A program made the translations under genes and the position numbers. Below the pieces are notes generated by a model, which was given only the letters and a program-made list of their open reading frames with translations, had not been told where the DNA came from and searched no databases. A stretch of 60,106 bases of DNA from positions 1-60,106 of the IMG/VR virus record IMGVR_UViG_3300029427_000002; one strand, written 5' to 3'. The stretch is from a virus. Below are positions 1 through 60,106 of this stretch, piece after piece. How positions within the stretch are numbered: position 1 is the first letter of the stretch; each line of letters opens with the position of its first letter.

Positions 1-123
1 AGTCGGTGAAGAGGAAATGCTTGAAATTGAGCGTATTCAGTCAGCAGACGACCCTTACCTTGCAAGTGCTTTATCAAGCGTATATGACGATACTAACAAT
101 CTTGTAAGCGGTGCGGAGGTTGT
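1..123. repeat. Terminal direct repeat: 1-123 is identical to 59984-60106. This is the assembly overlap of a circular or circularly permuted genome with a unit length of 59,983 bp.
   Basis: Both ends read base by base: agtcggtgaagaggaaatgc...gcggtgcggaggttgt is present at both termini. Confidence 0.95.
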
Positions 124-814
124 ACCAGAACGTATGAGAATGTCACTTCTTGCTACAAGCGCAGGCCATCCAGTAATTGCTATTGAAAGTGATGGTGTTC
201 AGTATGCTTATGATTACGATAAAGATGGCTCATACACAAAAGACCATTATGCTAAGCTGTCTGGCACAAGCATGTGGAGCGATACAGCTAATTCAAAGCC
301 GCTTACAGATCTTAACAATGCAAGGAAGAAGCTACAGAAGCAAGGCAAGATTGCTAGATATGTACTTATGAACAGCAATACATTCCAGTATTTGCTTGAT
401 AATGCACAGATAAGAAACTCAATCCTTGCACAGAACCTTACAGCAACCATTGAGGTTGACGATGATACTGTTATTTCAGTAGTGCAGAAGAGAACAAAGC
501 TCACTATCGTGCTTTACGATAAGATGTACATTGACGATGATGGCAAGGAACAGTACTTCTACCCAGATAACAAGGTTACACTTCTTCCAGAAGGTAGTCT
601 TGGTAATACTTGGTTCGGAACTACACCGGAAGAAAGAACTGCAAGACAGGTAGCTGATGTAGATGTAACAGTATACGGCACGGGTATCACAGTTGCTACA
701 AAGACAGAGTACGGACCACCTATGAAGATGTCAACATTTGCTTCCGAAGTTGTACTTCCATCATATGAAAATATGGATAGCACATTCGTATATGAGGTTC
801 ATAGCGAAGAGTAG
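1..814 (+). CDS. Major capsid protein, lambda gpE-like family, 3' part. The gene starts at 59724 and crosses the junction; 357 aa in total.
   Basis: The frame of ORF 17..814 is continuous with 59724..60106 through the overlap. It follows the scaffold and decoration genes, and size and sequence style fit capsid protein E-type. Confidence 0.75.
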   Translation, partial: VGEEEMLEIERIQSADDPYLASALSSVYDDTNNLVSGAEVVPERMRMSLLATSAGHPVIAIESDGVQYAYDYDKDGSYTKDHYAKLSGTSMWSDTANSKPLTDLNNARKKLQKQGKIARYVLMNSNTFQYLLDNAQIRNSILAQNLTATIEVDDDTVISVVQKRTKLTIVLYDKMYIDDDGKEQYFYPDNKVTLLPEGSLGNTWFGTTPEERTARQVADVDVTVYGTGITVATKTEYGPPMKMSTFASEVVLPSYENMDSTFVYEVHSEE

Positions 815-826
815 GGGGTGCAACTT

Positions 827-1045
827 ATGATATATCCATATATAGTGATTCATAACGGAAAATGGTATAACGCAGGCGAAGAAGTTCCCGAAGAGGGGGC
901 TTTTTTAGGTTATAGCAAGACAACCATTAATCGTATGTCTACATCTGATTTACAGGCTTTTGCCACAGAACAAGGTATAGACAATGCAGAAGAATTTACA
1001 GGAGCAGAGTTAAAGAAGCTGTTAATTGAGAAATTAGGGTTATAG
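827..1045 (+). CDS. Small head-module protein, 72 aa, unknown function
   Basis: ATG 827 sits behind a GGGGG SD. It is in the same frame as the capsid gene, separated only by TAG GGG GTG CAA CTT. Confidence 0.6.
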   Translation: MIYPYIVIHNGKWYNAGEEVPEEGAFLGYSKTTINRMSTSDLQAFATEQGIDNAEEFTGAELKKLLIEKLGL

Positions 1046-1056
1046 GAGCTGAAATT

Positions 1057-1434
1057 ATGGAATACACCGCATTGGAGCAAACTAAAATCAGACTTAAACA
1101 ATTTCATATTGATACAGTCACAAATGATGATGATACGACATCTGATGTGGTAGTGTTCGATAACAAAGAAGATAATCCGATAATCGAACAGCTTATTAAG
1201 CAGGCTACAGAAGATGTAAAGGCAAGAAGAAATTACCCTGACAGCTACACAGATGAAATGATAACCGAGGACTTGAAGAAATTTGAGAGTGTTATTGTTA
1301 ATCTGGCTGTCTACGACCATTCACAAGCTGGTGAAAACTACATGGCGAGTATGAATGAGGGTGGTGTCAACAGAACTTGGAGAAATAGAGATAGCTTGTT
1401 TGTCGGGGTATTTCCGTTTGCTAAAGTATTATAA
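1057..1434 (+). CDS. Head-tail connector/adaptor (gp6-like)
   Basis: 125 aa, directly after the capsid genes; EQLIKQATEDVKARRNYP...NLAVYDHSQAG style typical of gp6-like connectors; SD GGAGCTGAAATT-ATG. Confidence 0.55.
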   Translation: MEYTALEQTKIRLKQFHIDTVTNDDDTTSDVVVFDNKEDNPIIEQLIKQATEDVKARRNYPDSYTDEMITEDLKKFESVIVNLAVYDHSQAGENYMASMNEGGVNRTWRNRDSLFVGVFPFAKVL

Positions 1435-1552
1435 CGCCTATAGGGCATTACAGAATATTAAAGAAGATTGTGCGTTACCAAATGGTAGCAGGCGGCACAC
1501 ATTAAGGGTGGTGGGCGGTGTGCCATTATTAATTATGAAAGGCGGTATATCA

Positions 1553-1876
1553 ATGCCAATAGCAGTAATTATAAGCATTATTTCAGTTGCTTTTTCCGTC
1601 TTTTTCGGACTGTTTACGTTGGGATTTAATCTTAAGAACAACAAAAAGTCTGACAATGCAGAACTTACAGAGCGCGTAAAGGAAAATACACGCATAAACA
1701 TGAAACTTGACACAATATCAGGCAACACAACAGAGATAAAAAATGAAGTTATAGAAATGAGAAAAGAACTTAATTCTCACGATAACAGGATTATTAAGGT
1801 TGAGGAAAGTGTAAAGTCGGCACACCACCGAATAGACGGATTGGAAGCACGACTCAATGAAGATAAGGAGGTATAG
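1553..1876 (+). CDS. Membrane protein with an N-terminal TM helix and a long coiled coil; possible holin accessory protein
   Basis: MPIAVIISIISVAFSVFFGLFTLGF, then heptad-rich EIKNEVIEMRKELNSHDNRIIKVEESV. The ATG 1553 start is chosen for its SD AAAGG spacing. Confidence 0.45.
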   Translation: MPIAVIISIISVAFSVFFGLFTLGFNLKNNKKSDNAELTERVKENTRINMKLDTISGNTTEIKNEVIEMRKELNSHDNRIIKVEESVKSAHHRIDGLEARLNEDKEV

Positions 1877-1880
1877 CAGA

Positions 1881-2150
1881 ATGGATATAACATCGGTAAC
1901 AACAGTTGTAGCAATCGTTGTAATAACATATCTGATAGGCTTAGGAGCTAAGGCAATTCCACACATTAAGGATAATTACATTCCTATAATCGTAGGTGTT
2001 GCAGGCGGTATCTTAGGCGTTATAGGTATGTATGTAATACCGGACTTTCCGGCAAATGATATTCTTAATGCAATCGCAGTAGGAATTGTGTCCGGACTAT
2101 CAAGCACAGGTGTTAATCAGATTTATAAGCAGGTAAAGAACAATGCTTGA
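1881..2150 (+). CDS. Putative holin (89 aa, 2-3 TM segments)
   Basis: MDITSVTTVVAIVVITYLIGLGAKAIPHIKDNYIPIIVGVAGGILGVIG... resembles Gram-positive phage holins (K..YIP motif between TM1 and TM2). AGGAGG lies 9 nt upstream. Confidence 0.55.
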   Translation: MDITSVTTVVAIVVITYLIGLGAKAIPHIKDNYIPIIVGVAGGILGVIGMYVIPDFPANDILNAIAVGIVSGLSSTGVNQIYKQVKNNA

Positions 2151-2601
2151 CATTAATAAGCAGGCTATGAAGTATTCACTTCAAGGGCAGACAGTAACTA
2201 TTTATGAAAGAGATGATGACGGCAATATCCTTTATGAGGGATATACCGACACAGAGGGTAACTTCATTCCTTATCTTGATGATGAGGGAAATAAGATACC
2301 CAAAGTCCTTGAAGAAAAAACAGGTTTTTCAGAGCCGGTCGATTTCAAAGCAAACATATCATTCAGCGGCGGAGAAGCACAGAGTAAGGAATACGGCTTT
2401 GATACGGCTGATTTTGATGCTATTTTGCTGACGGATAGGAATATGTTACCTATCCAAAAAGGCGACCTTATATGGCTTAATAGCAAGCCTACATACACAT
2501 CTGACAGCCTTGTTAATGAAACATCGGCAGACTTTACCATTGTAGGCATTAAACCAGCATTATATTCAACCAAGTATATGCTTAAAGCAGTTGTAAAGTA
2601 G
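2143..2601 (+). CDS. Hypothetical head-tail joining module protein (152 aa)
   Basis: Long ORF in the structural operon, overlapping the upstream stop by 8 nt. Confidence 0.65.
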   Translation: MLDINKQAMKYSLQGQTVTIYERDDDGNILYEGYTDTEGNFIPYLDDEGNKIPKVLEEKTGFSEPVDFKANISFSGGEAQSKEYGFDTADFDAILLTDRNMLPIQKGDLIWLNSKPTYTSDSLVNETSADFTIVGIKPALYSTKYMLKAVVK

Positions 2602-2610
2602 GTGAAAGAT

Positions 2611-2799
2611 ATGAAGTATCAGACAGACGGCTTTCCTGAAAATGGTTCTTTATTTATACAAACAGACAATGAACAGCTAGTCGGTTCTATCTTTAAAGGA
2701 AAGACAATCCCATCTACGCAAGAGCCAATAAATGAAAGTATAAGACAAGCTGTTTTGCAAGCAGTTAAGGAGCGTGTTTATGGCAAGACATACAATTAA
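2611..2799 (+). CDS. Hypothetical protein (62 aa)
   Basis: ATG 2611 lies 7 nt after AGGTGA; co-oriented in the structural operon. Confidence 0.5.
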   Translation: MKYQTDGFPENGSLFIQTDNEQLVGSIFKGKTIPSTQEPINESIRQAVLQAVKERVYGKTYN

Positions 2800-3316
2800 T
2801 ATATCATTGTCTGAAAAGTCTGTAAATGAAGCTATCAGACAGCTACAACAGTATAAGCAGAGTTTACAGTATAAATGCGAATTGCTTGTTGAACGATTAG
2901 CAGAACTAGGCGAAAAAGCGGCAATTATGAGTGTTAATGAAAGTCCATTAGGTAGGACAGTAACATTGAGAGTTGACAGAAAGCCTATTCAAGATGGCTA
3001 CCAAGCTATTTTAATTGCTACCGGCAAAACTGTTGAGGTAGAAGATAGAGAGCCATTTTACACACTGTTAGCGATTGAATTTGGTGCTGGTATTTATTAC
3101 AACAACGGCAACGAGAACCCAAAGGCTAATGATTTCGGCTTGGGTGTAGGAACATATCCAGGACAAATCCACGCATTCAGCGACGGTTGGTACTACTTAG
3201 GCAATGATAATCAATGGCACTACACGCACGGCGTTAAAGCCACAATGCCTATGTACAACGCTACAATAGAGATTATTAATCAGTATAAGCAGATAGCAAG
3301 AGAGGTGTTTAGTTAA
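2780..3316 (+). CDS. Hypothetical neck/tail-joining protein (178 aa)
   Basis: ATG 2780 lies 7 nt after AAGGAG; position between connector and tail genes. Confidence 0.65.
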   Translation: MARHTINISLSEKSVNEAIRQLQQYKQSLQYKCELLVERLAELGEKAAIMSVNESPLGRTVTLRVDRKPIQDGYQAILIATGKTVEVEDREPFYTLLAIEFGAGIYYNNGNENPKANDFGLGVGTYPGQIHAFSDGWYYLGNDNQWHYTHGVKATMPMYNATIEIINQYKQIAREVFS

Positions 3317-3732
3317 TGGCAAATGCAAACGATTGGGCGACAGACCTTGAAAATACAGTCACAGCACTTGTCAAGGCTAAAACCCTAACGCAACTAAAGA
3401 AAACATATCCAAAGATAGTTATAACTAATGAGGGGGAAAACAGCGGTCAAGCAACATTCCCGACAGTATACATTCATTTACTGCCAGCAGTAGAACAAGG
3501 ACAAACGCTTGATGGACAGACAATTAATGCATTGTTAGCGACGTTTCAAGTAGATGTTACCGCTAACACAAGCAAGTCTGACTGTCGCAAGGTTATGGCA
3601 GTAATTACAGATACGTTTAAGACAATGAGATTTCAAGGCACATCAATGCCAGAGTTCTCAATCAGTAACAAAGTACATAAGAGTACCGCTAGATTCAGAA
3701 GAATGATAGCGGCAAATGACAGATTATTGTAA
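3316..3732 (+). CDS. Putative tail completion/terminator-type protein (DUF3168-like)
   Basis: 138 aa, TAATG coupling with the upstream gene, immediately before the major tail gene. Confidence 0.4.
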   Translation: MANANDWATDLENTVTALVKAKTLTQLKKTYPKIVITNEGENSGQATFPTVYIHLLPAVEQGQTLDGQTINALLATFQVDVTANTSKSDCRKVMAVITDTFKTMRFQGTSMPEFSISNKVHKSTARFRRMIAANDRLL

Positions 3733-3734
3733 CA

Positions 3735-3760
3735 AAGAGCAGAAATGCTCTTATTTTTTT
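3735..3760 (+). terminator. Intrinsic terminator
   Basis: AAGAGCA-gaaa-TGCTCTT followed by ATTTTTTT. Confidence 0.6.
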
Positions 3761-3787
3761 GCAAATTTTTAGGAGGTAGACAAGGCA

Positions 3788-4270
3788 ATGGCAAGTACAA
3801 GTTATAAAGCTAGAGTTATCTACAAGGAGCATAGCGAAGATGGCTTTGCAGGTTCATACAAGTTAATGGTTGCGGCTAAGTCAATTTCAGCACCAGTATC
3901 AGCACCTAACACAGTTGAAAGTACAACATTTGAAGATGATTCACAGACATTCTTAATGGGTATCAAAACATCTGACGCTAAGACTTACACAGGAAATCTT
4001 GAAAAGGCTTATTTACAGGACTTAATCAAGGCGGAGGGCAAGCAGTTAGATATTATTCAGTTATATGGCTCTGACGGATTAGGTGCGGTTGCTAAGTACG
4101 CATTTGTCGGACAGGTAACAGCAACACCTAATGATGTTTCTGGTACTGATTCAGTACTTGAAATGACAGTAACAGCAGTTCCTAACACTTCACCTATCGA
4201 ATGCACAGACAAGCTTCAAGTTGTCGAGGCTGCTGGTGGCACATTCACAGTAACAAAGGTGGGGGAATGA
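3788..4270 (+). CDS. Major tail protein (160 aa)
   Basis: Position upstream of the G/GT chaperones and tape measure; strong AGGAGG; Thr/Val-rich beta-type sequence. Confidence 0.6.
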   Translation: MASTSYKARVIYKEHSEDGFAGSYKLMVAAKSISAPVSAPNTVESTTFEDDSQTFLMGIKTSDAKTYTGNLEKAYLQDLIKAEGKQLDIIQLYGSDGLGAVAKYAFVGQVTATPNDVSGTDSVLEMTVTAVPNTSPIECTDKLQVVEAAGGTFTVTKVGE

Positions 4271-4365
4271 TAAGCCAATCGACTAAATCAAAGGCTGTGT
4301 CGATTGGTGGCACAAACGCCAAAACAGCCGACTACACATCATATCTTGATGATGTAACAGAATAA
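4267..4365 (+). CDS. Micro-ORF (32 aa) overlapping the tail-protein stop (ATGA); alternatively a -1 extension of the tail protein
   Basis: GGTGGGGGA SD directly upstream; a 9-bp hairpin CCAATCGAC/GTCGATTGG starts at 4274. Confidence 0.3.
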   Translation: MISQSTKSKAVSIGGTNAKTADYTSYLDDVTE

Positions 4366-4442
4366 TTAATTTAAAAGGTAGGTGCGGTGTAAAATCCGCA
4401 CCTTTCCCTATATGGACGATAGGGTGGGAAAGGGTAAAAATT

Positions 4443-4931
4443 ATGATGAATATTAATGTAAACGGAAAAGAATACAAAGTTGAGTTCTCTTTTGGCGCAG
4501 CAGAGTGCAAAGAGATAGTACAGAAAATGTTTTCTGTTGTTAACGGTTCTTACTTACTTGCACAGACAGATAAAAGTATTGCACAGGCTTCTTTTGACGG
4601 CTTGGCAAATATGACAGCAGATGTGCCAGAGATTTGCATTTTAGCCATTTATGCAGGCTGTATTGACAATAACCCAGTAACTATGAATGAAGCAAAGGAA
4701 CTCACTAGGGCATATATTACAGAGAAAAGAAAGACAGATAAGAGTTACGGATATAGAACATTGTTTGAAGAAATCAAGAAAGCGATGGAAGATGATGGTT
4801 TTTTCGAGCTGTCGGGGATAACAACGATGTTAGAGGAAATGGCGAACAATGTGGAAGAAGCGGCACAGGAGCAGAAGAAGCCGACAGTAGTTCCACAGGA
4901 CCACAAGAAAAAGCAGACTTCCACAAAATAA
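4443..4931 (+). CDS. Tail assembly chaperone, gpG-like
   Basis: 162 aa between the major tail and tape measure genes; acidic C-terminus; contains a slippery heptamer. Confidence 0.7.
   Translation: MMNINVNGKEYKVEFSFGAAECKEIVQKMFSVVNGSYLLAQTDKSIAQASFDGLANMTADVPEICILAIYAGCIDNNPVTMNEAKELTRAYITEKRKTDKSYGYRTLFEEIKKAMEDDGFFELSGITTMLEEMANNVEEAAQEQKKPTVVPQDHKKKQTSTK
4799..4805 (+). promoter_or_regulatory. Programmed -1 frameshift slippery heptamer T_TTT_TTC
   Basis: Zero-frame codons are GGT TTT TTC GAG; six T then C; sits 3 nt after the last -1 frame stop. Confidence 0.6.
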
Positions 4932-5290
4932 TATGGGAAGAATACTTTGTTTTAGCCAGTTCACTAGGCGTTAGTTATTCAGACTTTCTAAAAATGACAC
5001 CTAAAAAATTATTACTATACGCAAAAGGCAAAAAGATTGATAGACAAAATCGAGATGCAGAAATGTATAACTGGTTTTTTGTCTATGCAATACCGGCTAT
5101 TTCTTGTGGCATTGGTGCGGCATTTAGCAAAGATACACACATTGAATATCCGAAGCAGGCTATTTTATCAGAAAAAACGGAAGAAAGCGAAGAAGATACC
5201 TACGATAAAGAGTTACAGCGAATGTTACTCAATGAACAGAAATGGGCGGCACGAGCTGAAAAGAGAGGACTACCGCCAACAATCCTATAA
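4799..5290 (+). CDS. -1 frame extension giving a gpGT-like chaperone fusion
   Basis: The -1 frame is open from 4796 (after TGA 4793) to 5290 and overlaps the end of gpG. The product reads ...WEEYFVLASSLGVSYSDFLKMTPKKLLLY... Confidence 0.65.
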   Translation, partial: FFRAVGDNNDVRGNGEQCGRSGTGAEEADSSSTGPQEKADFHKIIWEEYFVLASSLGVSYSDFLKMTPKKLLLYAKGKKIDRQNRDAEMYNWFFVYAIPAISCGIGAAFSKDTHIEYPKQAILSEKTEESEEDTYDKELQRMLLNEQKWAARAEKRGLPPTIL

Positions 5291-5303
5291 AGGGGGTTAA
5301 AGC

Positions 5304-8300
5304 GTGGAATTAGATTCGTTAGAAGTCAAAATTACCGGTACTGCCACTAAAGCTATTAATTCTGTCGATAAACTGATAAATCAGCTTACAAGGCTGTCAA
5401 CATCACTTGCGACTGTGAATGGTTCATCACTAAGCGGTCTTGCGAGTGGTGTTAGTCAGTTAGGTTCTGCTATGCAGAATATGAACGCAGGAACAGCAGA
5501 TTTTACAAGACTTGCTAAGAACATCACAAAGATAGGTTCTGTTGATTCAGCTGCACTAACTAACACAGCTACATCACTTCAAGCTGTCACAAAGGCAGTT
5601 GCAAGCATATCAGCTATTCCGCAAAATGCAACACAGGTCACAGAATTTGCAAAGTCACTTGGTAAGCTAGGCAGTAAGAGTATAGAAAACGCCGTTGTAA
5701 ACATTCCAAAATTGGGCAATGCTTTAAATGGCTTAATGACAACGCTATCAAGAGCACCAACAGTAAGTCAAAATGTTATTCAAATGACTAACGCATTGGC
5801 TAATCTTGCTAGTCAAGGTAGCAAGGTGGGTACTTCTTCAAACTCACTTCAAAAGTCGCTGTATGGCGTTTCTACAAGCACTAGGACAGCAACTAAAAGC
5901 AGTTGGAACTTGGCAAGTGCAATAGGTAAGTTTTATGCCACTTATTTTATGGTAATTCGTGGCAGTAAGAAACTTATAGAAGCAATTAAGTCAACAACAG
6001 ATTACATTGAGGCGTTCAACTATCAAGCGGTTGCATTTGGCAAGATTGGCTCGGAATGGGATAAAGATTACGAAAAGTACGGCTATGATAACGCAACAGC
6101 ATATGCAGAAAGTTTTCAAAGTAGAGTAAATGATACTCTTGGAAAACTATCAGGCTTAAAAGTTAATGTTCAAGGTGGTTTGCTTGAAGAAAGTGGAGCA
6201 AAGAACTTAGGACTTAACATACAAGAGATAACACAGTATGCTTCACAGTTAGCTTCTGTTACTAACTCATTAGGACAGACAGGCGAAGCAACAACGGCAA
6301 TAACAAAGTCAATGACAATGCTTGCAGGCGATATAAGCTCACTTTTTAATGTGGACTATAAAACGGTTGCACAGAACTTACAGAGTGGCTTAATCGGTCA
6401 ATCAAGGGCATTGTATAAATATGGTATTGATATTACCAATGCTACACTAGCAACATATGCCTATAACTTAGGCATTTCAAAGTCTGTATCAGAAATGACA
6501 CAGATGGAAAAGCAGCAGTTAAGAGTGTTAGCAATATTAGACCAATCAAAAGTATCTTGGGGCGATTTAGCCAACACGATTAACAGCCCATCAAATATGT
6601 TACGCCAGTTCGGTAACAATATGAAAGAGGTAGGAATGGTAGCAGGACAGCTATTTATCCCAATTCTTTCAAAGGTTATGCCAATAGTAAACGGAGTAAC
6701 TATTGCAATCAAAAGATTATTAGTCAATCTTGCTTCTTTAATGGGCGTAAAGATTGATTTTGAGAGCTTCGGACAAAGCGGATATAAAGACACATCAGAC
6801 GGCTTAGAAGATATTTCAAGCGGCTATCAAGATGTGGCTGATTCAGCTAAGAAAGCTACATTATCCCTTATGGGATTTGATGAAATAAATAAATTGCAGG
6901 ACGATACAAGCTCAAGCAAAGGCTCAAGCGGTGGTGGCGGTAGCTCTATTGATTTGACAGATGATATCGCTAAGGCGGCGGCTGACTATGAAGCGGCATG
7001 GAATAAAGCATTTGCCAATATGGAAAATTCCGCTGTTGCTTGGGCTGATAAGATAGAGAAAGCACTCGAACCTGTTAGGAAGATATTCAAAGATTTTGCA
7101 ATCGGGGATTTCTATGCAGCAGGACAAGATACATCTAACCTTGTGGCAGGAATTTTTAATTGGTTTGCAAAGGCTATAGATGATGTTCCTTGGTATACAA
7201 TTGGACATAATATAGGAGAGTATTTAGCTGGACTTAATTGGGTTGAAATCTTTTCAAGCCTTGGCAATGTGTTATGGCAAGCCATTAAAGCAGTTATCGA
7301 ATTATGGAGTGGTTCATTTACGGCAGCACCAATTGAAACAACTTTAATAACGGCTATAGCGGCATTGAAATTTACAGGCTTAGGAAGTGTTTTGAAAAAG
7401 AAACTTGTTACAGTAATAGGAACAAGTATTAAAGGTGCTTTAAAATCATTCGGAACAGGCAGTATAATATCAGGAATAGGTGGATTACTTACAACAGATA
7501 TAGGCACTATTATAGGAGCAGGAACAGCAACAGAAATAGGCTTAACTATAGGTGCTGGAATAGTAGGTGGAATAGTAGCCGCTATTGCTGGATTTAATTT
7601 AGGCAATTGGCTCAATGAAAAATTAACAGGCGAGAAAATAGATATGTCAATGTTTGACCAAATAGCGTATCTTATAAAAGCACCATTTGAAGATTTACCT
7701 AGCTTTATTGACGGAGTGATAGAAACTATCACATTTGGGCATAAAGATGATATAGCAAATTGGTGGACTGCAAGTGTTGCGCCGTGGTTTACTAAGGAAA
7801 AATGGGGAGAACTGGGAGACAACATAAAAACATCTTTAAGCGAAAAATGGAACAGTTTTTCAGATTGGTGGGGCAATACAGCTATTGTTAGCTGGTGGAA
7901 TAATAATGTTGCACCGTGGTTTGAAAAAGAAACATGGGTTGACGCTGTTGACGGAATGAAATTAGGAATACAAGAAAAATGGGATTCAATCGTTGGTTGG
8001 TGGAACAGTCTGGCAATTGTTTCTTGGTGGAGCAATGATGTGAAACCGTGGTTTACTAAGGAAAAATGGGAAAGCTTAGCTGACGGAATTAAAAAAGGTA
8101 TTCAAGGGAAGTGGGATGATATTGTAGATTGGTGGGATAGCAAACCAGCACTTCAACGCATTTCTGTGGCTATCGAAGATTTTAAAGCTAAGATACAGAA
8201 CGCTTGGAACAGCTTTAAGCAGTGGTGGAATGATTTAGGACTTGAATTTCCACACATTGATACACCACACTTTAAGATTGACGGAGAATTTAGTCTTGCA

Positions 8301-8630
8301 CCGCCTAGAGTGCCAAAAGTCAGTATTGATTGGTATGCAAACGGCGGATTCCCAGGCAAAGGACAATTGTTTGTCGCAAACGAAGTTGGACCCGAAATGG
8401 TTGGTACTATGGACGGAAGAACAGCAGTAGCCAATCAGCAGGAAATCACAACAGGTATTGCCAACGCAGTTTATCCAGCGGTTTACAATGCAGTTGTAGC
8501 GGCTATGTCAGAAGCTAACAATAATGTAAATATAACATTACAAGGTGACGCAGATAAGCTGTTTACAATGGTGCAAGATAAAGCTAATAACTATACTAAT
8601 ATGACAGGGCAAGCAGCCTTTCCGTATTGA
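5304..8630 (+). CDS. Tape measure protein (1108 aa)
   Basis: Longest gene after G/GT; GTG start 7 nt after AAGGGGG; helical N-half, TM-like Gly-rich segment, Trp-rich repeats near the C-terminus. Confidence 0.9.
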   Translation: MELDSLEVKITGTATKAINSVDKLINQLTRLSTSLATVNGSSLSGLASGVSQLGSAMQNMNAGTADFTRLAKNITKIGSVDSAALTNTATSLQAVTKAVASISAIPQNATQVTEFAKSLGKLGSKSIENAVVNIPKLGNALNGLMTTLSRAPTVSQNVIQMTNALANLASQGSKVGTSSNSLQKSLYGVSTSTRTATKSSWNLASAIGKFYATYFMVIRGSKKLIEAIKSTTDYIEAFNYQAVAFGKIGSEWDKDYEKYGYDNATAYAESFQSRVNDTLGKLSGLKVNVQGGLLEESGAKNLGLNIQEITQYASQLASVTNSLGQTGEATTAITKSMTMLAGDISSLFNVDYKTVAQNLQSGLIGQSRALYKYGIDITNATLATYAYNLGISKSVSEMTQMEKQQLRVLAILDQSKVSWGDLANTINSPSNMLRQFGNNMKEVGMVAGQLFIPILSKVMPIVNGVTIAIKRLLVNLASLMGVKIDFESFGQSGYKDTSDGLEDISSGYQDVADSAKKATLSLMGFDEINKLQDDTSSSKGSSGGGGSSIDLTDDIAKAAADYEAAWNKAFANMENSAVAWADKIEKALEPVRKIFKDFAIGDFYAAGQDTSNLVAGIFNWFAKAIDDVPWYTIGHNIGEYLAGLNWVEIFSSLGNVLWQAIKAVIELWSGSFTAAPIETTLITAIAALKFTGLGSVLKKKLVTVIGTSIKGALKSFGTGSIISGIGGLLTTDIGTIIGAGTATEIGLTIGAGIVGGIVAAIAGFNLGNWLNEKLTGEKIDMSMFDQIAYLIKAPFEDLPSFIDGVIETITFGHKDDIANWWTASVAPWFTKEKWGELGDNIKTSLSEKWNSFSDWWGNTAIVSWWNNNVAPWFEKETWVDAVDGMKLGIQEKWDSIVGWWNSLAIVSWWSNDVKPWFTKEKWESLADGIKKGIQGKWDDIVDWWDSKPALQRISVAIEDFKAKIQNAWNSFKQWWNDLGLEFPHIDTPHFKIDGEFSLAPPRVPKVSIDWYANGGFPGKGQLFVANEVGPEMVGTMDGRTAVANQQEITTGIANAVYPAVYNAVVAAMSEANNNVNITLQGDADKLFTMVQDKANNYTNMTGQAAFPY

Positions 8631-8690
8631 TAAGATAAAAGTATTGTGTTATCCTTTTACTATATATAAAAAGCAAAGGGGTAACGCAAT

Positions 8691-9323
8691 ATGGGAGATA
8701 AGAAACAGAAAAAGAAAGATAGTAAACTTAGCATAGTGGCAGCGGTTATGGCACTTTTCACTTTTACAATTCCAGTAGCACTTATATTAGCTATTGTGGA
8801 TTTGATTAAAAGCAAAGGGAATAGATCACAAAGGCATTTAGGTTCTTATTTTGCAATTATATTTTCGATATTGATGTTAATAGTAGTAATTGACAGAAAT
8901 GGAAATAATAACAATGCAGACGGCATAAATGTCACTAAACAAGTTGCTACAACAGAACAGAACACAGATACAGTTACATATGATAATACAACGCTTAAAT
9001 ATCTTAAGCATGATGTAATTGCAGATAGCAATGACAGAGAAGTTCTTGTTGTTTATTTTGACTTTGCAAACAATTCAGAAGACAACACAGCCTTTACATA
9101 TAATTATAATGTTACATGTTTTCAGAACGGCAAAGAACTCGACTATCCGTTAGTTAGTTTTGACATTGACGAATACAATAATATTGCAAGAGAATTACAG
9201 ACAGGTACAAATATTACAGTTGCAAGGATATATATGCTAGAAGATAAAAGTAATGTTGATTTAGAAGTAACGCCACTGGGAGACAATAAAAAACTTATGA
9301 AATTAACATTAGAATTACAGTAG
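8691..9323 (+). CDS. Membrane protein with two TM helices and a DUF5067/DUF4352-like beta-sandwich ectodomain (moron)
   Basis: LSIVAAVMALFTFTIPVALILAIV and YFAIIFSILMLIVVI helices, then REVLVVYFDFANNSEDNTAF...CFQNGKEL pattern. Confidence 0.6.
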   Translation: MGDKKQKKKDSKLSIVAAVMALFTFTIPVALILAIVDLIKSKGNRSQRHLGSYFAIIFSILMLIVVIDRNGNNNNADGINVTKQVATTEQNTDTVTYDNTTLKYLKHDVIADSNDREVLVVYFDFANNSEDNTAFTYNYNVTCFQNGKELDYPLVSFDIDEYNNIARELQTGTNITVARIYMLEDKSNVDLEVTPLGDNKKLMKLTLELQ

Positions 9324-9330
9324 AGGAAAT

Positions 9331-9777
9331 ATGTATGTCAGTAAAAAAGAACTAAACGAAATGCTAGAAGCAATAGGAGCAAAGAAGAAACAACAGCCAC
9401 AAGTTCAACAACCGTTGAATCCCAGCTTCAAAGGAGTGTACAGAGCGACGGAAAACGGATTGGTTGAAGTATATTGTCCAAGATGTAGTAGTTGGGATTG
9501 TTCTCACACGCAGATTACAACAACTGTACCGCAGAAATCCAAAACAAGATATACTGTTAATCTGAATCCTTTAAGACCGTTTACACTGGTTAATAAGAAA
9601 GAGAAGATTAAGCAACAGGGCGGAACTTATTCACAACATAGGTTTGTGTGTAACAAATGTGGGTTGATTTTTGGTAAACAAAAGGCTGTCAGCCCGACAA
9701 CTGACAGCCAAAAGTTACAATACCACTTAAACAAGCGGTACAGATATTATATAACACTAATTGAATTAATGCAATAG
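9331..9777 (+). CDS. Zinc-ribbon protein (148 aa)
   Basis: CPRCSSWDC ... CNKCG cysteine pairs; SD AGAGGAAAT-ATG. Confidence 0.6.
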   Translation: MYVSKKELNEMLEAIGAKKKQQPQVQQPLNPSFKGVYRATENGLVEVYCPRCSSWDCSHTQITTTVPQKSKTRYTVNLNPLRPFTLVNKKEKIKQQGGTYSQHRFVCNKCGLIFGKQKAVSPTTDSQKLQYHLNKRYRYYITLIELMQ

Positions 9778-9784
9778 AAATATT

Positions 9785-9818
9785 AAGGAATGTATCAGAA
9801 ATGGTGCATTCCTTTTTT
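9785..9818 (+). terminator. Intrinsic terminator closing the two-gene insert
   Basis: AAGGAATG-14 nt-CATTCCTT followed by TTTT. Confidence 0.7.
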
Positions 9819-9842
9819 AATGCCTTGAAAGGGGTGGTTTGA

Positions 9843-10214
9843 TTGATTGACGCAGTTGTGATTGAGGGGGTTAGATTCCCAGTAGCATATAACGGCTACA
9901 CATACAGTAGAAATAAGATATGGTCTAAGAACACAGGAAGAAACGATTATGGAGAAATGGTTGGCACGATTGTAGCACTCAAAGACAAGATTGAACTGCA
10001 ATTACCGCCGCTAACAGGCGAGCAGGCACTATTACTTGATAATGTGGTAAGCGACATAGACAACCCATTCCCTACAGCACAAGTCTTATTCTTAGGTGGT
10101 ACACAAAAGGAAATGACAATATACACAGGAGATGTGACATATCCGTATCTCACAAGGGCAAAGAATAAGGATGGACTTATAGTCGGAGCAAAATTAAGTT
10201 TAATTCAGAAATAA
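9843..10214 (+). CDS. Hypothetical tail-tip module protein (123 aa)
   Basis: TTG start after GGGGTGG; position where a distal tail protein is expected, but much shorter. Confidence 0.5.
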   Translation: MIDAVVIEGVRFPVAYNGYTYSRNKIWSKNTGRNDYGEMVGTIVALKDKIELQLPPLTGEQALLLDNVVSDIDNPFPTAQVLFLGGTQKEMTIYTGDVTYPYLTRAKNKDGLIVGAKLSLIQK

Positions 10215-10229
10215 AGGAGAGGGTTCCAC

Positions 10230-10613
10230 ATGAAACTAAAAACAAGTGAGTTAATAGACAGATTCCAAAGCTTAAGTAACATATCACACGACAAGACTAC
10301 AGGCAGAATTGCTATGGCTGTTATGTGCAATATTAAGGCGTTAGAAGAGTTGTACAAAGCAACATTACAGACTATAGAAGATACCAAGGTTAAGTATGCA
10401 GATAAGGACGACAGCGGCAATCCAGTTATCAACGACAATCAGTATCAGGTTACATCAGAGAACTTAAAGAAGTTACAGGAAGAATTGCAGGAAATCAATG
10501 AGCAAGAGATTGAAGTGCCTGACATGACAATGCTTCCTATGGACGCATTCGATAAATGCGAAGAAATTACACCAGCTAAATTATACTCAATTGAATTTAT
10601 GATAAGCCATTAA
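10230..10613 (+). CDS. Hypothetical tail module protein (127 aa)
   Basis: AAGGAGAGGG SD; acidic coiled-coil-like sequence. Confidence 0.6.
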   Translation: MKLKTSELIDRFQSLSNISHDKTTGRIAMAVMCNIKALEELYKATLQTIEDTKVKYADKDDSGNPVINDNQYQVTSENLKKLQEELQEINEQEIEVPDMTMLPMDAFDKCEEITPAKLYSIEFMISH

Positions 10614-10636
10614 TTAATCAATAAAGGCGGTGTAGA

Positions 10637-13600
10637 ATGAAGATATTAGACACAGCTATGACGGAAATTGTTAAGGGAAATAGTGCAAGATACTATTCTA
10701 AGTATGTTGTTGAAGGAAAAGAACATATAGAAACACTCAACAATTTCAAGTTTCAAAACATAATAAATCCCAATAACGAAATTACGATAGGTAACACTTG
10801 TGCAAGCAGTGTTACCTTTTCTATTTATATGCCAACAGTAAGCCTTGAAAATAAGGAAATTACCATATTCGAGGGCGTTAAGGTTGGTAAAGAAATTAAC
10901 TATATTAAGTTGGGAATATTTACAGTTACTAAGCAGACAAGTGACGGAGAATACACAAGCTACGAAGCATACGACAGAATGTATAAGGCTGACATGCCTT
11001 ACTTCTCGGATATGGCATTTCCTAGCACAGATAAAGCTATTCTTAATGAGATATGTGGCAAGTTAGGTATATCTTTAGTAACAAACATAGTCTCAGCGCA
11101 TACTATCAGCGACAAACCACAAGGTTACACTTATAGAGAAATTATCGGCTATATGGCTATGCTACAAGGCTGTAATGCGGTAATTAATTCTGATGGAAAC
11201 CTTGAATTAAGGTGGTATAAGGATAGCGGTTATGTACTTGACGGACATAAGTATTATCAGCAGGGTGTTACATTCACAACGAGTAAAGATTTTATTATAC
11301 AGAAGCTGACTTGCAATAATACCAAAAGCGGTTCTACAGAACAAAGTCAGATTACTTCTGGTGACGGAGCGACAGGACTTAGTTTTGCCAATCCGTTTAT
11401 GACGCAGGCAATTCTTGATGAAGTCTATAAAAAGATAGGTGGTTTTACATTTAGACCGCTTACAGTTAAGTTTGTCGGTGATTACCGACTAGAAGTTGGT
11501 GACATTATAACTGTCAACAAAGGTGGCGTTGACTACAAAGTGCCTATAATGCAGATTACGCACGAATGTGACGGCGGCTTAATGGATACCGTTACATCTA
11601 TAGGTCAATCTGACACAGAGAATACAAGCGTTGCTTCTGGTCCTATTACTAAGCAAATGGAACGGTACTATGCCGACTTGATACTTGTAAATAAAGCGCT
11701 TATTAATAAACTATCTGTTGATGAAGCTGATATCAGATACGCAAGCATTGAAACCTTAAAGGCTGTTAATGCTAATATTGACAACCTTAAAACAAATAAA
11801 CTAGATGCAACATATGCAGATATCATCAATGCTAATGTGGAAAGTCTTAAGGCGGCTAATGCTGAAATTACGCAATTGAAAGCCAATTCATTAACAGCGG
11901 ACATAGCGGATTTAAAGTACGCACAAATTGATTTTGCCAATGTAAAAGGACAAGTTGTCACAACATCACTTATCAAAGATGGTGCAGTAACAAACGAAAA
12001 GGTGCAAAGTCTTTCAGCAAACAAGCTGACAGCAGGTACTATTGACGCAAGCAAGATTACAGTTACTAACCTTAATGCTGATAACATTACAGTAGGTACA
12101 ATTAATGGCAAGCGTATCGGAACAGGTTCTTTATCTCTGGATAAGTTAGCCGAGGAAGTACCGACAAAAGAATATTTAGATAAGGTACAAGAAGATTTAC
12201 AAGGTCAAATCGACGGAAATATTGAGACATTCACTAAAACAGAAATACCTACACTTAATAATGAGCCGGCTGTTAACTGGACAGACGATGCCACGAGAAA
12301 GAAGCATATAGGCGATATCTGCTATGTAGTTAATCCGGCTTCAAGTGCAGATGGATATTCATACAGATTTGCCGATACAGGTACATTAGAAGCACCTAAC
12401 TATGAATGGGTATTGATTAAGGATAGTGATGTTACTAAGGCATTACAGGACATTATTAACATCAATGGCGAGATTACTGGCATTAAGAAGTTTGATGTTG
12501 AAATTAGTTCGTGGAAAACTGATACAGACAATGAATTATCAAGTCTTAAAACACGAACAACTACTCTTGAAACTGACATGGGTAACAAGGTTAATACTAC
12601 GACATTTAATGAGGTTAAACAGACTGTTGACGAAAATAGTTCTACTATAACCAAAATGTCCGAAACCCTTAGTAAAAAGGCTGATAGTAGCACAGTTGCC
12701 ACATTGAGTAGTACTGTTAATAGCATTAAACAGACAACGGACACTAACACATCAAGTATCAGCAGTATGCAGACAACCATTGAGAACAAAGCCGACAGTT
12801 CGACAGTTACTGCATTGTCAAATAAGGCTTCTGAACTTGAACAGAGTTTGAATGGCTTTAAAACAACTGTAAGCGATACATATGCGACAAAGACAGATTT
12901 AAACATAGTTGACGGAAAATTCGCCAATTACAGTACGACAGCACAAATGAATTCTGCGATTACACAGAGTGCAAATAAGATAACGAGTAGCGTTAGTGCA
13001 ACTTACACCACTAAGACAGAGCTTAACAATCTGCAAATTGGTGGAGTTAATAGATTCATAAAGAGTACTGTAACTCCTAATAAGTATATAACAGCCACTG
13101 GCATAATAACAGATGGCGGTAACTATTGGGATTTGACGGACTACATAGATGTGTCTAAGTGGACAAACTATGTGGCAAGCGGATGGACTAATCTAGGCAA
13201 CGCACCAGCCACATGTTTTTTTGACAGCAATAAAAAGTTTATTAGCGGAGTAGCAGATAAATCTACTGGAGCGAGAGGTTCTCTGCCAGTTCCTTCTAAT
13301 GCGACATATATGCGTTTTAGCTTTGCACATGTAGATACAGACAAACTAAAAATAGAAAAGGGTACAAAAGCTACAGACTACTCTCCAGCACCAGAGGATG
13401 TTAATGCTAAATTTAACAATTATGCTACAACAGCAAGCCTTGACCTTTATATTAAGAAAGACCCAACGACAGGAGAACTTAAATCTGCTATTGAAGCTAT
13501 TGCTGACAATATTATACTAAACGCAAAAGGCGGACTAAGCATTTCTGGCGGTAGCTCTTTAAATATTACATCTACAGGAAAGTTTGAGCTAGTGAATAAC

Positions 13601-14293
13601 ACAGAAACCTATTTACCACCCAGCTATAACGAGATGAATGTCATTAAAAAAGCCGTGTTAAATGAAACTACTGATATGTTAAAGAAAGAACTGTACGATT
13701 TTAACTCCGATGATGTTATTGACCTATTTGATATGGTACAAGCAAAAAGATATATGCTCGGATATGACACGAAAGAAACTTTTGAAAAGTGGAAATATGC
13801 AAAAAAATCAAAAGTTACATTCGAAATAAAACCGCAGAATGCTCAAAAATGCATTTTGCTATCAGGTACAGATATGTGGGGAACTCTAAGAGAGACTTAT
13901 ATAGGTATTGATACTGTCAAAACAATAGGAATCAACGCATTACAAGCTTTGTTAAAAAATTTAACGGTAGTGGAAGACGAAAGTTCGTTCAGTTCAAAAA
14001 GTAATTATGCCGCTAATATAAGTTCACTCCATGTAGGAAATTTTCATACGGATTATATTGAGACTGGTTCAATCAAAGTTACAAATGTTATGGAAATGAG
14101 TTCGGAAGGAACAACTATAAAAATCCAAAATCCAAGTGATATAAGTTTAACTCATTATGGAAGAATAAAGCATCCTGCAATGTATGCTAGCAACCCTGTA
14201 ACATTTGATTGGAATGGAAGCCAGTTAAATATATTTGTAGATGATACAGTAGTTGCTACATGGGACTGGGGTTCAGGCACATGGTTAAATTAG
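10637..14293 (+). CDS. Tail-associated hub/fibre protein (1218 aa). Tal/prophage-tail N-domain, coiled-coil fibre, C-terminal receptor-binding region.
   Basis: N-terminus GIFTVTKQTSDGEYTSYEAYDRMYK...YREIIGYMAMLQGCNAVI is typical of siphovirus Tal. Long LKA/NA repeats and Ser/Thr-rich coiled coil follow. Confidence 0.8.
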   Translation: MKILDTAMTEIVKGNSARYYSKYVVEGKEHIETLNNFKFQNIINPNNEITIGNTCASSVTFSIYMPTVSLENKEITIFEGVKVGKEINYIKLGIFTVTKQTSDGEYTSYEAYDRMYKADMPYFSDMAFPSTDKAILNEICGKLGISLVTNIVSAHTISDKPQGYTYREIIGYMAMLQGCNAVINSDGNLELRWYKDSGYVLDGHKYYQQGVTFTTSKDFIIQKLTCNNTKSGSTEQSQITSGDGATGLSFANPFMTQAILDEVYKKIGGFTFRPLTVKFVGDYRLEVGDIITVNKGGVDYKVPIMQITHECDGGLMDTVTSIGQSDTENTSVASGPITKQMERYYADLILVNKALINKLSVDEADIRYASIETLKAVNANIDNLKTNKLDATYADIINANVESLKAANAEITQLKANSLTADIADLKYAQIDFANVKGQVVTTSLIKDGAVTNEKVQSLSANKLTAGTIDASKITVTNLNADNITVGTINGKRIGTGSLSLDKLAEEVPTKEYLDKVQEDLQGQIDGNIETFTKTEIPTLNNEPAVNWTDDATRKKHIGDICYVVNPASSADGYSYRFADTGTLEAPNYEWVLIKDSDVTKALQDIININGEITGIKKFDVEISSWKTDTDNELSSLKTRTTTLETDMGNKVNTTTFNEVKQTVDENSSTITKMSETLSKKADSSTVATLSSTVNSIKQTTDTNTSSISSMQTTIENKADSSTVTALSNKASELEQSLNGFKTTVSDTYATKTDLNIVDGKFANYSTTAQMNSAITQSANKITSSVSATYTTKTELNNLQIGGVNRFIKSTVTPNKYITATGIITDGGNYWDLTDYIDVSKWTNYVASGWTNLGNAPATCFFDSNKKFISGVADKSTGARGSLPVPSNATYMRFSFAHVDTDKLKIEKGTKATDYSPAPEDVNAKFNNYATTASLDLYIKKDPTTGELKSAIEAIADNIILNAKGGLSISGGSSLNITSTGKFELVNNTETYLPPSYNEMNVIKKAVLNETTDMLKKELYDFNSDDVIDLFDMVQAKRYMLGYDTKETFEKWKYAKKSKVTFEIKPQNAQKCILLSGTDMWGTLRETYIGIDTVKTIGINALQALLKNLTVVEDESSFSSKSNYAANISSLHVGNFHTDYIETGSIKVTNVMEMSSEGTTIKIQNPSDISLTHYGRIKHPAMYASNPVTFDWNGSQLNIFVDDTVVATWDWGSGTWLN

Positions 14294-14305
14294 ATAATTA
14301 TTTTA

Positions 14306-14339
14306 AAAGCATGGGAATTAACCCATGCTTTTGTTTTTT
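14306..14339 (+). terminator. Intrinsic terminator
   Basis: AAAGCATGGG-aattaa-CCCATGCTTT, then TGTTTTTT. Confidence 0.75.
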
Positions 14340-14351
14340 AGGAGGTAATTT

Positions 14352-15632
14352 ATGAGTAAGTTATTCGGAATTGACACATCAAGGTGGCAGGGAGACTTTG
14401 ATTTCAAAGGTGCAAAGAATAATGAGGGTGTAGACTTTGCCATTATCAAGGCAGGCGGTGCTGATGATGGCTTATACGAAGATAGAGAGTTTGAGAACAG
14501 CTATAACAAGTTGGAAAGTGCAGAAATCCACAAAGGAGCCTATTTCTTTGGTAACGCATTAAGTAATGATGAAGCTGTAAATGAAGCTAGATATTTTGCA
14601 CAGCTTTTAGCAGGTAAATCATTCTGCTACCCAGTATTCTATGATGTTGAAGCAGGCATGGTTACCGGCAACGACCTTACAGACATTATTATGGCATTCC
14701 TTGATGAAATGAGAAATGCAGGATATAAGAATGTCGGCTTATACTCATATGAGAACTGCATTAACAATTATGTAGACATCTCGAGAGTAAAAGAAGCTGG
14801 TTATGCCGTTTGGGTAGCAAAGTATTCAGATGCAGAACCTAGAATTGCTGTTGATTATGATATGTGGCAGTTTGGCGGAAGTGTTAATTATCTTAGAGAC
14901 ACACAGATTAACGGACAGACAGTAGACCAGAACTACTGCTACACTGATTATTGCACAGACCATGTAGTTGAAGACATCACAGTGCCAGACTATAAGCCAG
15001 TACCAGACACTAAGTATCATAAAGGCGATACAGTTAAGGTTATTAACGCTATTCAGTACGATAATGGCGAGCCATTCAGCACTTACTATGATGAGTACAG
15101 TGTCTTATCAGCCAGTGGCAGAAGAGTTGTTATCGGTGTTGACGGCGTAACTACTGCTGCTATTGACGAGGATAACATCAGCCTTGTTAAGTGCATTTAT
15201 GACAATGACAATGATATCAACACAGATACAGTAAATCGCGGCGACGGTAAGAAAGTCAGAGTGCTTGATAACATTGATTATGACGGCGTGAGATTTGCGA
15301 CATATTATGATGAATATGATGTGATTGAAGAGGACGGAGACAGAATTGTTATAGGCATCGGTACAACAATCACAGCCGCTGTCAATATTGCTAATCTTGA
15401 ATTTGTCGGCGGTACAAGTTCTGATGATGCACCTACAGATATTCCATTCAGTGAAGACATTGAAGAGGGTAGCACAGTGAGATTTGTCGGCGATACTGAT
15501 TATGATGGTACACCTATTAAGGCTTGGTATGACGAGTATACAGTATCAGAAAGAAGCGGAGACAGAGTTGTGCTTGTACATGGCGGAGAATTATTCGCAG
15601 CGGTCAATGTAGCTGATTGCGAATTAGTCTAA
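14352..15632 (+). CDS. Endolysin: GH25 muramidase plus three tandem ~65-aa SH3-like cell-wall-binding repeats
   Basis: FGIDTSRWQGDFDF...VDFAIIKAGG N-terminus; three repeats of (G.TV.V...DYDG.....YYDEY.V....GDR.V.G). Confidence 0.85.
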   Translation: MSKLFGIDTSRWQGDFDFKGAKNNEGVDFAIIKAGGADDGLYEDREFENSYNKLESAEIHKGAYFFGNALSNDEAVNEARYFAQLLAGKSFCYPVFYDVEAGMVTGNDLTDIIMAFLDEMRNAGYKNVGLYSYENCINNYVDISRVKEAGYAVWVAKYSDAEPRIAVDYDMWQFGGSVNYLRDTQINGQTVDQNYCYTDYCTDHVVEDITVPDYKPVPDTKYHKGDTVKVINAIQYDNGEPFSTYYDEYSVLSASGRRVVIGVDGVTTAAIDEDNISLVKCIYDNDNDINTDTVNRGDGKKVRVLDNIDYDGVRFATYYDEYDVIEEDGDRIVIGIGTTITAAVNIANLEFVGGTSSDDAPTDIPFSEDIEEGSTVRFVGDTDYDGTPIKAWYDEYTVSERSGDRVVLVHGGELFAAVNVADCELV

Positions 15633-15644
15633 CCTTAATAAAAA

Positions 15645-15669
15645 TACCGGGAGTGCAATGCTCCCGGTA
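15645..15669. terminator. Bidirectional terminator between convergent genes
   Basis: TACCGGGAG-tgcaatg-CTCCCGGTA flanked by an A-run and a T-rich run. Confidence 0.75.
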
Positions 15670-15674
15670 ATATT

Positions 15675-16196
15675 TTAATTATTCAAATCTATCATAACAG
15701 CCATAACAGCAGGAATGGTTATTATAGTTCCGTTTGTTTTCTTAAATTCCATACCACCCTCAAGAAGCGTTCCATACATTGTCACATTATCGCCAACAAG
15801 CAAATTATAATCAAAATCGTCTCTATAATATGTCAAAACAACAGTATCATCATTATTGCCATTAACAGCTAAATAATAGCAAGCAATATATTCACTGGAT
15901 TCTTCGCCAGTATGCGTATTTCCATCTTTATCTTCAACCTCTCCATCATATTTTAATTCTGCTACAATATTGCCTGTCAACTTGAATTCTTTATCAATAT
16001 ACTTATTAGGTGTACGCTTGAGCATTTCAACAGTTATATTATCAGGGTATACACTCTTGTCTCTTGACAATAATGCTTCCTGTTCTGTCTGGACTTCACT
16101 GGTACTTTCAACATTACTATCAGAAGCACCATTCTGACACGCTACAAGGCTCAATAAGCACATAACAAGCATAACGCTTACAATTCTCTTTGTCAT
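15675..16196 (-). CDS. Lipoprotein (moron; possible superinfection exclusion)
   Basis: MTKRIVSVMLVMCLLSLVAC lipobox; GGGGGA SD 7 nt before this ATG; the track start at 16232 is unlikely. Confidence 0.7.
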   Translation of the reverse strand: MTKRIVSVMLVMCLLSLVACQNGASDSNVESTSEVQTEQEALLSRDKSVYPDNITVEMLKRTPNKYIDKEFKLTGNIVAELKYDGEVEDKDGNTHTGEESSEYIACYYLAVNGNNDDTVVLTYYRDDFDYNLLVGDNVTMYGTLLEGGMEFKKTNGTIITIPAVMAVMIDLNN

Positions 16197-16285
16197 AGAC
16201 AAATCCCCCTTAAATTTAATTTTACTAATCATATCACAATGTGCATAATTTGTCGAATGTTGTCGAAACTTGCGATATCTTTAAG

Positions 16286-16314
16286 TTGATTTTTACATTA
16301 TCAGTATTTATAAT
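16286..16314 (+). promoter_or_regulatory. Sigma-70-type promoter TTGATT-17-TATAAT
   Basis: Hexamers read directly; drives a ~170-nt structured leader and a micro-ORF. Confidence 0.5.
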
Positions 16315-16489
16315 AATAATTGTCCGAGAGAGTTCGGGCAGAATCTTCAAGTTTCGGCTAGGTGGCACTGTTTGATTGGCGTTGGCAGTGTCACCGCTGA
16401 AAACTGTTAATCTACTGGGGGTAGGTTGACATGCAAGAACAGATGTTCTATAACAACCTCATTATTGTAGTCAAGGGAGGGGATATAAA

Positions 16490-16609
16490 ATGAATATGGA
16501 GGAACGCAAAAATGAAATTTACAGCTTGATAAAAGAGGTTAATGATGAAGATGTAGTGGAATACATCTTCAAAATTGTAAAAGACATAACAAAAACTGGC
16601 ACAACCTAA
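16490..16609 (+). CDS. Micro-ORF, 39 aa (MNMEERKNEIYSLIKEVNDEDVVEYIFKIVKDITKTGTT)
   Basis: GGGAGGGGA SD 8 nt upstream; below the track size cut-off. Confidence 0.4.
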   Translation: MNMEERKNEIYSLIKEVNDEDVVEYIFKIVKDITKTGTT

Positions 16610-16676
16610 CGACTGTACCAGCAGTACACACAGAAAAGTAAAAGAGCATTGCAATTTGAATCGTAAAGTGTTTTAA

Positions 16677-16889
16677 TTAAAGTTCATCATAGGCAAGTAA
16701 ACCAAGTTTTGTCACAGTTACATCTTCAAGAGTTTGAATGATATAACCTTTGCGATTGAGTTCTTTCATAAACGGCAACATCGAAACCATATCAATGCCA
16801 AGACTATTGGCGATGTCAGCATAATCAGTGTTGCCGTTTTTATTCCTTTTCTCTACTATGGCTCTTAAAAAATCTTTCGATTCAATCAT
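16677..16889 (-). CDS. Small winged-helix-like protein co-transcribed with the repressor
   Basis: 70 aa, YADIANSLGIDMVSMLPFMKELNRKGYI; 6 nt downstream of the CI-like gene. Confidence 0.55.
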   Translation of the reverse strand: MIESKDFLRAIVEKRNKNGNTDYADIANSLGIDMVSMLPFMKELNRKGYIIQTLEDVTVTKLGLLAYDEL

Positions 16890-16895
16890 TTATTA

Positions 16896-17237
16896 CTACT
16901 CTCCTTTAAATAAATTAATTAAACCGAGAACATACTTTTGCTGTTCGTCACTTAACTCAAAAAATGTTTTTAACGAGTGTAATAATTTTTTGTCATTTCT
17001 GACTTTAATCCACAAATCAGCTTGTTCAGACAAAATAAGCTGTTCTTCTTCGCCAGTTCTTAAATATTCGGCTGATACACCTAAATATTCAGCAATTTTT
17101 CCCAACCTATCATCTGGTAATGTGCCTTTACGCAACTGACCTATATATCCGTTAGCAAAACCACATTCTAATTCTAATTTATGTATTGAAATCTTCCTTT
17201 GCTTGCATAGGTCTTTTACTCTTTCTACTGTGTTCAT
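16896..17237 (-). CDS. CI-like XRE-family repressor
   Basis: HTH RVKDLCKQRKISIHKLELECGFANGYIGQLRKG; divergent from the cro-like gene; ATG 17237 has better SD spacing than 17243. Confidence 0.8.
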   Translation of the reverse strand: MNTVERVKDLCKQRKISIHKLELECGFANGYIGQLRKGTLPDDRLGKIAEYLGVSAEYLRTGEEEQLILSEQADLWIKVRNDKKLLHSLKTFFELSDEQQKYVLGLINLFKGE

Positions 17238-17280
17238 TTGCATTTTCCTCCATTTTTTAGAGTTTCACCTAAAAAAGGTG

Positions 17281-17309
17281 TTGACAAATTAGAGAACACT
17301 CTATATAAT
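17281..17309 (+). promoter_or_regulatory. Early rightward promoter TTGACA-17-TATAAT with an embedded palindrome TAGAGaacaCTCTA
   Basis: Perfect consensus hexamers. TTAGAG/CTCTAA half-sites recur at 17257, 17288, 17397 and 17421. Confidence 0.6.
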
Positions 17310-17457
17310 AAGTTTAAAGGTTAGGGAAAAGCCTAAAAATAAACTTAAAGGGAAGTGTTCTCAAAATATGTTTCTCGACAATTCATATATTAGAATTTTC
17401 TCTAAAGATTGTCAAGCTTTTCTCTAAATCTTTATCAAATAAAGAAAGGAGAAGTCT

Positions 17458-17646
17458 ATGTTTTATCAAAATGTTGTTGCTTATTGCGAAGAAAATAATT
17501 TGTCAATACACGCATTTGAAAAAAAATGCGGTCTTGGCAACGGGGTTGTAGGCAGATGGAAAGATAATAATTCTTTACCAGCATTAACTACAGTGCAAAA
17601 AATTGCAGAAGCAACAAGAATCCCAGTTGAAAAATGGATTAAGTAA
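17458..17646 (+). CDS. Cro-like XRE HTH protein
   Basis: 62 aa, NNLSIHAFEKKCGLGNGVVGRWKD; AAAGGAG SD. Confidence 0.75.
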   Translation: MFYQNVVAYCEENNLSIHAFEKKCGLGNGVVGRWKDNNSLPALTTVQKIAEATRIPVEKWIK

Positions 17647-17853
17647 AAAGAGGCAACAATGAAAGACTTTGTGATGCTGCATTGATAACATTAATAATCG
17701 CTGTTGTTCTTGCGGTATTAAATTTTTCACTTACGATACTGGACTTATTATTTTGATAATAAGCAGAAAGGAGTAAGAATAGAGAACATTTCTTCAATCC
17801 CTAATAGAATAAGAGGATTATAGCACAAAGTACAAACAGATTAGAATTTTTGA

Positions 17854-18012
17854 TATTGATGCAATAGAAAAGTGATGGTAGCGGTAAATAGTTGCAAACT
17901 TTTATTCAAACATCATTGGTTCTTTTCGACAGGGATAGCGCCCTGTTCGTATCAAGTGTGAATTACCTACCAATTGGAAAGTGTCTACCATCACCTTTCT
18001 ATTGTATCAATA
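17854..18012. repeat. 28-bp imperfect inverted repeat (26/28) flanking 103 nt that contains nested stems
   Basis: tattgatgcaatagaaaagtgatggtag vs the reverse complement of ctaccatcacctttctattgtatcaata; no credible ORF between cro and the antirepressor gene. Confidence 0.8.
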
Positions 18013-18115
18013 AATATAAAGTTCTACAAGTTACAGCAGATAGGAATGAGCAGAATTGCTCAAATGCACCTTAAAAGGTCAAAATATATCACACATTATT
18101 TAGAAAGGAATGTTT

Positions 18116-18820
18116 ATGGAGCTACAGATTTTTAGCAATTCAGAGTTTGGAGAAATCCGAACCATTACTAAAGATGATGAACCTATGTTTTGCTTGGCTG
18201 ATGTATGCAAGGCATTGGAACTTACACAGCCGTCAAAGGTTAAAGAGAGGTTGAACCCAAAGGGTGTGAACAGTATTCCTACCCTTACAAAAGGTGGAGA
18301 ACAAAAGCTGTTATACATTAACGAGAGCAATCTTTACAAGACAATCTTTCAGAGCAGAAAAGAGAGTGCAGAAAGATTTACAGAATGGGTTACATCAGAA
18401 GTCCTTCCATCAATCAGAAAGACAGGAAGTTACAGTAAGCCTTTGACAACATCTGAACAGATTAGATTATTGGCACAGGGAAACACAGAACTCGCAGAGA
18501 GAGTTGATAAGGTTGAAGATAAAATAACCAGTATCGAAGAAGAAACTCCGCTTTACGGCTGTGAGATTGAAGAAGTGCAGAAACATGTTAGAAAGAAAGG
18601 AATTGAAGTACTTGGCGGAAAGGACAGCAATGCGTACAAAGACGGTGGTATTCGCGGTTCAGTATATTCTGATATATACAAGCAGTTAAAACGCGAATTC
18701 GGGTGCGTGGCGACATACAAGAGTATTAAAAGAAAATACTTGGCTGATGTACACGAATTCATAGACACCTATTTGTTACCAATAGCACTTGCCGAGGTGG
18801 TACATGATACAAACATGTAG
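18116..18820 (+). CDS. BRO-N/KilA-type antirepressor
   Basis: MELQIFSNSEFGEIRTITKDDEPMFCLADVCKALEL...FTEWVTSEVLPSIRKTG is a Bro-N domain pattern. Confidence 0.8.
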   Translation: MELQIFSNSEFGEIRTITKDDEPMFCLADVCKALELTQPSKVKERLNPKGVNSIPTLTKGGEQKLLYINESNLYKTIFQSRKESAERFTEWVTSEVLPSIRKTGSYSKPLTTSEQIRLLAQGNTELAERVDKVEDKITSIEEETPLYGCEIEEVQKHVRKKGIEVLGGKDSNAYKDGGIRGSVYSDIYKQLKREFGCVATYKSIKRKYLADVHEFIDTYLLPIALAEVVHDTNM

Positions 18821-18828
18821 GAGAAGAT

Positions 18829-19350
18829 ATGAAAGAAAAGATAATTAACATATTTGCAACACTGGCAGGAATCAGCCTTATAGCGTTGATTCTAAGATCA
18901 GTACAACCACAAGCTAAGATTAATCAGCAGAGTGCAGTGTTAAGTGAATGCTACAACTCACATGTTGATTATAAGGTTGAAACTGGAGAGATAAGTGTTG
19001 ATGAATATGAGTTATCGCTCATGGCACATTTGCTGATGGGTGAATGCGGAGCGACATGCAACGATGATGAAATGCTATATCTTGCAGGAGCCGTTGTTTT
19101 GAACCGAGTACAGAGTGAGTATTTTCCTAACAGCATTGAAGAAGTTATCTATCAATCAGGACAATATCAATGTACAGAACTTAAAAACAGTGGATTCTAC
19201 AAAGAACCAACAGAAAGATGTTGGAGAATAGCAGAAGAATTATTAATAAGCGGATATGACATACCTAGCAATGTGTTGTATCAAGCTGAATTTAAACAAG
19301 GTAGCAGTGTTTATAAGAAAGTGCAGAATATGTACTTTTGCTACAGATAA
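18829..19350 (+). CDS. SleB/CwlJ-type cell-wall hydrolase (Hydrolase_2) with an N-terminal signal anchor
   Basis: IFATLAGISLIALIL TM; LLMGECG...LAGAVVLNRVQSEYFPNSIEEVIYQSGQYQC motif. Confidence 0.75.
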   Translation: MKEKIINIFATLAGISLIALILRSVQPQAKINQQSAVLSECYNSHVDYKVETGEISVDEYELSLMAHLLMGECGATCNDDEMLYLAGAVVLNRVQSEYFPNSIEEVIYQSGQYQCTELKNSGFYKEPTERCWRIAEELLISGYDIPSNVLYQAEFKQGSSVYKKVQNMYFCYR

Positions 19351-19361
19351 GGAGTTTGTTT

Positions 19362-19658
19362 ATGGAGAAAAGAATAAGAGAAGAACTATTCAACTTAGGC
19401 ATTCACTCCAACAGAAAGGGTTATGTATACATTGTTGATATTATGAGCAGTCTTGATTCTGCATTAGCAATAAGTGACGCAGTTGAGAAAGTTGCCGAAA
19501 AATACAGCAAAAGCAAGGATTCTATCGGAAGTGCAGTAAGAAATGCTATTAAGACAGCAAATCATAGCCTTGAGGCATGGAAGAATTACGATTGCTTAAC
19601 AACAAAAGGATTTCTTACAGTAATGTATTACAGATGTAAGGAGAATGCCAATGAGTAG
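19362..19658 (+). CDS. Stand-alone Spo0A C-terminal (DNA-binding) domain-like protein
   Basis: LGIHSNRKGYVYIVDIM...SIGSAVRNAIKTA parallels Spo0A_C (GVPAHIKGYLYLREAI...RVERAIRHAIEVA); TAAGGAG SD. Confidence 0.65.
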   Translation: MEKRIREELFNLGIHSNRKGYVYIVDIMSSLDSALAISDAVEKVAEKYSKSKDSIGSAVRNAIKTANHSLEAWKNYDCLTTKGFLTVMYYRCKENANE

Positions 19659-19803
19659 CATAAAAAGAATCATTAAGTTGAATAGAAGCAGGCAGAGAGC
19701 CATGAGAGAAAAGGATTTTAGAAAGTTCTATACTTTCAGCTGCAAAATCCATCTGATTGAAAGAATGGATAAAGTACCGATAGGAAGTTACATATTAAAG
19801 TAA
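19651..19803 (+). CDS. Small basic protein (50 aa)
   Basis: AGGAG 8 nt upstream; overlaps the upstream stop; not in the track. Confidence 0.4.
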   Translation: MSSIKRIIKLNRSRQRAMREKDFRKFYTFSCKIHLIERMDKVPIGSYILK

Positions 19804-19815
19804 GGAGAGAAAGAA

Positions 19816-20472
19816 ATGGAAAATGCAATTAATAACAACAATATCACATTAGCAGGAGTAGTTGAGAAAGAGCCAGAGTACTCACATGAAGTACTTGGTG
19901 AGGGGTTTTATGTGTTCATGCTCAAGTGTTCAAGAACAAGTGGCAACAAAGACACATTACCAGTAATGATATCGGACAGACTTGCTGATGTCAGAGAAAT
20001 CAAAGTAGGACAGGTTGTCACAGTTTCAGGGCAGATAAGAAGTTTTAACAGACACATTGATGATGTGAAACGCAAGCTGATTTTATCTGTATTTGCAAGA
20101 GAACTTGAAATACTGGCACAGGACGCAACAGAACTACCATTCGAGGAAAATATTAATACAGTTATACTTGACGCTCATATCTGCAAACCACCTATATACA
20201 GATGTACTCCAAAGGGCAGAGAGATTGCAGATATCTTAGTGGCAGTAAACAGACCATATGGCAAATCAGATTACATACCATGTATAGCATGGGGAAGAAA
20301 TGCGAGATTTGCAGGTGAGCTTGAAGTTGGAGAACACATCCAGATCCAGGGAAGATTTCAGAGCAGAGAGTACGCTAAGAAGATAAGTGACAACGAGATT
20401 GAGACAAGAATTGCTTATGAAGTATCAGTAAGCAAGATTAATTACGCAGAGGAGGGCGAAGCTAATGCATAG
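19816..20472 (+). CDS. OB-fold SSB-like/annealing accessory protein
   Basis: 218 aa, two OB-like halves (NITLAGVV...VTVSGQIRSF; ...IQIQGRFQSREY). Confidence 0.5.
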   Translation: MENAINNNNITLAGVVEKEPEYSHEVLGEGFYVFMLKCSRTSGNKDTLPVMISDRLADVREIKVGQVVTVSGQIRSFNRHIDDVKRKLILSVFARELEILAQDATELPFEENINTVILDAHICKPPIYRCTPKGREIADILVAVNRPYGKSDYIPCIAWGRNARFAGELEVGEHIQIQGRFQSREYAKKISDNEIETRIAYEVSVSKINYAEEGEANA

Positions 20473-20656
20473 TGATATTACAGTTAGAGATTTAGCAAGT
20501 ATGGCTATTGATGAAGATGTGGTATGCCAGATATGGACACCGCAATACGGAACAGTATTTAATGGTTCGTTTGAGGAAGCTAAGTATTCAGTCTATGCGG
20601 ATAGGGAAATTGATAACTTCCAAGTTGAAGATGGCGTATTTGTTATGAATATATAA
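20465..20656 (+). CDS. Hypothetical protein (63 aa)
   Basis: GGAGGG SD; overlaps the upstream stop. Confidence 0.55.
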   Translation: MHSDITVRDLASMAIDEDVVCQIWTPQYGTVFNGSFEEAKYSVYADREIDNFQVEDGVFVMNI

Positions 20657-20676
20657 ATAAGGAAAGGATATTGTTT

Positions 20677-22620
20677 ATGAGAGCAACTTTAAAAAGGATA
20701 GTACTTGAAAACTTTATGTGCTACGCACACGCTGAATTTGATTTTTATGCCATTACAAAGATTATGGCTAAAAATGGCAAGGGCAAATCAACTATTGCCA
20801 CAGCTTACTTATGGTGCTTGTTTAACTGCGATTATGAATTAAAGGATAATCCGGTTGTTAGACGAGAGGTTGACGGAAAATCAGTTGATGATATGGACAC
20901 AAGCGTTGAACTTACGCTTGATGTTGACGGAAAAGAAATAACTATGAAGAAAGTGCAGAAACGTACTTATGGGGAAACTGTAAAGGACGGCGTTGTTGTG
21001 ACAACTGTAAGCGATACTAACTCATATTACATCAATAGCGCGCCAAAGACATTAAAGGCATTCAATGAATATCTTGATGTTAATATGAATATTTTCAAAA
21101 TGTGTAGCAATATCAATGTATTTCTTACGCAGAAGCCAAAGGAAATGAGAGAATATCTTTTCAGTTTAGTAAAGAAAACAACCGACCTTGATATGGCAAA
21201 GTCTAAAAGCAAACTTGCCGAATTAGTACCACTTCTTGAAAAATACACATACGAAGAAATACGTGCTATGAAAAATAAAATTAAAAAAGATGTTGATAAC
21301 AATGCCGAAAAGCTGAAAGGGCAGATTGAAGAGAAAGAGCGTGACATTCAGCTTAAACAGGCTATTGAAGTATCTGACCTTGAATTACAGAAGAACAGCC
21401 TTAAAGTACAGATTGCTGATTGCGTGGCAAAGCAGACAGACAATGAAAAGCTGATGGCTGAATATGACAAGGGTAGTTCGGATATTCTCAATTTGAAGTT
21501 TGAACTTAACGATATGTCACGCAAGGCTAATGAGGACAATGTTAAGGCAAGAAGAAATCTTGAATCACAGATTAGCAACCTTAATTATGTGATTATAGAT
21601 AGTAAGCAGTCAGTAAGTAGTGCAGAAATTATTGTTAGTCTTGATAAAGATAAAATAGCTGAATATCAGAAAACACTTGATGATAGCAGAACCGAATGGA
21701 AAGCCGGAAAAGAGCGTGTATTTGACGAGAATAACCTTATTTGCCCTTATTGCAAACAGGGATACCCGGAGGATAAAAAAGAGGAATTAAGGGCAGATTT
21801 CAAGGCACACAAAGAAGCAGAACTTAACAGAATTACTGATAAAGGCAACACAGCTAAGAAAATGCTTGATGAAATCAAAGGATTGTTAGTTGGAGCTGAA
21901 CAGGAATTGGCTGACAGAAAGCAGAAGTTAGAAAAACATTTAGTGGATTTAGCAGACCTTGAAAAGCAGTTAGCAGAACTTCCACAGGAAATTGATGTAT
22001 CAGCTACAGAAGAATACAAGGCACTTGAACAGAAGATTGCCGAAAAAGAAGAAGCTATGCACAAGGCTAATGATATTTCGGCGGTTAAGGCAGAATTAAA
22101 GTCACAGGAAACAGCTTTAAGGCAGCAGTTAGCAGAATGTGAAAGCAAGATTGCAAAGTCTGATACAGCAGCAGACGAACAGCGACTTGAAGAATTAAAG
22201 CAGACAAGGATTGATTCTGAACAGAATAAGGCTAATGCTGAGAAAATCCTTGATTTACTTGACGAACTGGATAAGGCAAAGAATGAAGCCTTGACAGAAG
22301 CGGTAAACAGCCACTTTGGGTTAGTTAAGTGGCAGTTATTTGAATATGCTAAGAATGGCAATTACAAGAGTTGTTGCATACCTACTGTTGACGGAAAAAG
22401 CATTTTAACAACTATGTCTAACAAGGGTAACAGGATTTTAGGCAGAGTTGATATTTGCAATTCTATTCAGAAGATTAGCAACATATCGGTGCCAGTCATT
22501 CTTGATGACACGGAAAACTTAGATAAAGCAAATCAGAAAAGGATTGCCGAAATGGTAGATAGTCAGTTGATTATGCTAATTGTTAATGATAGCGAGAAAT
22601 TAGAGATTGTGGAGGGATAA
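20677..22620 (+). CDS. Rad50/SbcC-like ATPase with a coiled coil and a CxxC zinc hook
   Basis: Walker A NGKGKST; ~400 aa of coiled coil with a central ICPYCKQ; C-terminal VILDDTENLD Walker B. Confidence 0.75.
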   Translation: MRATLKRIVLENFMCYAHAEFDFYAITKIMAKNGKGKSTIATAYLWCLFNCDYELKDNPVVRREVDGKSVDDMDTSVELTLDVDGKEITMKKVQKRTYGETVKDGVVVTTVSDTNSYYINSAPKTLKAFNEYLDVNMNIFKMCSNINVFLTQKPKEMREYLFSLVKKTTDLDMAKSKSKLAELVPLLEKYTYEEIRAMKNKIKKDVDNNAEKLKGQIEEKERDIQLKQAIEVSDLELQKNSLKVQIADCVAKQTDNEKLMAEYDKGSSDILNLKFELNDMSRKANEDNVKARRNLESQISNLNYVIIDSKQSVSSAEIIVSLDKDKIAEYQKTLDDSRTEWKAGKERVFDENNLICPYCKQGYPEDKKEELRADFKAHKEAELNRITDKGNTAKKMLDEIKGLLVGAEQELADRKQKLEKHLVDLADLEKQLAELPQEIDVSATEEYKALEQKIAEKEEAMHKANDISAVKAELKSQETALRQQLAECESKIAKSDTAADEQRLEELKQTRIDSEQNKANAEKILDLLDELDKAKNEALTEAVNSHFGLVKWQLFEYAKNGNYKSCCIPTVDGKSILTTMSNKGNRILGRVDICNSIQKISNISVPVILDDTENLDKANQKRIAEMVDSQLIMLIVNDSEKLEIVEG

Positions 22621-22621
22621 T

Positions 22622-22888
22622 ATGACGAAATTAAGAGTTTGGCATAATTGCCAAGTAGGAGCGGTTAAAAACTTTTATGTCGAAGTTGAAAGCATTGAAC
22701 AGGCTTGGAAAATTCTTAATACATTATGGGATTATGACTTGTTTCAGTATGAAAATCAAATAAAGCCGGATTACTGCAATGCTTCCGGACTTGAGTATTT
22801 TAACGAGGAAGAGCAGGAATGGTGTGAGTGGTACGACGATGACGGATTGGATATAAAAGAACATTTTGAAGAAAGCGGGGAAAGCTGA
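22622..22888 (+). CDS. Hypothetical acidic protein (88 aa)
   Basis: GGAGGG SD 5 nt before ATG 22622. Confidence 0.6.
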   Translation: MTKLRVWHNCQVGAVKNFYVEVESIEQAWKILNTLWDYDLFQYENQIKPDYCNASGLEYFNEEEQEWCEWYDDDGLDIKEHFEESGES

Positions 22889-23757
22889 TGAGTGCAAAAG
22901 GGTATAAAGCATTTAACAAAGGAATGATATGCAGAGGTAAGCAGTACGAAGAGAACACTACTTATGAAGAAAACGGAAATAAAATATGTGAAGCAGGTGT
23001 AATGCATTTCTGTGAAAATCCATATGATGTGTTGGACTATTATCCACTTGTTGATGAAAATAGCGGCATTCCAGATTTTGCAGATGTTGAAGCCGTTGGA
23101 GACATTTATAAAAAAGGGAATAAAACAGCAACAAACAAGCTTCATATTGGTGCAAAACTCGGGCTTAAAGGGTTTGTTAAGGCTTGCGTAGATTTTACTA
23201 TTGAAAAGACAAAAGTCGAATCTATAAAAGATAATGGCACTGATAATAGCAACAAGCATTCCACACAGATAGGTTCAAGTGGAAATTATGCACAGATATG
23301 CTCAAGCGGAGATTCCGTAACGATAGGTTCGGGTGGATATTCCGCAACGATAGGTTCAAGTGGAAATTATGCACAGATATGCTCAAGCGGAGATTCCGTA
23401 ACGATAGGTTCGGGTGGATATTCCGCAACGATAGGTTCAAGTGGAAATTATGCACAGATATGCTCAAGCGGAGATTCCGTAACGATAGGTTCGGGTGGAA
23501 ATTATGCAAAGATAATGTCAGAGGGTAAAAATTCTGTTGTCATGGCAGCTGGTTATGAATCAAAAGCAAAAGCAAAAATTGGAAGTTGGATTACGTTAGC
23601 AGAATGGATTAGAACTGGTGAAATGGACAATGATGGTAATTATATATGGATTCCTAGATGTGTAAAAACAGAATATGTAGATGGAAAGCGTATCAAAGAG
23701 AATACATTTTATAAATTAGTTGATGGCGAATTTAAAGAAGTAGAAAGCGAGGAATAA
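22888..23757 (+). CDS. Beta-solenoid repeat protein (nonapeptide I-G/C-S-S/G-G-x-x-x-x repeats)
   Basis: 289 aa; the central region is built from an 81-bp tandem repeat. Confidence 0.65.
   Translation: MSAKGYKAFNKGMICRGKQYEENTTYEENGNKICEAGVMHFCENPYDVLDYYPLVDENSGIPDFADVEAVGDIYKKGNKTATNKLHIGAKLGLKGFVKACVDFTIEKTKVESIKDNGTDNSNKHSTQIGSSGNYAQICSSGDSVTIGSGGYSATIGSSGNYAQICSSGDSVTIGSGGYSATIGSSGNYAQICSSGDSVTIGSGGNYAKIMSEGKNSVVMAAGYESKAKAKIGSWITLAEWIRTGEMDNDGNYIWIPRCVKTEYVDGKRIKENTFYKLVDGEFKEVESEE
23269..23500 (+). repeat. 81-bp tandem repeat, two base-perfect copies plus a partial third copy that diverges near its end
   Basis: Units start at 23269, 23350 and 23431 (ataggttcaagtggaaattatgcacagatatgctcaagcgg...). 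Confidence 0.9.
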
Positions 23758-23759
23758 TT

Positions 23760-24644
23760 ATGGCAGAGAATACAGCGGTTGCAGAAACAAAAGAAGCTGA
23801 AAGCAGAGAACTTGTAGCAAAAGATTTTACAGAGGGAATGGTTGTTAAAATTAAGCAGAAAGAGAAATTCGGCTTAACATTCCCTAAAGATTATAACTAC
23901 ACAAACGAGTTTATGTCGGCAATGCTGATTTTGCAGGACACAGTAGATATGAACAAAAAGCCTGTATTGCAGAGTTGCACAAGGGCAAGTATTGAAAATG
24001 CACTTGTTGAAATGGTTACGAATGGACTTTCAATGCAGAAGAAACAGTGCTACCCAGTTGCTTATGGCGGCAAGCTACAGTGTCAGAAGTCAGTGTATGG
24101 AAACACTTGTATAGCAAGGAGATTCGGACTTAAAGACATTAACGCAGCGGTCATTTATAAAGGGGATGTATTCAAGTACCACAAAGAGGATGCTAAGACA
24201 ATTATTGATTGCCACGAACAGAGTTTTGAGAATATCGACAATGACAAGATTGTTGGTGCTTATGCGGTAGCTGTTATGGATGACGGAGAGAAAATATCAG
24301 AAGTTATGACTATTGCACAGATTAAACAGGCTTGGAAGCAAGGATATGGCTACAAAGAGAATGGCAATGGCGCTCATCAGAAATTTGCTGACCAGATGGC
24401 TATGAAAACTGTTAAGAATAGGCTTCTTAAATATATCAATAATTCTCATAGTGGAAATGAAAATGAGGATTACGAGGAAATCAGCCACGATGAAATGCTT
24501 GAACAGGATGTTGCGTACGATATTGAGCAGAACGCAAACAGCGTTGATTTTGAAGAAAGCGACATTATCGAGGGTACAGCCACAGAAGTAACCGAAGAAC
24601 AGGCAGAAGATAGCACATTACCACCATTTATGCAGGCAGAATAG
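23760..24644 (+). CDS. recT: RecT-family single-strand annealing recombinase
   Basis: NGLSMQKKQCYPVAYGGKLQCQKSVYG...QKFADQMAMKTVKNRLLKY pattern; acidic tail. Confidence 0.75.
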   Translation: MAENTAVAETKEAESRELVAKDFTEGMVVKIKQKEKFGLTFPKDYNYTNEFMSAMLILQDTVDMNKKPVLQSCTRASIENALVEMVTNGLSMQKKQCYPVAYGGKLQCQKSVYGNTCIARRFGLKDINAAVIYKGDVFKYHKEDAKTIIDCHEQSFENIDNDKIVGAYAVAVMDDGEKISEVMTIAQIKQAWKQGYGYKENGNGAHQKFADQMAMKTVKNRLLKYINNSHSGNENEDYEEISHDEMLEQDVAYDIEQNANSVDFEESDIIEGTATEVTEEQAEDSTLPPFMQAE

Positions 24645-24655
24645 GAGGATTGATT

Positions 24656-24994
24656 ATGAGAGTAATTTCACAGGACGGAACAGTAGATATCCCATATGAT
24701 TATTTTTTATTATCTATAGATAGTGGAAAATTTTCGGACGGAGAAATTGCAATTATCTATTGTCGTAATTTATCATCGCCGGATGGCACAAAGTTAGCTA
24801 GATATTCAGCTAAAGAAAAGGCACTTAAGGCTATGAAAATGCTTAGAAAAGTGTATGAAAATAATGTGTTTTATCATTGCACAGCCAGTTCAAAGCGTTT
24901 TGAAGAAGTACAGAGTATTTTGAGCGAGGAACAATTTCAGAAAGCTACAACAGAGTACTTTCAGTTCCCACAGGATGATGAAATCGAGGTGTGA
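24656..24994 (+). CDS. Hypothetical protein (112 aa)
   Basis: AGGAGG 7 nt upstream. Confidence 0.6.
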   Translation: MRVISQDGTVDIPYDYFLLSIDSGKFSDGEIAIIYCRNLSSPDGTKLARYSAKEKALKAMKMLRKVYENNVFYHCTASSKRFEEVQSILSEEQFQKATTEYFQFPQDDEIEV

Positions 24995-24996
24995 GT

Positions 24997-25581
24997 ATGA
25001 GTATGTATAAAGATATGACCTCGATACTGAAAGATGGGCAGGTCGGAGACTTTAAGCTTCAACATTACGAAATTTCAGATAATAACTTTTATGCGATTGT
25101 TCGTTGTGGGATATCACCCGGAAAATATATAAGGCTTATTAACAGATGCGACTGCGTAATGTCTGATACTCCTATGGAAAAGAAAACAAATAGAGATTTT
25201 GTTTGCAATGCACACGGAAATGTCCTTATTGGTGGGCTTGGAATAGGTCTTATCATTTTGGCGATACAGGATAAAGAGGATGTTAAGCAGATAACAGTTG
25301 TTGAGAAAAATCGTGAAGTCATTGAACTTGTCGGAAAGCAGTTACCGCTTAATTCCAAAGTAAACATTGTGAATGATGATGTGTTTGAATATAAGCCACT
25401 GATTAAGTATAACACGATTTATATGGATATATGGAACTATATTAACGAGGATGTTTACAACAAACAGATGAAGCCTTTAATTAATCGCTACAGGAAATAT
25501 TTAGTTCCTAAAGCCGAAGATGAAAACAGGTATATTGATTGTTGGTGTAAAAGACAGGCAAAGAATGGAGAACGGATATGA
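24997..25581 (+). CDS. Putative class I SAM-dependent methyltransferase
   Basis: VLIGGLGIGLIILAI...VVEKNREVIELV...IVNDDVFEY resembles motifs I-IV. Confidence 0.5.
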   Translation: MSMYKDMTSILKDGQVGDFKLQHYEISDNNFYAIVRCGISPGKYIRLINRCDCVMSDTPMEKKTNRDFVCNAHGNVLIGGLGIGLIILAIQDKEDVKQITVVEKNREVIELVGKQLPLNSKVNIVNDDVFEYKPLIKYNTIYMDIWNYINEDVYNKQMKPLINRYRKYLVPKAEDENRYIDCWCKRQAKNGERI

Positions 25582-26332
25582 AGCTTAAATGTATCGCCAC
25601 AGGAAGTACAGGAAATTGCTACACCCTAACTTCCAATAGTGGAGAAACACTTATCCTTGATTGCGGAATACCGATTAAGGAGATTAAAAAAAGCTTAGAT
25701 TGGCACATAAGGGGGATAAGGGGCATGATAATAAGTCATGCCCACCTACCCTAGACCATAGCAAGTCATTAAACGATTTTAAGTCAATGGGAATACCAAT
25801 TTATGCACCATATATACAATACGCACAACACGAGGGCATACATCGTTGCCACACGATACCATTTAGTGGTTTTAAAGTTAAGGCATTTGACCTAACAACA
25901 ATAGACGGAAATTGGACACATACCAATGCAGACGGAACACCTTGCCCGATATATGGCTTTCTGATTACTCACAAAGAAATGGGGAGAATGCTTTACATAA
26001 CCGATTGCAATTTAATCAAGTGGAGATTCAAAGACATAAACCACATTCTTTTAGGTGTGAATTATGACAAGGATTTGGTTGATAAGGATAACGACCCAAA
26101 GACAAGACACGTTTTCAGAGGTCACTTATCCATTGACACAGCTTGTGATTTTGTTAAGGCAAATTATTCAGATAGCTTGCAAAACGTCATAATGTGCCAT
26201 CTATCAAGTGAAAATGCGGATAGCGATAGTTTCATCGAGAAGATGAAAAAAGTCGCTTGTGGGGCAAATGTAGATGTTGCGGCAGCAGGGAAAAGTTGGG
26301 GTTTGAAAAATCCTAGCGAATGTCCGTTTTAG
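25578..26332 (+). pseudogene. MBL-fold hydrolase interrupted by a frameshift inside the HxHxDH motif
   Basis: Frame 0 gives MKLKCIATGSTGNCY...GMIISHAHLP*. The -1 frame continues LDHSKSLNDF.... Removing 5 nt (CCCTA, 25749-25753) restores HAHLDH. Confidence 0.7.
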
Positions 26333-26344
26333 AAAGGAGTAGAA

Positions 26345-26776
26345 ATGAATATTGATGAATTTATAGAACACGCAAAAGAAAAAGCAGAAGAATATAAATA
26401 TCGTGCGTGCTTTTTTAAGAGGGGTAATCCTATGTATGCAGCTTATGTTAAACTCACAAAAGACCATGAGCAGTTAGCTGAGTGGCTTGAAAAATTCAAA
26501 GAATATCAGCAGTTAGAGGAACAAGGCAGACTTGTTAAATTGCCTTGTAAATTCGGAACAGAAGTTTACAACATTACTTGGTGGGATGATGTTCAAGAAA
26601 AAGTAGTAGTAAAAGGAAAAACATATTGTCGAACAGTCCGTAAGCACAAGGTAACAAAGTCAATTTTTAGTTACTTTGACATATTGAAATTCGGTAAAAC
26701 CGTATTCCTCACAAAATCAGAAGCAGAAGCAAAACTGAAAGAATTGAGAGGCGAAGAAGATGAAAGTAGTAATTGA
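26345..26776 (+). CDS. Hypothetical protein (143 aa)
   Basis: GAAAGGAG SD. Confidence 0.6.
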   Translation: MNIDEFIEHAKEKAEEYKYRACFFKRGNPMYAAYVKLTKDHEQLAEWLEKFKEYQQLEEQGRLVKLPCKFGTEVYNITWWDDVQEKVVVKGKTYCRTVRKHKVTKSIFSYFDILKFGKTVFLTKSEAEAKLKELRGEEDESSN

Positions 26777-27233
26777 TATACCTAAAGATTTCACAAGAGA
26801 TTATATTGTTGACAAATTCAAAGATTTCTTTTCAAGGGTTATTGCGGATATTGATTGTAAAGGTATGTGTGGTAGATACGAGAAAGAAATTGCTGAAATG
26901 TTTTTAAAGGCATTTGATGATAGCGAGGAAAAGATTTCTTGTAACTGCCAGAACAACAGCAATTCAAGAGATAATGAGCCTTGTTGCAGATGTGATGGCA
27001 TAACAGCAAATATGAATAAAGCTAAGGTCGATAGCTTGGAAATAATCGCACGAATGCTAGACGATAAGCCTTATTATGAATTGAAGTACAGGCTGGTTGG
27101 TAAAAAGGATTATTCTATCGGATATAGTTCTTACGATTTAAAGTCGGTATTAAGTGACATTGATATATATTTTGAGATTGTGGAAAACAATAGAAAGGAG
27201 AGAATTGAGAAAAATGAAAGTAGTAACAGTTAG
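26760..27233 (+). CDS. Hypothetical protein (157 aa)
   Basis: Overlapping start, co-oriented. Confidence 0.6.
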   Translation: MKVVIDIPKDFTRDYIVDKFKDFFSRVIADIDCKGMCGRYEKEIAEMFLKAFDDSEEKISCNCQNNSNSRDNEPCCRCDGITANMNKAKVDSLEIIARMLDDKPYYELKYRLVGKKDYSIGYSSYDLKSVLSDIDIYFEIVENNRKERIEKNESSNS

Positions 27234-27579
27234 TGATTTGATAAAAATTCTTGATACAAAGGAAAATAGATATGGTGCTACAGGAAAACCGAGAATGTTG
27301 AATTTATCTCTAAATGGCAATTTTGCCGGCAGTATTGAATCTGTAAAGCTAGATGGTTATGGAGATGGACTTATTACGGACGTAACTATGGAGATTACCT
27401 CATCTAAATTCACAACAACCAATGCCGACAGGATAAGGAATATGTCGGATGAAGAGTTGCTTGATTTTATATGTTCAATAGAAACTTATGAAGAGGGTAG
27501 CGTTAAGACTATTGAAAATGGGGTTTCAATGCATACAGTGACGGAAGTTAAGGAATGGCTTCAATCAGAAACAGAATAG
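27214..27579 (+). CDS. Hypothetical protein with a C-terminal NADRIRNMSDEEL...WLQSE domain
   Basis: AAAGGAGAG SD upstream of ATG 27214. Confidence 0.6.
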   Translation: MKVVTVSDLIKILDTKENRYGATGKPRMLNLSLNGNFAGSIESVKLDGYGDGLITDVTMEITSSKFTTTNADRIRNMSDEELLDFICSIETYEEGSVKTIENGVSMHTVTEVKEWLQSETE

Positions 27580-27589
27580 GAGCGTTGAT

Positions 27590-27766
27590 ATGACAAATGC
27601 AGAGAAAATTAGAAGCATGTCGGATGAAGAATTAGCAGAGCTTCTTATAACCTTTAAGAACACATTCGGCGAAGAATACGAGGGAGAAGTTAGTTGTATG
27701 GATTGGCTTCAATCAGAAGCGAAAGAAATCGCAACAAATATGGAAAATTTAGATGTAAGGAGATAA
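27590..27766 (+). CDS. Small paralogue of the MSDEEL...WLQSE domain (58 aa)
   Basis: MTNAEKIRSMSDEELAELL...WLQSEAKE; AGGAGCG SD; not in the track. Confidence 0.5.
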   Translation: MTNAEKIRSMSDEELAELLITFKNTFGEEYEGEVSCMDWLQSEAKEIATNMENLDVRR

Positions 27767-27771
27767 TAACT

Positions 27772-28278
27772 ATGAATCCCAAATGGAGTGAGGAGGAAGT
27801 CCTTTTATTAAAAGATAAATATTCTCGCTTAACAAATGATGAATTAATCGCCTTATTTCCTAATAAAACATTTTTGGCAATCTATAAAAAAGCTTATTCA
27901 CTTAATTTAAAGAGAGATGAAGAAATTGAGTTTTTGAACAGGTCAAAAGCCAAAAGTGGTAAAAATGCTAGTAATTGGAATGGCGGCGTTAGGAAAACAA
28001 GAAAAGGATACGTTCAAATATTAATGCCAGAACATAAAAGAGCAGATAAAGGTGGATACGTTATGGAACATATCGTAGTTTATGAAAAAGCCACAGGAAT
28101 AGAAGTGCCGCAAAATTGCTGCATACATCATTTGAACGGGATAAAAAATGATAACAGAATTGAAAATTTATGTATGATGACAAATTCGGCGCATACAATA
28201 TATCATCATACAGGGAAAAAAAGAAGTGAAGAAACCAGAAAACGAATTTCAGAAAGCAAGAGGAAAAAATATGAATAA
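27772..28278 (+). CDS. HNH endonuclease
   Basis: GYVMEHIVVYE...CIHHLNGIKNDNRIENLCMMTNSAHTIYHH. Confidence 0.75.
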   Translation: MNPKWSEEEVLLLKDKYSRLTNDELIALFPNKTFLAIYKKAYSLNLKRDEEIEFLNRSKAKSGKNASNWNGGVRKTRKGYVQILMPEHKRADKGGYVMEHIVVYEKATGIEVPQNCCIHHLNGIKNDNRIENLCMMTNSAHTIYHHTGKKRSEETRKRISESKRKKYE

Positions 28279-28684
28279 AGTGATAATTTCAGGAAGAGTT
28301 GTTAGAGATGTTGATGTTAGATATTCACAGACAGTAAACGGAAGTATGGCAGTAGCAAGATTTACACTTGCCGTTGACAAGAATTTTAAGAAGAAAGACG
28401 ATAAGGCAAATTTCATTAACTGCGTGGCTTTTGGCAAGATTGCTGAAACAGTAGAAAAGCATGTATTTAAAGGCTCAAAGATTGCAGTTATTGGTGAGTG
28501 GACTACAGGCAGTTACAAGAATAGAGACGGAAACACAGTTTACACCAACGATTGCAACATATCTAAGTTGGAATTTTGCGACGGTAAAAATTCAAGCAGC
28601 AGTGCAGAGCCACAGCCAAAACCCGATGATAGCTTTATGAACATTGATGACTCTATTAATAGTGAAGAATTACCATTTGCGTAA
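28271..28684 (+). CDS. ssb: Single-stranded DNA-binding protein
   Basis: [18 protein letters not shown]...[12 protein letters not shown]...[17 protein letters not shown] and an acidic tip EELPFA. Confidence 0.85.
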
Positions 28685-28698
28685 GATTGAGGTGGAAA

Positions 28699-29214
28699 GT
28701 GAAAGAAGAATGGAGAGACGTTGTTGGCGCCGAAAAATTTTACAAGGTAAGCAATTACGGAAACATTGTGAATAAACTTACCGGAAAGCGCCTTAAGCCT
28801 TCAAAAAGCGGCTCGCATAATCATATCGAACTTAGATATGGAGTTAATAAGAATTACTTAGTCCACAGACTTGTGGCAGAAGCATTTATTCCAAACCCCA
28901 ATAATTTGCCACAGGTCAATCATATTGACGAGAATAAGAGGAACAATCGTGTTGATAATTTAGAATGGTGCTCTGCAAAATATAATTCTACATATGGCAA
29001 AGGCAGTAAAGCAAAAGAACATAGAGTTATCCAATTTGATTTATCCGGTAACGCTCTAAAAATATGGGAAAGTATAAAAGAGGCCAGTATGAGCTTGGGA
29101 ATAACATATCAAAGTATTTCCTCTTGCTGTAGAGGACTCGATAAATCAGCCGGTGGCTATATTTGGACTTATGCAAATTTGATAGACACTCATTTGCGCT
29201 GGAAAAAGAAATAA
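28699..29214 (+). CDS. NUMOD4-HNH homing endonuclease
   Basis: [21 protein letters not shown] (NUMOD4); [18 protein letters not shown] (HNH); C-terminal IENR-like HTH. Confidence 0.75.
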
Positions 29215-29258
29215 CTCATAGGGCAGTCAGATAATGGCTGTCCTAGAAAGGAAAAATA

Positions 29259-29624
29259 ATGGATTATACAAATAAAATATTTGCAAATATTGCAAAGGAT
29301 ATGTCGGAGCAAAAAGATATTGCAGTTGTAAGAGCGTTTGTATTTCAGATTACAGAACTGCTACAGAAAAATGGCATTATGCCAATATGCACTGAAAGAT
29401 ACATGAATATCAATTCTGATAAATCAAGTTACAGTATTATCAGAAAAATCAATATCTCATTCGATGAGCTTGATTGTACCAAGCATGACCGAGAAGTTAG
29501 AAAACAGGCATACAGAGATTTTATCAAGGAATTTGAGAGCAGAGTTAATTCAAAAGATATATCTGAAAAACTCTTTGAAACTGAATGTATATTATTGGAG
29601 CGTGATAAGTATGAGATTAATTGA
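29259..29624 (+). CDS. Hypothetical protein (121 aa)
   Basis: GAAAGGAAAAATA-ATG. Confidence 0.6.
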   Translation: MDYTNKIFANIAKDMSEQKDIAVVRAFVFQITELLQKNGIMPICTERYMNINSDKSSYSIIRKINISFDELDCTKHDREVRKQAYRDFIKEFESRVNSKDISEKLFETECILLERDKYEIN

Positions 29625-29652
29625 AGTAGACAAACTAAAGGAGGATAAAACA

Positions 29653-30180
29653 ATGTGTAGAAAAATGAAAAGAACAATAATAGCTATGACTTGTGTGATT
29701 GCAATGGGGGGTTTTAATGCTGTACCGGTGTCGGCATGTACGCCACCACTTAAACCACCATCTGTGAAGATTCCAGACATCAATTTCGAGCCCGATGGTG
29801 CTTTAAAAGATGCAATCGACAATGCTGTGAAAAATTGGCTTGAGAAATGCATTCTCGGTACTCCGACAGTGAAATATGCATCTTACTACAAGAGTGCATC
29901 AAGGTATTTTCATTACAGTCACGTAGCGGTAAAGTGGTCAGAGGTCGAAAATGCAACATCCTATAAGGTACGTATCACAAAAGCTGATGGAACATGGAAA
30001 GAATACGATACGACCTATACGGCGTTTTATAGTACTAATTACACTGATGATTTTATCGCAGATGGTATGGACGGAGCCACGGTAAGCGTCAAAGCTTATG
30101 GCGATAACGATACATTTGGCTGTTGGTCAGATGATACTAATATTACGAGATTTAGAAGCATATATCGAAAAGAGAATTAA
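29653..30180 (+). CDS. Secreted/lipoprotein-like protein with an FN3-like domain
   Basis: MCRKMKRTIIAMTCVIAMGGFNAVPVSAC signal; AAGGAGG SD. Confidence 0.6.
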   Translation: MCRKMKRTIIAMTCVIAMGGFNAVPVSACTPPLKPPSVKIPDINFEPDGALKDAIDNAVKNWLEKCILGTPTVKYASYYKSASRYFHYSHVAVKWSEVENATSYKVRITKADGTWKEYDTTYTAFYSTNYTDDFIADGMDGATVSVKAYGDNDTFGCWSDDTNITRFRSIYRKEN

Positions 30181-30245
30181 ACTCGAAATTCAAAACGCTA
30201 TAAATGAGGTTGCTATGCAGACGGCAATTGATATTGTAAAGAGAG

Positions 30246-30854
30246 GTGGAAACATTGAATTATCAGAACATAGCAAGAGCCAAGGCAATAGAACAGGAGA
30301 ATAAAAAGCGACTGTTGAAGCTGAACCCAAAGCTGAATGACAAAAGTGGAATATACTTCTTACTCCGAGAAGATGAAAACGGATTTAAGTATGCGTATAT
30401 CGGACAGGCGGTACATACACTTAGCAGATTGGCAAGCCACCTTGTAGGTTATGAACAGCACATAGACCTTAGTTTGAAACGCCATAAGCTGTACGACAAA
30501 GAGAAAAATCCTTATGGTTGGCGAGTTGAGTTTCTGAATTTCCCCGAAAGTCAGCTTGACGAAAAGGAAAAGCATTACATCAAGCTATATGCTGATAAAG
30601 GCTATCAGCTTAGGAATGTCAGTTTAGGCGGTCAAGGAGAAAATCGTGCCAGTGGTTCAATAGGCGAGAGAAAAGCACCTAAAGGCTATATGCAGGGCAT
30701 ACAGCAAGGCAAAAAGGTATTAGCGAGGGAATTATCCTCTATCGCAGAAAAACACCTTATAATCCGCTTAAAGCCCGAAAAAGAGCATAACAAGGTATCA
30801 CAGAAACAGTATGAAAAGTTTATGGATTTATTGAAAGTAGGCGATTCAGAATGA
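30246..30854 (+). CDS. GIY-YIG nuclease
   Basis: SGIYFLLREDENGFKYAYIGQA...EKHYIKLYADKGYQLRNV; the GTG start is uncertain. Confidence 0.65.
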   Translation: METLNYQNIARAKAIEQENKKRLLKLNPKLNDKSGIYFLLREDENGFKYAYIGQAVHTLSRLASHLVGYEQHIDLSLKRHKLYDKEKNPYGWRVEFLNFPESQLDEKEKHYIKLYADKGYQLRNVSLGGQGENRASGSIGERKAPKGYMQGIQQGKKVLARELSSIAEKHLIIRLKPEKEHNKVSQKQYEKFMDLLKVGDSE

Positions 30855-31126
30855 AGATTTTAAGTAAGAAGAAATACAACAAACTCATTGAAGATTTTGA
30901 GGAATTGCAGAAAAAGGTCGAGGAACTCAAAAGGATAAATGAAAGTCTTGGGAAGAAGTTAGAGGACAAAAAGACAAGTTGCAAAATGAATAACGGAAAA
31001 GACTTCTGTTTTAATTGTGCAAACTCTTACAGATACAAGACATATTGGGGAACAACAGAAGTTGAGCGGTGCGGTTGCTTGCTTGATGTGTCTTGTGAGA
31101 GATTTGAGAGAAAAGAAAGCGAGTGA
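30851..31126 (+). CDS. Hypothetical coiled-coil/Cys protein (91 aa)
   Basis: ATGA coupling. Confidence 0.55.
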   Translation: MKILSKKKYNKLIEDFEELQKKVEELKRINESLGKKLEDKKTSCKMNNGKDFCFNCANSYRYKTYWGTTEVERCGCLLDVSCERFERKESE

Positions 31127-31132
31127 TTCAGA

Positions 31133-31348
31133 ATGAAAAGAAATGATTGCATAGAGGTATTAGACCACTTGAAAGAAAAGCTGAAAGAAAAAGATATAAT
31201 TGCCGTACAGGATAGCGAAGATGATTATAAATGTCCTGTATGCGGTCAGATTTTTACAGGTAAAGATATTATTAAATACTCTTACAAGTGGTGCTATAGC
31301 TGTGGTCAGAGAGTAGATTTTACTCTTCCGAGAAACAGATTTAACTAA
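31133..31348 (+). CDS. Zinc-ribbon protein (71 aa)
   Basis: CPVCGQ...CYSCGQ. Confidence 0.55.
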   Translation: MKRNDCIEVLDHLKEKLKEKDIIAVQDSEDDYKCPVCGQIFTGKDIIKYSYKWCYSCGQRVDFTLPRNRFN

Positions 31349-31415
31349 TTAAAAATCAAAGAAAGGAATAGGTTGTCGCGACATAAAACCGAGGTTTCCT
31401 TTTGGTGGATTTAGA

Positions 31416-32144
31416 ATGATAGTACATTGTTTATTTGAACAGTCAGGCACATTCAAGAATGCTTTCAAAAAGTATGGAATTGAAGCCTATGACTATGATA
31501 TTCAGAATGAATTTGACGAAACCGACTATGTTACTGACCTTTTTAAAGAGATAGAGGGGGGGTATCAAGGCGAGCCGAGTTTGTTCGATAAGATAAGCCC
31601 TGATGATTTAATATTTGCATTTTTTCCTTGCATAAGGTTTGAAAATCAGATAATGCTGTGGTTCAGAGGGCAGTCGGCAAGTCAGAAAAAATGGTCTTTA
31701 GAAGAAAAATGCGAATTTGATATGAATTTGCTTAAAGAAGTGTCACTTATGTATGATTTGGTAAACAAAATGTTTATTATTTGCACGAGAAAAGGATTAA
31801 AGCTAGTAATGGAGAATCCTTATTCAGAAGAGCATTTTTTAAGACGATATTGGTGCTATTCCCCAGCGGTAATTGATAGAGACAGGAGAGATAGCGGAGA
31901 TTACTTTAAAAAGCCTACACAATATTGGTTTTTGAATTGCGAGCCACAGAACAATCTTATTTTTGAGCCAATTAGTTATAATGCTATCGAATGCAAGGAC
32001 GCAATAAGAACAATGTCAAAAGAACATTATGCAAAAACAGGGGCAGACAATAAGAAAACAGCAAGGTCAATGATACACCCACAGTACGCAGATAGATTTA
32101 TCAGGCAATATATTCTTGATGAAGAGATATGGAGAGGTAAATAA
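31416..32144 (+). CDS. Putative DNA cytosine-C5 methyltransferase-like protein
   Basis: CLFEQSGTFKNAFKKYG (motif I-like) and AFFPCIRFE (PC motif-like); weak. Confidence 0.45.
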   Translation: MIVHCLFEQSGTFKNAFKKYGIEAYDYDIQNEFDETDYVTDLFKEIEGGYQGEPSLFDKISPDDLIFAFFPCIRFENQIMLWFRGQSASQKKWSLEEKCEFDMNLLKEVSLMYDLVNKMFIICTRKGLKLVMENPYSEEHFLRRYWCYSPAVIDRDRRDSGDYFKKPTQYWFLNCEPQNNLIFEPISYNAIECKDAIRTMSKEHYAKTGADNKKTARSMIHPQYADRFIRQYILDEEIWRGK

Positions 32145-32335
32145 TGAAAGACGAAACAAAGCAGGAAATACAGATTTTACTTGACCTACTCAAAGGCAGT
32201 CTTACAAGGAATGGTGTAAGTATGGCAACGGACAGAGAAGGTAACTTGATGTTCTTTGATACATCTGCCTATGTCAGAAGTAAAGGTAAGGAATTTGACG
32301 GATTCAGAGTTAATATCAACGATTTAGTGAAGTAA
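32144..32335 (+). CDS. Hypothetical protein (63 aa)
   Basis: TAATG coupling. Confidence 0.5.
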   Translation: MKDETKQEIQILLDLLKGSLTRNGVSMATDREGNLMFFDTSAYVRSKGKEFDGFRVNINDLVK

Positions 32336-32370
32336 CAATGTGACAGAACTTGAAGAACAGGAGCAATAAT

Positions 32371-33186
32371 ATGGCAATATATAGAAATGTTCAACTATCA
32401 TTTTGGACCGATAACAAGGTTGAAGATGATTTTACGCCAGAGGACAAGTATTTCTACATATATTTGCTAACAAATCCACAGACAAATATATGTGGGTGTT
32501 ATGAGGTTAGTTATTCGCAAATGACAAGGCAGACAGGTTATAACAAAGATACTATTATCAGGCTATTAGAAAGGTTTGATAAGGTACACAAGGTTATTAA
32601 GTTTGATTCAGAAACTAAAGAAGTGCTGATATTACATTGGTACAAGTATAACTGGAGCAAATCAGAGAAAGTCTTGGCAGGGGTTTTAGGAGTTGCCAAA
32701 CATATTAAATCTGACGAATTTAGAAAATATGTTAATGATATGGTTGATTCCATTAAAAATGATACCCTATACATAGGGTATACATACCCTATGGAGACAT
32801 CTGTTTCTGATTCTGATACTGTATCTGATTCTGTTTCTGTTAATAATAATATAGTAAATAAAAAGAAAGATAATATAGATAATAATATATATATAAATAT
32901 TATTAGTTACTTAAATAACAGATGTAATACCAGATATAGATACAATACGTCTAATACTAAGAAGCATATCGGAGCAAGAATCAAAGAGGGATATACTGAA
33001 CAGGATTTTTACACAGTCATAGATAAAAAAGTTAATGAATGGCTTGGAACTGAAAGGGAAAGATACTTAAGACCAGATACCTTGTTTGGCACGAAGTTTG
33101 AGAGTTACCTTAATCAGAATGTCGTTTCCGAAAAGCAAGGCAATCAGAATTTCAATAAGGGTGCTATTGACTGGGATAATGTATAA
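32371..33186 (+). CDS. Phage replisome organizer (N-terminal domain plus Phg_2220 C-terminal domain)
   Basis: MAIYRNVQLSFWTDNKV...KYFYIYLLTNPQTNICGCYEVS and C-terminal LRPDTLFGTKFESYLNQ. Confidence 0.75.
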   Translation: MAIYRNVQLSFWTDNKVEDDFTPEDKYFYIYLLTNPQTNICGCYEVSYSQMTRQTGYNKDTIIRLLERFDKVHKVIKFDSETKEVLILHWYKYNWSKSEKVLAGVLGVAKHIKSDEFRKYVNDMVDSIKNDTLYIGYTYPMETSVSDSDTVSDSVSVNNNIVNKKKDNIDNNIYINIISYLNNRCNTRYRYNTSNTKKHIGARIKEGYTEQDFYTVIDKKVNEWLGTERERYLRPDTLFGTKFESYLNQNVVSEKQGNQNFNKGAIDWDNV

Positions 33187-33199
33187 AGGAGCGATGAAA

Positions 33200-33766
33200 A
33201 TGGAGAAATTTTATATTGTAACAAATGAAGATTATTTAAAAGGGTTACATCGTGATGAAGTAATAGAAAAAAACAGAAGAGAATTTATCAAAGATTTTTT
33301 CAATCGCATAGGAATAAGTGGGAATCATTATTATATGTGTGGAAATGGTAGTGTTAATGTTGCGTTTAAGGAAAATACAAAAAGTAATATTGAATTATAT
33401 ATTGATGATATACAGGAAAATGGCGAAAAATTTGGCAATCAATTAAACAAGCCTAAAATGTTTGCAGGTCAAAGTATGAGAAAGTTTAAAAAAGGCTGCA
33501 AAATATTAAAGCAATTTCAAGATGAATGTATTAAAAAGGAGATAGTTATTAATATTTATCCTTTGAGGTGCGGAGACTACTTCAAAGAAACGGAAATGGG
33601 TGGCTATTCAATAACAAGATTTAAATGCAATGGAAAACAATACTTGCGTATGAGTACTAATTGCTATAATTCATTAACTCCTTGCGAAAATGGCTTTGAA
33701 GAGATAAAAGGTAGTGAGTTTTTTAAAGCACTTGAATCAGTAAGGGCAGGTGGTAAGAATGAGTAG
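33200..33766 (+). CDS. Hypothetical protein (188 aa)
   Basis: AAGGAG upstream; ATG 33194 is also possible. Confidence 0.6.
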   Translation: MEKFYIVTNEDYLKGLHRDEVIEKNRREFIKDFFNRIGISGNHYYMCGNGSVNVAFKENTKSNIELYIDDIQENGEKFGNQLNKPKMFAGQSMRKFKKGCKILKQFQDECIKKEIVINIYPLRCGDYFKETEMGGYSITRFKCNGKQYLRMSTNCYNSLTPCENGFEEIKGSEFFKALESVRAGGKNE

Positions 33767-33938
33767 ATTAGATGATACGCTCAATAAAATAAATTTTAGA
33801 AGTGATTATCCGTACAACGGAAAGATTGAATCACTTTTAAGAACAATAGCAATCAATAGTGCTATTATATGTGACAAGTTAGACGCTATATCGAATCAAT
33901 TAAAAGGGAGCAGCAATGACAAGAGAAGAAACGGTTAA
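33759..33938 (+). CDS. Hypothetical protein (59 aa)
   Basis: GGTGG SD. Confidence 0.45.
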   Translation: MSRLDDTLNKINFRSDYPYNGKIESLLRTIAINSAIICDKLDAISNQLKGSSNDKRRNG

Positions 33939-34575
33939 AATTATCCGCATTATGTGTGATTGCTACCCTAACTACAAACCTAACAATTTATCCGAAACAG
34001 TAGATGTGTGGAATATGATGTTGGAAAATTACAGTTATGAACAAGTGTCAGTCGCACTTAAAGCATATATCAACTCTGATATAAGCGGATTTGCTCCAAG
34101 TATAGGACAGTTGATAGGTAAAATACAGACTATATCACAGCCACAGGAACTTGATGGAATGGCAGCTTGGGGGTTGGTCAGTAAGGCGTTACGGAATGGT
34201 ACATATGGGGCAGTTGAAGAATTTAACAAGCTACCACCACTTGTCAGGCAAGCGGTTGGTATGCCAGATAACCTTAAAAACTGGGCGACATCAGATTACC
34301 AGACGATTGAAACAGTAATACAATCAAATTTTCTAAGAACTTACGAAACAGTTGTTAAGCGTACGAATGAAATAAATCGTATGCCGAACAATATCAAATC
34401 ACTTATCGAAAAGACGAATGCAAATTCGTATAAGGCTCAAATCGAGCAAAAATTCCAAAGAGATATAAATACATTACAAATTAAAGAAAATGCCCTTATT
34501 GGTCAAAATACAAACGCAGAAGAGTATATTGAAGCACCTCAAGATATTCAAGAAAGAATAAACGCCATGAGGTAA
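33916..34575 (+). CDS. G39P-like replicative helicase loader
   Basis: MTREETVKIIRIMCDCYPNYKP...VDVWNMMLENYSYEQVSVALKAY...APSIGQLI matches the G39P N-domain pattern. Confidence 0.65.
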   Translation: MTREETVKIIRIMCDCYPNYKPNNLSETVDVWNMMLENYSYEQVSVALKAYINSDISGFAPSIGQLIGKIQTISQPQELDGMAAWGLVSKALRNGTYGAVEEFNKLPPLVRQAVGMPDNLKNWATSDYQTIETVIQSNFLRTYETVVKRTNEINRMPNNIKSLIEKTNANSYKAQIEQKFQRDINTLQIKENALIGQNTNAEEYIEAPQDIQERINAMR

Positions 34576-34580
34576 AAATT

Positions 34581-35075
34581 ATGAAACCCAAAAATTGTAT
34601 TTATCCCGATTGCTTTAACTGTACTTTAGATGATTGTTTATACAATACGCTTGAACAGCCGGATATAGTTCAGCAAAATAAACTAGATAAAGAAATTGCC
34701 TTTAGAAATAAATTAGAGCAATTAGAACCTAAGCAAAGAGCAAAGGCTATATATGACAGAATGTATGAACAGAGCGAAAAAGGCAAAGCTAGACGCAGAC
34801 GATATAATCAGTCAGAAGAACATAAAATTAGCCAGAAGAAATATTTTCAGACTAAAAAAGGCAAGGCTGCACAAAAAAGGTATAAGCAATCAGAAAAAGG
34901 CAAAGCTGCACAAAAAAGAATAGAAGCTAAAAGGATTGAAACCGGTAAAAATGCCATATACTGTAAAAGATATCGGGAGAAAAAGAAAAGAGAGGCTATG
35001 TTAAATGAGCAAGTCGGAACAACGAAGATTTCAAGAACAAATGATGAGAGTTCAATTAAACAGGCAGAAGAATAA
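34581..35075 (+). CDS. Basic protein with a Cys cluster and KGKAAQKRY repeats
   Basis: 164 aa. Confidence 0.55.
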   Translation: MKPKNCIYPDCFNCTLDDCLYNTLEQPDIVQQNKLDKEIAFRNKLEQLEPKQRAKAIYDRMYEQSEKGKARRRRYNQSEEHKISQKKYFQTKKGKAAQKRYKQSEKGKAAQKRIEAKRIETGKNAIYCKRYREKKKREAMLNEQVGTTKISRTNDESSIKQAEE

Positions 35076-35277
35076 AGAAAATAAAGAAATGTTTGGTAAT
35101 GCCTTAACGATTCTATTATGGGTCCTACATGATAAATTTGGATTTGGAAATAAGCGACTAGAACGGCTTATTGATGAGATTGACAAATTCAATGAGAATT
35201 TTAACGCAGGGCTTATAGATCCGAAAGAACTTATTGAACAGTTAGAAGAAGAAACAAAAATAAAAATTAAATATTAA
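35005..35277 (+). CDS. Hypothetical protein (90 aa)
   Basis: AGAGAGG SD; 71-nt overlap with the upstream gene, so the start is uncertain. Confidence 0.45.
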   Translation: MSKSEQRRFQEQMMRVQLNRQKNKENKEMFGNALTILLWVLHDKFGFGNKRLERLIDEIDKFNENFNAGLIDPKELIEQLEEETKIKIKY

Positions 35278-35289
35278 GGAGTATGGCTT

Positions 35290-35520
35290 ATGAAGTTTTC
35301 GCAACTTACTAAGCCGGAACTTGAAAAGATATTGGAAAATGCCAATTTTACCGAGGAAGAATTGAGAATTTTCAAGTTGCTTGTGGGTAATATGAGCTTA
35401 GAGCAAATTAGCCAGAGGCTCATGTTATCCAAAGCAACAATTTCAAGGAGAGTTAAGGATATAAAAATCAAGAAAGGACTGATGAAATGGTTAAAACAAT
35501 CCCTATATGGGAAAAAGTAA
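35290..35520 (+). CDS. Sigma-70 region-4/LuxR-type HTH protein (Tn916 Orf7-like position)
   Basis: ELRIFKLLVGNMSLEQISQRLMLSKATISRRVKDIK. Confidence 0.55.
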   Translation: MKFSQLTKPELEKILENANFTEEELRIFKLLVGNMSLEQISQRLMLSKATISRRVKDIKIKKGLMKWLKQSLYGKK

Positions 35521-35684
35521 CACTGACAGTTGAAGAAGCGTCTGAATATAGCAATATTGGAATTAATAGAATTAGTACAATGCTTAATGAGATTAGTTGC
35601 CCCTTTGTTTTAAAGGTCGGAAATAAAAGGCTTGTCAAGCGTAAAGAGTTTGAGAAATATATAGAAAAAAGCAGGGAAATATAG
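35487..35684 (+). CDS. xis: Excisionase (Tn916 Xis-like HTH)
   Basis: 65 aa, LTVEEASEYSNIGINRISTML...VGNKRLVKRKEFEKYI, immediately upstream of int. Confidence 0.65.
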   Translation: MVKTIPIWEKVTLTVEEASEYSNIGINRISTMLNEISCPFVLKVGNKRLVKRKEFEKYIEKSREI

Positions 35685-35767
35685 AGATATATTGAAATAT
35701 AAGCTATTGTGTAGTAATATTAATTATCACGCAATAGCTCTTTATTTATTGAAAGGAGCTAAAGAAA

Positions 35768-36955
35768 ATGGGAAAGGATTTAAAAGGTAAAGAGCTAGGA
35801 AATGGAATCTGTCAACGGAAGAACGGAAAATATTGTGGCAGGTATGTTGATAGATTCGGTCAGAGAAAAAGCATTTATGACGATAAACTGTCAGAATTAA
35901 GAAAGAAACTTGCAATTGCAATAGCTGATAGTCAGTCATTTACAAGCATAAGAGATAACATTAAGTTGGACGATTGGTTTAATCGTTGGGTAGATGTGTA
36001 CAAAAAGAAAAGTGTACGCCCCAATACACTTAGGGAATACACTCACATATACACTAAGAATATATCACCTTTTTTGGGAAATCGCAACATAAATTCCTTT
36101 GTTAAGTCGGATATTCAACAATTAATTGATATTACTGACGATAAGGGCTATGGATATGAACGGCAAAACAAAATTAAAGTTATATTATCAGACATGTTTT
36201 CAAGAGCGATGGAAGATGAGCTTATGTCCAGAAATCCAACAAAAGGAGTTAAATTGAGGGCAAAAAAGGAAGTTTTCGCTAAAGCATTAACAATTGATGA
36301 ACAAGAAGTATTTTTTGAATGCTGTGCTGGCACATTTTACGACAATCTATTCAATATTGCTGTAAATACAGGGTTGAGACCGGGAGAACTTTTTGCCTTA
36401 ACTGAAAATGATATTGATTTTGAAAATGGGCTAATAAATGTATCTAAGACGCTTGTATATCAGAAATACCTTGATGATGAACGCAAGGAATTTCATTTAG
36501 AAGAGCCTAAAACAGAACAGAGCAATAGGAAAGTGCCTATGAACAGCTTATGCAGAAAGCATCTTGAAAGGCAGATAAGGCAGAAGCATGTTATCAAAAA
36601 CAAACAACCTAAAGAGCAGAACGACTATTTATTTACAACAAAATTTAACACACCACTTAATTCGGTTTTATACAGTGCGGCGATTGATTCTATTGTAGAT
36701 ACAATAAATCTTGTCCGTTCTGTTGATGAAGAAATGGAATATTTCAGCGGTCATGCTTTAAGACACACATTTGCAACAAGATGCTTTGAGGCGGGTGTGC
36801 AGCCGAAAGTTGTTCAATCATATTTAGGTCATGCAACATTACAAATGACAATGGATTTATACACACATGTTATGCCACAGAAAGCAAGTGACGACATTGA
36901 AAGAATTGTTAAAAACGAAAATAAAATTGTTGACTTTGTGAAAAACGTGGTGTAA
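35768..36955 (+). CDS. int: Tyrosine integrase
   Basis: GLRPGELFAL...; HALRHTFATRCFEAGVQPKVVQSYLGHATLQMTMDLYTHV catalytic box. Confidence 0.9.
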   Translation: MGKDLKGKELGNGICQRKNGKYCGRYVDRFGQRKSIYDDKLSELRKKLAIAIADSQSFTSIRDNIKLDDWFNRWVDVYKKKSVRPNTLREYTHIYTKNISPFLGNRNINSFVKSDIQQLIDITDDKGYGYERQNKIKVILSDMFSRAMEDELMSRNPTKGVKLRAKKEVFAKALTIDEQEVFFECCAGTFYDNLFNIAVNTGLRPGELFALTENDIDFENGLINVSKTLVYQKYLDDERKEFHLEEPKTEQSNRKVPMNSLCRKHLERQIRQKHVIKNKQPKEQNDYLFTTKFNTPLNSVLYSAAIDSIVDTINLVRSVDEEMEYFSGHALRHTFATRCFEAGVQPKVVQSYLGHATLQMTMDLYTHVMPQKASDDIERIVKNENKIVDFVKNVV

Positions 36956-37240
36956 ATGCGGTGTAAATATACGCCATACACCAACTAAAAATCCAGTATT
37001 TATGCTATTTAGAAGATTAAAAATGTATAATATTTTAGAAACTTATTATGTATACCAGATAACTCCTTATGACCTTAATGAAAGTTATGATAATTACTGT
37101 ATTTAAGGGATTTTGCGGAGGATAAAATAAAAGTGCTTACTCCATCTATACACCACATAAATCTATATATTTCTATGTATTTCAATGGCAAAATGGTGTA
37201 AAAATGGTGTACGGAAAATTTAATGGTGTACGGATAAAGA
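36947..37240. other. attP region with arm-type repeats GGTGTA(A/C) flanking a ~165-bp core
   Basis: Direct copies at 36947, 36958, 37193, 37204 and 37233; inverted copies at 36977 and 37149; 11-bp phasing within pairs. Confidence 0.6.
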
Positions 37241-37276
37241 CAATTAAATAAAAGAGCTTTTGCGTGATGTAAATAT

Positions 37277-37309
37277 GAGAAGAACTTGATAATGTTCTTC
37301 TCTTTTTTT
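37277..37309 (+). terminator. Intrinsic terminator
   Basis: GAGAAGAAC-ttgataat-GTTCTTCTC followed by TTTTTTT. Confidence 0.75.
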
Positions 37310-37344
37310 ATGCCAAAATTAAGTTAGAAAGAGAGGTAGTGCGA

Positions 37345-37503
37345 ATGTTTTCGGATGAAATTAGAGAAAAAATCTTAAGCAAAGAAGAATTACAGAAACT
37401 TGACTTAGTAACATTATCTCTTGTTATCCACGCAATCGAAGAAGTCTTGGAGGAGGTAGAAGATGATAAACAATCCTTATCAGACAACACCTATGATGAA
37501 TAA
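37345..37503 (+). CDS. Possible acidic micro-protein (52 aa)
   Basis: AGAGAGG SD; overlaps the next gene by 41 nt. Confidence 0.3.
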   Translation: MFSDEIREKILSKEELQKLDLVTLSLVIHAIEEVLEEVEDDKQSLSDNTYDE

Positions 37504-37996
37504 TAATTATATGCCTATGCAGAATCCATATGCGGATAGAATGAACTTTTTGCAAAATTATCAACAGAGCTTACAACAACAGCCTATGCAGATAAATCAA
37601 CAGCCTATTCCACAGCAGGTGTCAGGCATTAACGGAAGAATAGTACAAACAGTTGAAAATATTAACGCTAATGAAGTGCCTATGGATGGCTCAATGGCAT
37701 TTTTCCCGAAACAGGATATGTCGGAGATTTATGTCAAGGGTTGGAATGCCGACGGAACAATTAGAACGATTGTGTATAAGCCTTATACAGACCCTAAAGA
37801 TAATCAGACAGTAAATTCTATGTCTAACGCAGAAAACGCTAAATTTACCCTATCAGACGAAAGCACACAGCTGTTTCTGAATAAGTTTGAGGAATTATCA
37901 GAGAAAATAGGGCAGTTGGAAGATAGATTTGATAAATCTTTAGGAACACAGAGAAAAACTTCAAAAACTCAAAGTAAAGGCGGTGATGAAGAATGA
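37463..37996 (+). CDS. Q/N/M/P-rich N-terminus plus a globular C-domain, unknown function
   Basis: GGAGGAGG SD; MINNPYQTTPMMNNNYMPMQNPY... Confidence 0.65.
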   Translation: MINNPYQTTPMMNNNYMPMQNPYADRMNFLQNYQQSLQQQPMQINQQPIPQQVSGINGRIVQTVENINANEVPMDGSMAFFPKQDMSEIYVKGWNADGTIRTIVYKPYTDPKDNQTVNSMSNAENAKFTLSDESTQLFLNKFEELSEKIGQLEDRFDKSLGTQRKTSKTQSKGGDEE

Positions 37997-38223
37997 ACCC
38001 AATTAACATTTTTCAGATGATAAAAGCTGGTCCGCAACAGTTTATACATCAGATGATGGGAAATAATCAGATTATGAGCAATCCTATGATGAAAAACACT
38101 ATGCAGATGGCACAGCAGGGCAATATGCAAGGCATAGAGCAGATGGCTAGAAATTTATGCAAGGAAAAGGGGTTAAATGCAGATGATGTATTTAATCAGA
38201 TAAAAAGCAGATTTGGTAATTAG
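37993..38223 (+). CDS. Met/Gln-rich small protein (76 aa)
   Basis: ATGA coupling. Confidence 0.6.
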   Translation: MNPINIFQMIKAGPQQFIHQMMGNNQIMSNPMMKNTMQMAQQGNMQGIEQMARNLCKEKGLNADDVFNQIKSRFGN

Positions 38224-38293
38224 CAGCATATTAGATGTCTTTGCAAACTACCTAGGTGACATCTTTATGAATATATTTTTAGGAGGTAACAAT

Positions 38294-39082
38294 ATGTTTT
38301 CGAATTCAAATTGTGCCAGCGTACCATTAGTCGCTAATATTGACGGCAACGGCAATAACGGCGGATGGGCTGACGGCGGATGGCTTTGGATAATCGTTGT
38401 ATTCGCATTACTCTTTGGATGGGGCAATGGTGGATTTGGCGGATTTGGCGGTAATAATGGCGGTGGCTATGTTGCGACAGCGGCTACACAAGCTGATATT
38501 CAGAGAGGATTTGATAATTCAGCAGTTATCAGCAAGTTAGATGGTATTTCTAATGGACTTTGTGATGGATTCTACGCTATGAACAATAGCATGCTTACTG
38601 GTTTTAATGGTATCAACACAAATATCATGCAGACTGGCTATGGCATACAGCAGGCTATTAACGCTGATACAGTCGCTAATATGCAGAATACTAACGCTTT
38701 GCAGTCACAGATTGCTAACTGCTGCTGTGAGACAAGAGAAGCCATCCAAGGTGTAAACTACAACATGGCAACTAACACTTGTGCTTTACAGAACACAATG
38801 TGCAACAACACAAGAGATATTATCGACAGCCAGCAGGCAGGAACAAGAGCTATTCTTGATTACTTATGTACAAAGGAAAATGCAGATTTGAGAGATAAGG
38901 TGCAGAGACTTGAACTTTCTGCTTCACAGGATAGACAGAATGCACTTCTGACTACTGCAATGACAGCGCAGACACAGCAGATTGTCAACTCTGTAAATCC
39001 TACAGCTATTCCAGCCTATGTTGTGCCTAATCCTAATGCTTATGCTTATGGATGTGGTTGCAATACAGGATGCGGCTGCTAA
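38294..39082 (+). CDS. Gly-rich membrane protein with a Cys-rich C-domain ending GCGCNTGCGC
   Basis: AGGAGG SD before ATG 38294; GGWLWIIVVFALLFGWGNGGFGGFGG TM; CCCE and multiple C..C motifs. Confidence 0.65.
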   Translation: MFSNSNCASVPLVANIDGNGNNGGWADGGWLWIIVVFALLFGWGNGGFGGFGGNNGGGYVATAATQADIQRGFDNSAVISKLDGISNGLCDGFYAMNNSMLTGFNGINTNIMQTGYGIQQAINADTVANMQNTNALQSQIANCCCETREAIQGVNYNMATNTCALQNTMCNNTRDIIDSQQAGTRAILDYLCTKENADLRDKVQRLELSASQDRQNALLTTAMTAQTQQIVNSVNPTAIPAYVVPNPNAYAYGCGCNTGCGC

Positions 39083-39223
39083 ACAATTAAATAATCAAGT
39101 ATCTTAATCAAATTTGCTCGGTTTAATTCTTGGTTTTAATCGGTTTAATCGAGTTAAGTATCGAGTTTAACTCGAAAGAAAACTCGGGAGATTATGTCTG
39201 CTAAGCAGTATTACTTATAATCA

Positions 39224-39254
39224 AAGGGCAGGCTATAATGTTTGCCCTTATTTT
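39224..39254 (+). terminator. Intrinsic terminator
   Basis: AAGGGCA-12 nt-TGCCCTT followed by ATTTTAATT. Confidence 0.6.
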
Positions 39255-39275
39255 AATTATCTGGAGGTTTCTAAA

Positions 39276-39491
39276 ATGGAAGAATTAAAAAATAAGTTTA
39301 TAGAAGCAATTAAAAGCATAGATTTTAATAAGCTTAATATCTATGAATTAAAAACTGTATCAGAAATTTCTGATACAGTAGATAAGATGGCGAAGAAAGA
39401 TTATACAGAATTGCTTAAAGAGTCTATGGTTTCAATGGGAGTAAAAACTTCAAAAGAAGAGAAACCTAAAACAATAGGAGAAATGAAATAA
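39276..39491 (+). CDS. Hypothetical protein (71 aa)
   Basis: TGGAGG SD. Confidence 0.55.
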   Translation: MEELKNKFIEAIKSIDFNKLNIYELKTVSEISDTVDKMAKKDYTELLKESMVSMGVKTSKEEKPKTIGEMK

Positions 39492-39504
39492 GGAGGTTTT
39501 TATT

Positions 39505-39933
39505 ATGGCTGAATTTTCAAATGTTGCAACACAGACAGTTGCAGTAAACGGAAATGTATTATTTACAGATGCACCAACATCTGTATGCAACAAAGGATAT
39601 ATTTCGCACAGAACAGGAAGCGGATTAATCAACCTTAAAGGTGCTACTAACACTTGCAAGGCAAAGTACAGAGTAGAATTTAATGGAAATATTGCGGTTC
39701 CTACAGGCGGAACTGCAGAAGCAATTTCATTAGCTATTGCCGTCGAGGGCGAGCCAGACTTATCTACGCTGGCAATTTCTACACCGACAGCAGTTGAAGC
39801 ATTTAACAATGTTTCTATGGCTACAGATGTATGGCTTTCTTGTGGTTGCTGCCAGGCAATCTCTGTTAAGAATACATCTACACAGGCTATTAGTGTGGCT
39901 AATGCAAATATCACAATCAACAGAATAGGTTAA
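39505..39933 (+). CDS. BclA C-terminal/C1q-TNF-like jelly-roll domain protein (stand-alone)
   Basis: Alternating beta pattern NGNVLFTD...KYRVEFNGNIAV...ISLAIAVEGEP...ISVKNTSTQAISVANANITINRI; AAGGAGG SD. Confidence 0.4.
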   Translation: MAEFSNVATQTVAVNGNVLFTDAPTSVCNKGYISHRTGSGLINLKGATNTCKAKYRVEFNGNIAVPTGGTAEAISLAIAVEGEPDLSTLAISTPTAVEAFNNVSMATDVWLSCGCCQAISVKNTSTQAISVANANITINRIG

Positions 39934-39952
39934 GAAAGTGAGGTAAACAACT

Positions 39953-40588
39953 ATGCATATTGAAAGAATACACAAAATGGTTGAGTGCCTTACCGAAAAG
40001 ACACTATCTGAACTTGATAAGGGCATTGAAAATGTAAATGTTGAGGAAATGTCAGAAGCTGTGGATATGATTAAGGATTTATGCGAAGCTGAATATCGTG
40101 CAGTTATCGTTAAGTCTATGAAAAAGGCTGATGAAGAGGAAGAAGAGTACGACAAAGAGCTCCTAAGAAGTCTTAAGACAGAATATGGCGAAGAAAATGG
40201 CAGAAGATTTTACGACCACTACCGCTATGCTAATGGCAGATTTGCCCCAAAAGGCAAAGGAACATACCGCAGAGGATATGAAGAGCCACCTTATATGCAC
40301 ATGTACCCAGAAGTAGAGCGTATGAGGGATATGGATAGGGATTATGGCAAGATGTACTATACAGAGCCAATGAACGAAAGCGGCTATGACAGGGCAAAGA
40401 GAAACTACACAGAGACTAAGGAAATGCATAAGAATAATACACCAGAAGATAAGGAACACAAGATGAAGTCACTTGACAGCTACACTAAGGAACTCGCAAG
40501 CGATATCACAGGTATGGTGACTGATATGTCGGCAGAGGAGAAGAACTTACTTAGAACAAAGTTAAGTACTCTTGTATCTAAGATATGA
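39953..40588 (+). CDS. Charged Tyr/Arg/Met-rich protein (211 aa), unknown
   Basis: GTGAGG SD. Confidence 0.65.
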   Translation: MHIERIHKMVECLTEKTLSELDKGIENVNVEEMSEAVDMIKDLCEAEYRAVIVKSMKKADEEEEEYDKELLRSLKTEYGEENGRRFYDHYRYANGRFAPKGKGTYRRGYEEPPYMHMYPEVERMRDMDRDYGKMYYTEPMNESGYDRAKRNYTETKEMHKNNTPEDKEHKMKSLDSYTKELASDITGMVTDMSAEEKNLLRTKLSTLVSKI

Positions 40589-40594
40589 TTCTAA

Positions 40595-40628
40595 AGGCTA
40601 TGGGTAGCAATATTCATAGCCTGTTTTT
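40595..40628 (+). terminator. Intrinsic terminator
   Basis: AGGCTATG-12 nt-CATAGCCT followed by GTTTTT. Confidence 0.7.
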
Positions 40629-40679
40629 GCACATTGATAACTGAATATTGGCTAGTGAAAAAATATTTTAAAATAATGC

Positions 40680-40721
40680 TTGACAATAAGGTGTGACATA
40701 AATATAATAAAGGTGTGACAA
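40680..40721 (+). promoter_or_regulatory. Promoter TTGACA-17-TATAAT with two direct AAGGTGTGACA repeats (operators)
   Basis: One repeat lies in the spacer and one lies just downstream of -10. Confidence 0.6.
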
Positions 40722-40738
40722 GAAAGGAAGTGATGTTT

Positions 40739-40912
40739 ATGTCACCAGCAGGCAGACCTAAAGCTGATAATCCGAAGTCAAGTAGATTTAGTATCAGACT
40801 TGATGAAGAAACAGAAAGAAAGCTGAAAATCTATTGTGAACAGCACGATATCACAAAAGGTGAAGCTATCAGAAGAGGAATACATCTGCTTTTAGCTAAA
40901 GAAAAAGAGTAG
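40739..40912 (+). CDS. Ribbon-helix-helix (CopG/Arc-like) regulator
   Basis: SSRFSIRLDEETERKLKIYCEQHDITKGEAIRRGIHLLL. Confidence 0.65.
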   Translation: MSPAGRPKADNPKSSRFSIRLDEETERKLKIYCEQHDITKGEAIRRGIHLLLAKEKE

Positions 40913-41130
40913 TTGTAACCAAGCACGATAAACAACTACTCTTGCCAATTCCACAGGGAACATAAATATATTACTATGTTTCTAATGGGATTGCAAGCAG
41001 ACAATATAGAGATTGTAACAAAAAATAAAATACAAATAAAATAACCAAAAGCACGATAAAAAATAGATAGCGATTATACAAAAGATGAAACAATCTCTGT
41101 ATTACAGCTTTATTCACAGGAGGAAATATT

Positions 41131-41274
41131 ATGACAGCACCAATGAGTTTCAAATCAATTATGATTCCAGAATGGCAATATGACAAAATGGTTAAATCAT
41201 ATGATGAAGCGGTGAATAAAATCCGTGAGCTTGAAGAGGAGTTAGCAAAGTATAAGAAATGCACTAGCTTATAG
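41131..41274 (+). CDS. Small protein (47 aa)
   Basis: AGGAGGAAATATT-ATG; preferred over the antisense track ORF 40974..41264. Confidence 0.45.
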   Translation: MTAPMSFKSIMIPEWQYDKMVKSYDEAVNKIRELEEELAKYKKCTSL

Positions 41275-41346
41275 AGTTATTCCTCTATGATGATTTAACA
41301 GCATTCTGGGCATAATAATAATCATCAACAGTTGGAGGAATAAACA

Positions 41347-42198
41347 ATGTTATTAGAAACTATAAGTAATACACAGGATATGAACTACAAGACACCCATT
41401 GAGGTTGAATTAGGAATTGATGATAAGGGAATGACAACAGCAAGAAAATTGTATCAGTTTTTAGAACTTGCGCCACAGAATTACTCAAGGTGGGTTAAGT
41501 CAAACATTATTGACAATGAATTTGCCGCAGAAAATGAAGATTATTTTTACTCTTCATCAATGAAGAATGAACAAGGGAGAGGCAATTTTGCTGATGATTA
41601 CAAACTAACAGCACATTTTGCTAAGAAGTTGTCTGTCAAGGGTAACGGAGAAAAAGCGGAACAGGCAAGAGAATATTTTGCAACAGTTGAGGAAAGAGTT
41701 AAGCAGAAAGTGATTGACCTTGAACAGCTTGACCCTCAAACAAAGCTGATGAACTTGCTTGTACAGCAAATATCAAGAAATGAGCTTGAACAGAAGCAAC
41801 TTGCAAAAGAAGTCAGAGAAGTAAAACAGACACAGAATGCTATTGCTGAAACATTCCAAAGAGTAGATGATGTTGAGAACTTCCAGAAATGGGTCAATTC
41901 TTGCATTACAAAGATTGCTGAAAGTCCTTACTTTAACAAAGGTGATACCAGAGATAAGAGATATTCGTATGCAAGAAAAGAAAGTTACGAAAGACTAATG
42001 CAGAAAAGAAATTGCAGGCTTGATGATAGAGTTCAGAGAGCTGTCGGCAGAGCTTTGGAAGAAAGACCAGACATTAAAAAGTCTGAACTTAAGAAAATCA
42101 ACAAGCTATATGTAATTGCCAACGATAAAGACCTTAAACCAGCTTATGAGTTGGTAATTAAGGAAATGATGATATGTTATTGTGTAAAGAGTGCATAA
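41347..42198 (+). CDS. AntA/AntB-type antirepressor
   Basis: MTTARKLYQFLELAPQNYSRWVKSNI...YKLTAHFAKKLSVKGNGEKAEQAREYF. Confidence 0.7.
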   Translation: MLLETISNTQDMNYKTPIEVELGIDDKGMTTARKLYQFLELAPQNYSRWVKSNIIDNEFAAENEDYFYSSSMKNEQGRGNFADDYKLTAHFAKKLSVKGNGEKAEQAREYFATVEERVKQKVIDLEQLDPQTKLMNLLVQQISRNELEQKQLAKEVREVKQTQNAIAETFQRVDDVENFQKWVNSCITKIAESPYFNKGDTRDKRYSYARKESYERLMQKRNCRLDDRVQRAVGRALEERPDIKKSELKKINKLYVIANDKDLKPAYELVIKEMMICYCVKSA

Positions 42199-42275
42199 CA
42201 ATTAAATACATTAAGCAAACGCCACTAGCCAATATCGGTTAGTGGTTTTTGTTTTATTCAGAAAGGAGCATACAG

Positions 42276-42596
42276 ATGATTTTTAGCATCAATGGCACAA
42301 TCTGGCAAGTGCAATATAAAAATTCAAATTCGGGCGAATTAAAGCGGTCAGACGGCACAATCAGCTTAGGTGTAACTGATAGAAATACACATACAATTTA
42401 TCTATCAAATGCCTTGCGTGGATTTATGCAACGCAAAGTGCTGATACACGAAGTATGCCATGCAATCTGTATGTCCTATGATGTGTATTTGCCGATTGAA
42501 CAGGAAGAGATATTGTGTGATTTTGTAGCAACTTATGGAGATGAAGTGTTTGATATTGTTGATATGGTGCTTGGAGCAGTTAGGAGAGTAGGATAA
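42276..42596 (+). CDS. Small zinc metallopeptidase (HExxH; ImmA-like)
   Basis: VLIHEVCHAI; GAAAGGAG SD before ATG 42276. Confidence 0.6.
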   Translation: MIFSINGTIWQVQYKNSNSGELKRSDGTISLGVTDRNTHTIYLSNALRGFMQRKVLIHEVCHAICMSYDVYLPIEQEEILCDFVATYGDEVFDIVDMVLGAVRRVG

Positions 42597-42742
42597 TGAG
42601 TATTGATGAGTTATTAAAGATAGTTCAAAAGACTAATCCGACTATGACTAAGGAATTATTGATATATGAACTAAGTCAATGCCGGTATGCAAGTAAAGCA
42701 TTGATTTATACAGAAAGTTGTTGTGTTGACAATAATATTTAA
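42596..42742 (+). CDS. Small protein (48 aa)
   Basis: TAATG coupling to the peptidase gene. Confidence 0.4.
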   Translation: MSIDELLKIVQKTNPTMTKELLIYELSQCRYASKALIYTESCCVDNNI

Positions 42743-42754
42743 AAATGCTATTAT
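42726..42754 (+). promoter_or_regulatory. Promoter TTGACA-17-(TGc)TATTAT
   Basis: Consensus -35 and an extended -10, 120 nt upstream of the cas5-like start. Confidence 0.5.
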
Positions 42755-42816
42755 TTAATAGATGTAAACAATTGATAATTAATATATCATTTTACCTTAA
42801 TAGAACCATAGTGGAA

Positions 42817-42862
42817 AGTTGCATTGATACATTTTTGTATAGGTGCAACTTATTTTATTTTA
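42817..42862 (+). terminator. Terminator-like hairpin plus U-tract inside the cas5-like leader
   Basis: AGTTGCA..ATACA-tttt-TGTAT..TGCAACT followed by TATTTTATTTTA. Confidence 0.5.
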
Positions 42863-42873
42863 GAGGTTTTATT

Positions 42874-43572
42874 ATGAGAGTTGTAAGATTAAAAATGTAT
42901 CAAGAAATGGCTAGATTCAATAATCCATCAGCGCCAAAAGGTGCAGATTGCTACCCTTTGCCACCATTTAGCACAGTTAATGGGTTTATTCATTCAATGT
43001 GCCAATGGAAAAGGTATCATAAATTAGATTTTTTTGTTACTGGTAAAGGAATTTATAATACTAAGGTGCAAAAAGAATGGCACGGTGGCTATAATTTCAA
43101 CAAAATTAGCGATGAAATGCTTAAGCGTTGGGATGTTATAACAGATTATGCAGACGGAAGCCATACCGGCTGGGTTAGTACAGTTAAATATCATCTAATG
43201 CTAGTTGATTTATATACAACTATATACATCAAAGCTGATGATAGTGACATAGATGATATATACCATGCGTTACTAAAACCACCGGTATATCCATCATTAG
43301 GTGAGTATGGTGATTTATGCAAGATTGAAGCAGTAGATATTGTAGAACTTAAGGAACTTGACAAACCTATATCAGCTCCATTAGATACGCAATCTTATAT
43401 TCCTGTTAATAAAGGTAATTTCGTAGGAACTATATATAGAATTAATAACAAATATGAAATTATCAAAGGGCTTAGGCGATTCCAAAAAGTTCCTTGTTAC
43501 TTAGTGGATAAAGAACAGGAAGTTGTTAGTAATCTTTTTGATGACGATAAACCGATTATTTTTGTAGATTAA
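42874..43572 (+). CDS. cas5: Cas5 homologue, type I-B-like (232 aa), solitary
   Basis: MRVVRLKMYQEMARFNNP....YPLPPFSTVNGFIHSMC and SLGEYGDLCKIEAVDIVEL...YIPV...GTIYRIN match Cas5t/Cas5h hallmarks. Confidence 0.75.
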   Translation: MRVVRLKMYQEMARFNNPSAPKGADCYPLPPFSTVNGFIHSMCQWKRYHKLDFFVTGKGIYNTKVQKEWHGGYNFNKISDEMLKRWDVITDYADGSHTGWVSTVKYHLMLVDLYTTIYIKADDSDIDDIYHALLKPPVYPSLGEYGDLCKIEAVDIVELKELDKPISAPLDTQSYIPVNKGNFVGTIYRINNKYEIIKGLRRFQKVPCYLVDKEQEVVSNLFDDDKPIIFVD

Positions 43573-43576
43573 TTTA

Positions 43577-43630
43577 AACCCCACGGAATATAATGCAACT
43601 TTTTTGCTACCTCCGTGGGGTTCTCTTTTA
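43577..43630 (+). terminator. Terminator-like hairpin (11-bp stem)
   Basis: AACCCCACGGA-24 nt-TCCGTGGGGTT followed by CTCTTTTA. Confidence 0.55.
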
Positions 43631-43699
43631 TATTCGTAATTTCGATTTTGACAATTTTCAAAATCCGGTTCAGATTTCGTTCAAATCCTACTTAAAAAA

Positions 43700-43727
43700 T
43701 TGAAAAAATTTCTCACAAAATTATAAT
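43700..43727 (+). promoter_or_regulatory. Orphan promoter TTGAAA-16-TATAAT with no ORF downstream
   Basis: Hexamers read directly; the next ~300 nt have no ORF longer than 10 codons. Confidence 0.45.
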
Positions 43728-44026
43728 GTGCCATTTCAAATACCCCCGTCACTTTCAATTTTGAAATCCAAAAATCGGTTACACAGAATTTCAATTTTTA
43801 CTCCCGATTTTGTTCAGATTTGCCCTTGAAAATTGATGAAAAACTTTAATGGATTAAAGTACATTATATAAACTTGACTGGCTGCGGTTCGTGCTTGTTT
43901 TGACTTTGTGACTTTGTGATTTGTTCTGTACGGCGGTTTTATTGCGCCGATGTAGAATTATAAACCTACGAAACAAAACAGCCTTAAAATGCTTTTAAAT
44001 TCAATGCAAGGCAATTTGTTTTTGAT

Positions 44027-44695
44027 TTATTTTTTGCTAAACGCATTATTTTTATTTGGCATCTCTTCGATAATATCGGAATATCTGTTATATATATCGT
44101 TTTCTGCTTCTTGCCTGGCTTTAATAGCACTATCTTTAGTCGCAAAATATCCCAAATGATGATTTACGCCATCGAAGTATATTCTAGCTTGCCATTTTTG
44201 TTTATCTCCACGCCAATAAACACCAGGGCAACCACTCGTATTTCTTGCGGTTTTCTTTCCTAAGTGCACAAGACTCTCTGCTTTAACATTGCTATTTGGT
44301 ATGCAGCCCTCTGTAAGACAGCCGCAAGAATATCTTTTCTTTAAATGGGAAATAGGCAAGGTTATTATATTCCCGCATTTACATTTACAAATATATTGTG
44401 TTTTGCCGTCTTTACCGATTTTTGTATCAATAACCTTAAGTAATCCGAATTTATCGCCAATTTTTACGCACCCTTTGCCGAGATGTTTTTCTTTTTGGTA
44501 TTTTTTTTGATAACAACCACAACTTTTTATTTTCTGCGATGTTATCGCGCTTGTTTGCGCATAAAAAATATTGCCGCATTCGCACAGACATTTCCAACGG
44601 AGAGCGTTTTTGCTTTTATATTCGATATGTACAGGTTCTAAAACTGTGAAATGTGGAAATTTTTGTTTTGTTAAATCGCATTTTATTTTTCGCAT
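44027..44695 (-). CDS. AP2-domain DNA-binding protein with two Cys4-type zinc ribbons
   Basis: GCPGVYWRGDKQKWQARIYFDGVNHHLGYFATKDSAIKARQEAE; CLCECGN...CGC twice. Confidence 0.7.
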   Translation of the reverse strand: MRKIKCDLTKQKFPHFTVLEPVHIEYKSKNALRWKCLCECGNIFYAQTSAITSQKIKSCGCYQKKYQKEKHLGKGCVKIGDKFGLLKVIDTKIGKDGKTQYICKCKCGNIITLPISHLKKRYSCGCLTEGCIPNSNVKAESLVHLGKKTARNTSGCPGVYWRGDKQKWQARIYFDGVNHHLGYFATKDSAIKARQEAENDIYNRYSDIIEEMPNKNNAFSKK

Positions 44696-44758
44696 TTTTT
44701 CTCCTTGTTGTGTACAAATAAGCAAAGCTTTTTGCCTTGCTTATGATTTAGTACATAT

Positions 44759-45013
44759 TCAAAGAAGCTGATTTTTGATTTCTTCATTGGTAAGCTTCTT
44801 CAGATTGTCGACATATACGCACGCTTCGCGATTGTCTTCTAACAGAATCCAGACAACATCTCGACCGTTTCTGCATGTATTTAAAGATATAGTGTCGTCA
44901 TCTATCCATCTCTGAATATCGTCATCGCTTAAATCGCAATTAAAAAGACTTAGTGCTTCGTCAATTGCTTCTCTCTCCTTACTTGTAACCTCTCTGTTTG
45001 CGTACCATTCCAT
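44759..45013 (-). CDS. Hypothetical acidic protein (84 aa)
   Basis: GGAGGTATAAGAGC-ATG. Confidence 0.6.
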   Translation of the reverse strand: MEWYANREVTSKEREAIDEALSLFNCDLSDDDIQRWIDDDTISLNTCRNGRDVVWILLEDNREACVYVDNLKKLTNEEIKNQLL

Positions 45014-45132
45014 GCTCTTATACCTCCATTTTTTAAAAATTAATAAATAAAGATATACTATTTTAATCTACCAAGTAGAAATTAATAATAATATATCATT
45101 TATTGCCATAAAAATCAATCATTTATGGCGAA

Positions 45133-45173
45133 AGCAAGCCGGGGAATCGAACCCCGGGAGTGTCAACCTTGCT
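45133..45173 (-). other. tRNA-like acceptor/T-arm minihelix, also placed as the terminator of the upstream gene
   Basis: Minus strand: AGCAAG-gttgacactc-CCGGGG-TTCGATT-CCCCGG-CTTGCT. Confidence 0.5.
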
Positions 45174-45174
45174 A

Positions 45175-45627
45175 TTAAATTGCTTCTTTTTCTTTGCTGA
45201 TTTCTGCCGCAATTATTCCCTGCTCAAGAAAATAACGCAGTGCGCTATCTCCGAAACGCTGTATATAATATTCTGCAAGCTCCGAAGTGCTAAAAGCGCC
45301 TAAGGCTGTGCCAATGTCGCAATAGATGCTTTTATATGTTCTTTGCCTGCTTGCAAGTGCCTTGTCAATCGGATTTTTTGCCTCTTCCTCTTTAACAGCT
45401 ACAAGTCTATCAGCTCGCATTGTTCTAATATGTTCGTTTCCGCTTTCGTCGGAAACAATAACACATTTAACGCTTTTTCCGCTCTTGGTAGGCTCTACGC
45501 TTTTAATTGTGGAAGTGTAACCAAAATTCCAAACTGTAACCATTCCCGGCTTTAATTTTGCCGCCGGAATTGCTTTTTGTGGTGTGTGTATTCCTTGTAA
45601 TTTAATTGTTCTCATAGTATCAACCAT
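45175..45627 (-). CDS. Hypothetical protein (~150 aa; start uncertain)
   Basis: The long ORF is clear; candidate starts are ATG 45627 or 45615, and the track start at 45717 is TTG. Confidence 0.55.
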   Translation of the reverse strand: MVDTMRTIKLQGIHTPQKAIPAAKLKPGMVTVWNFGYTSTIKSVEPTKSGKSVKCVIVSDESGNEHIRTMRADRLVAVKEEEAKNPIDKALASRQRTYKSIYCDIGTALGAFSTSELAEYYIQRFGDSALRYFLEQGIIAAEISKEKEAI

Positions 45628-45704
45628 CCTTTCATTGTGCGGTCTGCCATCATCAGAGCCGGGAGACCATTCCGCGGCTGACGCTCCAAACCGGAGCGTT
45701 TCGG

Positions 45705-45959
45705 CTAAAATCTGCAAGGCTTTTCATAGCGAATAATTGCGACTGTTTCGCCTGTGCTTTTAAGAGTTCCCCAGCCGTTCCACATCGGACCATTTAAACC
45801 TTTTAGTTTAGGCTGATTATAAAGTTCTTCTCTCTGGCTTTCCGCCATGCGCCCGTTGTTATAGCCATAAATAAGACTTTTAAACTCTGCTGCTGTCTTA
45901 ATTTCCGTCGGCAAATCGTAAACGCATTTATTACCATTTTCTAATAACCCTATTATCAT
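45705..45959 (-). CDS. Hypothetical protein (84 aa)
   Basis: ATGA-type overlap with the upstream gene. Confidence 0.55.
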   Translation of the reverse strand: MIIGLLENGNKCVYDLPTEIKTAAEFKSLIYGYNNGRMAESQREELYNQPKLKGLNGPMWNGWGTLKSTGETVAIIRYEKPCRF

Positions 45960-46123
45960 TCTGTTACCTCCTCAATGTATATTCTTTCCTCTGCTCCAGT
46001 CTCGTAATCTTCGTAAACTCCGCCTAAATCATCAAACCAGCTTTCAGCTCCTCGGCGACTGTATGTCTCGCCACCTAATAAAACTTTTCCGCTTTCTGTT
46101 ACAAGTCTGTATTGTTTATCCAT
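45956..46123 (-). CDS. Hypothetical acidic protein (55 aa)
   Basis: GTGAGGA 7 nt before ATG 46123. Confidence 0.5.
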   Translation of the reverse strand: MDKQYRLVTESGKVLLGGETYSRRGAESWFDDLGGVYEDYETGAEERIYIEEVTE

Positions 46124-46178
46124 GTTTGTGTCCTCACTTTCTTTATTTGTATGATTATAATAACATATTGCCTTTATA

Positions 46179-46298
46179 ATTGCAATAGTTAATTGCAATA
46201 AATATAAAATAAATTATTGCAATTTAAAATTGATATATCAATAGAGATAATTAATACTTGACATATAGCAATTATTTATTGTATTTTATAATTGCAAT
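46179..46298. promoter_or_regulatory. Divergent control region with four perfect ATTGCAAT palindromes
   Basis: Boxes at 46179, 46192, 46216 and 46291. Minus-strand TTGCAA-17-TATTAT overlaps box 1. Confidence 0.55.
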
Positions 46299-46330
46299 AT
46301 TAAAATACAATATAAAAGAGGTGCTTATAT

Positions 46331-46579
46331 ATGATTAAAACAGACAAAGAAATTGCAGAGAAGGCAAGAGAGAGAGCAAGAAAGCAGAACGAAGCCGCAA
46401 AAAACAACTGGGATTGTATTACTTGCAGACTTCCAAAAGGCACAAAAGAACGCATACAGGCGCAAGGGCTAACAATTAACGGATTCGTCAATGAATTAGT
46501 ACTTGCAGAGTTGGAACGCTTGGAAGCTCCAACAGCTCCAACAAATAACGGCGACAGCTCCGAAAAGTGTCCATTTTAA
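46331..46579 (+). CDS. Ribbon-helix-helix regulator
   Basis: ITCRLPKGTKERIQAQGLTINGFVNELVLAELERL. Confidence 0.6.
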   Translation: MIKTDKEIAEKARERARKQNEAAKNNWDCITCRLPKGTKERIQAQGLTINGFVNELVLAELERLEAPTAPTNNGDSSEKCPF

Positions 46580-46682
46580 TTTTAAAAAATATGCAATTAT
46601 GTATTGCATTTATGTATTGCTTATGATATTATAATTGTACAAATTAAGAAAGGACAGTTGAAAGACTGAAAAGGTGCAGAAT

Positions 46683-46859
46683 ATGAGATTATTTTTAGCA
46701 ATCAAGAAAGATGAGCAGAAAAGAGAATACATAAGCGCAGTTATTAACTCAAAAAGTTATCCAAGTACATATGCAACAGATAACAGAGGCGCGCGAATTG
46801 TGGAATTGCCAGAGATTAAAGAGGGCGAAGATATTTCAAATTGTCATATATGTTTATAA
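46683..46859 (+). CDS. Hypothetical protein (58 aa)
   Basis: AAAGGTG 6 nt upstream. Confidence 0.5.
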   Translation: MRLFLAIKKDEQKREYISAVINSKSYPSTYATDNRGARIVELPEIKEGEDISNCHICL

Positions 46860-46882
46860 GAAAGGTTGAAAAGGTGAAAAAG

Positions 46883-47077
46883 ATGAAAACAATCGAATTA
46901 TTAAACAAGGTCGTCAAGCTTGGGTTTGACAGAGAAAAGGCACTTGCTGATATAGACGCAAGTCTTGATGAAATAATTGGAGCAAAGAACAGAAAGCCAA
47001 TCGCAGAAGAAGAAATAAGCGAAGAGCTGGCAAATGATATTTTGTTTGGCTTTGAATGTGAAAAAGAAAGTAATTAA
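46883..47077 (+). CDS. Hypothetical protein (64 aa)
   Basis: AAAGGTGAAAAAG-ATG. Confidence 0.5.
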   Translation: MKTIELLNKVVKLGFDREKALADIDASLDEIIGAKNRKPIAEEEISEELANDILFGFECEKESN

Positions 47078-47092
47078 GAAAGGTGAAAAATT

Positions 47093-47356
47093 ATGACGAC
47101 AAAAACATGGAAAGTCTACGGAGTAGATGGACACAGGCAAAGAGAGAGCTTCGGAAAGTCTTATAAATACGATTTTTCAGAAGGTACAGACGTTAGAATT
47201 ATTGAAGTTGACAACTTCGACAAAACAGGCACAAATGAATACTCAATTATTCGCATTACTAGAAACAGCTCTGAAGAATGTGAAGAGGAATTACGCGGAC
47301 AGCTTTCCGATGGGATTTTTGAAAATTCCAGAGTTGGGAAAGTTGTGGAGATTTAA
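47093..47356 (+). CDS. Hypothetical protein (87 aa)
   Basis: GAAAGGTG SD. Confidence 0.55.
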   Translation: MTTKTWKVYGVDGHRQRESFGKSYKYDFSEGTDVRIIEVDNFDKTGTNEYSIIRITRNSSEECEEELRGQLSDGIFENSRVGKVVEI

Positions 47357-47366
47357 AATATATATT

Positions 47367-47398
47367 AAGCGGTGTATATCTGTTATACATCGCTTTTT
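47367..47398 (+). terminator. Intrinsic terminator
   Basis: AAGCGGTGTATA-tctgt-TATACATCGCTT followed by TTT. Confidence 0.7.
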
Positions 47399-47406
47399 AA
47401 TGCCTA

Positions 47407-47435
47407 TTGATTAATTATATTTATTGTGTTATTAT
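47407..47435 (+). promoter_or_regulatory. Promoter TTGATT-17-(TGt)TATTAT
   Basis: Read directly; precedes terS. Confidence 0.5.
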
Positions 47436-47550
47436 ATTGCTAATAATTAAATATAAGATTTACACTCGATAATTATATAATAGTTATTGGGTGTTTTTTA
47501 TTTGCATTAAATATAATTAGCTGGCACAGGTTCAGCAGAAAGGGGAACAC

Positions 47551-48258
47551 ATGGAGAAAGTACAGGAAGCACCAGAAAGTCAAGAACTTTTTGAGAATGA
47601 GATTGATATGCATTTCAAACAATTTTGCACAGATGAAAACATTGAAGATATGGCAGCGGCTCCGCAATCCCTTTTTTATGCCGCTTTAATTTATGTATAT
47701 AATAATACTTTTAAGGGTACTAACAGACTAAAATTAAAGGGTAAATTACAGGGATATAATAATAATAATTATAATAATCAATATAGTAATATAAATAATA
47801 GTAATTGTAACAGTTATAATTATGAGTACTTAAATTATATAGCAGATTATTATATATATATGTGTTATAAGTATAATAAAATATGTACTATATCAGGATA
47901 TTGTAAATTAACTGGTATAAGAGAAGATGTTATATATAATTGGGGAAATGAGAGCAGAACGCCGCAACTAAGTACATCGGCAAACAATTTATATCAAAAA
48001 CTGTCTAAAGATTACGAATCTAGCGGAGAAGCTCGGCTCTGGTCCGGTAAGAACCCAGTCGGACAGCTTGCGGTCATGAATCGCCGTTTCGGTTGGAATC
48101 TTCCCGGTGTCAGCAGAGAAAGCACCGCAAAGGTCATTAAAACAGCCGCAGACCTTCCGCAGCTTGGCACATCTGGAAACGCTCAAGGCTCTAATCTTCG
48201 TCAAATTGCACAACAAGAAATCATTGTGCAAGATGTACAAGAAAACCCACAAAGCTAG
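47551..48258 (+). CDS. terS: Terminase small subunit-like protein with an Asn/Tyr low-complexity insert
   Basis: HTH-like CTISGYCKLTGIREDVIYNWG, then LWSGKNPVGQLAVMNRRFGWN (TerS-type ...N..GaiF.LKN.fGw pattern). Confidence 0.55.
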   Translation: MEKVQEAPESQELFENEIDMHFKQFCTDENIEDMAAAPQSLFYAALIYVYNNTFKGTNRLKLKGKLQGYNNNNYNNQYSNINNSNCNSYNYEYLNYIADYYIYMCYKYNKICTISGYCKLTGIREDVIYNWGNESRTPQLSTSANNLYQKLSKDYESSGEARLWSGKNPVGQLAVMNRRFGWNLPGVSRESTAKVIKTAADLPQLGTSGNAQGSNLRQIAQQEIIVQDVQENPQS

Positions 48259-48470
48259 TAAATAAGCGAATTCTAGCTGTTTGGCTCACGATAACAGCAT
48301 TTCGCTAAATTAGAGTTTGGCGAAGTGATAAAACAGAACATTTGAACGATAAAAGTACAACAAAGCCAGTAAACAAGCGGATTGTAGCCGTTTGCGTGAT
48401 AATTATTTATTGCGCAATGGCTCCGCTCTGGCTGATTTCATTGTGCAAGATGTACAAACGCAGGGCGTGG
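48222..48470 (+). repeat. Three degenerate ~105-bp direct repeats starting inside the terS 3' end
   Basis: cattgtgcaagatgtacaa at 48222 and 48439 (19/19). acaaagcYagtaaaYaagcgRatt.tagc.gtttg at 48249 and 48360. Confidence 0.6.
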
Positions 48471-48660
48471 GGGTTATATATACACGCATTGCACGCCCAA
48501 CTAAGTCGCTTTTCCAACCCCAAAGATAAAAAGGCTTATAATATATATTTATATATACATAACCAACCAATAATAATTTATTAAACTATATACAATAACC
48601 ATTATATTTATTAATATATAGCTTTGATAATAACCCATATAATATAATCAATAAATCTAC

Positions 48661-48689
48661 TGTACAAATCTGATAGATAGGTGTATAAT
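48661..48689 (+). promoter_or_regulatory. Promoter-like TGTACA-17-(TGt)TATAAT
   Basis: Extended -10; upstream of mazG. Confidence 0.4.
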
Positions 48690-48811
48690 AGACACATCTT
48701 AATTATTCACAAGATATTCAATAAACACATCAGAAAACGGCTAATTCAGCCGAGTAAATTCCAAAAAATTTTTAAAAACAAAAAAGAGTGTTTCGGACAG
48801 GAGAATGATAT

Positions 48812-49231
48812 ATGACCGGAAATGAGTATCAGGCATTAGCTATGCGGACAAATGATTGCAAAGCAACAGACAGAATACTTGAAAATATGTTAACGTGCGA
48901 TATGAAATATCTTTTACAGCAAAATTTGATTGCAGAAGACGAACAACATCTTGATTTTGGTGGCATCTTCAATGCTTGTCTTGGATTATCCGGTGAAGTT
49001 GGAGAGTTTAACGACATAATTAAAAAATGGATTTTCCACGAGAAACAGCTTGATATTGACCACGCAAAGAAAGAAGCTGGCGATATTTGTTGGTATCTTG
49101 CAATGCTTTGTGAATCCTTCGGTTGGAACCTTGATGAAATCATGCAGATTAACATTGATAAGCTGAAAGCAAGATACCCAGAGGGATTTGATACTTACAA
49201 AGCTAATCACAGACAGGCAGGTGATGTCTAA
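48812..49231 (+). CDS. mazG: MazG-like nucleotide pyrophosphohydrolase
   Basis: EYQALAMRT...GLSGEVGEFNDIIKK...EAGDICWYLAMLCESFGWNLDEIMQINIDKLKARY. Confidence 0.8.
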   Translation: MTGNEYQALAMRTNDCKATDRILENMLTCDMKYLLQQNLIAEDEQHLDFGGIFNACLGLSGEVGEFNDIIKKWIFHEKQLDIDHAKKEAGDICWYLAMLCESFGWNLDEIMQINIDKLKARYPEGFDTYKANHRQAGDV

Positions 49232-49599
49232 TGAAATCAAGAAATATAATAAATATGTGCCTTAATTGTGAAAATAGGCTGAAACTATTCAATCAGCGAC
49301 CATGTAATGATTGCGTTGTAAGTGGTGGGGAAAATAACAATTTTACACCTCTCAAAGATGTTGCACCTAGCGTCAATGAAAAGCCGGTAAATGACAATGT
49401 TAATCATCCAAGCCATTATGCAACCGGTAAATATGAGTGCATAGATGTTATGCTTGAGATATTTGGTGTTGAAGCTGTAAAGACATTTTGCTTGCTTAAT
49501 GCTTTTAAGTATAACTACCGCACTGGCAACAAGAATGGCTTAGAAGATATTAAAAAAGCTAAGTGGTACATTGACAAATACATAGAATTGTCAGAATAG
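49231..49599 (+). CDS. DUF3310-family protein
   Basis: NHPSHYATGKYECIDVM...FCLLNAFKYNYRTGNKNGLEDIKKAKWYIDKY. Confidence 0.75.
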   Translation: MKSRNIINMCLNCENRLKLFNQRPCNDCVVSGGENNNFTPLKDVAPSVNEKPVNDNVNHPSHYATGKYECIDVMLEIFGVEAVKTFCLLNAFKYNYRTGNKNGLEDIKKAKWYIDKYIELSE

Positions 49600-49608
49600 C
49601 CATATCAA

Positions 49609-49679
49609 TGCCTCATAGCCAAGCGGTAAGGCACCGGACTTTGATTCCGTTAGCGTGGGTTCGAATCCCACTGGGGTAG
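49609..49679 (+). tRNA. tRNA-Gln (anticodon TTG)
   Basis: Hand-folded cloverleaf: TGCCTCA/TGGGGTA acceptor (2 G-U), TAGCCAAGCGGTAAGGCA D-arm as in bacterial tRNA-Gln, CTTTGAT loop, GTGGG-TTCGAAT-CCCAC. Confidence 0.8.
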
Positions 49680-49894
49680 TTTGTCTTACTTTTATCGTAG
49701 ACTACCATGTTTTGCATTTTACAGGGTAGTCCTCCTTTCATGTACTTTCTTGGAGATTCAGTTAAGGGTGGTGCAAGACCACTCGGAAAGGCTTACCTCA
49801 TACAGAGGTGTGAAAATCAACTTATCAAGGTTCTTCTCAATATCCCCCAAAATATTATTGCATTTTCCCTTGATAGCCGTTACAGGCGGTATTT

Positions 49895-49966
49895 TGGATA
49901 GTAGTTCAGTTGGGAGTAACGCTTGATTTATTCAAGTAGTCACAGGTTCAAGTCCTGTCTATCCAA
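49895..49966 (+). tRNA. tRNA-like gene with anticodon TTA (ochre-suppressor type), non-canonical D-arm and U37
   Basis: TGGATAG/CTATCCA acceptor (7 WC pairs), GCTTG-ATTTATT-CAAGT anticodon arm, ACAGG-TTCAAGT-CCTGT T-arm. Confidence 0.5.
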
Positions 49967-50090
49967 TTACAACAAACTAGCTTGACGAAGCGAAAAGCAG
50001 AACTACGACTGCCTGTTTGTTGTTATTACTAATCGTAGAGTTGAGCGAATAAGGCGGTACGCTCTTATTATCTTTCGTAGGAGGTAATTT

Positions 50091-50555
50091 ATGACGGTAA
50101 AAGATTTATTTAATTCAAAAAACACACTGCAAGTAGATATTGGATTGGCAGAACAAATAGGATTACACAATTCAGTAGTCTATACAGAAATCAAAAAGGC
50201 TAAAAAAGAAAACAACATTGATTTATTTAATAAACAGGATTTAGCCTATGTTCAAAAGAGATATTTACCATTTTTCTCAATAAAAACAATACAAAGGTCT
50301 TTAAGCTTTCTTCTCGACAAAGGCTATATAACAGCAGATAAAATAAAGCCGGAAGAAGCAAAAGAAATTGTTTTAAAAAGTAAACATAATTGTAAGTTTA
50401 AATGCGGATGGTGTGGTTGCGGTTGCAATGTTATAAACGAACACCATTATCCAATACCAAAATCAATGGGTGGAACAAAAATTGTAAGGATATGTCCTAA
50501 TTGTCATTATGAATTTCATTCTTTATACAAAATCAGTAGAAAGGATGGTGTTTAA
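50091..50555 (+). CDS. Winged-helix plus HNH-type zinc-finger nuclease
   Basis: CGWCGCGCNVINEHHYPIPKSMGGTKIVRICPNCHYEFH. Confidence 0.65.
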   Translation: MTVKDLFNSKNTLQVDIGLAEQIGLHNSVVYTEIKKAKKENNIDLFNKQDLAYVQKRYLPFFSIKTIQRSLSFLLDKGYITADKIKPEEAKEIVLKSKHNCKFKCGWCGCGCNVINEHHYPIPKSMGGTKIVRICPNCHYEFHSLYKISRKDGV

Positions 50556-50556
50556 T

Positions 50557-51600
50557 ATGGCGGAAGTTAGAATTAAAAAGGCTGTAATCAGAGAAGATTT
50601 ATTATCAATAACAAACGATTATAGAAAAGCAATCATTCTCAATCAGTTTATCTATTGGTCTGAAAGAGTATCGGATGCAGATAAGTTTATTCAAAAAGAA
50701 AATGAGATTGCAAAGAGCAATGGCGAAGAGGAAAGAGAGCTTTTCTATGGTTGGATATATAAAACCGCCGAAGAATTAGCCGATGAGGTTATGCTAGGTT
50801 TATCTGCAAGCCAGATAAGAAGATATATCAGTGATTTGGTGAATATGGGTTATATCTCAAAGCGAAATAACCCTAAATATAAGTGGGATAGAACATTACA
50901 ATATAGGGTAAATCTTGTAAATATTGCAAAAGACCTTAAAAAGAATGGTTATCCATTAAGCGATTATAAAATTGAAATTCCAGAAAATGAAAAAACCATT
51001 GTGCACGAGTGCGTAATCAATAATGAGCCAATGGAAAATCAAACACAAGCTAGTGACGAAGCAATACCAGATAATACTAACATAGATTACTTAAACAGAG
51101 ATTATAATTCAGAAATTACTAATAAGGATAATACATCAATTAACATTGATGGAGAGGTACATACATCGTTTTCAGAGAAACCGACGGCAAGAGCGGTCAC
51201 AAGAGATGAAATGTTGCTTAAAGAAAAAGATATGGTTGATAGGTTCAACAACATCTGTGACAACGACATAGCTAATTTAGCTATATGTGATTGCGTTAAG
51301 GATGGATTTAAGATGTATATGCAGTTATATGAAATCTATTTCCATAAAGTACACCCAATACTTACAGATAAGACATTAAAGAATGTATGTTTTGTCCTAT
51401 CAACTATCACAGATACAGAACACGGACATTTCAATTCTGATGATATATACGAAACAGACGATAAGGGCATTACAGTTTTACAGAGAATGATTAACGACCA
51501 TTTCATCAGAGAACATAGAGAAAGCACCAACTACTCAATAACACATTTTGCCAATGCTGAATATCTTGGCAAGCTGGCAAATAGATTTATAGAAATGTAA
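50557..51600 (+). CDS. Winged-helix (HTH_36/replication-initiator-like) DNA-binding protein
   Basis: AIILNQFIYWSERV...LSASQIRRYISDLVNMGYISKRNNPKYKWDRTLQYRVN. Confidence 0.55.
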   Translation: MAEVRIKKAVIREDLLSITNDYRKAIILNQFIYWSERVSDADKFIQKENEIAKSNGEEERELFYGWIYKTAEELADEVMLGLSASQIRRYISDLVNMGYISKRNNPKYKWDRTLQYRVNLVNIAKDLKKNGYPLSDYKIEIPENEKTIVHECVINNEPMENQTQASDEAIPDNTNIDYLNRDYNSEITNKDNTSINIDGEVHTSFSEKPTARAVTRDEMLLKEKDMVDRFNNICDNDIANLAICDCVKDGFKMYMQLYEIYFHKVHPILTDKTLKNVCFVLSTITDTEHGHFNSDDIYETDDKGITVLQRMINDHFIREHRESTNYSITHFANAEYLGKLANRFIEM

Positions 51601-51613
51601 AGGAGTGATTATT

Positions 51614-51808
51614 ATGGCTATGGGCGTACACCCACTAAACAAAGATAAGTTTTATGAAGCAATTAACCTGTACATATCGGGGCAGGTTTCACAGGTAAAG
51701 GCAGCAAAAGTAGCAGGCTGTAGCGTACCGACATTTAAGAAATACGCTAACAAGATTTATGGCGGCGAGGAATTACCAGATAATTTATGGGGGAAGAATG
51801 ATGATTAA
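51614..51808 (+). CDS. Small HTH protein
   Basis: GQVSQVKAAKVAGCSVPTFKKYANK; AAGGAG 8 nt upstream. Confidence 0.55.
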   Translation: MAMGVHPLNKDKFYEAINLYISGQVSQVKAAKVAGCSVPTFKKYANKIYGGEELPDNLWGKNDD

Positions 51809-52037
51809 GAGAATTGCTAATCGTTGGATAAGACACAAGACAAAGAATCTGACAGAAATACCACTTTTTACAATGATATTTAATTATCGTAAATATAAAA
51901 CAGACGGAAAGAAAGGCAGTTGCATGTTTTATGCACACCCAGATATTGCCAATGATGAATTTGTAAAGGGCAAATTACAGGAAGTTGTTGACTATGTCAG
52001 AGATAACTATGATTTGGATATATTTACGAAGATTTGA
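51798..52037 (+). CDS. Hypothetical protein (79 aa)
   Basis: GGGGGAAG SD. Confidence 0.5.
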   Translation: MMIKRIANRWIRHKTKNLTEIPLFTMIFNYRKYKTDGKKGSCMFYAHPDIANDEFVKGKLQEVVDYVRDNYDLDIFTKI

Positions 52038-52046
52038 GGTGTAATA

Positions 52047-52408
52047 TGAAAGATTGTTCAATTTGCAAATATTGTGATGAGGATTTTATTTTTGATGAAG
52101 AAACGGGAGAAGAATATCCGTTTTATGGATGCCAAAAAGGGAATAATACATCACTTGATTATAAGTGTAAAGACTTTGAACAATACAAACCGAAAAAATA
52201 TAAAGAGAAAAATACCGAATGCGATATATGTGAATACAGAGAAAAATGTGCAAAATATAGTTCTGGGATAGACTGTACAACCTACAGAGATACAAAAATA
52301 CATATTATTTATCCGCAAGACAAATGTATTAAAAGGGCAAAAGAACTAGGTGTTGAGATACCTAAAGATATTGGAAACTATTTTAAGAAATATGAGGTTG
52401 AGGTGTAA
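52047..52408 (+). CDS. Cys-rich zinc-finger protein
   Basis: CSICKYC...CDICEYREKC; TGAGGTGTAAT-ATG. Confidence 0.55.
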
Positions 52409-52409
52409 T

Positions 52410-52616
52410 ATGTGTAAATTTTGCGAGGAAAAATTTCCTGTCATAACACATTATGGCAAGTTTAAGATTGATAAGTTGTCAAATAAACCTGTAATTACAT
52501 GCAACTTGAATAAATGTCCGTCCTTTGCAGTGTGTAGCAGTAAAGATATGAATGTTGAAATGGTAATGAAAATAGCTTATTGCCCTATCTGCGGCAGAAA
52601 GTTGGTGGAAGAATGA
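52410..52616 (+). CDS. Cys-rich zinc-finger protein
   Basis: MCKFCEE...CPICGRK; the same TGAGGTGTAAT-ATG junction as the previous gene. Confidence 0.55.
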   Translation: MCKFCEEKFPVITHYGKFKIDKLSNKPVITCNLNKCPSFAVCSSKDMNVEMVMKIAYCPICGRKLVEE

Positions 52617-52867
52617 ATGAATTTTTAAAATTTTTTGACGATAAAGCAAAAGACTTTCCGATGCATCTTGAAATTACTTATAGCAAAATATGTGATTGGA
52701 ATATTTTGATTTATAAAAAAGGCTGTGCTGATGATTACCCTAAAGCTAGGTGTAATGGCGAAGATGTAGTAATTGTCGATGAAAATGATGGTGACATGGA
52801 ACTTTGCTTTGCTAAGGCACATGTAGAGCTGAAAGAATGGCTTTCGGAATTTAATGGCGGATATTAA
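52613..52867 (+). CDS. Hypothetical protein (84 aa)
   Basis: ATGA coupling. Confidence 0.55.
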   Translation: MNEFLKFFDDKAKDFPMHLEITYSKICDWNILIYKKGCADDYPKARCNGEDVVIVDENDGDMELCFAKAHVELKEWLSEFNGGY

Positions 52868-52879
52868 GGCGGTAGAAGA

Positions 52880-53119
52880 ATGAAACATCAAAAAGAATGG
52901 CACACTTGTGATAGGTGCGGAAAAGAAATAATACCTAAGAGCTGGAAAGAAGTTAGATTTAAGCAAGTTGGATGTTGCGGAGATATAGTTCCCACTTTTG
53001 AAGATAATGATATGTGCCTTGAAATCAAGAGTGTCCGTAGATATAAATTTTTAGAAAGAACATATGATTTATGCCCTAAGTGCAGGAAAGATTTTGAGAG
53101 GTTTATGAGAAATGAATAA
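52880..53119 (+). CDS. Zinc-ribbon protein
   Basis: CDRCGK...CPKCRK. Confidence 0.55.
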   Translation: MKHQKEWHTCDRCGKEIIPKSWKEVRFKQVGCCGDIVPTFEDNDMCLEIKSVRRYKFLERTYDLCPKCRKDFERFMRNE

Positions 53120-53333
53120 TATTGACAATCCTTTATCAGAGTATCAACCACCATCTAAAGAAGCAATGATAAATTTTGGAATAGATATTTCAAGAGAAGT
53201 AGTAGAAAAATATGCTTTGAAAAAGTTTGGCAGACTGCCACAAAGCCACGTTGAAATGAATTTCGCTATATGCTCTAAAATAACCGAGGAAACAAGGAGA
53301 TTTATAAGCAATGAAAATATCAGAAATGAATAA
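53112..53333 (+). CDS. Hypothetical protein (73 aa)
   Basis: Overlapping start. Confidence 0.5.
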   Translation: MNNIDNPLSEYQPPSKEAMINFGIDISREVVEKYALKKFGRLPQSHVEMNFAICSKITEETRRFISNENIRNE

Positions 53334-53502
53334 TTGCATTGAAAAAATGCGGAAGTGTTACAAGTTTGATGATGATAAAACGGAAATAAGACTTGGGGAT
53401 ATGATGAGTGGAAGTAACAGATATGTAACTGTTGGTACAAGGGATGAAAACGGAACACAGATTGAAATGACAAGATATGCGGATGAACTGAACAAGGAGT
53501 GA
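53311..53502 (+). CDS. Hypothetical protein (63 aa)
   Basis: Co-oriented, 23-nt overlap. Confidence 0.5.
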   Translation: MKISEMNNCIEKMRKCYKFDDDKTEIRLGDMMSGSNRYVTVGTRDENGTQIEMTRYADELNKE

Positions 53503-53506
53503 GATT

Positions 53507-53830
53507 ATGTTAATAGTCGCATTACAAGATGATGTAGATAACCTATATGCTATATGGAATACAGTTACGGACAGATTTTTGGGTGTTAATTTGGACAGAG
53601 ACTTTGCAATGGACGCAATAATACAATATAAGCATTGTTCTATAGCAGAAGCTAATTCAAGACTAGACAACCCACAACCATTTTCTGACATTGCTAAGGC
53701 TATTTGCAATAGCAATATTAAAACTAAATTAAATGTACTACGCACAAGATGCCACGAAAGTGCAAGAGACAGTTTTGATAAAGGTAATTATGGGATTTTA
53801 CATATAGTTACAGCAGATGAATTAAAATAA
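53507..53830 (+). CDS. Hypothetical protein (107 aa)
   Basis: AAGGAGTG SD. Confidence 0.55.
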   Translation: MLIVALQDDVDNLYAIWNTVTDRFLGVNLDRDFAMDAIIQYKHCSIAEANSRLDNPQPFSDIAKAICNSNIKTKLNVLRTRCHESARDSFDKGNYGILHIVTADELK

Positions 53831-53863
53831 ATGATTGCTGATTATCGGCGGAAAGGAATTGTT

Positions 53864-54145
53864 ATGAAGAAGAAAATTTTAGCAGTTGTGTTAGGATTGA
53901 CATTATGCTTAGGAATGACCGGATGTGCGTCATGGGACAGAATGGTAACAGATATGAAAAGCGATGTAAATGGCAATATGCAAAGAACAATTACTGTATA
54001 CACGGCAGATGGTAAAGAACTCGCAACATATGAAGGCAAAATTGATATTGATACAAACGATGGTGAATATGTTAAGTTTGATTTTAATGGTAAGAGATAT
54101 ATCTACTACAATTGCTTTGTAGAAAGCATTGCAGATATTGATTAA
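53864..54145 (+). CDS. Small lipoprotein (93 aa)
   Basis: MKKKILAVVLGLTLCLGMTGC lipobox. Confidence 0.65.
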   Translation: MKKKILAVVLGLTLCLGMTGCASWDRMVTDMKSDVNGNMQRTITVYTADGKELATYEGKIDIDTNDGEYVKFDFNGKRYIYYNCFVESIADID

Positions 54146-54151
54146 GTGATA

Positions 54152-54200
54152 TTACCGACTACAAATTGATTGTAGCCGCTAACCTTAGAAAGTTAAAGGC
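54152..54200 (+). repeat. 49-nt intergenic hairpin element, copy 1
   Basis: 35/49 identical, ungapped, to 54619-54667; the CTACAA/TTGTAG stem corresponds to GGCTAA/TTAGCC in copy 2. Confidence 0.6.
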
Positions 54201-54230
54201 TGATAAAACATAGAAAAGGAGATAGAAGCT

Positions 54231-54611
54231 ATGAAGAAGTTATTTGTAAGTGTGCCGATGAAAGGCAGAACAGAGGAAGAAATCAAAGCAAGTATTCAGA
54301 AAATGAAAAAGATTGCTGAAATATACGAGGGCGAGGAATTAGAGCTTATCGACAGTTATATCGAGGATAATCCACCTAAAAACAACAATGAAGCTGTATG
54401 GTATTTAGGTGAAAGTCTTAAGAAGCTGGCACAGGCTGATGTGTTTATTGGAATATGTGAAAGCTATGATTGGAACGGCTGTCATATTGAAAGACAGACT
54501 GCGGAAATATATGGTATTAAAGCATATATGATTCCAGCAAAGTATGTAATTGATAATTACAATGCACTTTTGCAGAAATTACATCCGGCTGTCCGTGACG
54601 TATTATTCTAA
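54231..54611 (+). CDS. Hypothetical protein, weak nucleoside 2-deoxyribosyltransferase-like/DUF4406-like impression
   Basis: 126 aa; KKLFVSVPMKGRTEEE...ADVFIGI. Confidence 0.45.
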   Translation: MKKLFVSVPMKGRTEEEIKASIQKMKKIAEIYEGEELELIDSYIEDNPPKNNNEAVWYLGESLKKLAQADVFIGICESYDWNGCHIERQTAEIYGIKAYMIPAKYVIDNYNALLQKLHPAVRDVLF

Positions 54612-54618
54612 CAAAATT

Positions 54619-54667
54619 TTACCGGCTAACAAATAGAGTTAGCCGCTACCCTAAAACAGTTATAGGC
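54619..54667 (+). repeat. 49-nt intergenic hairpin element, copy 2
   Basis: See copy 1; shared core TAGCCGCTA. Confidence 0.6.
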
Positions 54668-54677
54668 AGAGGTCTAT

Positions 54678-54712
54678 AAGCACCTTTGCTGAAAAGTGGA
54701 GGTGCTTTTCTT
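54678..54712 (+). terminator. Terminator-like hairpin whose 3' arm contains the terL Shine-Dalgarno
   Basis: AAGCACCT-14 nt-AGGTGCTT-TTCTT-ATG. Confidence 0.55.
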
Positions 54713-56446
54713 ATGGTTAGTCAAAGCCTTATTTCTACAATCAATGGATATGAAAATTACATAGAGAGAAATGGAATAGATGAACAGGTAATTGATGCCT
54801 ATGTAGACGCTTGCAGTGTAGCCATAAACGGCGAGAAAGATATTGAGTATGGACTACAACTTACTAAGAGGGCAAAAGAGCTTATAGAGGGCTTCTGCAT
54901 GACTAAAACAGGCGGTACAATTTGGAATTTAGAAAAGTATGCGTTTGCAAATAAAACGGAATATGAGCTGATTAATTGGTTTTACGATATTTTACTGATT
55001 GAAGCGCAAAACAAGGTTGTTGACAGTTTTTTTAGATACATAGAAAAGAAACGTGAACCTAAAGAAAGATTCTATATGCCGAGAAGAAAACAGTTTATCA
55101 AAATAGGCTTAATAGAAGCATTACAAGGCATGATTGATGATAAATATGATATTTTATGTATTTCTCTCCCACCTGGAACAGGAAAAACCACAATCGAAAA
55201 GTTTTTCCATTCTGCGGTTATAGGTTGGTACTCAAACGGATATAACCTTTTTTATTCACACAGCGGAGACATTACACGAATGTATTATGATGGAGTATAC
55301 GATATTGTCACAAACGCTGACGAGTATACATGGGGAGAAGTGTTCCCTGGACTTGAAGTAACAAGTACAAATGCAAAACTTGAACAGTTTAACGTAGGAA
55401 AATATAAGCCATTTCAATCTGTACAATGTACATCTGTCGGCAGTAAAAATGCCGGTAAAGTCAGAGCCAATAAATTTCTGCTAGTTGATGATATGATAGG
55501 CGGCATTGAAGAAGCACTAAACCCAACCTATCTTGATAAATTGTGGGATAAATATGCAGTAGATGCACGACAAAGAAAGATACCGGACGAGGATGGAAAC
55601 CCATGTAAAGAAATACATATTGCTACAAGGTGGAGCGTTAGAGACGTAATAGGACGTATTATACAAGCTTATGAGGGAAACAAACGAGTTAAAGTAATAT
55701 CCGTACCTGATGTAGACCCAGTAACAGGAGAAAGTAATTTTGACTTTGAATTTGGTGGCTATACAGTAAAGGATTTTGAAGATATTCAGCTGCTTATGGA
55801 TGAAATCTCATATCGCTGTCTGTATAAACAAGACCCTATAGAACGTGAGGGCTTATTATTCCCGGACGATAAAATCCGCAGATACCTTAATCTGCCACAC
55901 GGAGAACCAGAAATTATCACAGCTCAATGCGATACTAAGGGCAAAGGTACGGATTACTTTGTACTACCGGTATTACAGAAATACGGAGAAGATTATTACT
56001 GCATTGATTGTGTATGCGATAACACAGCGGATTATGAAGAACAATACAGAAATGCCGCAGCAGTACTTGTGAATAATAAAGTACAAGAGTGTGAATTTGA
56101 ACGTAATGCTGGCGGTGATAGAGTGGCTATGGAAGTTAATAAGCGTGTTGAGAGTGTAGGTTGGATATGTAACATTACTGATACACCGACCGAAACGAAT
56201 AAGGAAGCAAGGATATTCCAATGTTCTAACTGGATATTACAACATATTATTTTTAAAGACGCATCACTTTATAAGCCTAATGAGCCATACGGAGTGATGA
56301 TGTCACTGTTAAAGCAATATTCGGTATCAGGCAAAAAACAATTAGATGATGTTCCAGATGTTTTCTCAAACTTTGCACTAAGAATGACACAAGGTAATAG
56401 AACAGCTAAAGTTGAAGCTGCTATAAATCCATTTAGGAGGTATTAA
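54713..56446 (+). CDS. terL: Terminase large subunit
   Basis: Walker A LPPGTGKTT; ~577 aa; upstream of the portal gene; C-terminal nuclease-type acidic motifs. Confidence 0.9.
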   Translation: MVSQSLISTINGYENYIERNGIDEQVIDAYVDACSVAINGEKDIEYGLQLTKRAKELIEGFCMTKTGGTIWNLEKYAFANKTEYELINWFYDILLIEAQNKVVDSFFRYIEKKREPKERFYMPRRKQFIKIGLIEALQGMIDDKYDILCISLPPGTGKTTIEKFFHSAVIGWYSNGYNLFYSHSGDITRMYYDGVYDIVTNADEYTWGEVFPGLEVTSTNAKLEQFNVGKYKPFQSVQCTSVGSKNAGKVRANKFLLVDDMIGGIEEALNPTYLDKLWDKYAVDARQRKIPDEDGNPCKEIHIATRWSVRDVIGRIIQAYEGNKRVKVISVPDVDPVTGESNFDFEFGGYTVKDFEDIQLLMDEISYRCLYKQDPIEREGLLFPDDKIRRYLNLPHGEPEIITAQCDTKGKGTDYFVLPVLQKYGEDYYCIDCVCDNTADYEEQYRNAAAVLVNNKVQECEFERNAGGDRVAMEVNKRVESVGWICNITDTPTETNKEARIFQCSNWILQHIIFKDASLYKPNEPYGVMMSLLKQYSVSGKKQLDDVPDVFSNFALRMTQGNRTAKVEAAINPFRRY

Positions 56447-56452
56447 TCCACT

Positions 56453-56875
56453 ATGACAACTAAGGATTATCTGAATCAGATAAGTTATTACAATAAGATA
56501 ATTGATAATAAATTGATAGAAATAACACAGTATAAAGAATTATCATACAGCATATCAGCGGTTGTTAATGAAGAAAGAGTTATGTCATCATCAGATCCGG
56601 ACAAAACAGGCTGTGGATATGTCAGACTTGAACAAATGGAAGAAAGCCTTGACAAGCTTATAGACAAATACATTGATGTAAAAAATAAAATAATAGAGCA
56701 GATAGAACAGATAAACAATGAAGATTATTATACAGTATTGTTTCTAAGATATGTCAGAAAATTCACGTTTGAAAAAATTGCAAATGAAACAGGCTGGTGC
56801 TGGCGACAAGTACATAGAATACATGCTAAAGCACTACAAGCCTTTGAAGACAAATATGGAAGTGAATATTTGTAA
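56453..56875 (+). CDS. DUF1492/sigma-70 region-4-like late regulator
   Basis: YTVLFLRYVRKFTFEKIANETGWCWRQVHRIHAKALQAFE. Confidence 0.65.
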   Translation: MTTKDYLNQISYYNKIIDNKLIEITQYKELSYSISAVVNEERVMSSSDPDKTGCGYVRLEQMEESLDKLIDKYIDVKNKIIEQIEQINNEDYYTVLFLRYVRKFTFEKIANETGWCWRQVHRIHAKALQAFEDKYGSEYL

Positions 56876-56965
56876 AAGATGTCATAGAATGTCACATTGC
56901 CGGCGTGGTATAGTATATCTGTAAGAAGTCACAAAGATGTTTCTTCATAAACACATCCTTATCGG

Positions 56966-57000
56966 AAGCACCGTTGCTTAATTGCGGCGGTGCTTTTGTT
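56966..57000 (+). terminator. Terminator-like hairpin, paralogue of 54678-54712
   Basis: AAGCACCG-14 nt-CGGTGCTT-TTGTT-ATG. Confidence 0.6.
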
Positions 57001-57018
57001 ATGCAATGAGGTAGAGAT

Positions 57019-57228
57019 ATGAATTTTTATATGAATAAAGATAAATCAATAATGTGTCCGAACTGCCACAAGTTCTTAACTAAGGCAGACAGCAAAGATC
57101 CACGAACACATAAGTTAGCGTGCAAGTATTGCCACAAATGGATTTGGTATGTGCCTAACGATGATGATAATTTTCAAATTAAGGAAATACCACAAAGCAG
57201 AAGTTCAAGCGGTATGACATTTTATTAG
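57019..57228 (+). CDS. Zinc-ribbon protein (69 aa)
   Basis: CPNCHK...CKYCHK. Confidence 0.55.
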   Translation: MNFYMNKDKSIMCPNCHKFLTKADSKDPRTHKLACKYCHKWIWYVPNDDDNFQIKEIPQSRSSSGMTFY

Positions 57229-57237
57229 GAGCAAGAT

Positions 57238-58674
57238 ATGAACACAATGTATTTTCAAGACCTTGTTAGAGGTTGTTATGGTAGAAAAATCGCATATACG
57301 AATGTAGGTACAATAACTGCTAACAATGTTGTTAAGGTTATTGGAAGTACTATAGGTATATTTAATTGGAATAAACCAGTTATAAAGTATCTGTGGCATT
57401 ACTACAAGGGCGACCAACCTGTTTTATACAGAACTAAGCTATCTAATGAAGACATAATTAATAAAATTGTCGAGAATCACGCTTATGAATGGGTTCAATT
57501 CAAGGTAGGACAAAGCTATGGCGAACCAATCCAGTTTATTAGCCGCAAAGACGATGAAACTATCAATAAAGCGGTTGATACGCTTAATGATTTCATGACA
57601 GATGCCAATAAGCAAGAAAAAGATATTAAAGCCGGAGAGTGGCAATCCGCAACAGGTACATCATTTAAAGCAGCACAGCCTAAAAATGGAGATGTGCCAT
57701 TCAGAATTGTGGCACCCACGCCTCTTAATACTTATGCTATTTATAATGAGAGCACTGAAGAACAGATACTTGTCGTGCAAGAGCTTAAAGACGAGGATGG
57801 AAACTGGTATAAAATGGCATTTTCCGACACTATGTCATTCAGAATTGTTGACAGCAAAGTAGTTGAAGCAAAACTACATACATATGGCGAAATCCCTATT
57901 GTAGAATTTCCGAATAATCATGAAAGACTTTCTGACATTGAACTTATTATAGGTATGCTTGACGCAACCAATAATATGCAGTCCAACAGAATGGATAGCA
58001 TACAGCAGTTTGTTGAGTATTGGGTTAAGTTTGTTAATTGTGAAGTGGACGAAGAGACTTTTAAAAAAATGAAAGAAAACCATGCATTGGTTGTTAAGTC
58101 AATGAATAAAGATAACAAGTCTGATGTCGATATTATGACGCAGGAACTTAATCAAACGCAAAGCCAAGTAGCCAAAGAGGATTTTGTAGACAATGCTTTA
58201 TCTATATTGGCTATTCCAAACAAACAAGGTAATACAGGTGGAGACACACAGGGAGCAGTTGAACTTAGAAATGGATGGGACTTCTCAAAATCAAGAGCAA
58301 AATTAAAAGACCCTCTTATCAAATCATGTGAAAAACGACTAGCCGTGGTGGTTCTTAACATATTGAGACTCGCCGGAGAAGATTTAAAACTATCGGTTAG
58401 AGATTTTGATGTACAGATAAATCATAGCCCACAGGACAATATGTATACCAAGGCACAGGCGCTCACAGTATTGCTTCAAAGCGGCATACATCCACTTATA
58501 GCAATTAAGACAGTTGGTTTATGGGGAGATGCAGAAAAGACATTCCTTTTATCAAAACCATATCTTGATAATATATACAAGACTATTGATGATGTGGAAG
58601 CACAAGAACAAAAAGCACAAGAGATAGTTAATCAACTTAATAATAATCAGCAAAATAAGGCAGTTATCGAATAA
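57238..58674 (+). CDS. Portal protein (SPP1 gp6-like)
   Basis: 478 aa, between terL and the scaffold gene; KGDQPVLYRTK...NHAYEWVQFKVGQSYGEPIQF pattern. Confidence 0.85.
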   Translation: MNTMYFQDLVRGCYGRKIAYTNVGTITANNVVKVIGSTIGIFNWNKPVIKYLWHYYKGDQPVLYRTKLSNEDIINKIVENHAYEWVQFKVGQSYGEPIQFISRKDDETINKAVDTLNDFMTDANKQEKDIKAGEWQSATGTSFKAAQPKNGDVPFRIVAPTPLNTYAIYNESTEEQILVVQELKDEDGNWYKMAFSDTMSFRIVDSKVVEAKLHTYGEIPIVEFPNNHERLSDIELIIGMLDATNNMQSNRMDSIQQFVEYWVKFVNCEVDEETFKKMKENHALVVKSMNKDNKSDVDIMTQELNQTQSQVAKEDFVDNALSILAIPNKQGNTGGDTQGAVELRNGWDFSKSRAKLKDPLIKSCEKRLAVVVLNILRLAGEDLKLSVRDFDVQINHSPQDNMYTKAQALTVLLQSGIHPLIAIKTVGLWGDAEKTFLLSKPYLDNIYKTIDDVEAQEQKAQEIVNQLNNNQQNKAVIE

Positions 58675-58781
58675 TCGGTAGCTGCTTTTATTTTATACAT
58701 TTTGCAGCTATGCGGTAAATAGCAGAAAACACAGCAGGAGCGACCTGCGGTAACAAAAGCGTGTGTTTAACGGAGGTAATT

Positions 58782-59339
58782 ATGACAAGAGAAGATGTAT
58801 TAAAACTTTTTCCAGAAGCAACAGATGAACAGATTACAAATTTTCTTAATCAGAACAATTCAGAAGTTGCTACGGAGAAAAACAAGGCAAAGCAGTACAA
58901 GGCTAAGGCTGACACAGCAGACGATTTACAGAAACAGCTTGATGAAATACAGGCTGGTAATCTGACAGAGCTTGAAAAGGCAAATAAAGCCTTAGATACA
59001 GCTAATCAGCAGATAGCCGATTTACAGAAATCTAACGCTATCAGAGACCAGAGGGAAGCAGCTATGACTAATTTTAAGATTACTGCTGAACAGGCAAAGA
59101 CAGTTGTTAAAGATGATGGAAGCCTTGATTACACCGAACTTGGCAAGATTATGTCCGAAAAAGAAACAGCTGCGGCACAGGCTAAGGAACAGGAGATTGC
59201 TAAACATCAGGATATTCCAGGCGGTGGCAGTAATAAAGGCGGTGCAGGCAATAAGACAAACGCTGAAAAGATAGCAGAAAGCCTTATATCTAATGCACCT
59301 AAGAACAATTACGTTTTATCACATTACATTCAGCAATAA
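58782..59339 (+). CDS. Scaffolding protein
   Basis: 185 aa, helical, Lys/Glu/Gln-rich, between portal and capsid genes; GGAGG SD before ATG 58782. Confidence 0.7.
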   Translation: MTREDVLKLFPEATDEQITNFLNQNNSEVATEKNKAKQYKAKADTADDLQKQLDEIQAGNLTELEKANKALDTANQQIADLQKSNAIRDQREAAMTNFKITAEQAKTVVKDDGSLDYTELGKIMSEKETAAAQAKEQEIAKHQDIPGGGSNKGGAGNKTNAEKIAESLISNAPKNNYVLSHYIQQ

Positions 59340-59352
59340 CAGGAGGTAAGAA

Positions 59353-59706
59353 ATGGCAAAGGAAATGAATATGCAGTATGAAAAGACTTCATACGCAGGA
59401 GATGTTCAGATTTTAAAGAGAGAGCCTAATGAGGCAATCCCACTGACACTTGATTTTGATGGCGTGACAACTAAAAACGCACAGGGCAAGAAGATTGTTA
59501 AAGCAGGTACTCCAATCGGAGCAAATGGCAAGGCTGACAATACAGCTACAGTAGTAGGTATCTTAAGGTTTGATGTAACAGAGGACAGACCACAGGGCGT
59601 ATTGCTTAAGAAAGCATATCTTAACACAAAGGTAGCAGAAGCACACTCAGGCGTTACCTATGACGCAACAGTTAAGACAGCTCTTCCAATGATTGTATTT
59701 GAATAA
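59353..59706 (+). CDS. Head decoration protein (lambda gpD-like position and size)
   Basis: 117 aa directly upstream of the gpE-like capsid gene; ...TVVGILRFDV... motif. Confidence 0.5.
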   Translation: MAKEMNMQYEKTSYAGDVQILKREPNEAIPLTLDFDGVTTKNAQGKKIVKAGTPIGANGKADNTATVVGILRFDVTEDRPQGVLLKKAYLNTKVAEAHSGVTYDATVKTALPMIVFE

Positions 59707-59723
59707 TAACAGGAGGTAAACAG

Positions 59724-60106
59724 ATGTTAATCAATGAAGTATTAGACAGTAAGTCTATTGCATTATCAGCAACAGAAAACGCCAGTAACCAGATACCTTA
59801 TCTTGGTTTACAGTGGTTTCCTGAAAGAAAGAAACAGGGGCTTGATTTAAGCTGGATTAAGACACACAAAGGACTTCCGGTTTCACTTGCACCATCTAAC
59901 TTTGACACAATCCCAACACTTAGAGCTAGAGAGGGATTAAGCAAGGAAAAAACACAAATGGCATTTTTCCGTGAGGGAATGACAGTCGGTGAAGAGGAAA
60001 TGCTTGAAATTGAGCGTATTCAGTCAGCAGACGACCCTTACCTTGCAAGTGCTTTATCAAGCGTATATGACGATACTAACAATCTTGTAAGCGGTGCGGA
60101 GGTTGT
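59724..60106 (+). CDS. Major capsid protein, 5' part (continues at position 124 via the circular junction)
   Basis: AGGAGG SD; in frame with 1..814. Confidence 0.75.
   Translation, partial: MLINEVLDSKSIALSATENASNQIPYLGLQWFPERKKQGLDLSWIKTHKGLPVSLAPSNFDTIPTLRAREGLSKEKTQMAFFREGMTVGEEEMLEIERIQSADDPYLASALSSVYDDTNNLVSGAEV

Follow-up and report, generated by a model that had tools for sequence, protein, structure and literature searches.

A solitary viral Cas5b homologue and a crRNA-like leader RNA: a candidate two-component anti-CRISPR locus in a Lachnospira phage

What use does a phage have for a single type I-B cas5 gene? The gene considered here, vcas5, lies in a 60,106-nt stretch of viral DNA (IMG/VR record IMGVR_UViG_3300029427_000002), referred to as the window, which is a coherent temperate phage with portal, capsid, holin, lysin, integrase and RecT functions. 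An initial annotation, made from the sequence alone, suggested that the product was a Cas-derived counter-defence factor acting on a host I-B system or, alternatively, a Cas5 co-opted for binding an RNA of the phage.

The vcas5 gene and its product

The mechanical gene call spans 42745-43572 (275 aa), and the ATG at 42874 gives a product of 232 aa. The initial annotation had preferred this ATG, located behind an AGAGG sequence, and its choice held: the alignment to the Cas5b profile begins at residue 1, 232 aa is the most frequent size among the homologues, and the earlier start at 42745 falls inside the best sigma-70-like site of the region. A GGAGG or AGAGG sequence is kept ahead of vcas5 in every lineage compared. 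The view that the gene has its own promoter and terminator also stood, with a predicted promoter at 42726-42754 and a terminator-like hairpin past the stop codon. The features of the locus are as follows.

42726..42754, plus strand: predicted sigma-70-type promoter, TTGACA (42726-31), 17-nt spacer, TG-extended TATTAT (42749-54)
42762..42769, plus strand: 8-nt crRNA 5′ handle, ATGTAAAC, the same as the 3′-terminal 8 nt of the I-B repeat of the host (ATGTAAAT/G)
42770..42793, plus strand: 24-nt pseudo-spacer, AATTGATAATTAATATATCATTTT, resembling the CreR-like pseudo-spacer of L. hominis
42794..42819, plus strand: partial I-B repeat, positions 4-26 of which match the L. hominis repeat at 21/23
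42816..42861, plus strand: hairpin AAGTTGCA..ATACA/TGTAT..TGCAACTT (42816-42851) followed by ATTTTATTTT, terminator- or attenuator-like, between the RNA unit and vcas5
42862..42866, plus strand: Shine-Dalgarno sequence AGAGG, read from the sequence, 7 nt 5′ of the vcas5 ATG
42874..43572, plus strand: vcas5, solitary viral Cas5b homologue, 232 aa
43579..43629, plus strand: terminator-like hairpin (CCCCACGG...CCGTGGGG) and T-run 3′ of vcas5, read from the sequence and called in part by the terminator scan

The neighbouring genes encode an anti-repressor, an IrrE-like peptidase and an HNH protein. A 64-aa protein encoded at 46883-47074 lies next to vcas5 in the loci L303 and L099. The att-proximal position originally assigned to vcas5 was not confirmed, the ORF at 50509-51597 beside the int-alpA RNA being a replication initiator and not an integrase. 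The ORFs of the window do include an integrase domain. Comparison of 41000-46000 with the INPHARED phages by megablast produced no match.

The product, vCas5, is a genuine type I-B Cas5 homologue, as had been recognized from its motifs. The NCBIfam profile TIGR01895 matched it at E=5.6e-24, almost over its full length (residues 1-218 on profile positions 1-204 of 217), and the PADLOC Cas5b profile at E=1.5e-24, both far beyond chance. The TIGR01895 score, 84.9 bits, is below the curated naming cut-off of NCBI (96.7), and Pfam PF09704 gave merely E=0.039. An AF2 model (pLDDT 94.4, pTM 0.87) has the Cas5 (RAMP) fold; its top Foldseek matches in the PDB were all Cas5 chains from I-B, I-E, I-A and I-C Cascades, among them 8fcj_A (E=1.3e-7, TM ~0.6). 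The fold search alone succeeded against the PDB, where a sequence search with the Cas5 profile returned nothing below E=0.18.

The initial annotation had also described the gene as solitary. A PADLOC scan of the 78 ORFs of at least 90 aa found Cas5 families alone, and a tblastn search of the window with Cas6, Cas8b, Cas7, Cas5, Cas3, Cas1 and Cas2 of L. hominis had vcas5 as its sole match. By both searches the window holds no cas gene besides vcas5; there is no cas operon, and cas7 and cas8b are absent beside it.

A neighbor-joining tree placed vCas5 in a clade of 22 sequences separate from bona fide Cas5b (bootstrap 99/100). All the genomic contexts examined within the clade were phages or prophages without a cas operon. 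Divergence inside the clade reaches 34-40% identity, and the nearest bona fide Cas5b proteins share 34-38% identity with vCas5. The gene is carried by at least 114 IMG/VR contigs and was intact in 81 of 81 copies, which sit on phage contigs of about 55-60 kb, with a median dN/dS of 0.13 that indicates purifying selection. While the Cas5 fold is kept, many residues that are 92-100% conserved in Cas5b are changed: 18 positions at least 80% conserved among 65 bona fide Cas5b proteins are replaced in vCas5. Replacements in the clade of the window include R16N, K17N, K24A, H118Y, P121A, R144E, E146G, K192N and W203F, and R144 and E146 are 100% conserved in the reference set. Between the viral proteins and bona fide Cas5, no clear shift in global charge or pI was seen.

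The crRNA-like unit in the vcas5 leader

The initial annotation had reported no array in this DNA. No canonical CRISPR array was found in the window by TRF or a k-mer array detector, but this statement needs amendment, since the leader at 42762-42819 is a one-unit crRNA-like mini-array composed of a handle, a pseudo-spacer and a partial I-B repeat. The leader comprises 113 nt, in which the unit, placed behind the predicted promoter, is followed by a hairpin with a U-tract. The promoter scores 11/12 plus the TG extension and is the best promoter-like site in 42400-44100; its geometry is common to the relatives L095, L180, L091 and L178. Transcription is predicted to start at about 42760/42761, and the handle begins 1-2 nt past this point. 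The distance from the -10 hexamer to the handle is 7-8 nt in the window, in L095 and in L180, which puts the handle at the predicted start of transcription, and therefore the 5′ end of the handle would arise without Cas6.

The core of the host repeat matches the window once; the match covers 42797-42819 and has 2 mismatches (up to 3 were allowed), and 100 shuffled sequences gave none. Cas6 cleavage is expected after 42815 because type I crRNAs follow the 8-nt handle rule. The pseudo-spacer, with 24 nt, is shorter than the spacers of host arrays (34-39 nt). Rfam recognized no CRISPR-DR family in the leader, either at gathering thresholds or at E values up to 10.

Conservation along the leader is uneven. 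The ATGTAAA sequence is invariant in the leaders of vcas5 lineages whose proteins share 53-100% identity, and the handle and the repeat part show no change across lineages. In the 81 family copies the variable columns (<60% majority) are solely positions 4, 10 and 13 of the pseudo-spacer. The leader RNA folds with -26.5 kcal/mol (z = -4.17), and a hairpin with a U-tract is present at the end of the leader in each lineage, its stem sequence differing from one to another. The hairpin at 42816-42861 was left uncalled by a simple terminator scan. The promoter scan found no promoter between the RNA unit and vcas5, which argues that they belong to one transcription unit.

The pairing of vCas5 with a crRNA-like RNA was found in 10 of 12 examined lineages of the viral clade, with the RNA unit upstream or downstream of the gene depending on the lineage. 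Two lineages, P0014 and P0020, have vcas5 without the RNA unit, and some viral units of this kind are found without vcas5; the association is therefore frequent, not obligatory. In both P0014 and P0020, vcas5 is located 3′ of an HTH gene, and the operon promoter of P0020 carries a palindrome, as in acr-aca operons. A scan of viral contigs for handle/short spacer/repeat units yielded at least 8 credible units among the matches listed, most of the others being due to chance.

The host and its CreR-type regulators

The host was sought by means of CRISPR spacers, and the search pointed to Lachnospira hominis, which carries type I-B. In the I-B array of L. hominis NSJ-43, 4 of 20 spacers match the phage, with CCN PAMs, which links the phage to the host I-B system. 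No comparable match was found for 492 spacers from 17 other arrays. The protospacers are listed below.

6684..6719, plus strand: protospacer of L. hominis NSJ-43 I-B spacer 16, 36/36, PAM CCA
3463-3497: further L. hominis protospacer, 34/35, CCG
57379-57414: further L. hominis protospacer, 34/36, CCA
48361-48388: further L. hominis protospacer, 27/28

Of the host I-B loci that were fetched, 14 contain a divergent CreR-like gene consisting of a handle and a pseudo-spacer of 22-23 nt, which matches a CCN-flanked site located 60-100 bp away, upstream of cas6. In L. hominis this match is 17/18 and overlaps the -35 region of the cas6 promoter. The phage pseudo-spacer and the native one of L. hominis are identical at 19/23 positions; the first 11 contain 9 of these, positions 2 and 4 being the exceptions. 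The family allele L057 is closer (21/23) and matches the target at 14/15. In the relative L306, the pseudo-spacer equals the native one of locus L138 (22/22) and comes under the Cracr definition of Liu et al., namely at least 9 PAM-proximal positions in common with a host CreR/CreA spacer. The prophage array of the relative L099 has a 15/15 match with a CCA PAM in L144, which belongs to the same MAG, at a site 105-130 nt ahead of cas6.

For the allele of the window, no convincing target was found in the window or in 80 host I-B loci. Its match to the cas6 promoter of L. hominis NSJ-43 is 14/18, mismatched at seed positions 2 and 4. A 19/24 match in L101 was rejected as a target: it is the regulator of the host itself, lying in the same orientation. 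A metagenome scan for CCN plus AATTGNTAATTNNTATAT was swamped by chance matches, and among the at least 120 matches listed none was accompanied by Cas6 or Cas8b; the promoter-like match L205 was discarded as an unrelated sequence without a cas gene. A cas6-promoter target of the pseudo-spacer alleles would read CCN followed by AATTGATAATT or AATAGATAA(C/T)T.

A proposed two-component module, its alternatives and its relation to known systems

The statement that no phage Cas5 decoy had been characterized is outdated. Katz et al. (bioRxiv 10.1101/2023.06.24.545427) characterized AcrIB3, a Cas5 homologue that purifies together with the I-B Cascade of Listeria and prevents it from binding DNA. Like vCas5, it is a full-length Cas5b homologue found alone on a mobile element, outside the CRISPR-cas locus of a Firmicute host with type I-B. 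The two proteins share 28% identity, and membership of vCas5 in an AcrIB3 clade was rejected, since the neighbours of AcrIB3 in the tree are bona fide Cas5b proteins, the Listeria Cas5 among them. AcrIB3 thus falls outside the viral clade of the window, and the two look like independent exaptations. Furthermore, AcrIB3 retains N14, R16, S20, F21, K24, E25, R144 and E146, all of which are replaced in vCas5, and, unlike vCas5, it has no reported crRNA-like RNA partner.

We propose, with a probability of about 0.6, that the locus at 42726-43629 is a two-component anti-CRISPR operon directed against the type I-B system of its Lachnospira host. One strong promoter would drive a crRNA-like RNA of the Cracr type and, through read-through of the hairpin, vcas5. 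The leader RNA would load into the host Cascade in competition with immune crRNAs and, because its pseudo-spacer copies that of the host CreR regulator, would direct Cascade to the cas6 promoter, tightening repression of the cas operon. By analogy with AcrIB3, vCas5 would compete with the host Cas5 for incorporation into Cascade and yield complexes dead for interference, and both parts combined would lower the activity and the resupply of Cascade. The idea of a Cas-derived counter-defence factor has accordingly gained in context, through the 4 of 20 matching spacers, the phage-only clade under purifying selection and the CreR mimic on the same predicted transcript; the function itself, from expression, processing and Cascade entry to inhibition and promoter repression, we infer from the sequences. 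The other initial suggestion, that Cas5 was exapted to bind a phage RNA, has become more plausible because an RNA with a canonical Cas5-binding handle lies directly upstream of vcas5.

The two components do not fit together easily. If vCas5 blocked DNA binding by Cascade as AcrIB3 does, Cascade loaded with the Cracr-type RNA would be disabled too, and a poison protein and a guide RNA therefore look antagonistic unless both kinds of complex are distinguished. AcrIF24 and its Cracr pose the same paradox, solved there by shorter spacers (Liu et al.). Given the separate clades, the poison mechanism for vCas5 is carried over from an independent exaptation. The paradox would vanish if vCas5 were the dedicated partner of the co-transcribed RNA, binding its handle and nucleating a hybrid Cascade with the host Cas7, Cas8b and Cas6, so that the viral guide gains priority in a complex that performs no interference and solely represses the cas promoter or another target. 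The pairing, in most lineages, of a Cas5 homologue and an RNA whose handle has the canonical Cas5-binding form, the prediction that in the window, L095 and L180 this handle would need no Cas6 for its 5′ end, and the strong purifying selection on vcas5 agree with such a partnership. We nevertheless hold it to be the less probable arrangement, and a rather doubtful one: the handle is canonical and gives no sign of a private handle-protein code, the replacements R16N, K17N, R144E and K192N affect basic residues that are 94-100% conserved and suggest loss rather than gain of putative nucleic-acid contacts, AcrIB3, the only tested analogue, inhibits without an RNA partner, and P0014 and P0020 dispense with the RNA. 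A similarly tentative extension is that vCas5 and the RNA act as one unit, the hybrid Cascade being blind for immunity yet a programmable repressor of the cas promoter, and that the three polymorphic pseudo-spacer positions track variants of the host promoter in an arms race.

It is improbable that the RNA is a plain Cas-sequestering decoy of the Racr type, or a mini-array against competitor phages, with vCas5 an unrelated neighbour in an anti-defence island. Viruses commonly have solitary repeat units 3′ of promoters and in the vicinity of acr genes, viral mini-arrays against other viruses are known, and the failure to find a target for the allele of the window would fit. However, the unit has a handle and a pseudo-spacer that resembles the host CreR at 19-21/23, its relatives have exact matches to host regulators or to cas6 promoters, it shares one transcription unit with vcas5, and the pairing survives rearrangements across a deep clade. 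Sequestration may still be a component of what the leader RNA does. Far less probable still is that the phage has picked up a fragment of a host cas operon, vcas5 being in decay or without function, or that the contig is a phage-host chimera. Native host loci have a degenerate repeat directly 3′ of cas5, making capture of cas5 plus a repeat plausible as an origin. Against a fragment stand the distance from the closest bona fide Cas5b, the absence of any other cas gene and the coherence of the phage, and the 81 intact copies on phage contigs with a dN/dS of 0.13 rule out the chimera and pseudogene readings.

Both halves of the proposed operon belong to known kinds. Cracr and the I-B phage mini-arrays of Shmakov et al. 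(10.1101/2023.03.03.530964) are, like the unit of the window, virus-borne repeat/short spacer/repeat structures that copy a host regulatory mini-array upstream of cas6, and Cracr-type units often occur together with a gene for an Acr protein. The window differs from Cracr in that its protein partner is a Cas5 homologue, the subunit that binds the 5′ handle of the RNA, in that the first repeat is cut down to the 8-nt handle at the predicted transcription start, and in that no cognate target was found for its allele. Cas5 is unmentioned in both the Cracr paper and Shmakov et al. CreR (Liu et al. 2023, bioRxiv 10.1101/2023.03.10.532045) is the native host model that the leader RNA mimics; it is part of the CRISPR-cas locus of the host and works for it, whereas the leader RNA unit is viral. 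RacrIC1-AcrIC5 combines an RNA and a protein anti-CRISPR on one transcript, with a repeat-like unit just 3′ of the promoter (Camara-Wilpert et al. 2023, PMC10651486). A Racr consists of a solitary repeat, works through sequestration and needs neither handle nor guide, while the RNA of the window has a handle and a regulator-like pseudo-spacer. The vcas5 locus thus consists of a viral Cas5 and a Cracr-type RNA, and we found no earlier description of the two being coupled.

Anti-CRISPR proteins derived from Cas subunits, and viral RNAs that mimic cas regulators, were described recently and separately, and this locus joins both. If the pairing is functional, it would offer a natural system for studying how a phage combines a Cascade blocker with a Cascade-dependent guide and how assembly of Cascade is nucleated and hijacked, and a test of whether cas-promoter/CreR pairs diversify under pressure from viral mimics. 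If a hybrid Cascade is formed, the phage would supply the guide and the nucleating subunit and take over the remainder of the host effector. Judged from the number of IMG/VR contigs, phages of this family are abundant in the human gut; they infect Lachnospira and are therefore relevant to phage-host dynamics in the microbiome.

There is also a consequence for annotation, as array finders miss one-unit mini-arrays beside orphan cas genes. The pipeline of Katz et al. dropped matches near predicted arrays, which a one-unit mini-array would escape. Their Table S3 (10.1101/2023.06.24.545427), a catalogue of orphan viral cas genes from IMG/VR, lists a cas5 of IMGVR_UViG_3300007353_000004 (CAS-I-B, 8549-9139, predicted host Lachnospira) as a catalogue entry alone. 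This contig, our locus L083, carries a vcas5 orthologue of 90% identity at 8555-9250.

The solitary viral cas5 gene and its relatives

The mechanical ORF of vcas5, the viral Cas5b homologue, spans 42745-43572 (275 aa), and an ATG at 42874, 7 nt 3′ of AGAGG, gives a 232-aa product. The initial annotation had chosen this ATG and considered that 42745 lies inside a promoter. Both points held: the Cas5b profile aligned from residue 1, 232 aa is the commonest length among the homologues and the best promoter spans 42726-42754, so 42874 is the right start. The proposed resemblance to Cas5b was borne out by profiles and fold alike. NCBIfam TIGR01895 (Cas5b) matched near full length (E=5.6e-24), with a score of 84.9 bits, below the curated cut-off of 96.7; the PADLOC Cas5b profile matched at 1.5e-24 and Pfam Cas5d at only 0.039. 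The best PDB matches of an AF2 model (85 homologues as input; pLDDT 94.4, pTM 0.87) were all Cas5 chains from type I Cascades, led by 8fcj_A (I-B CAST, E=1.3e-7) and followed by I-E, I-A, Synechocystis I-B and I-C. The gene also proved solitary in the window, as had been claimed. When the 78 ORFs of 90 aa or longer were compared with PADLOC, Cas5 was the only Cas family detected, and tblastn with seven Lachnospira hominis Cas proteins and AcrIB3-8 matched vcas5 alone. The surrounding genome is that of a temperate siphovirus-like phage (portal, capsid, holin, GH25 lysin, integrase, RecT, SSB). The gene was intact in 81 of 81 copies, with a median dN/dS of 0.13; judged from its sequence, the window vcas5 is functional.

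The initial annotation was not aware of any characterised phage Cas5 decoy, but one had already been described. AcrIB3, a Cas5 homologue from Listeria mobile elements, is an inhibitor of type I-B that co-immunoprecipitates with Cascade and acts at a step before DNA binding (Katz et al., bioRxiv 10.1101/2023.06.24.545427). The same authors catalogued 358 orphan viral cas genes, including an entry in IMGVR_UViG_3300007353_000004 (cas5, I-B, 8549-9139, predicted host Lachnospira). This record is our contig L083, where the vcas5 orthologue (90% identical) lies at 8555-9250; therefore, the vcas5 family, found on at least 114 IMG/VR contigs, mostly of 55-60 kb, was already catalogued as a putative entry. 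vCas5 is a new member of the known solitary viral Cas5 kind and a putative anti-CRISPR.

A profile search yielded 247 Cas5 homologues. In the neighbor-joining tree, 22 sequences (the window, part of P0001-P0029, and the orphans of L098 and L099) formed a clade separate from operon-encoded Cas5b (bootstrap 99/100). All members with fetched context were located in phages or prophages without a cas operon: L001 is a prophage within a 407-kb contig, vcas5 adjoins the lysis cassette in L004-9, L098 has tape measure and endolysin genes upstream and host genes downstream, and L091-97, L178-182 and L303-306 are phages or prophages. AcrIB3 is 28% identical to vCas5 and lies outside this clade, nearest to Listeria Cas5 and other bona fide Cas5b, so Cas5 seems to have been exapted on at least two occasions. 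The nearest operon-encoded Cas5b, P0015, is 35% identical and is located behind cas8b and cas7. In the window clade, 18 positions that are 80-100% conserved in 65 bona fide Cas5b are replaced, including N14R, R16N, K17N, S20A, F21P, K24A/V, S54F, Q56T, H118Y, P121A, R144E, E146G, K192N and W203F. The core motif PLPPxST.G..H..C and SLG..D are retained, and overall charge is not shifted relative to bona fide Cas5b. In L091 and L093 (the 53%-identity lineage), the region around vcas5 contains, downstream of it, ArdA anti-restriction and Lar-like restriction-alleviation genes, which places vcas5 there in an anti-defence island.

Host immunity and a crRNA-like unit in the vcas5 leader

A scan of species-representative genomes produced 80 loci; most are I-B operons followed, a few kb after cas5, by an array. 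Spacer matching, the route to the host suggested by the initial annotation, led to L. hominis NSJ-43, a I-B carrier with the array repeat GATTTAATAGAAACATAGTGGAATGTAAAT, in which 4 of 20 spacers matched the window:

6684-6719, protospacer, 36/36, PAM CCA
3463-3497, protospacer, 34/35, PAM CCG
57379-57414, protospacer, 34/36, PAM CCA
48361-48388, protospacer, 27/28

No comparable match was found among 492 spacers of 17 other arrays. These four spacers indicate that the phage faces type I-B immunity in Lachnospira. In bona fide host I-B operons, the short gap from the cas5 stop to the cas3 start also holds one degenerate repeat (25/30 in L. hominis), at L101 10727-10756, L145 ~10737, L103 ~10700 and L102 ~10700. 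It could be a Cas6 processing site of the cas mRNA, and it could be the source of phage capture of cas5 plus repeat.

The initial annotation reported no array but overlooked a crRNA-like unit in the vcas5 leader. The host repeat core has a single match in the window, at 42797-42819 (2 mismatches), 55 nt 5′ of the ATG, and none in 100 shuffles. The leader is organized as follows:

42726-42754, promoter, TTGACA, 17 nt, TG-extended TATTAT (11/12, best sigma-70-like in the region)
42754, end of the -10 hexamer; predicted transcription start 42760/61
42762-69, 8-nt 5′ handle ATGTAAAC, the last 8 nt of the repeat
42770-93, 24-nt pseudo-spacer
42794-42819, repeat positions 1-26; expected Cas6 site after 42815
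42816-42851, hairpin, then ATTTTATTTT, SD and ATG

The leader RNA fold had z = -4.2. A promoter scan detected no second promoter between the unit and vcas5, so the two form one transcription unit. Across L010-L089 the 113-nt leader is at least 80% conserved, mostly above 90%, except at pseudo-spacer positions 4, 10 and 13 (window 42773, 42779, 42782), the only leader columns in the close phage family with a majority below 60%; the two main alleles have ~51 and ~27 copies. This polymorphism suggests that the pseudo-spacer is retargeted from one variant of the host cas6 promoter to another.

The leader architecture of the window recurs before vcas5 in L095, L180, L178 and L091 (proteins 65, 60, 56 and 53% identical), where ATGTAAA and AATAG..CAT..TGG.AA are invariant and the hairpin stem sequences differ; in L091 and L178 the unit opens with a complete repeat. 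In more distant members the unit has a promoter of its own and closely follows vcas5: L303 (two 22-nt pseudo-spacers), L306 (one), L182, and L098 and L099 (up to five units, 16-18-nt pseudo-spacers). The unit was thus present in 10 of the 12 lineages examined and absent from those of P0014 and P0020, which have an HTH gene upstream of vcas5 instead. In the unit-less lineages (L304, L004-L009), vcas5 is the third operon gene, after an 89-90-aa gene and a 139-aa HTH gene overlapping its start. The promoter of L304 (the P0020 prophage; 5270-5320) has a palindrome, CCACGCATGTGCGTGG, between -35 and -10, resembling Aca-controlled acr promoters and acr-aca operons.

Probable mimicry of the host regulator and possible mechanism

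Upstream of cas6, 14 host I-B loci contain a divergently oriented gene made up of a handle, a pseudo-spacer of 22-23 nt and a degenerate repeat; in L103, a terminator was also checked. The native pseudo-spacers, all different, each match a site that is flanked by CCN and lies 60-100 bp away, with agreement at 13-15 of the 15 informative positions. The L. hominis target, CCT followed by ATTAGATAATTTTTATAT, matches at 17/18 and overlaps the -35 of the cas6 promoter; its sole mismatch falls on position 12, a nucleotide that type I Cascade complexes flip out. By their architecture, these divergent genes are CreR-type autorepressors (Liu et al., 10.1101/2023.03.10.532045; Shmakov et al., 10.1101/2023.03.03.530964). 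Viral copies of CreR go by the name Cracr (Liu et al., 10.1101/2024.10.29.618823), and I-B examples are known from Clostridium and Fusobacterium phages (Shmakov et al., 10.1101/2023.03.03.530964).

Sequence comparisons provided evidence that the phage units mimic such regulators. The window pseudo-spacer is identical to that of L. hominis at 19/23 positions, and the L057 allele at 21/23, with 14/15 at the promoter site. The L306 pseudo-spacer is the same as that of the native regulator in Lachnospiraceae MAG L138 (22/22). One pseudo-spacer of the L099 prophage array has a 15/15 match, next to a CCA PAM, in the I-B operon carried by the same MAG (L144); the site lies 105-130 nt upstream of cas6, and this operon has no native regulator unit. 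The window allele has mismatches at seed positions 2 and 4 of the NSJ-43 cas6-promoter site, and no cognate promoter was found for it among host I-B loci, the metagenome matches listed being uninformative. The leader RNA appears to fit the known Cracr/CreR-mimic kind. Handle, pseudo-spacer and repeat units also occur on IMG/VR contigs L404 (5571), L414 (5452) and L332 (1443), with the pseudo-spacer ATTAATTTATTATCAAGACATTT of the native regulator of Coprococcus ammoniilyticus (L112). No Cas5 gene lies in the 5-6 kb flanks of the L404 and L414 units (the L332 flank is <2 kb), and these three are candidate stand-alone I-B Cracr.

We hypothesized, with a probability of about 0.6, that the locus is a two-part anti-I-B operon comprising an RNA and a diverged Cas5. 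The leader RNA would compete with crRNAs for Cascade and redirect it to the cas6 promoter, while the diverged vCas5, by analogy with AcrIB3, would compete with host Cas5 and generate complexes that fail in interference. However, if vCas5 blocks DNA binding, Cascade loaded with Cracr should be disabled as well. The same paradox arose for AcrIF24 and was resolved by shorter spacers (Liu et al., 10.1101/2024.10.29.618823); regulatory pseudo-spacers, native and viral, are 16-24 nt long versus 34-39 nt for ordinary spacers.

The paradox would disappear if vCas5 were a dedicated nucleating subunit for the adjacent RNA, forming a repressor-only hybrid Cascade, and the deep linkage of vcas5 and unit, which survives rearrangement, and the handle placed at the predicted transcription start favor this possibility. 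Nonetheless, we regard this main alternative as less likely: the handle is of the canonical type, vCas5 has lost conserved basic residues, AcrIB3 works alone, and the Coprococcus-type units lacking a nearby Cas5 gene indicate that pairing is not obligatory. As for the two-part operon, no report of an operonic Cas5 homologue with a Cracr-type RNA was found in the searchable literature, and Cas5 is unmentioned in the Cracr paper of Liu et al. and the mini-array paper of Shmakov et al.

Other features of the window

Further elements were located in the window:

45638-45706 (-), type II hammerhead ribozyme (Rfam RF02276, 61.5 bits, E=2.5e-10), spanning the point where minus-strand ORFs 45175-45717 and 45705-45959 meet, ~2 kb 3′ of vcas5
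46883-47074 (+), 64-aa protein without Pfam or PHROG match
49609-49679 (+), tRNA-Gln(UUG)
49894-49967 (+), suppressor-type tRNA, anticodon UUA (reads the UAA stop)
49970-50035 (+), int-alpA RNA (RF02996, 50.2 bits), directly 3′ of the UUA tRNA
23258-23514 (+), three copies of an 81-bp unit (27-bp sub-period, 97% matches)

Stop-codon recoding was not evident, as the long ORFs look intact in code 11. The ORF after the int-alpA RNA, at 50509-51597, encodes a replication initiator rather than an integrase. The 64-aa protein is 67% identical (E=3e-27) to the product of the L303 gene immediately upstream of vcas5, while the window and L303 Cas5 proteins are only 40% identical, and a similar gene precedes the L099 orphan cas5; the 64-aa protein may be a third component of the anti-CRISPR set, or its regulator. 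The 81-bp repeats lie inside ORF 22888-23757, which probably encodes a repetitive tail-fibre-like protein.
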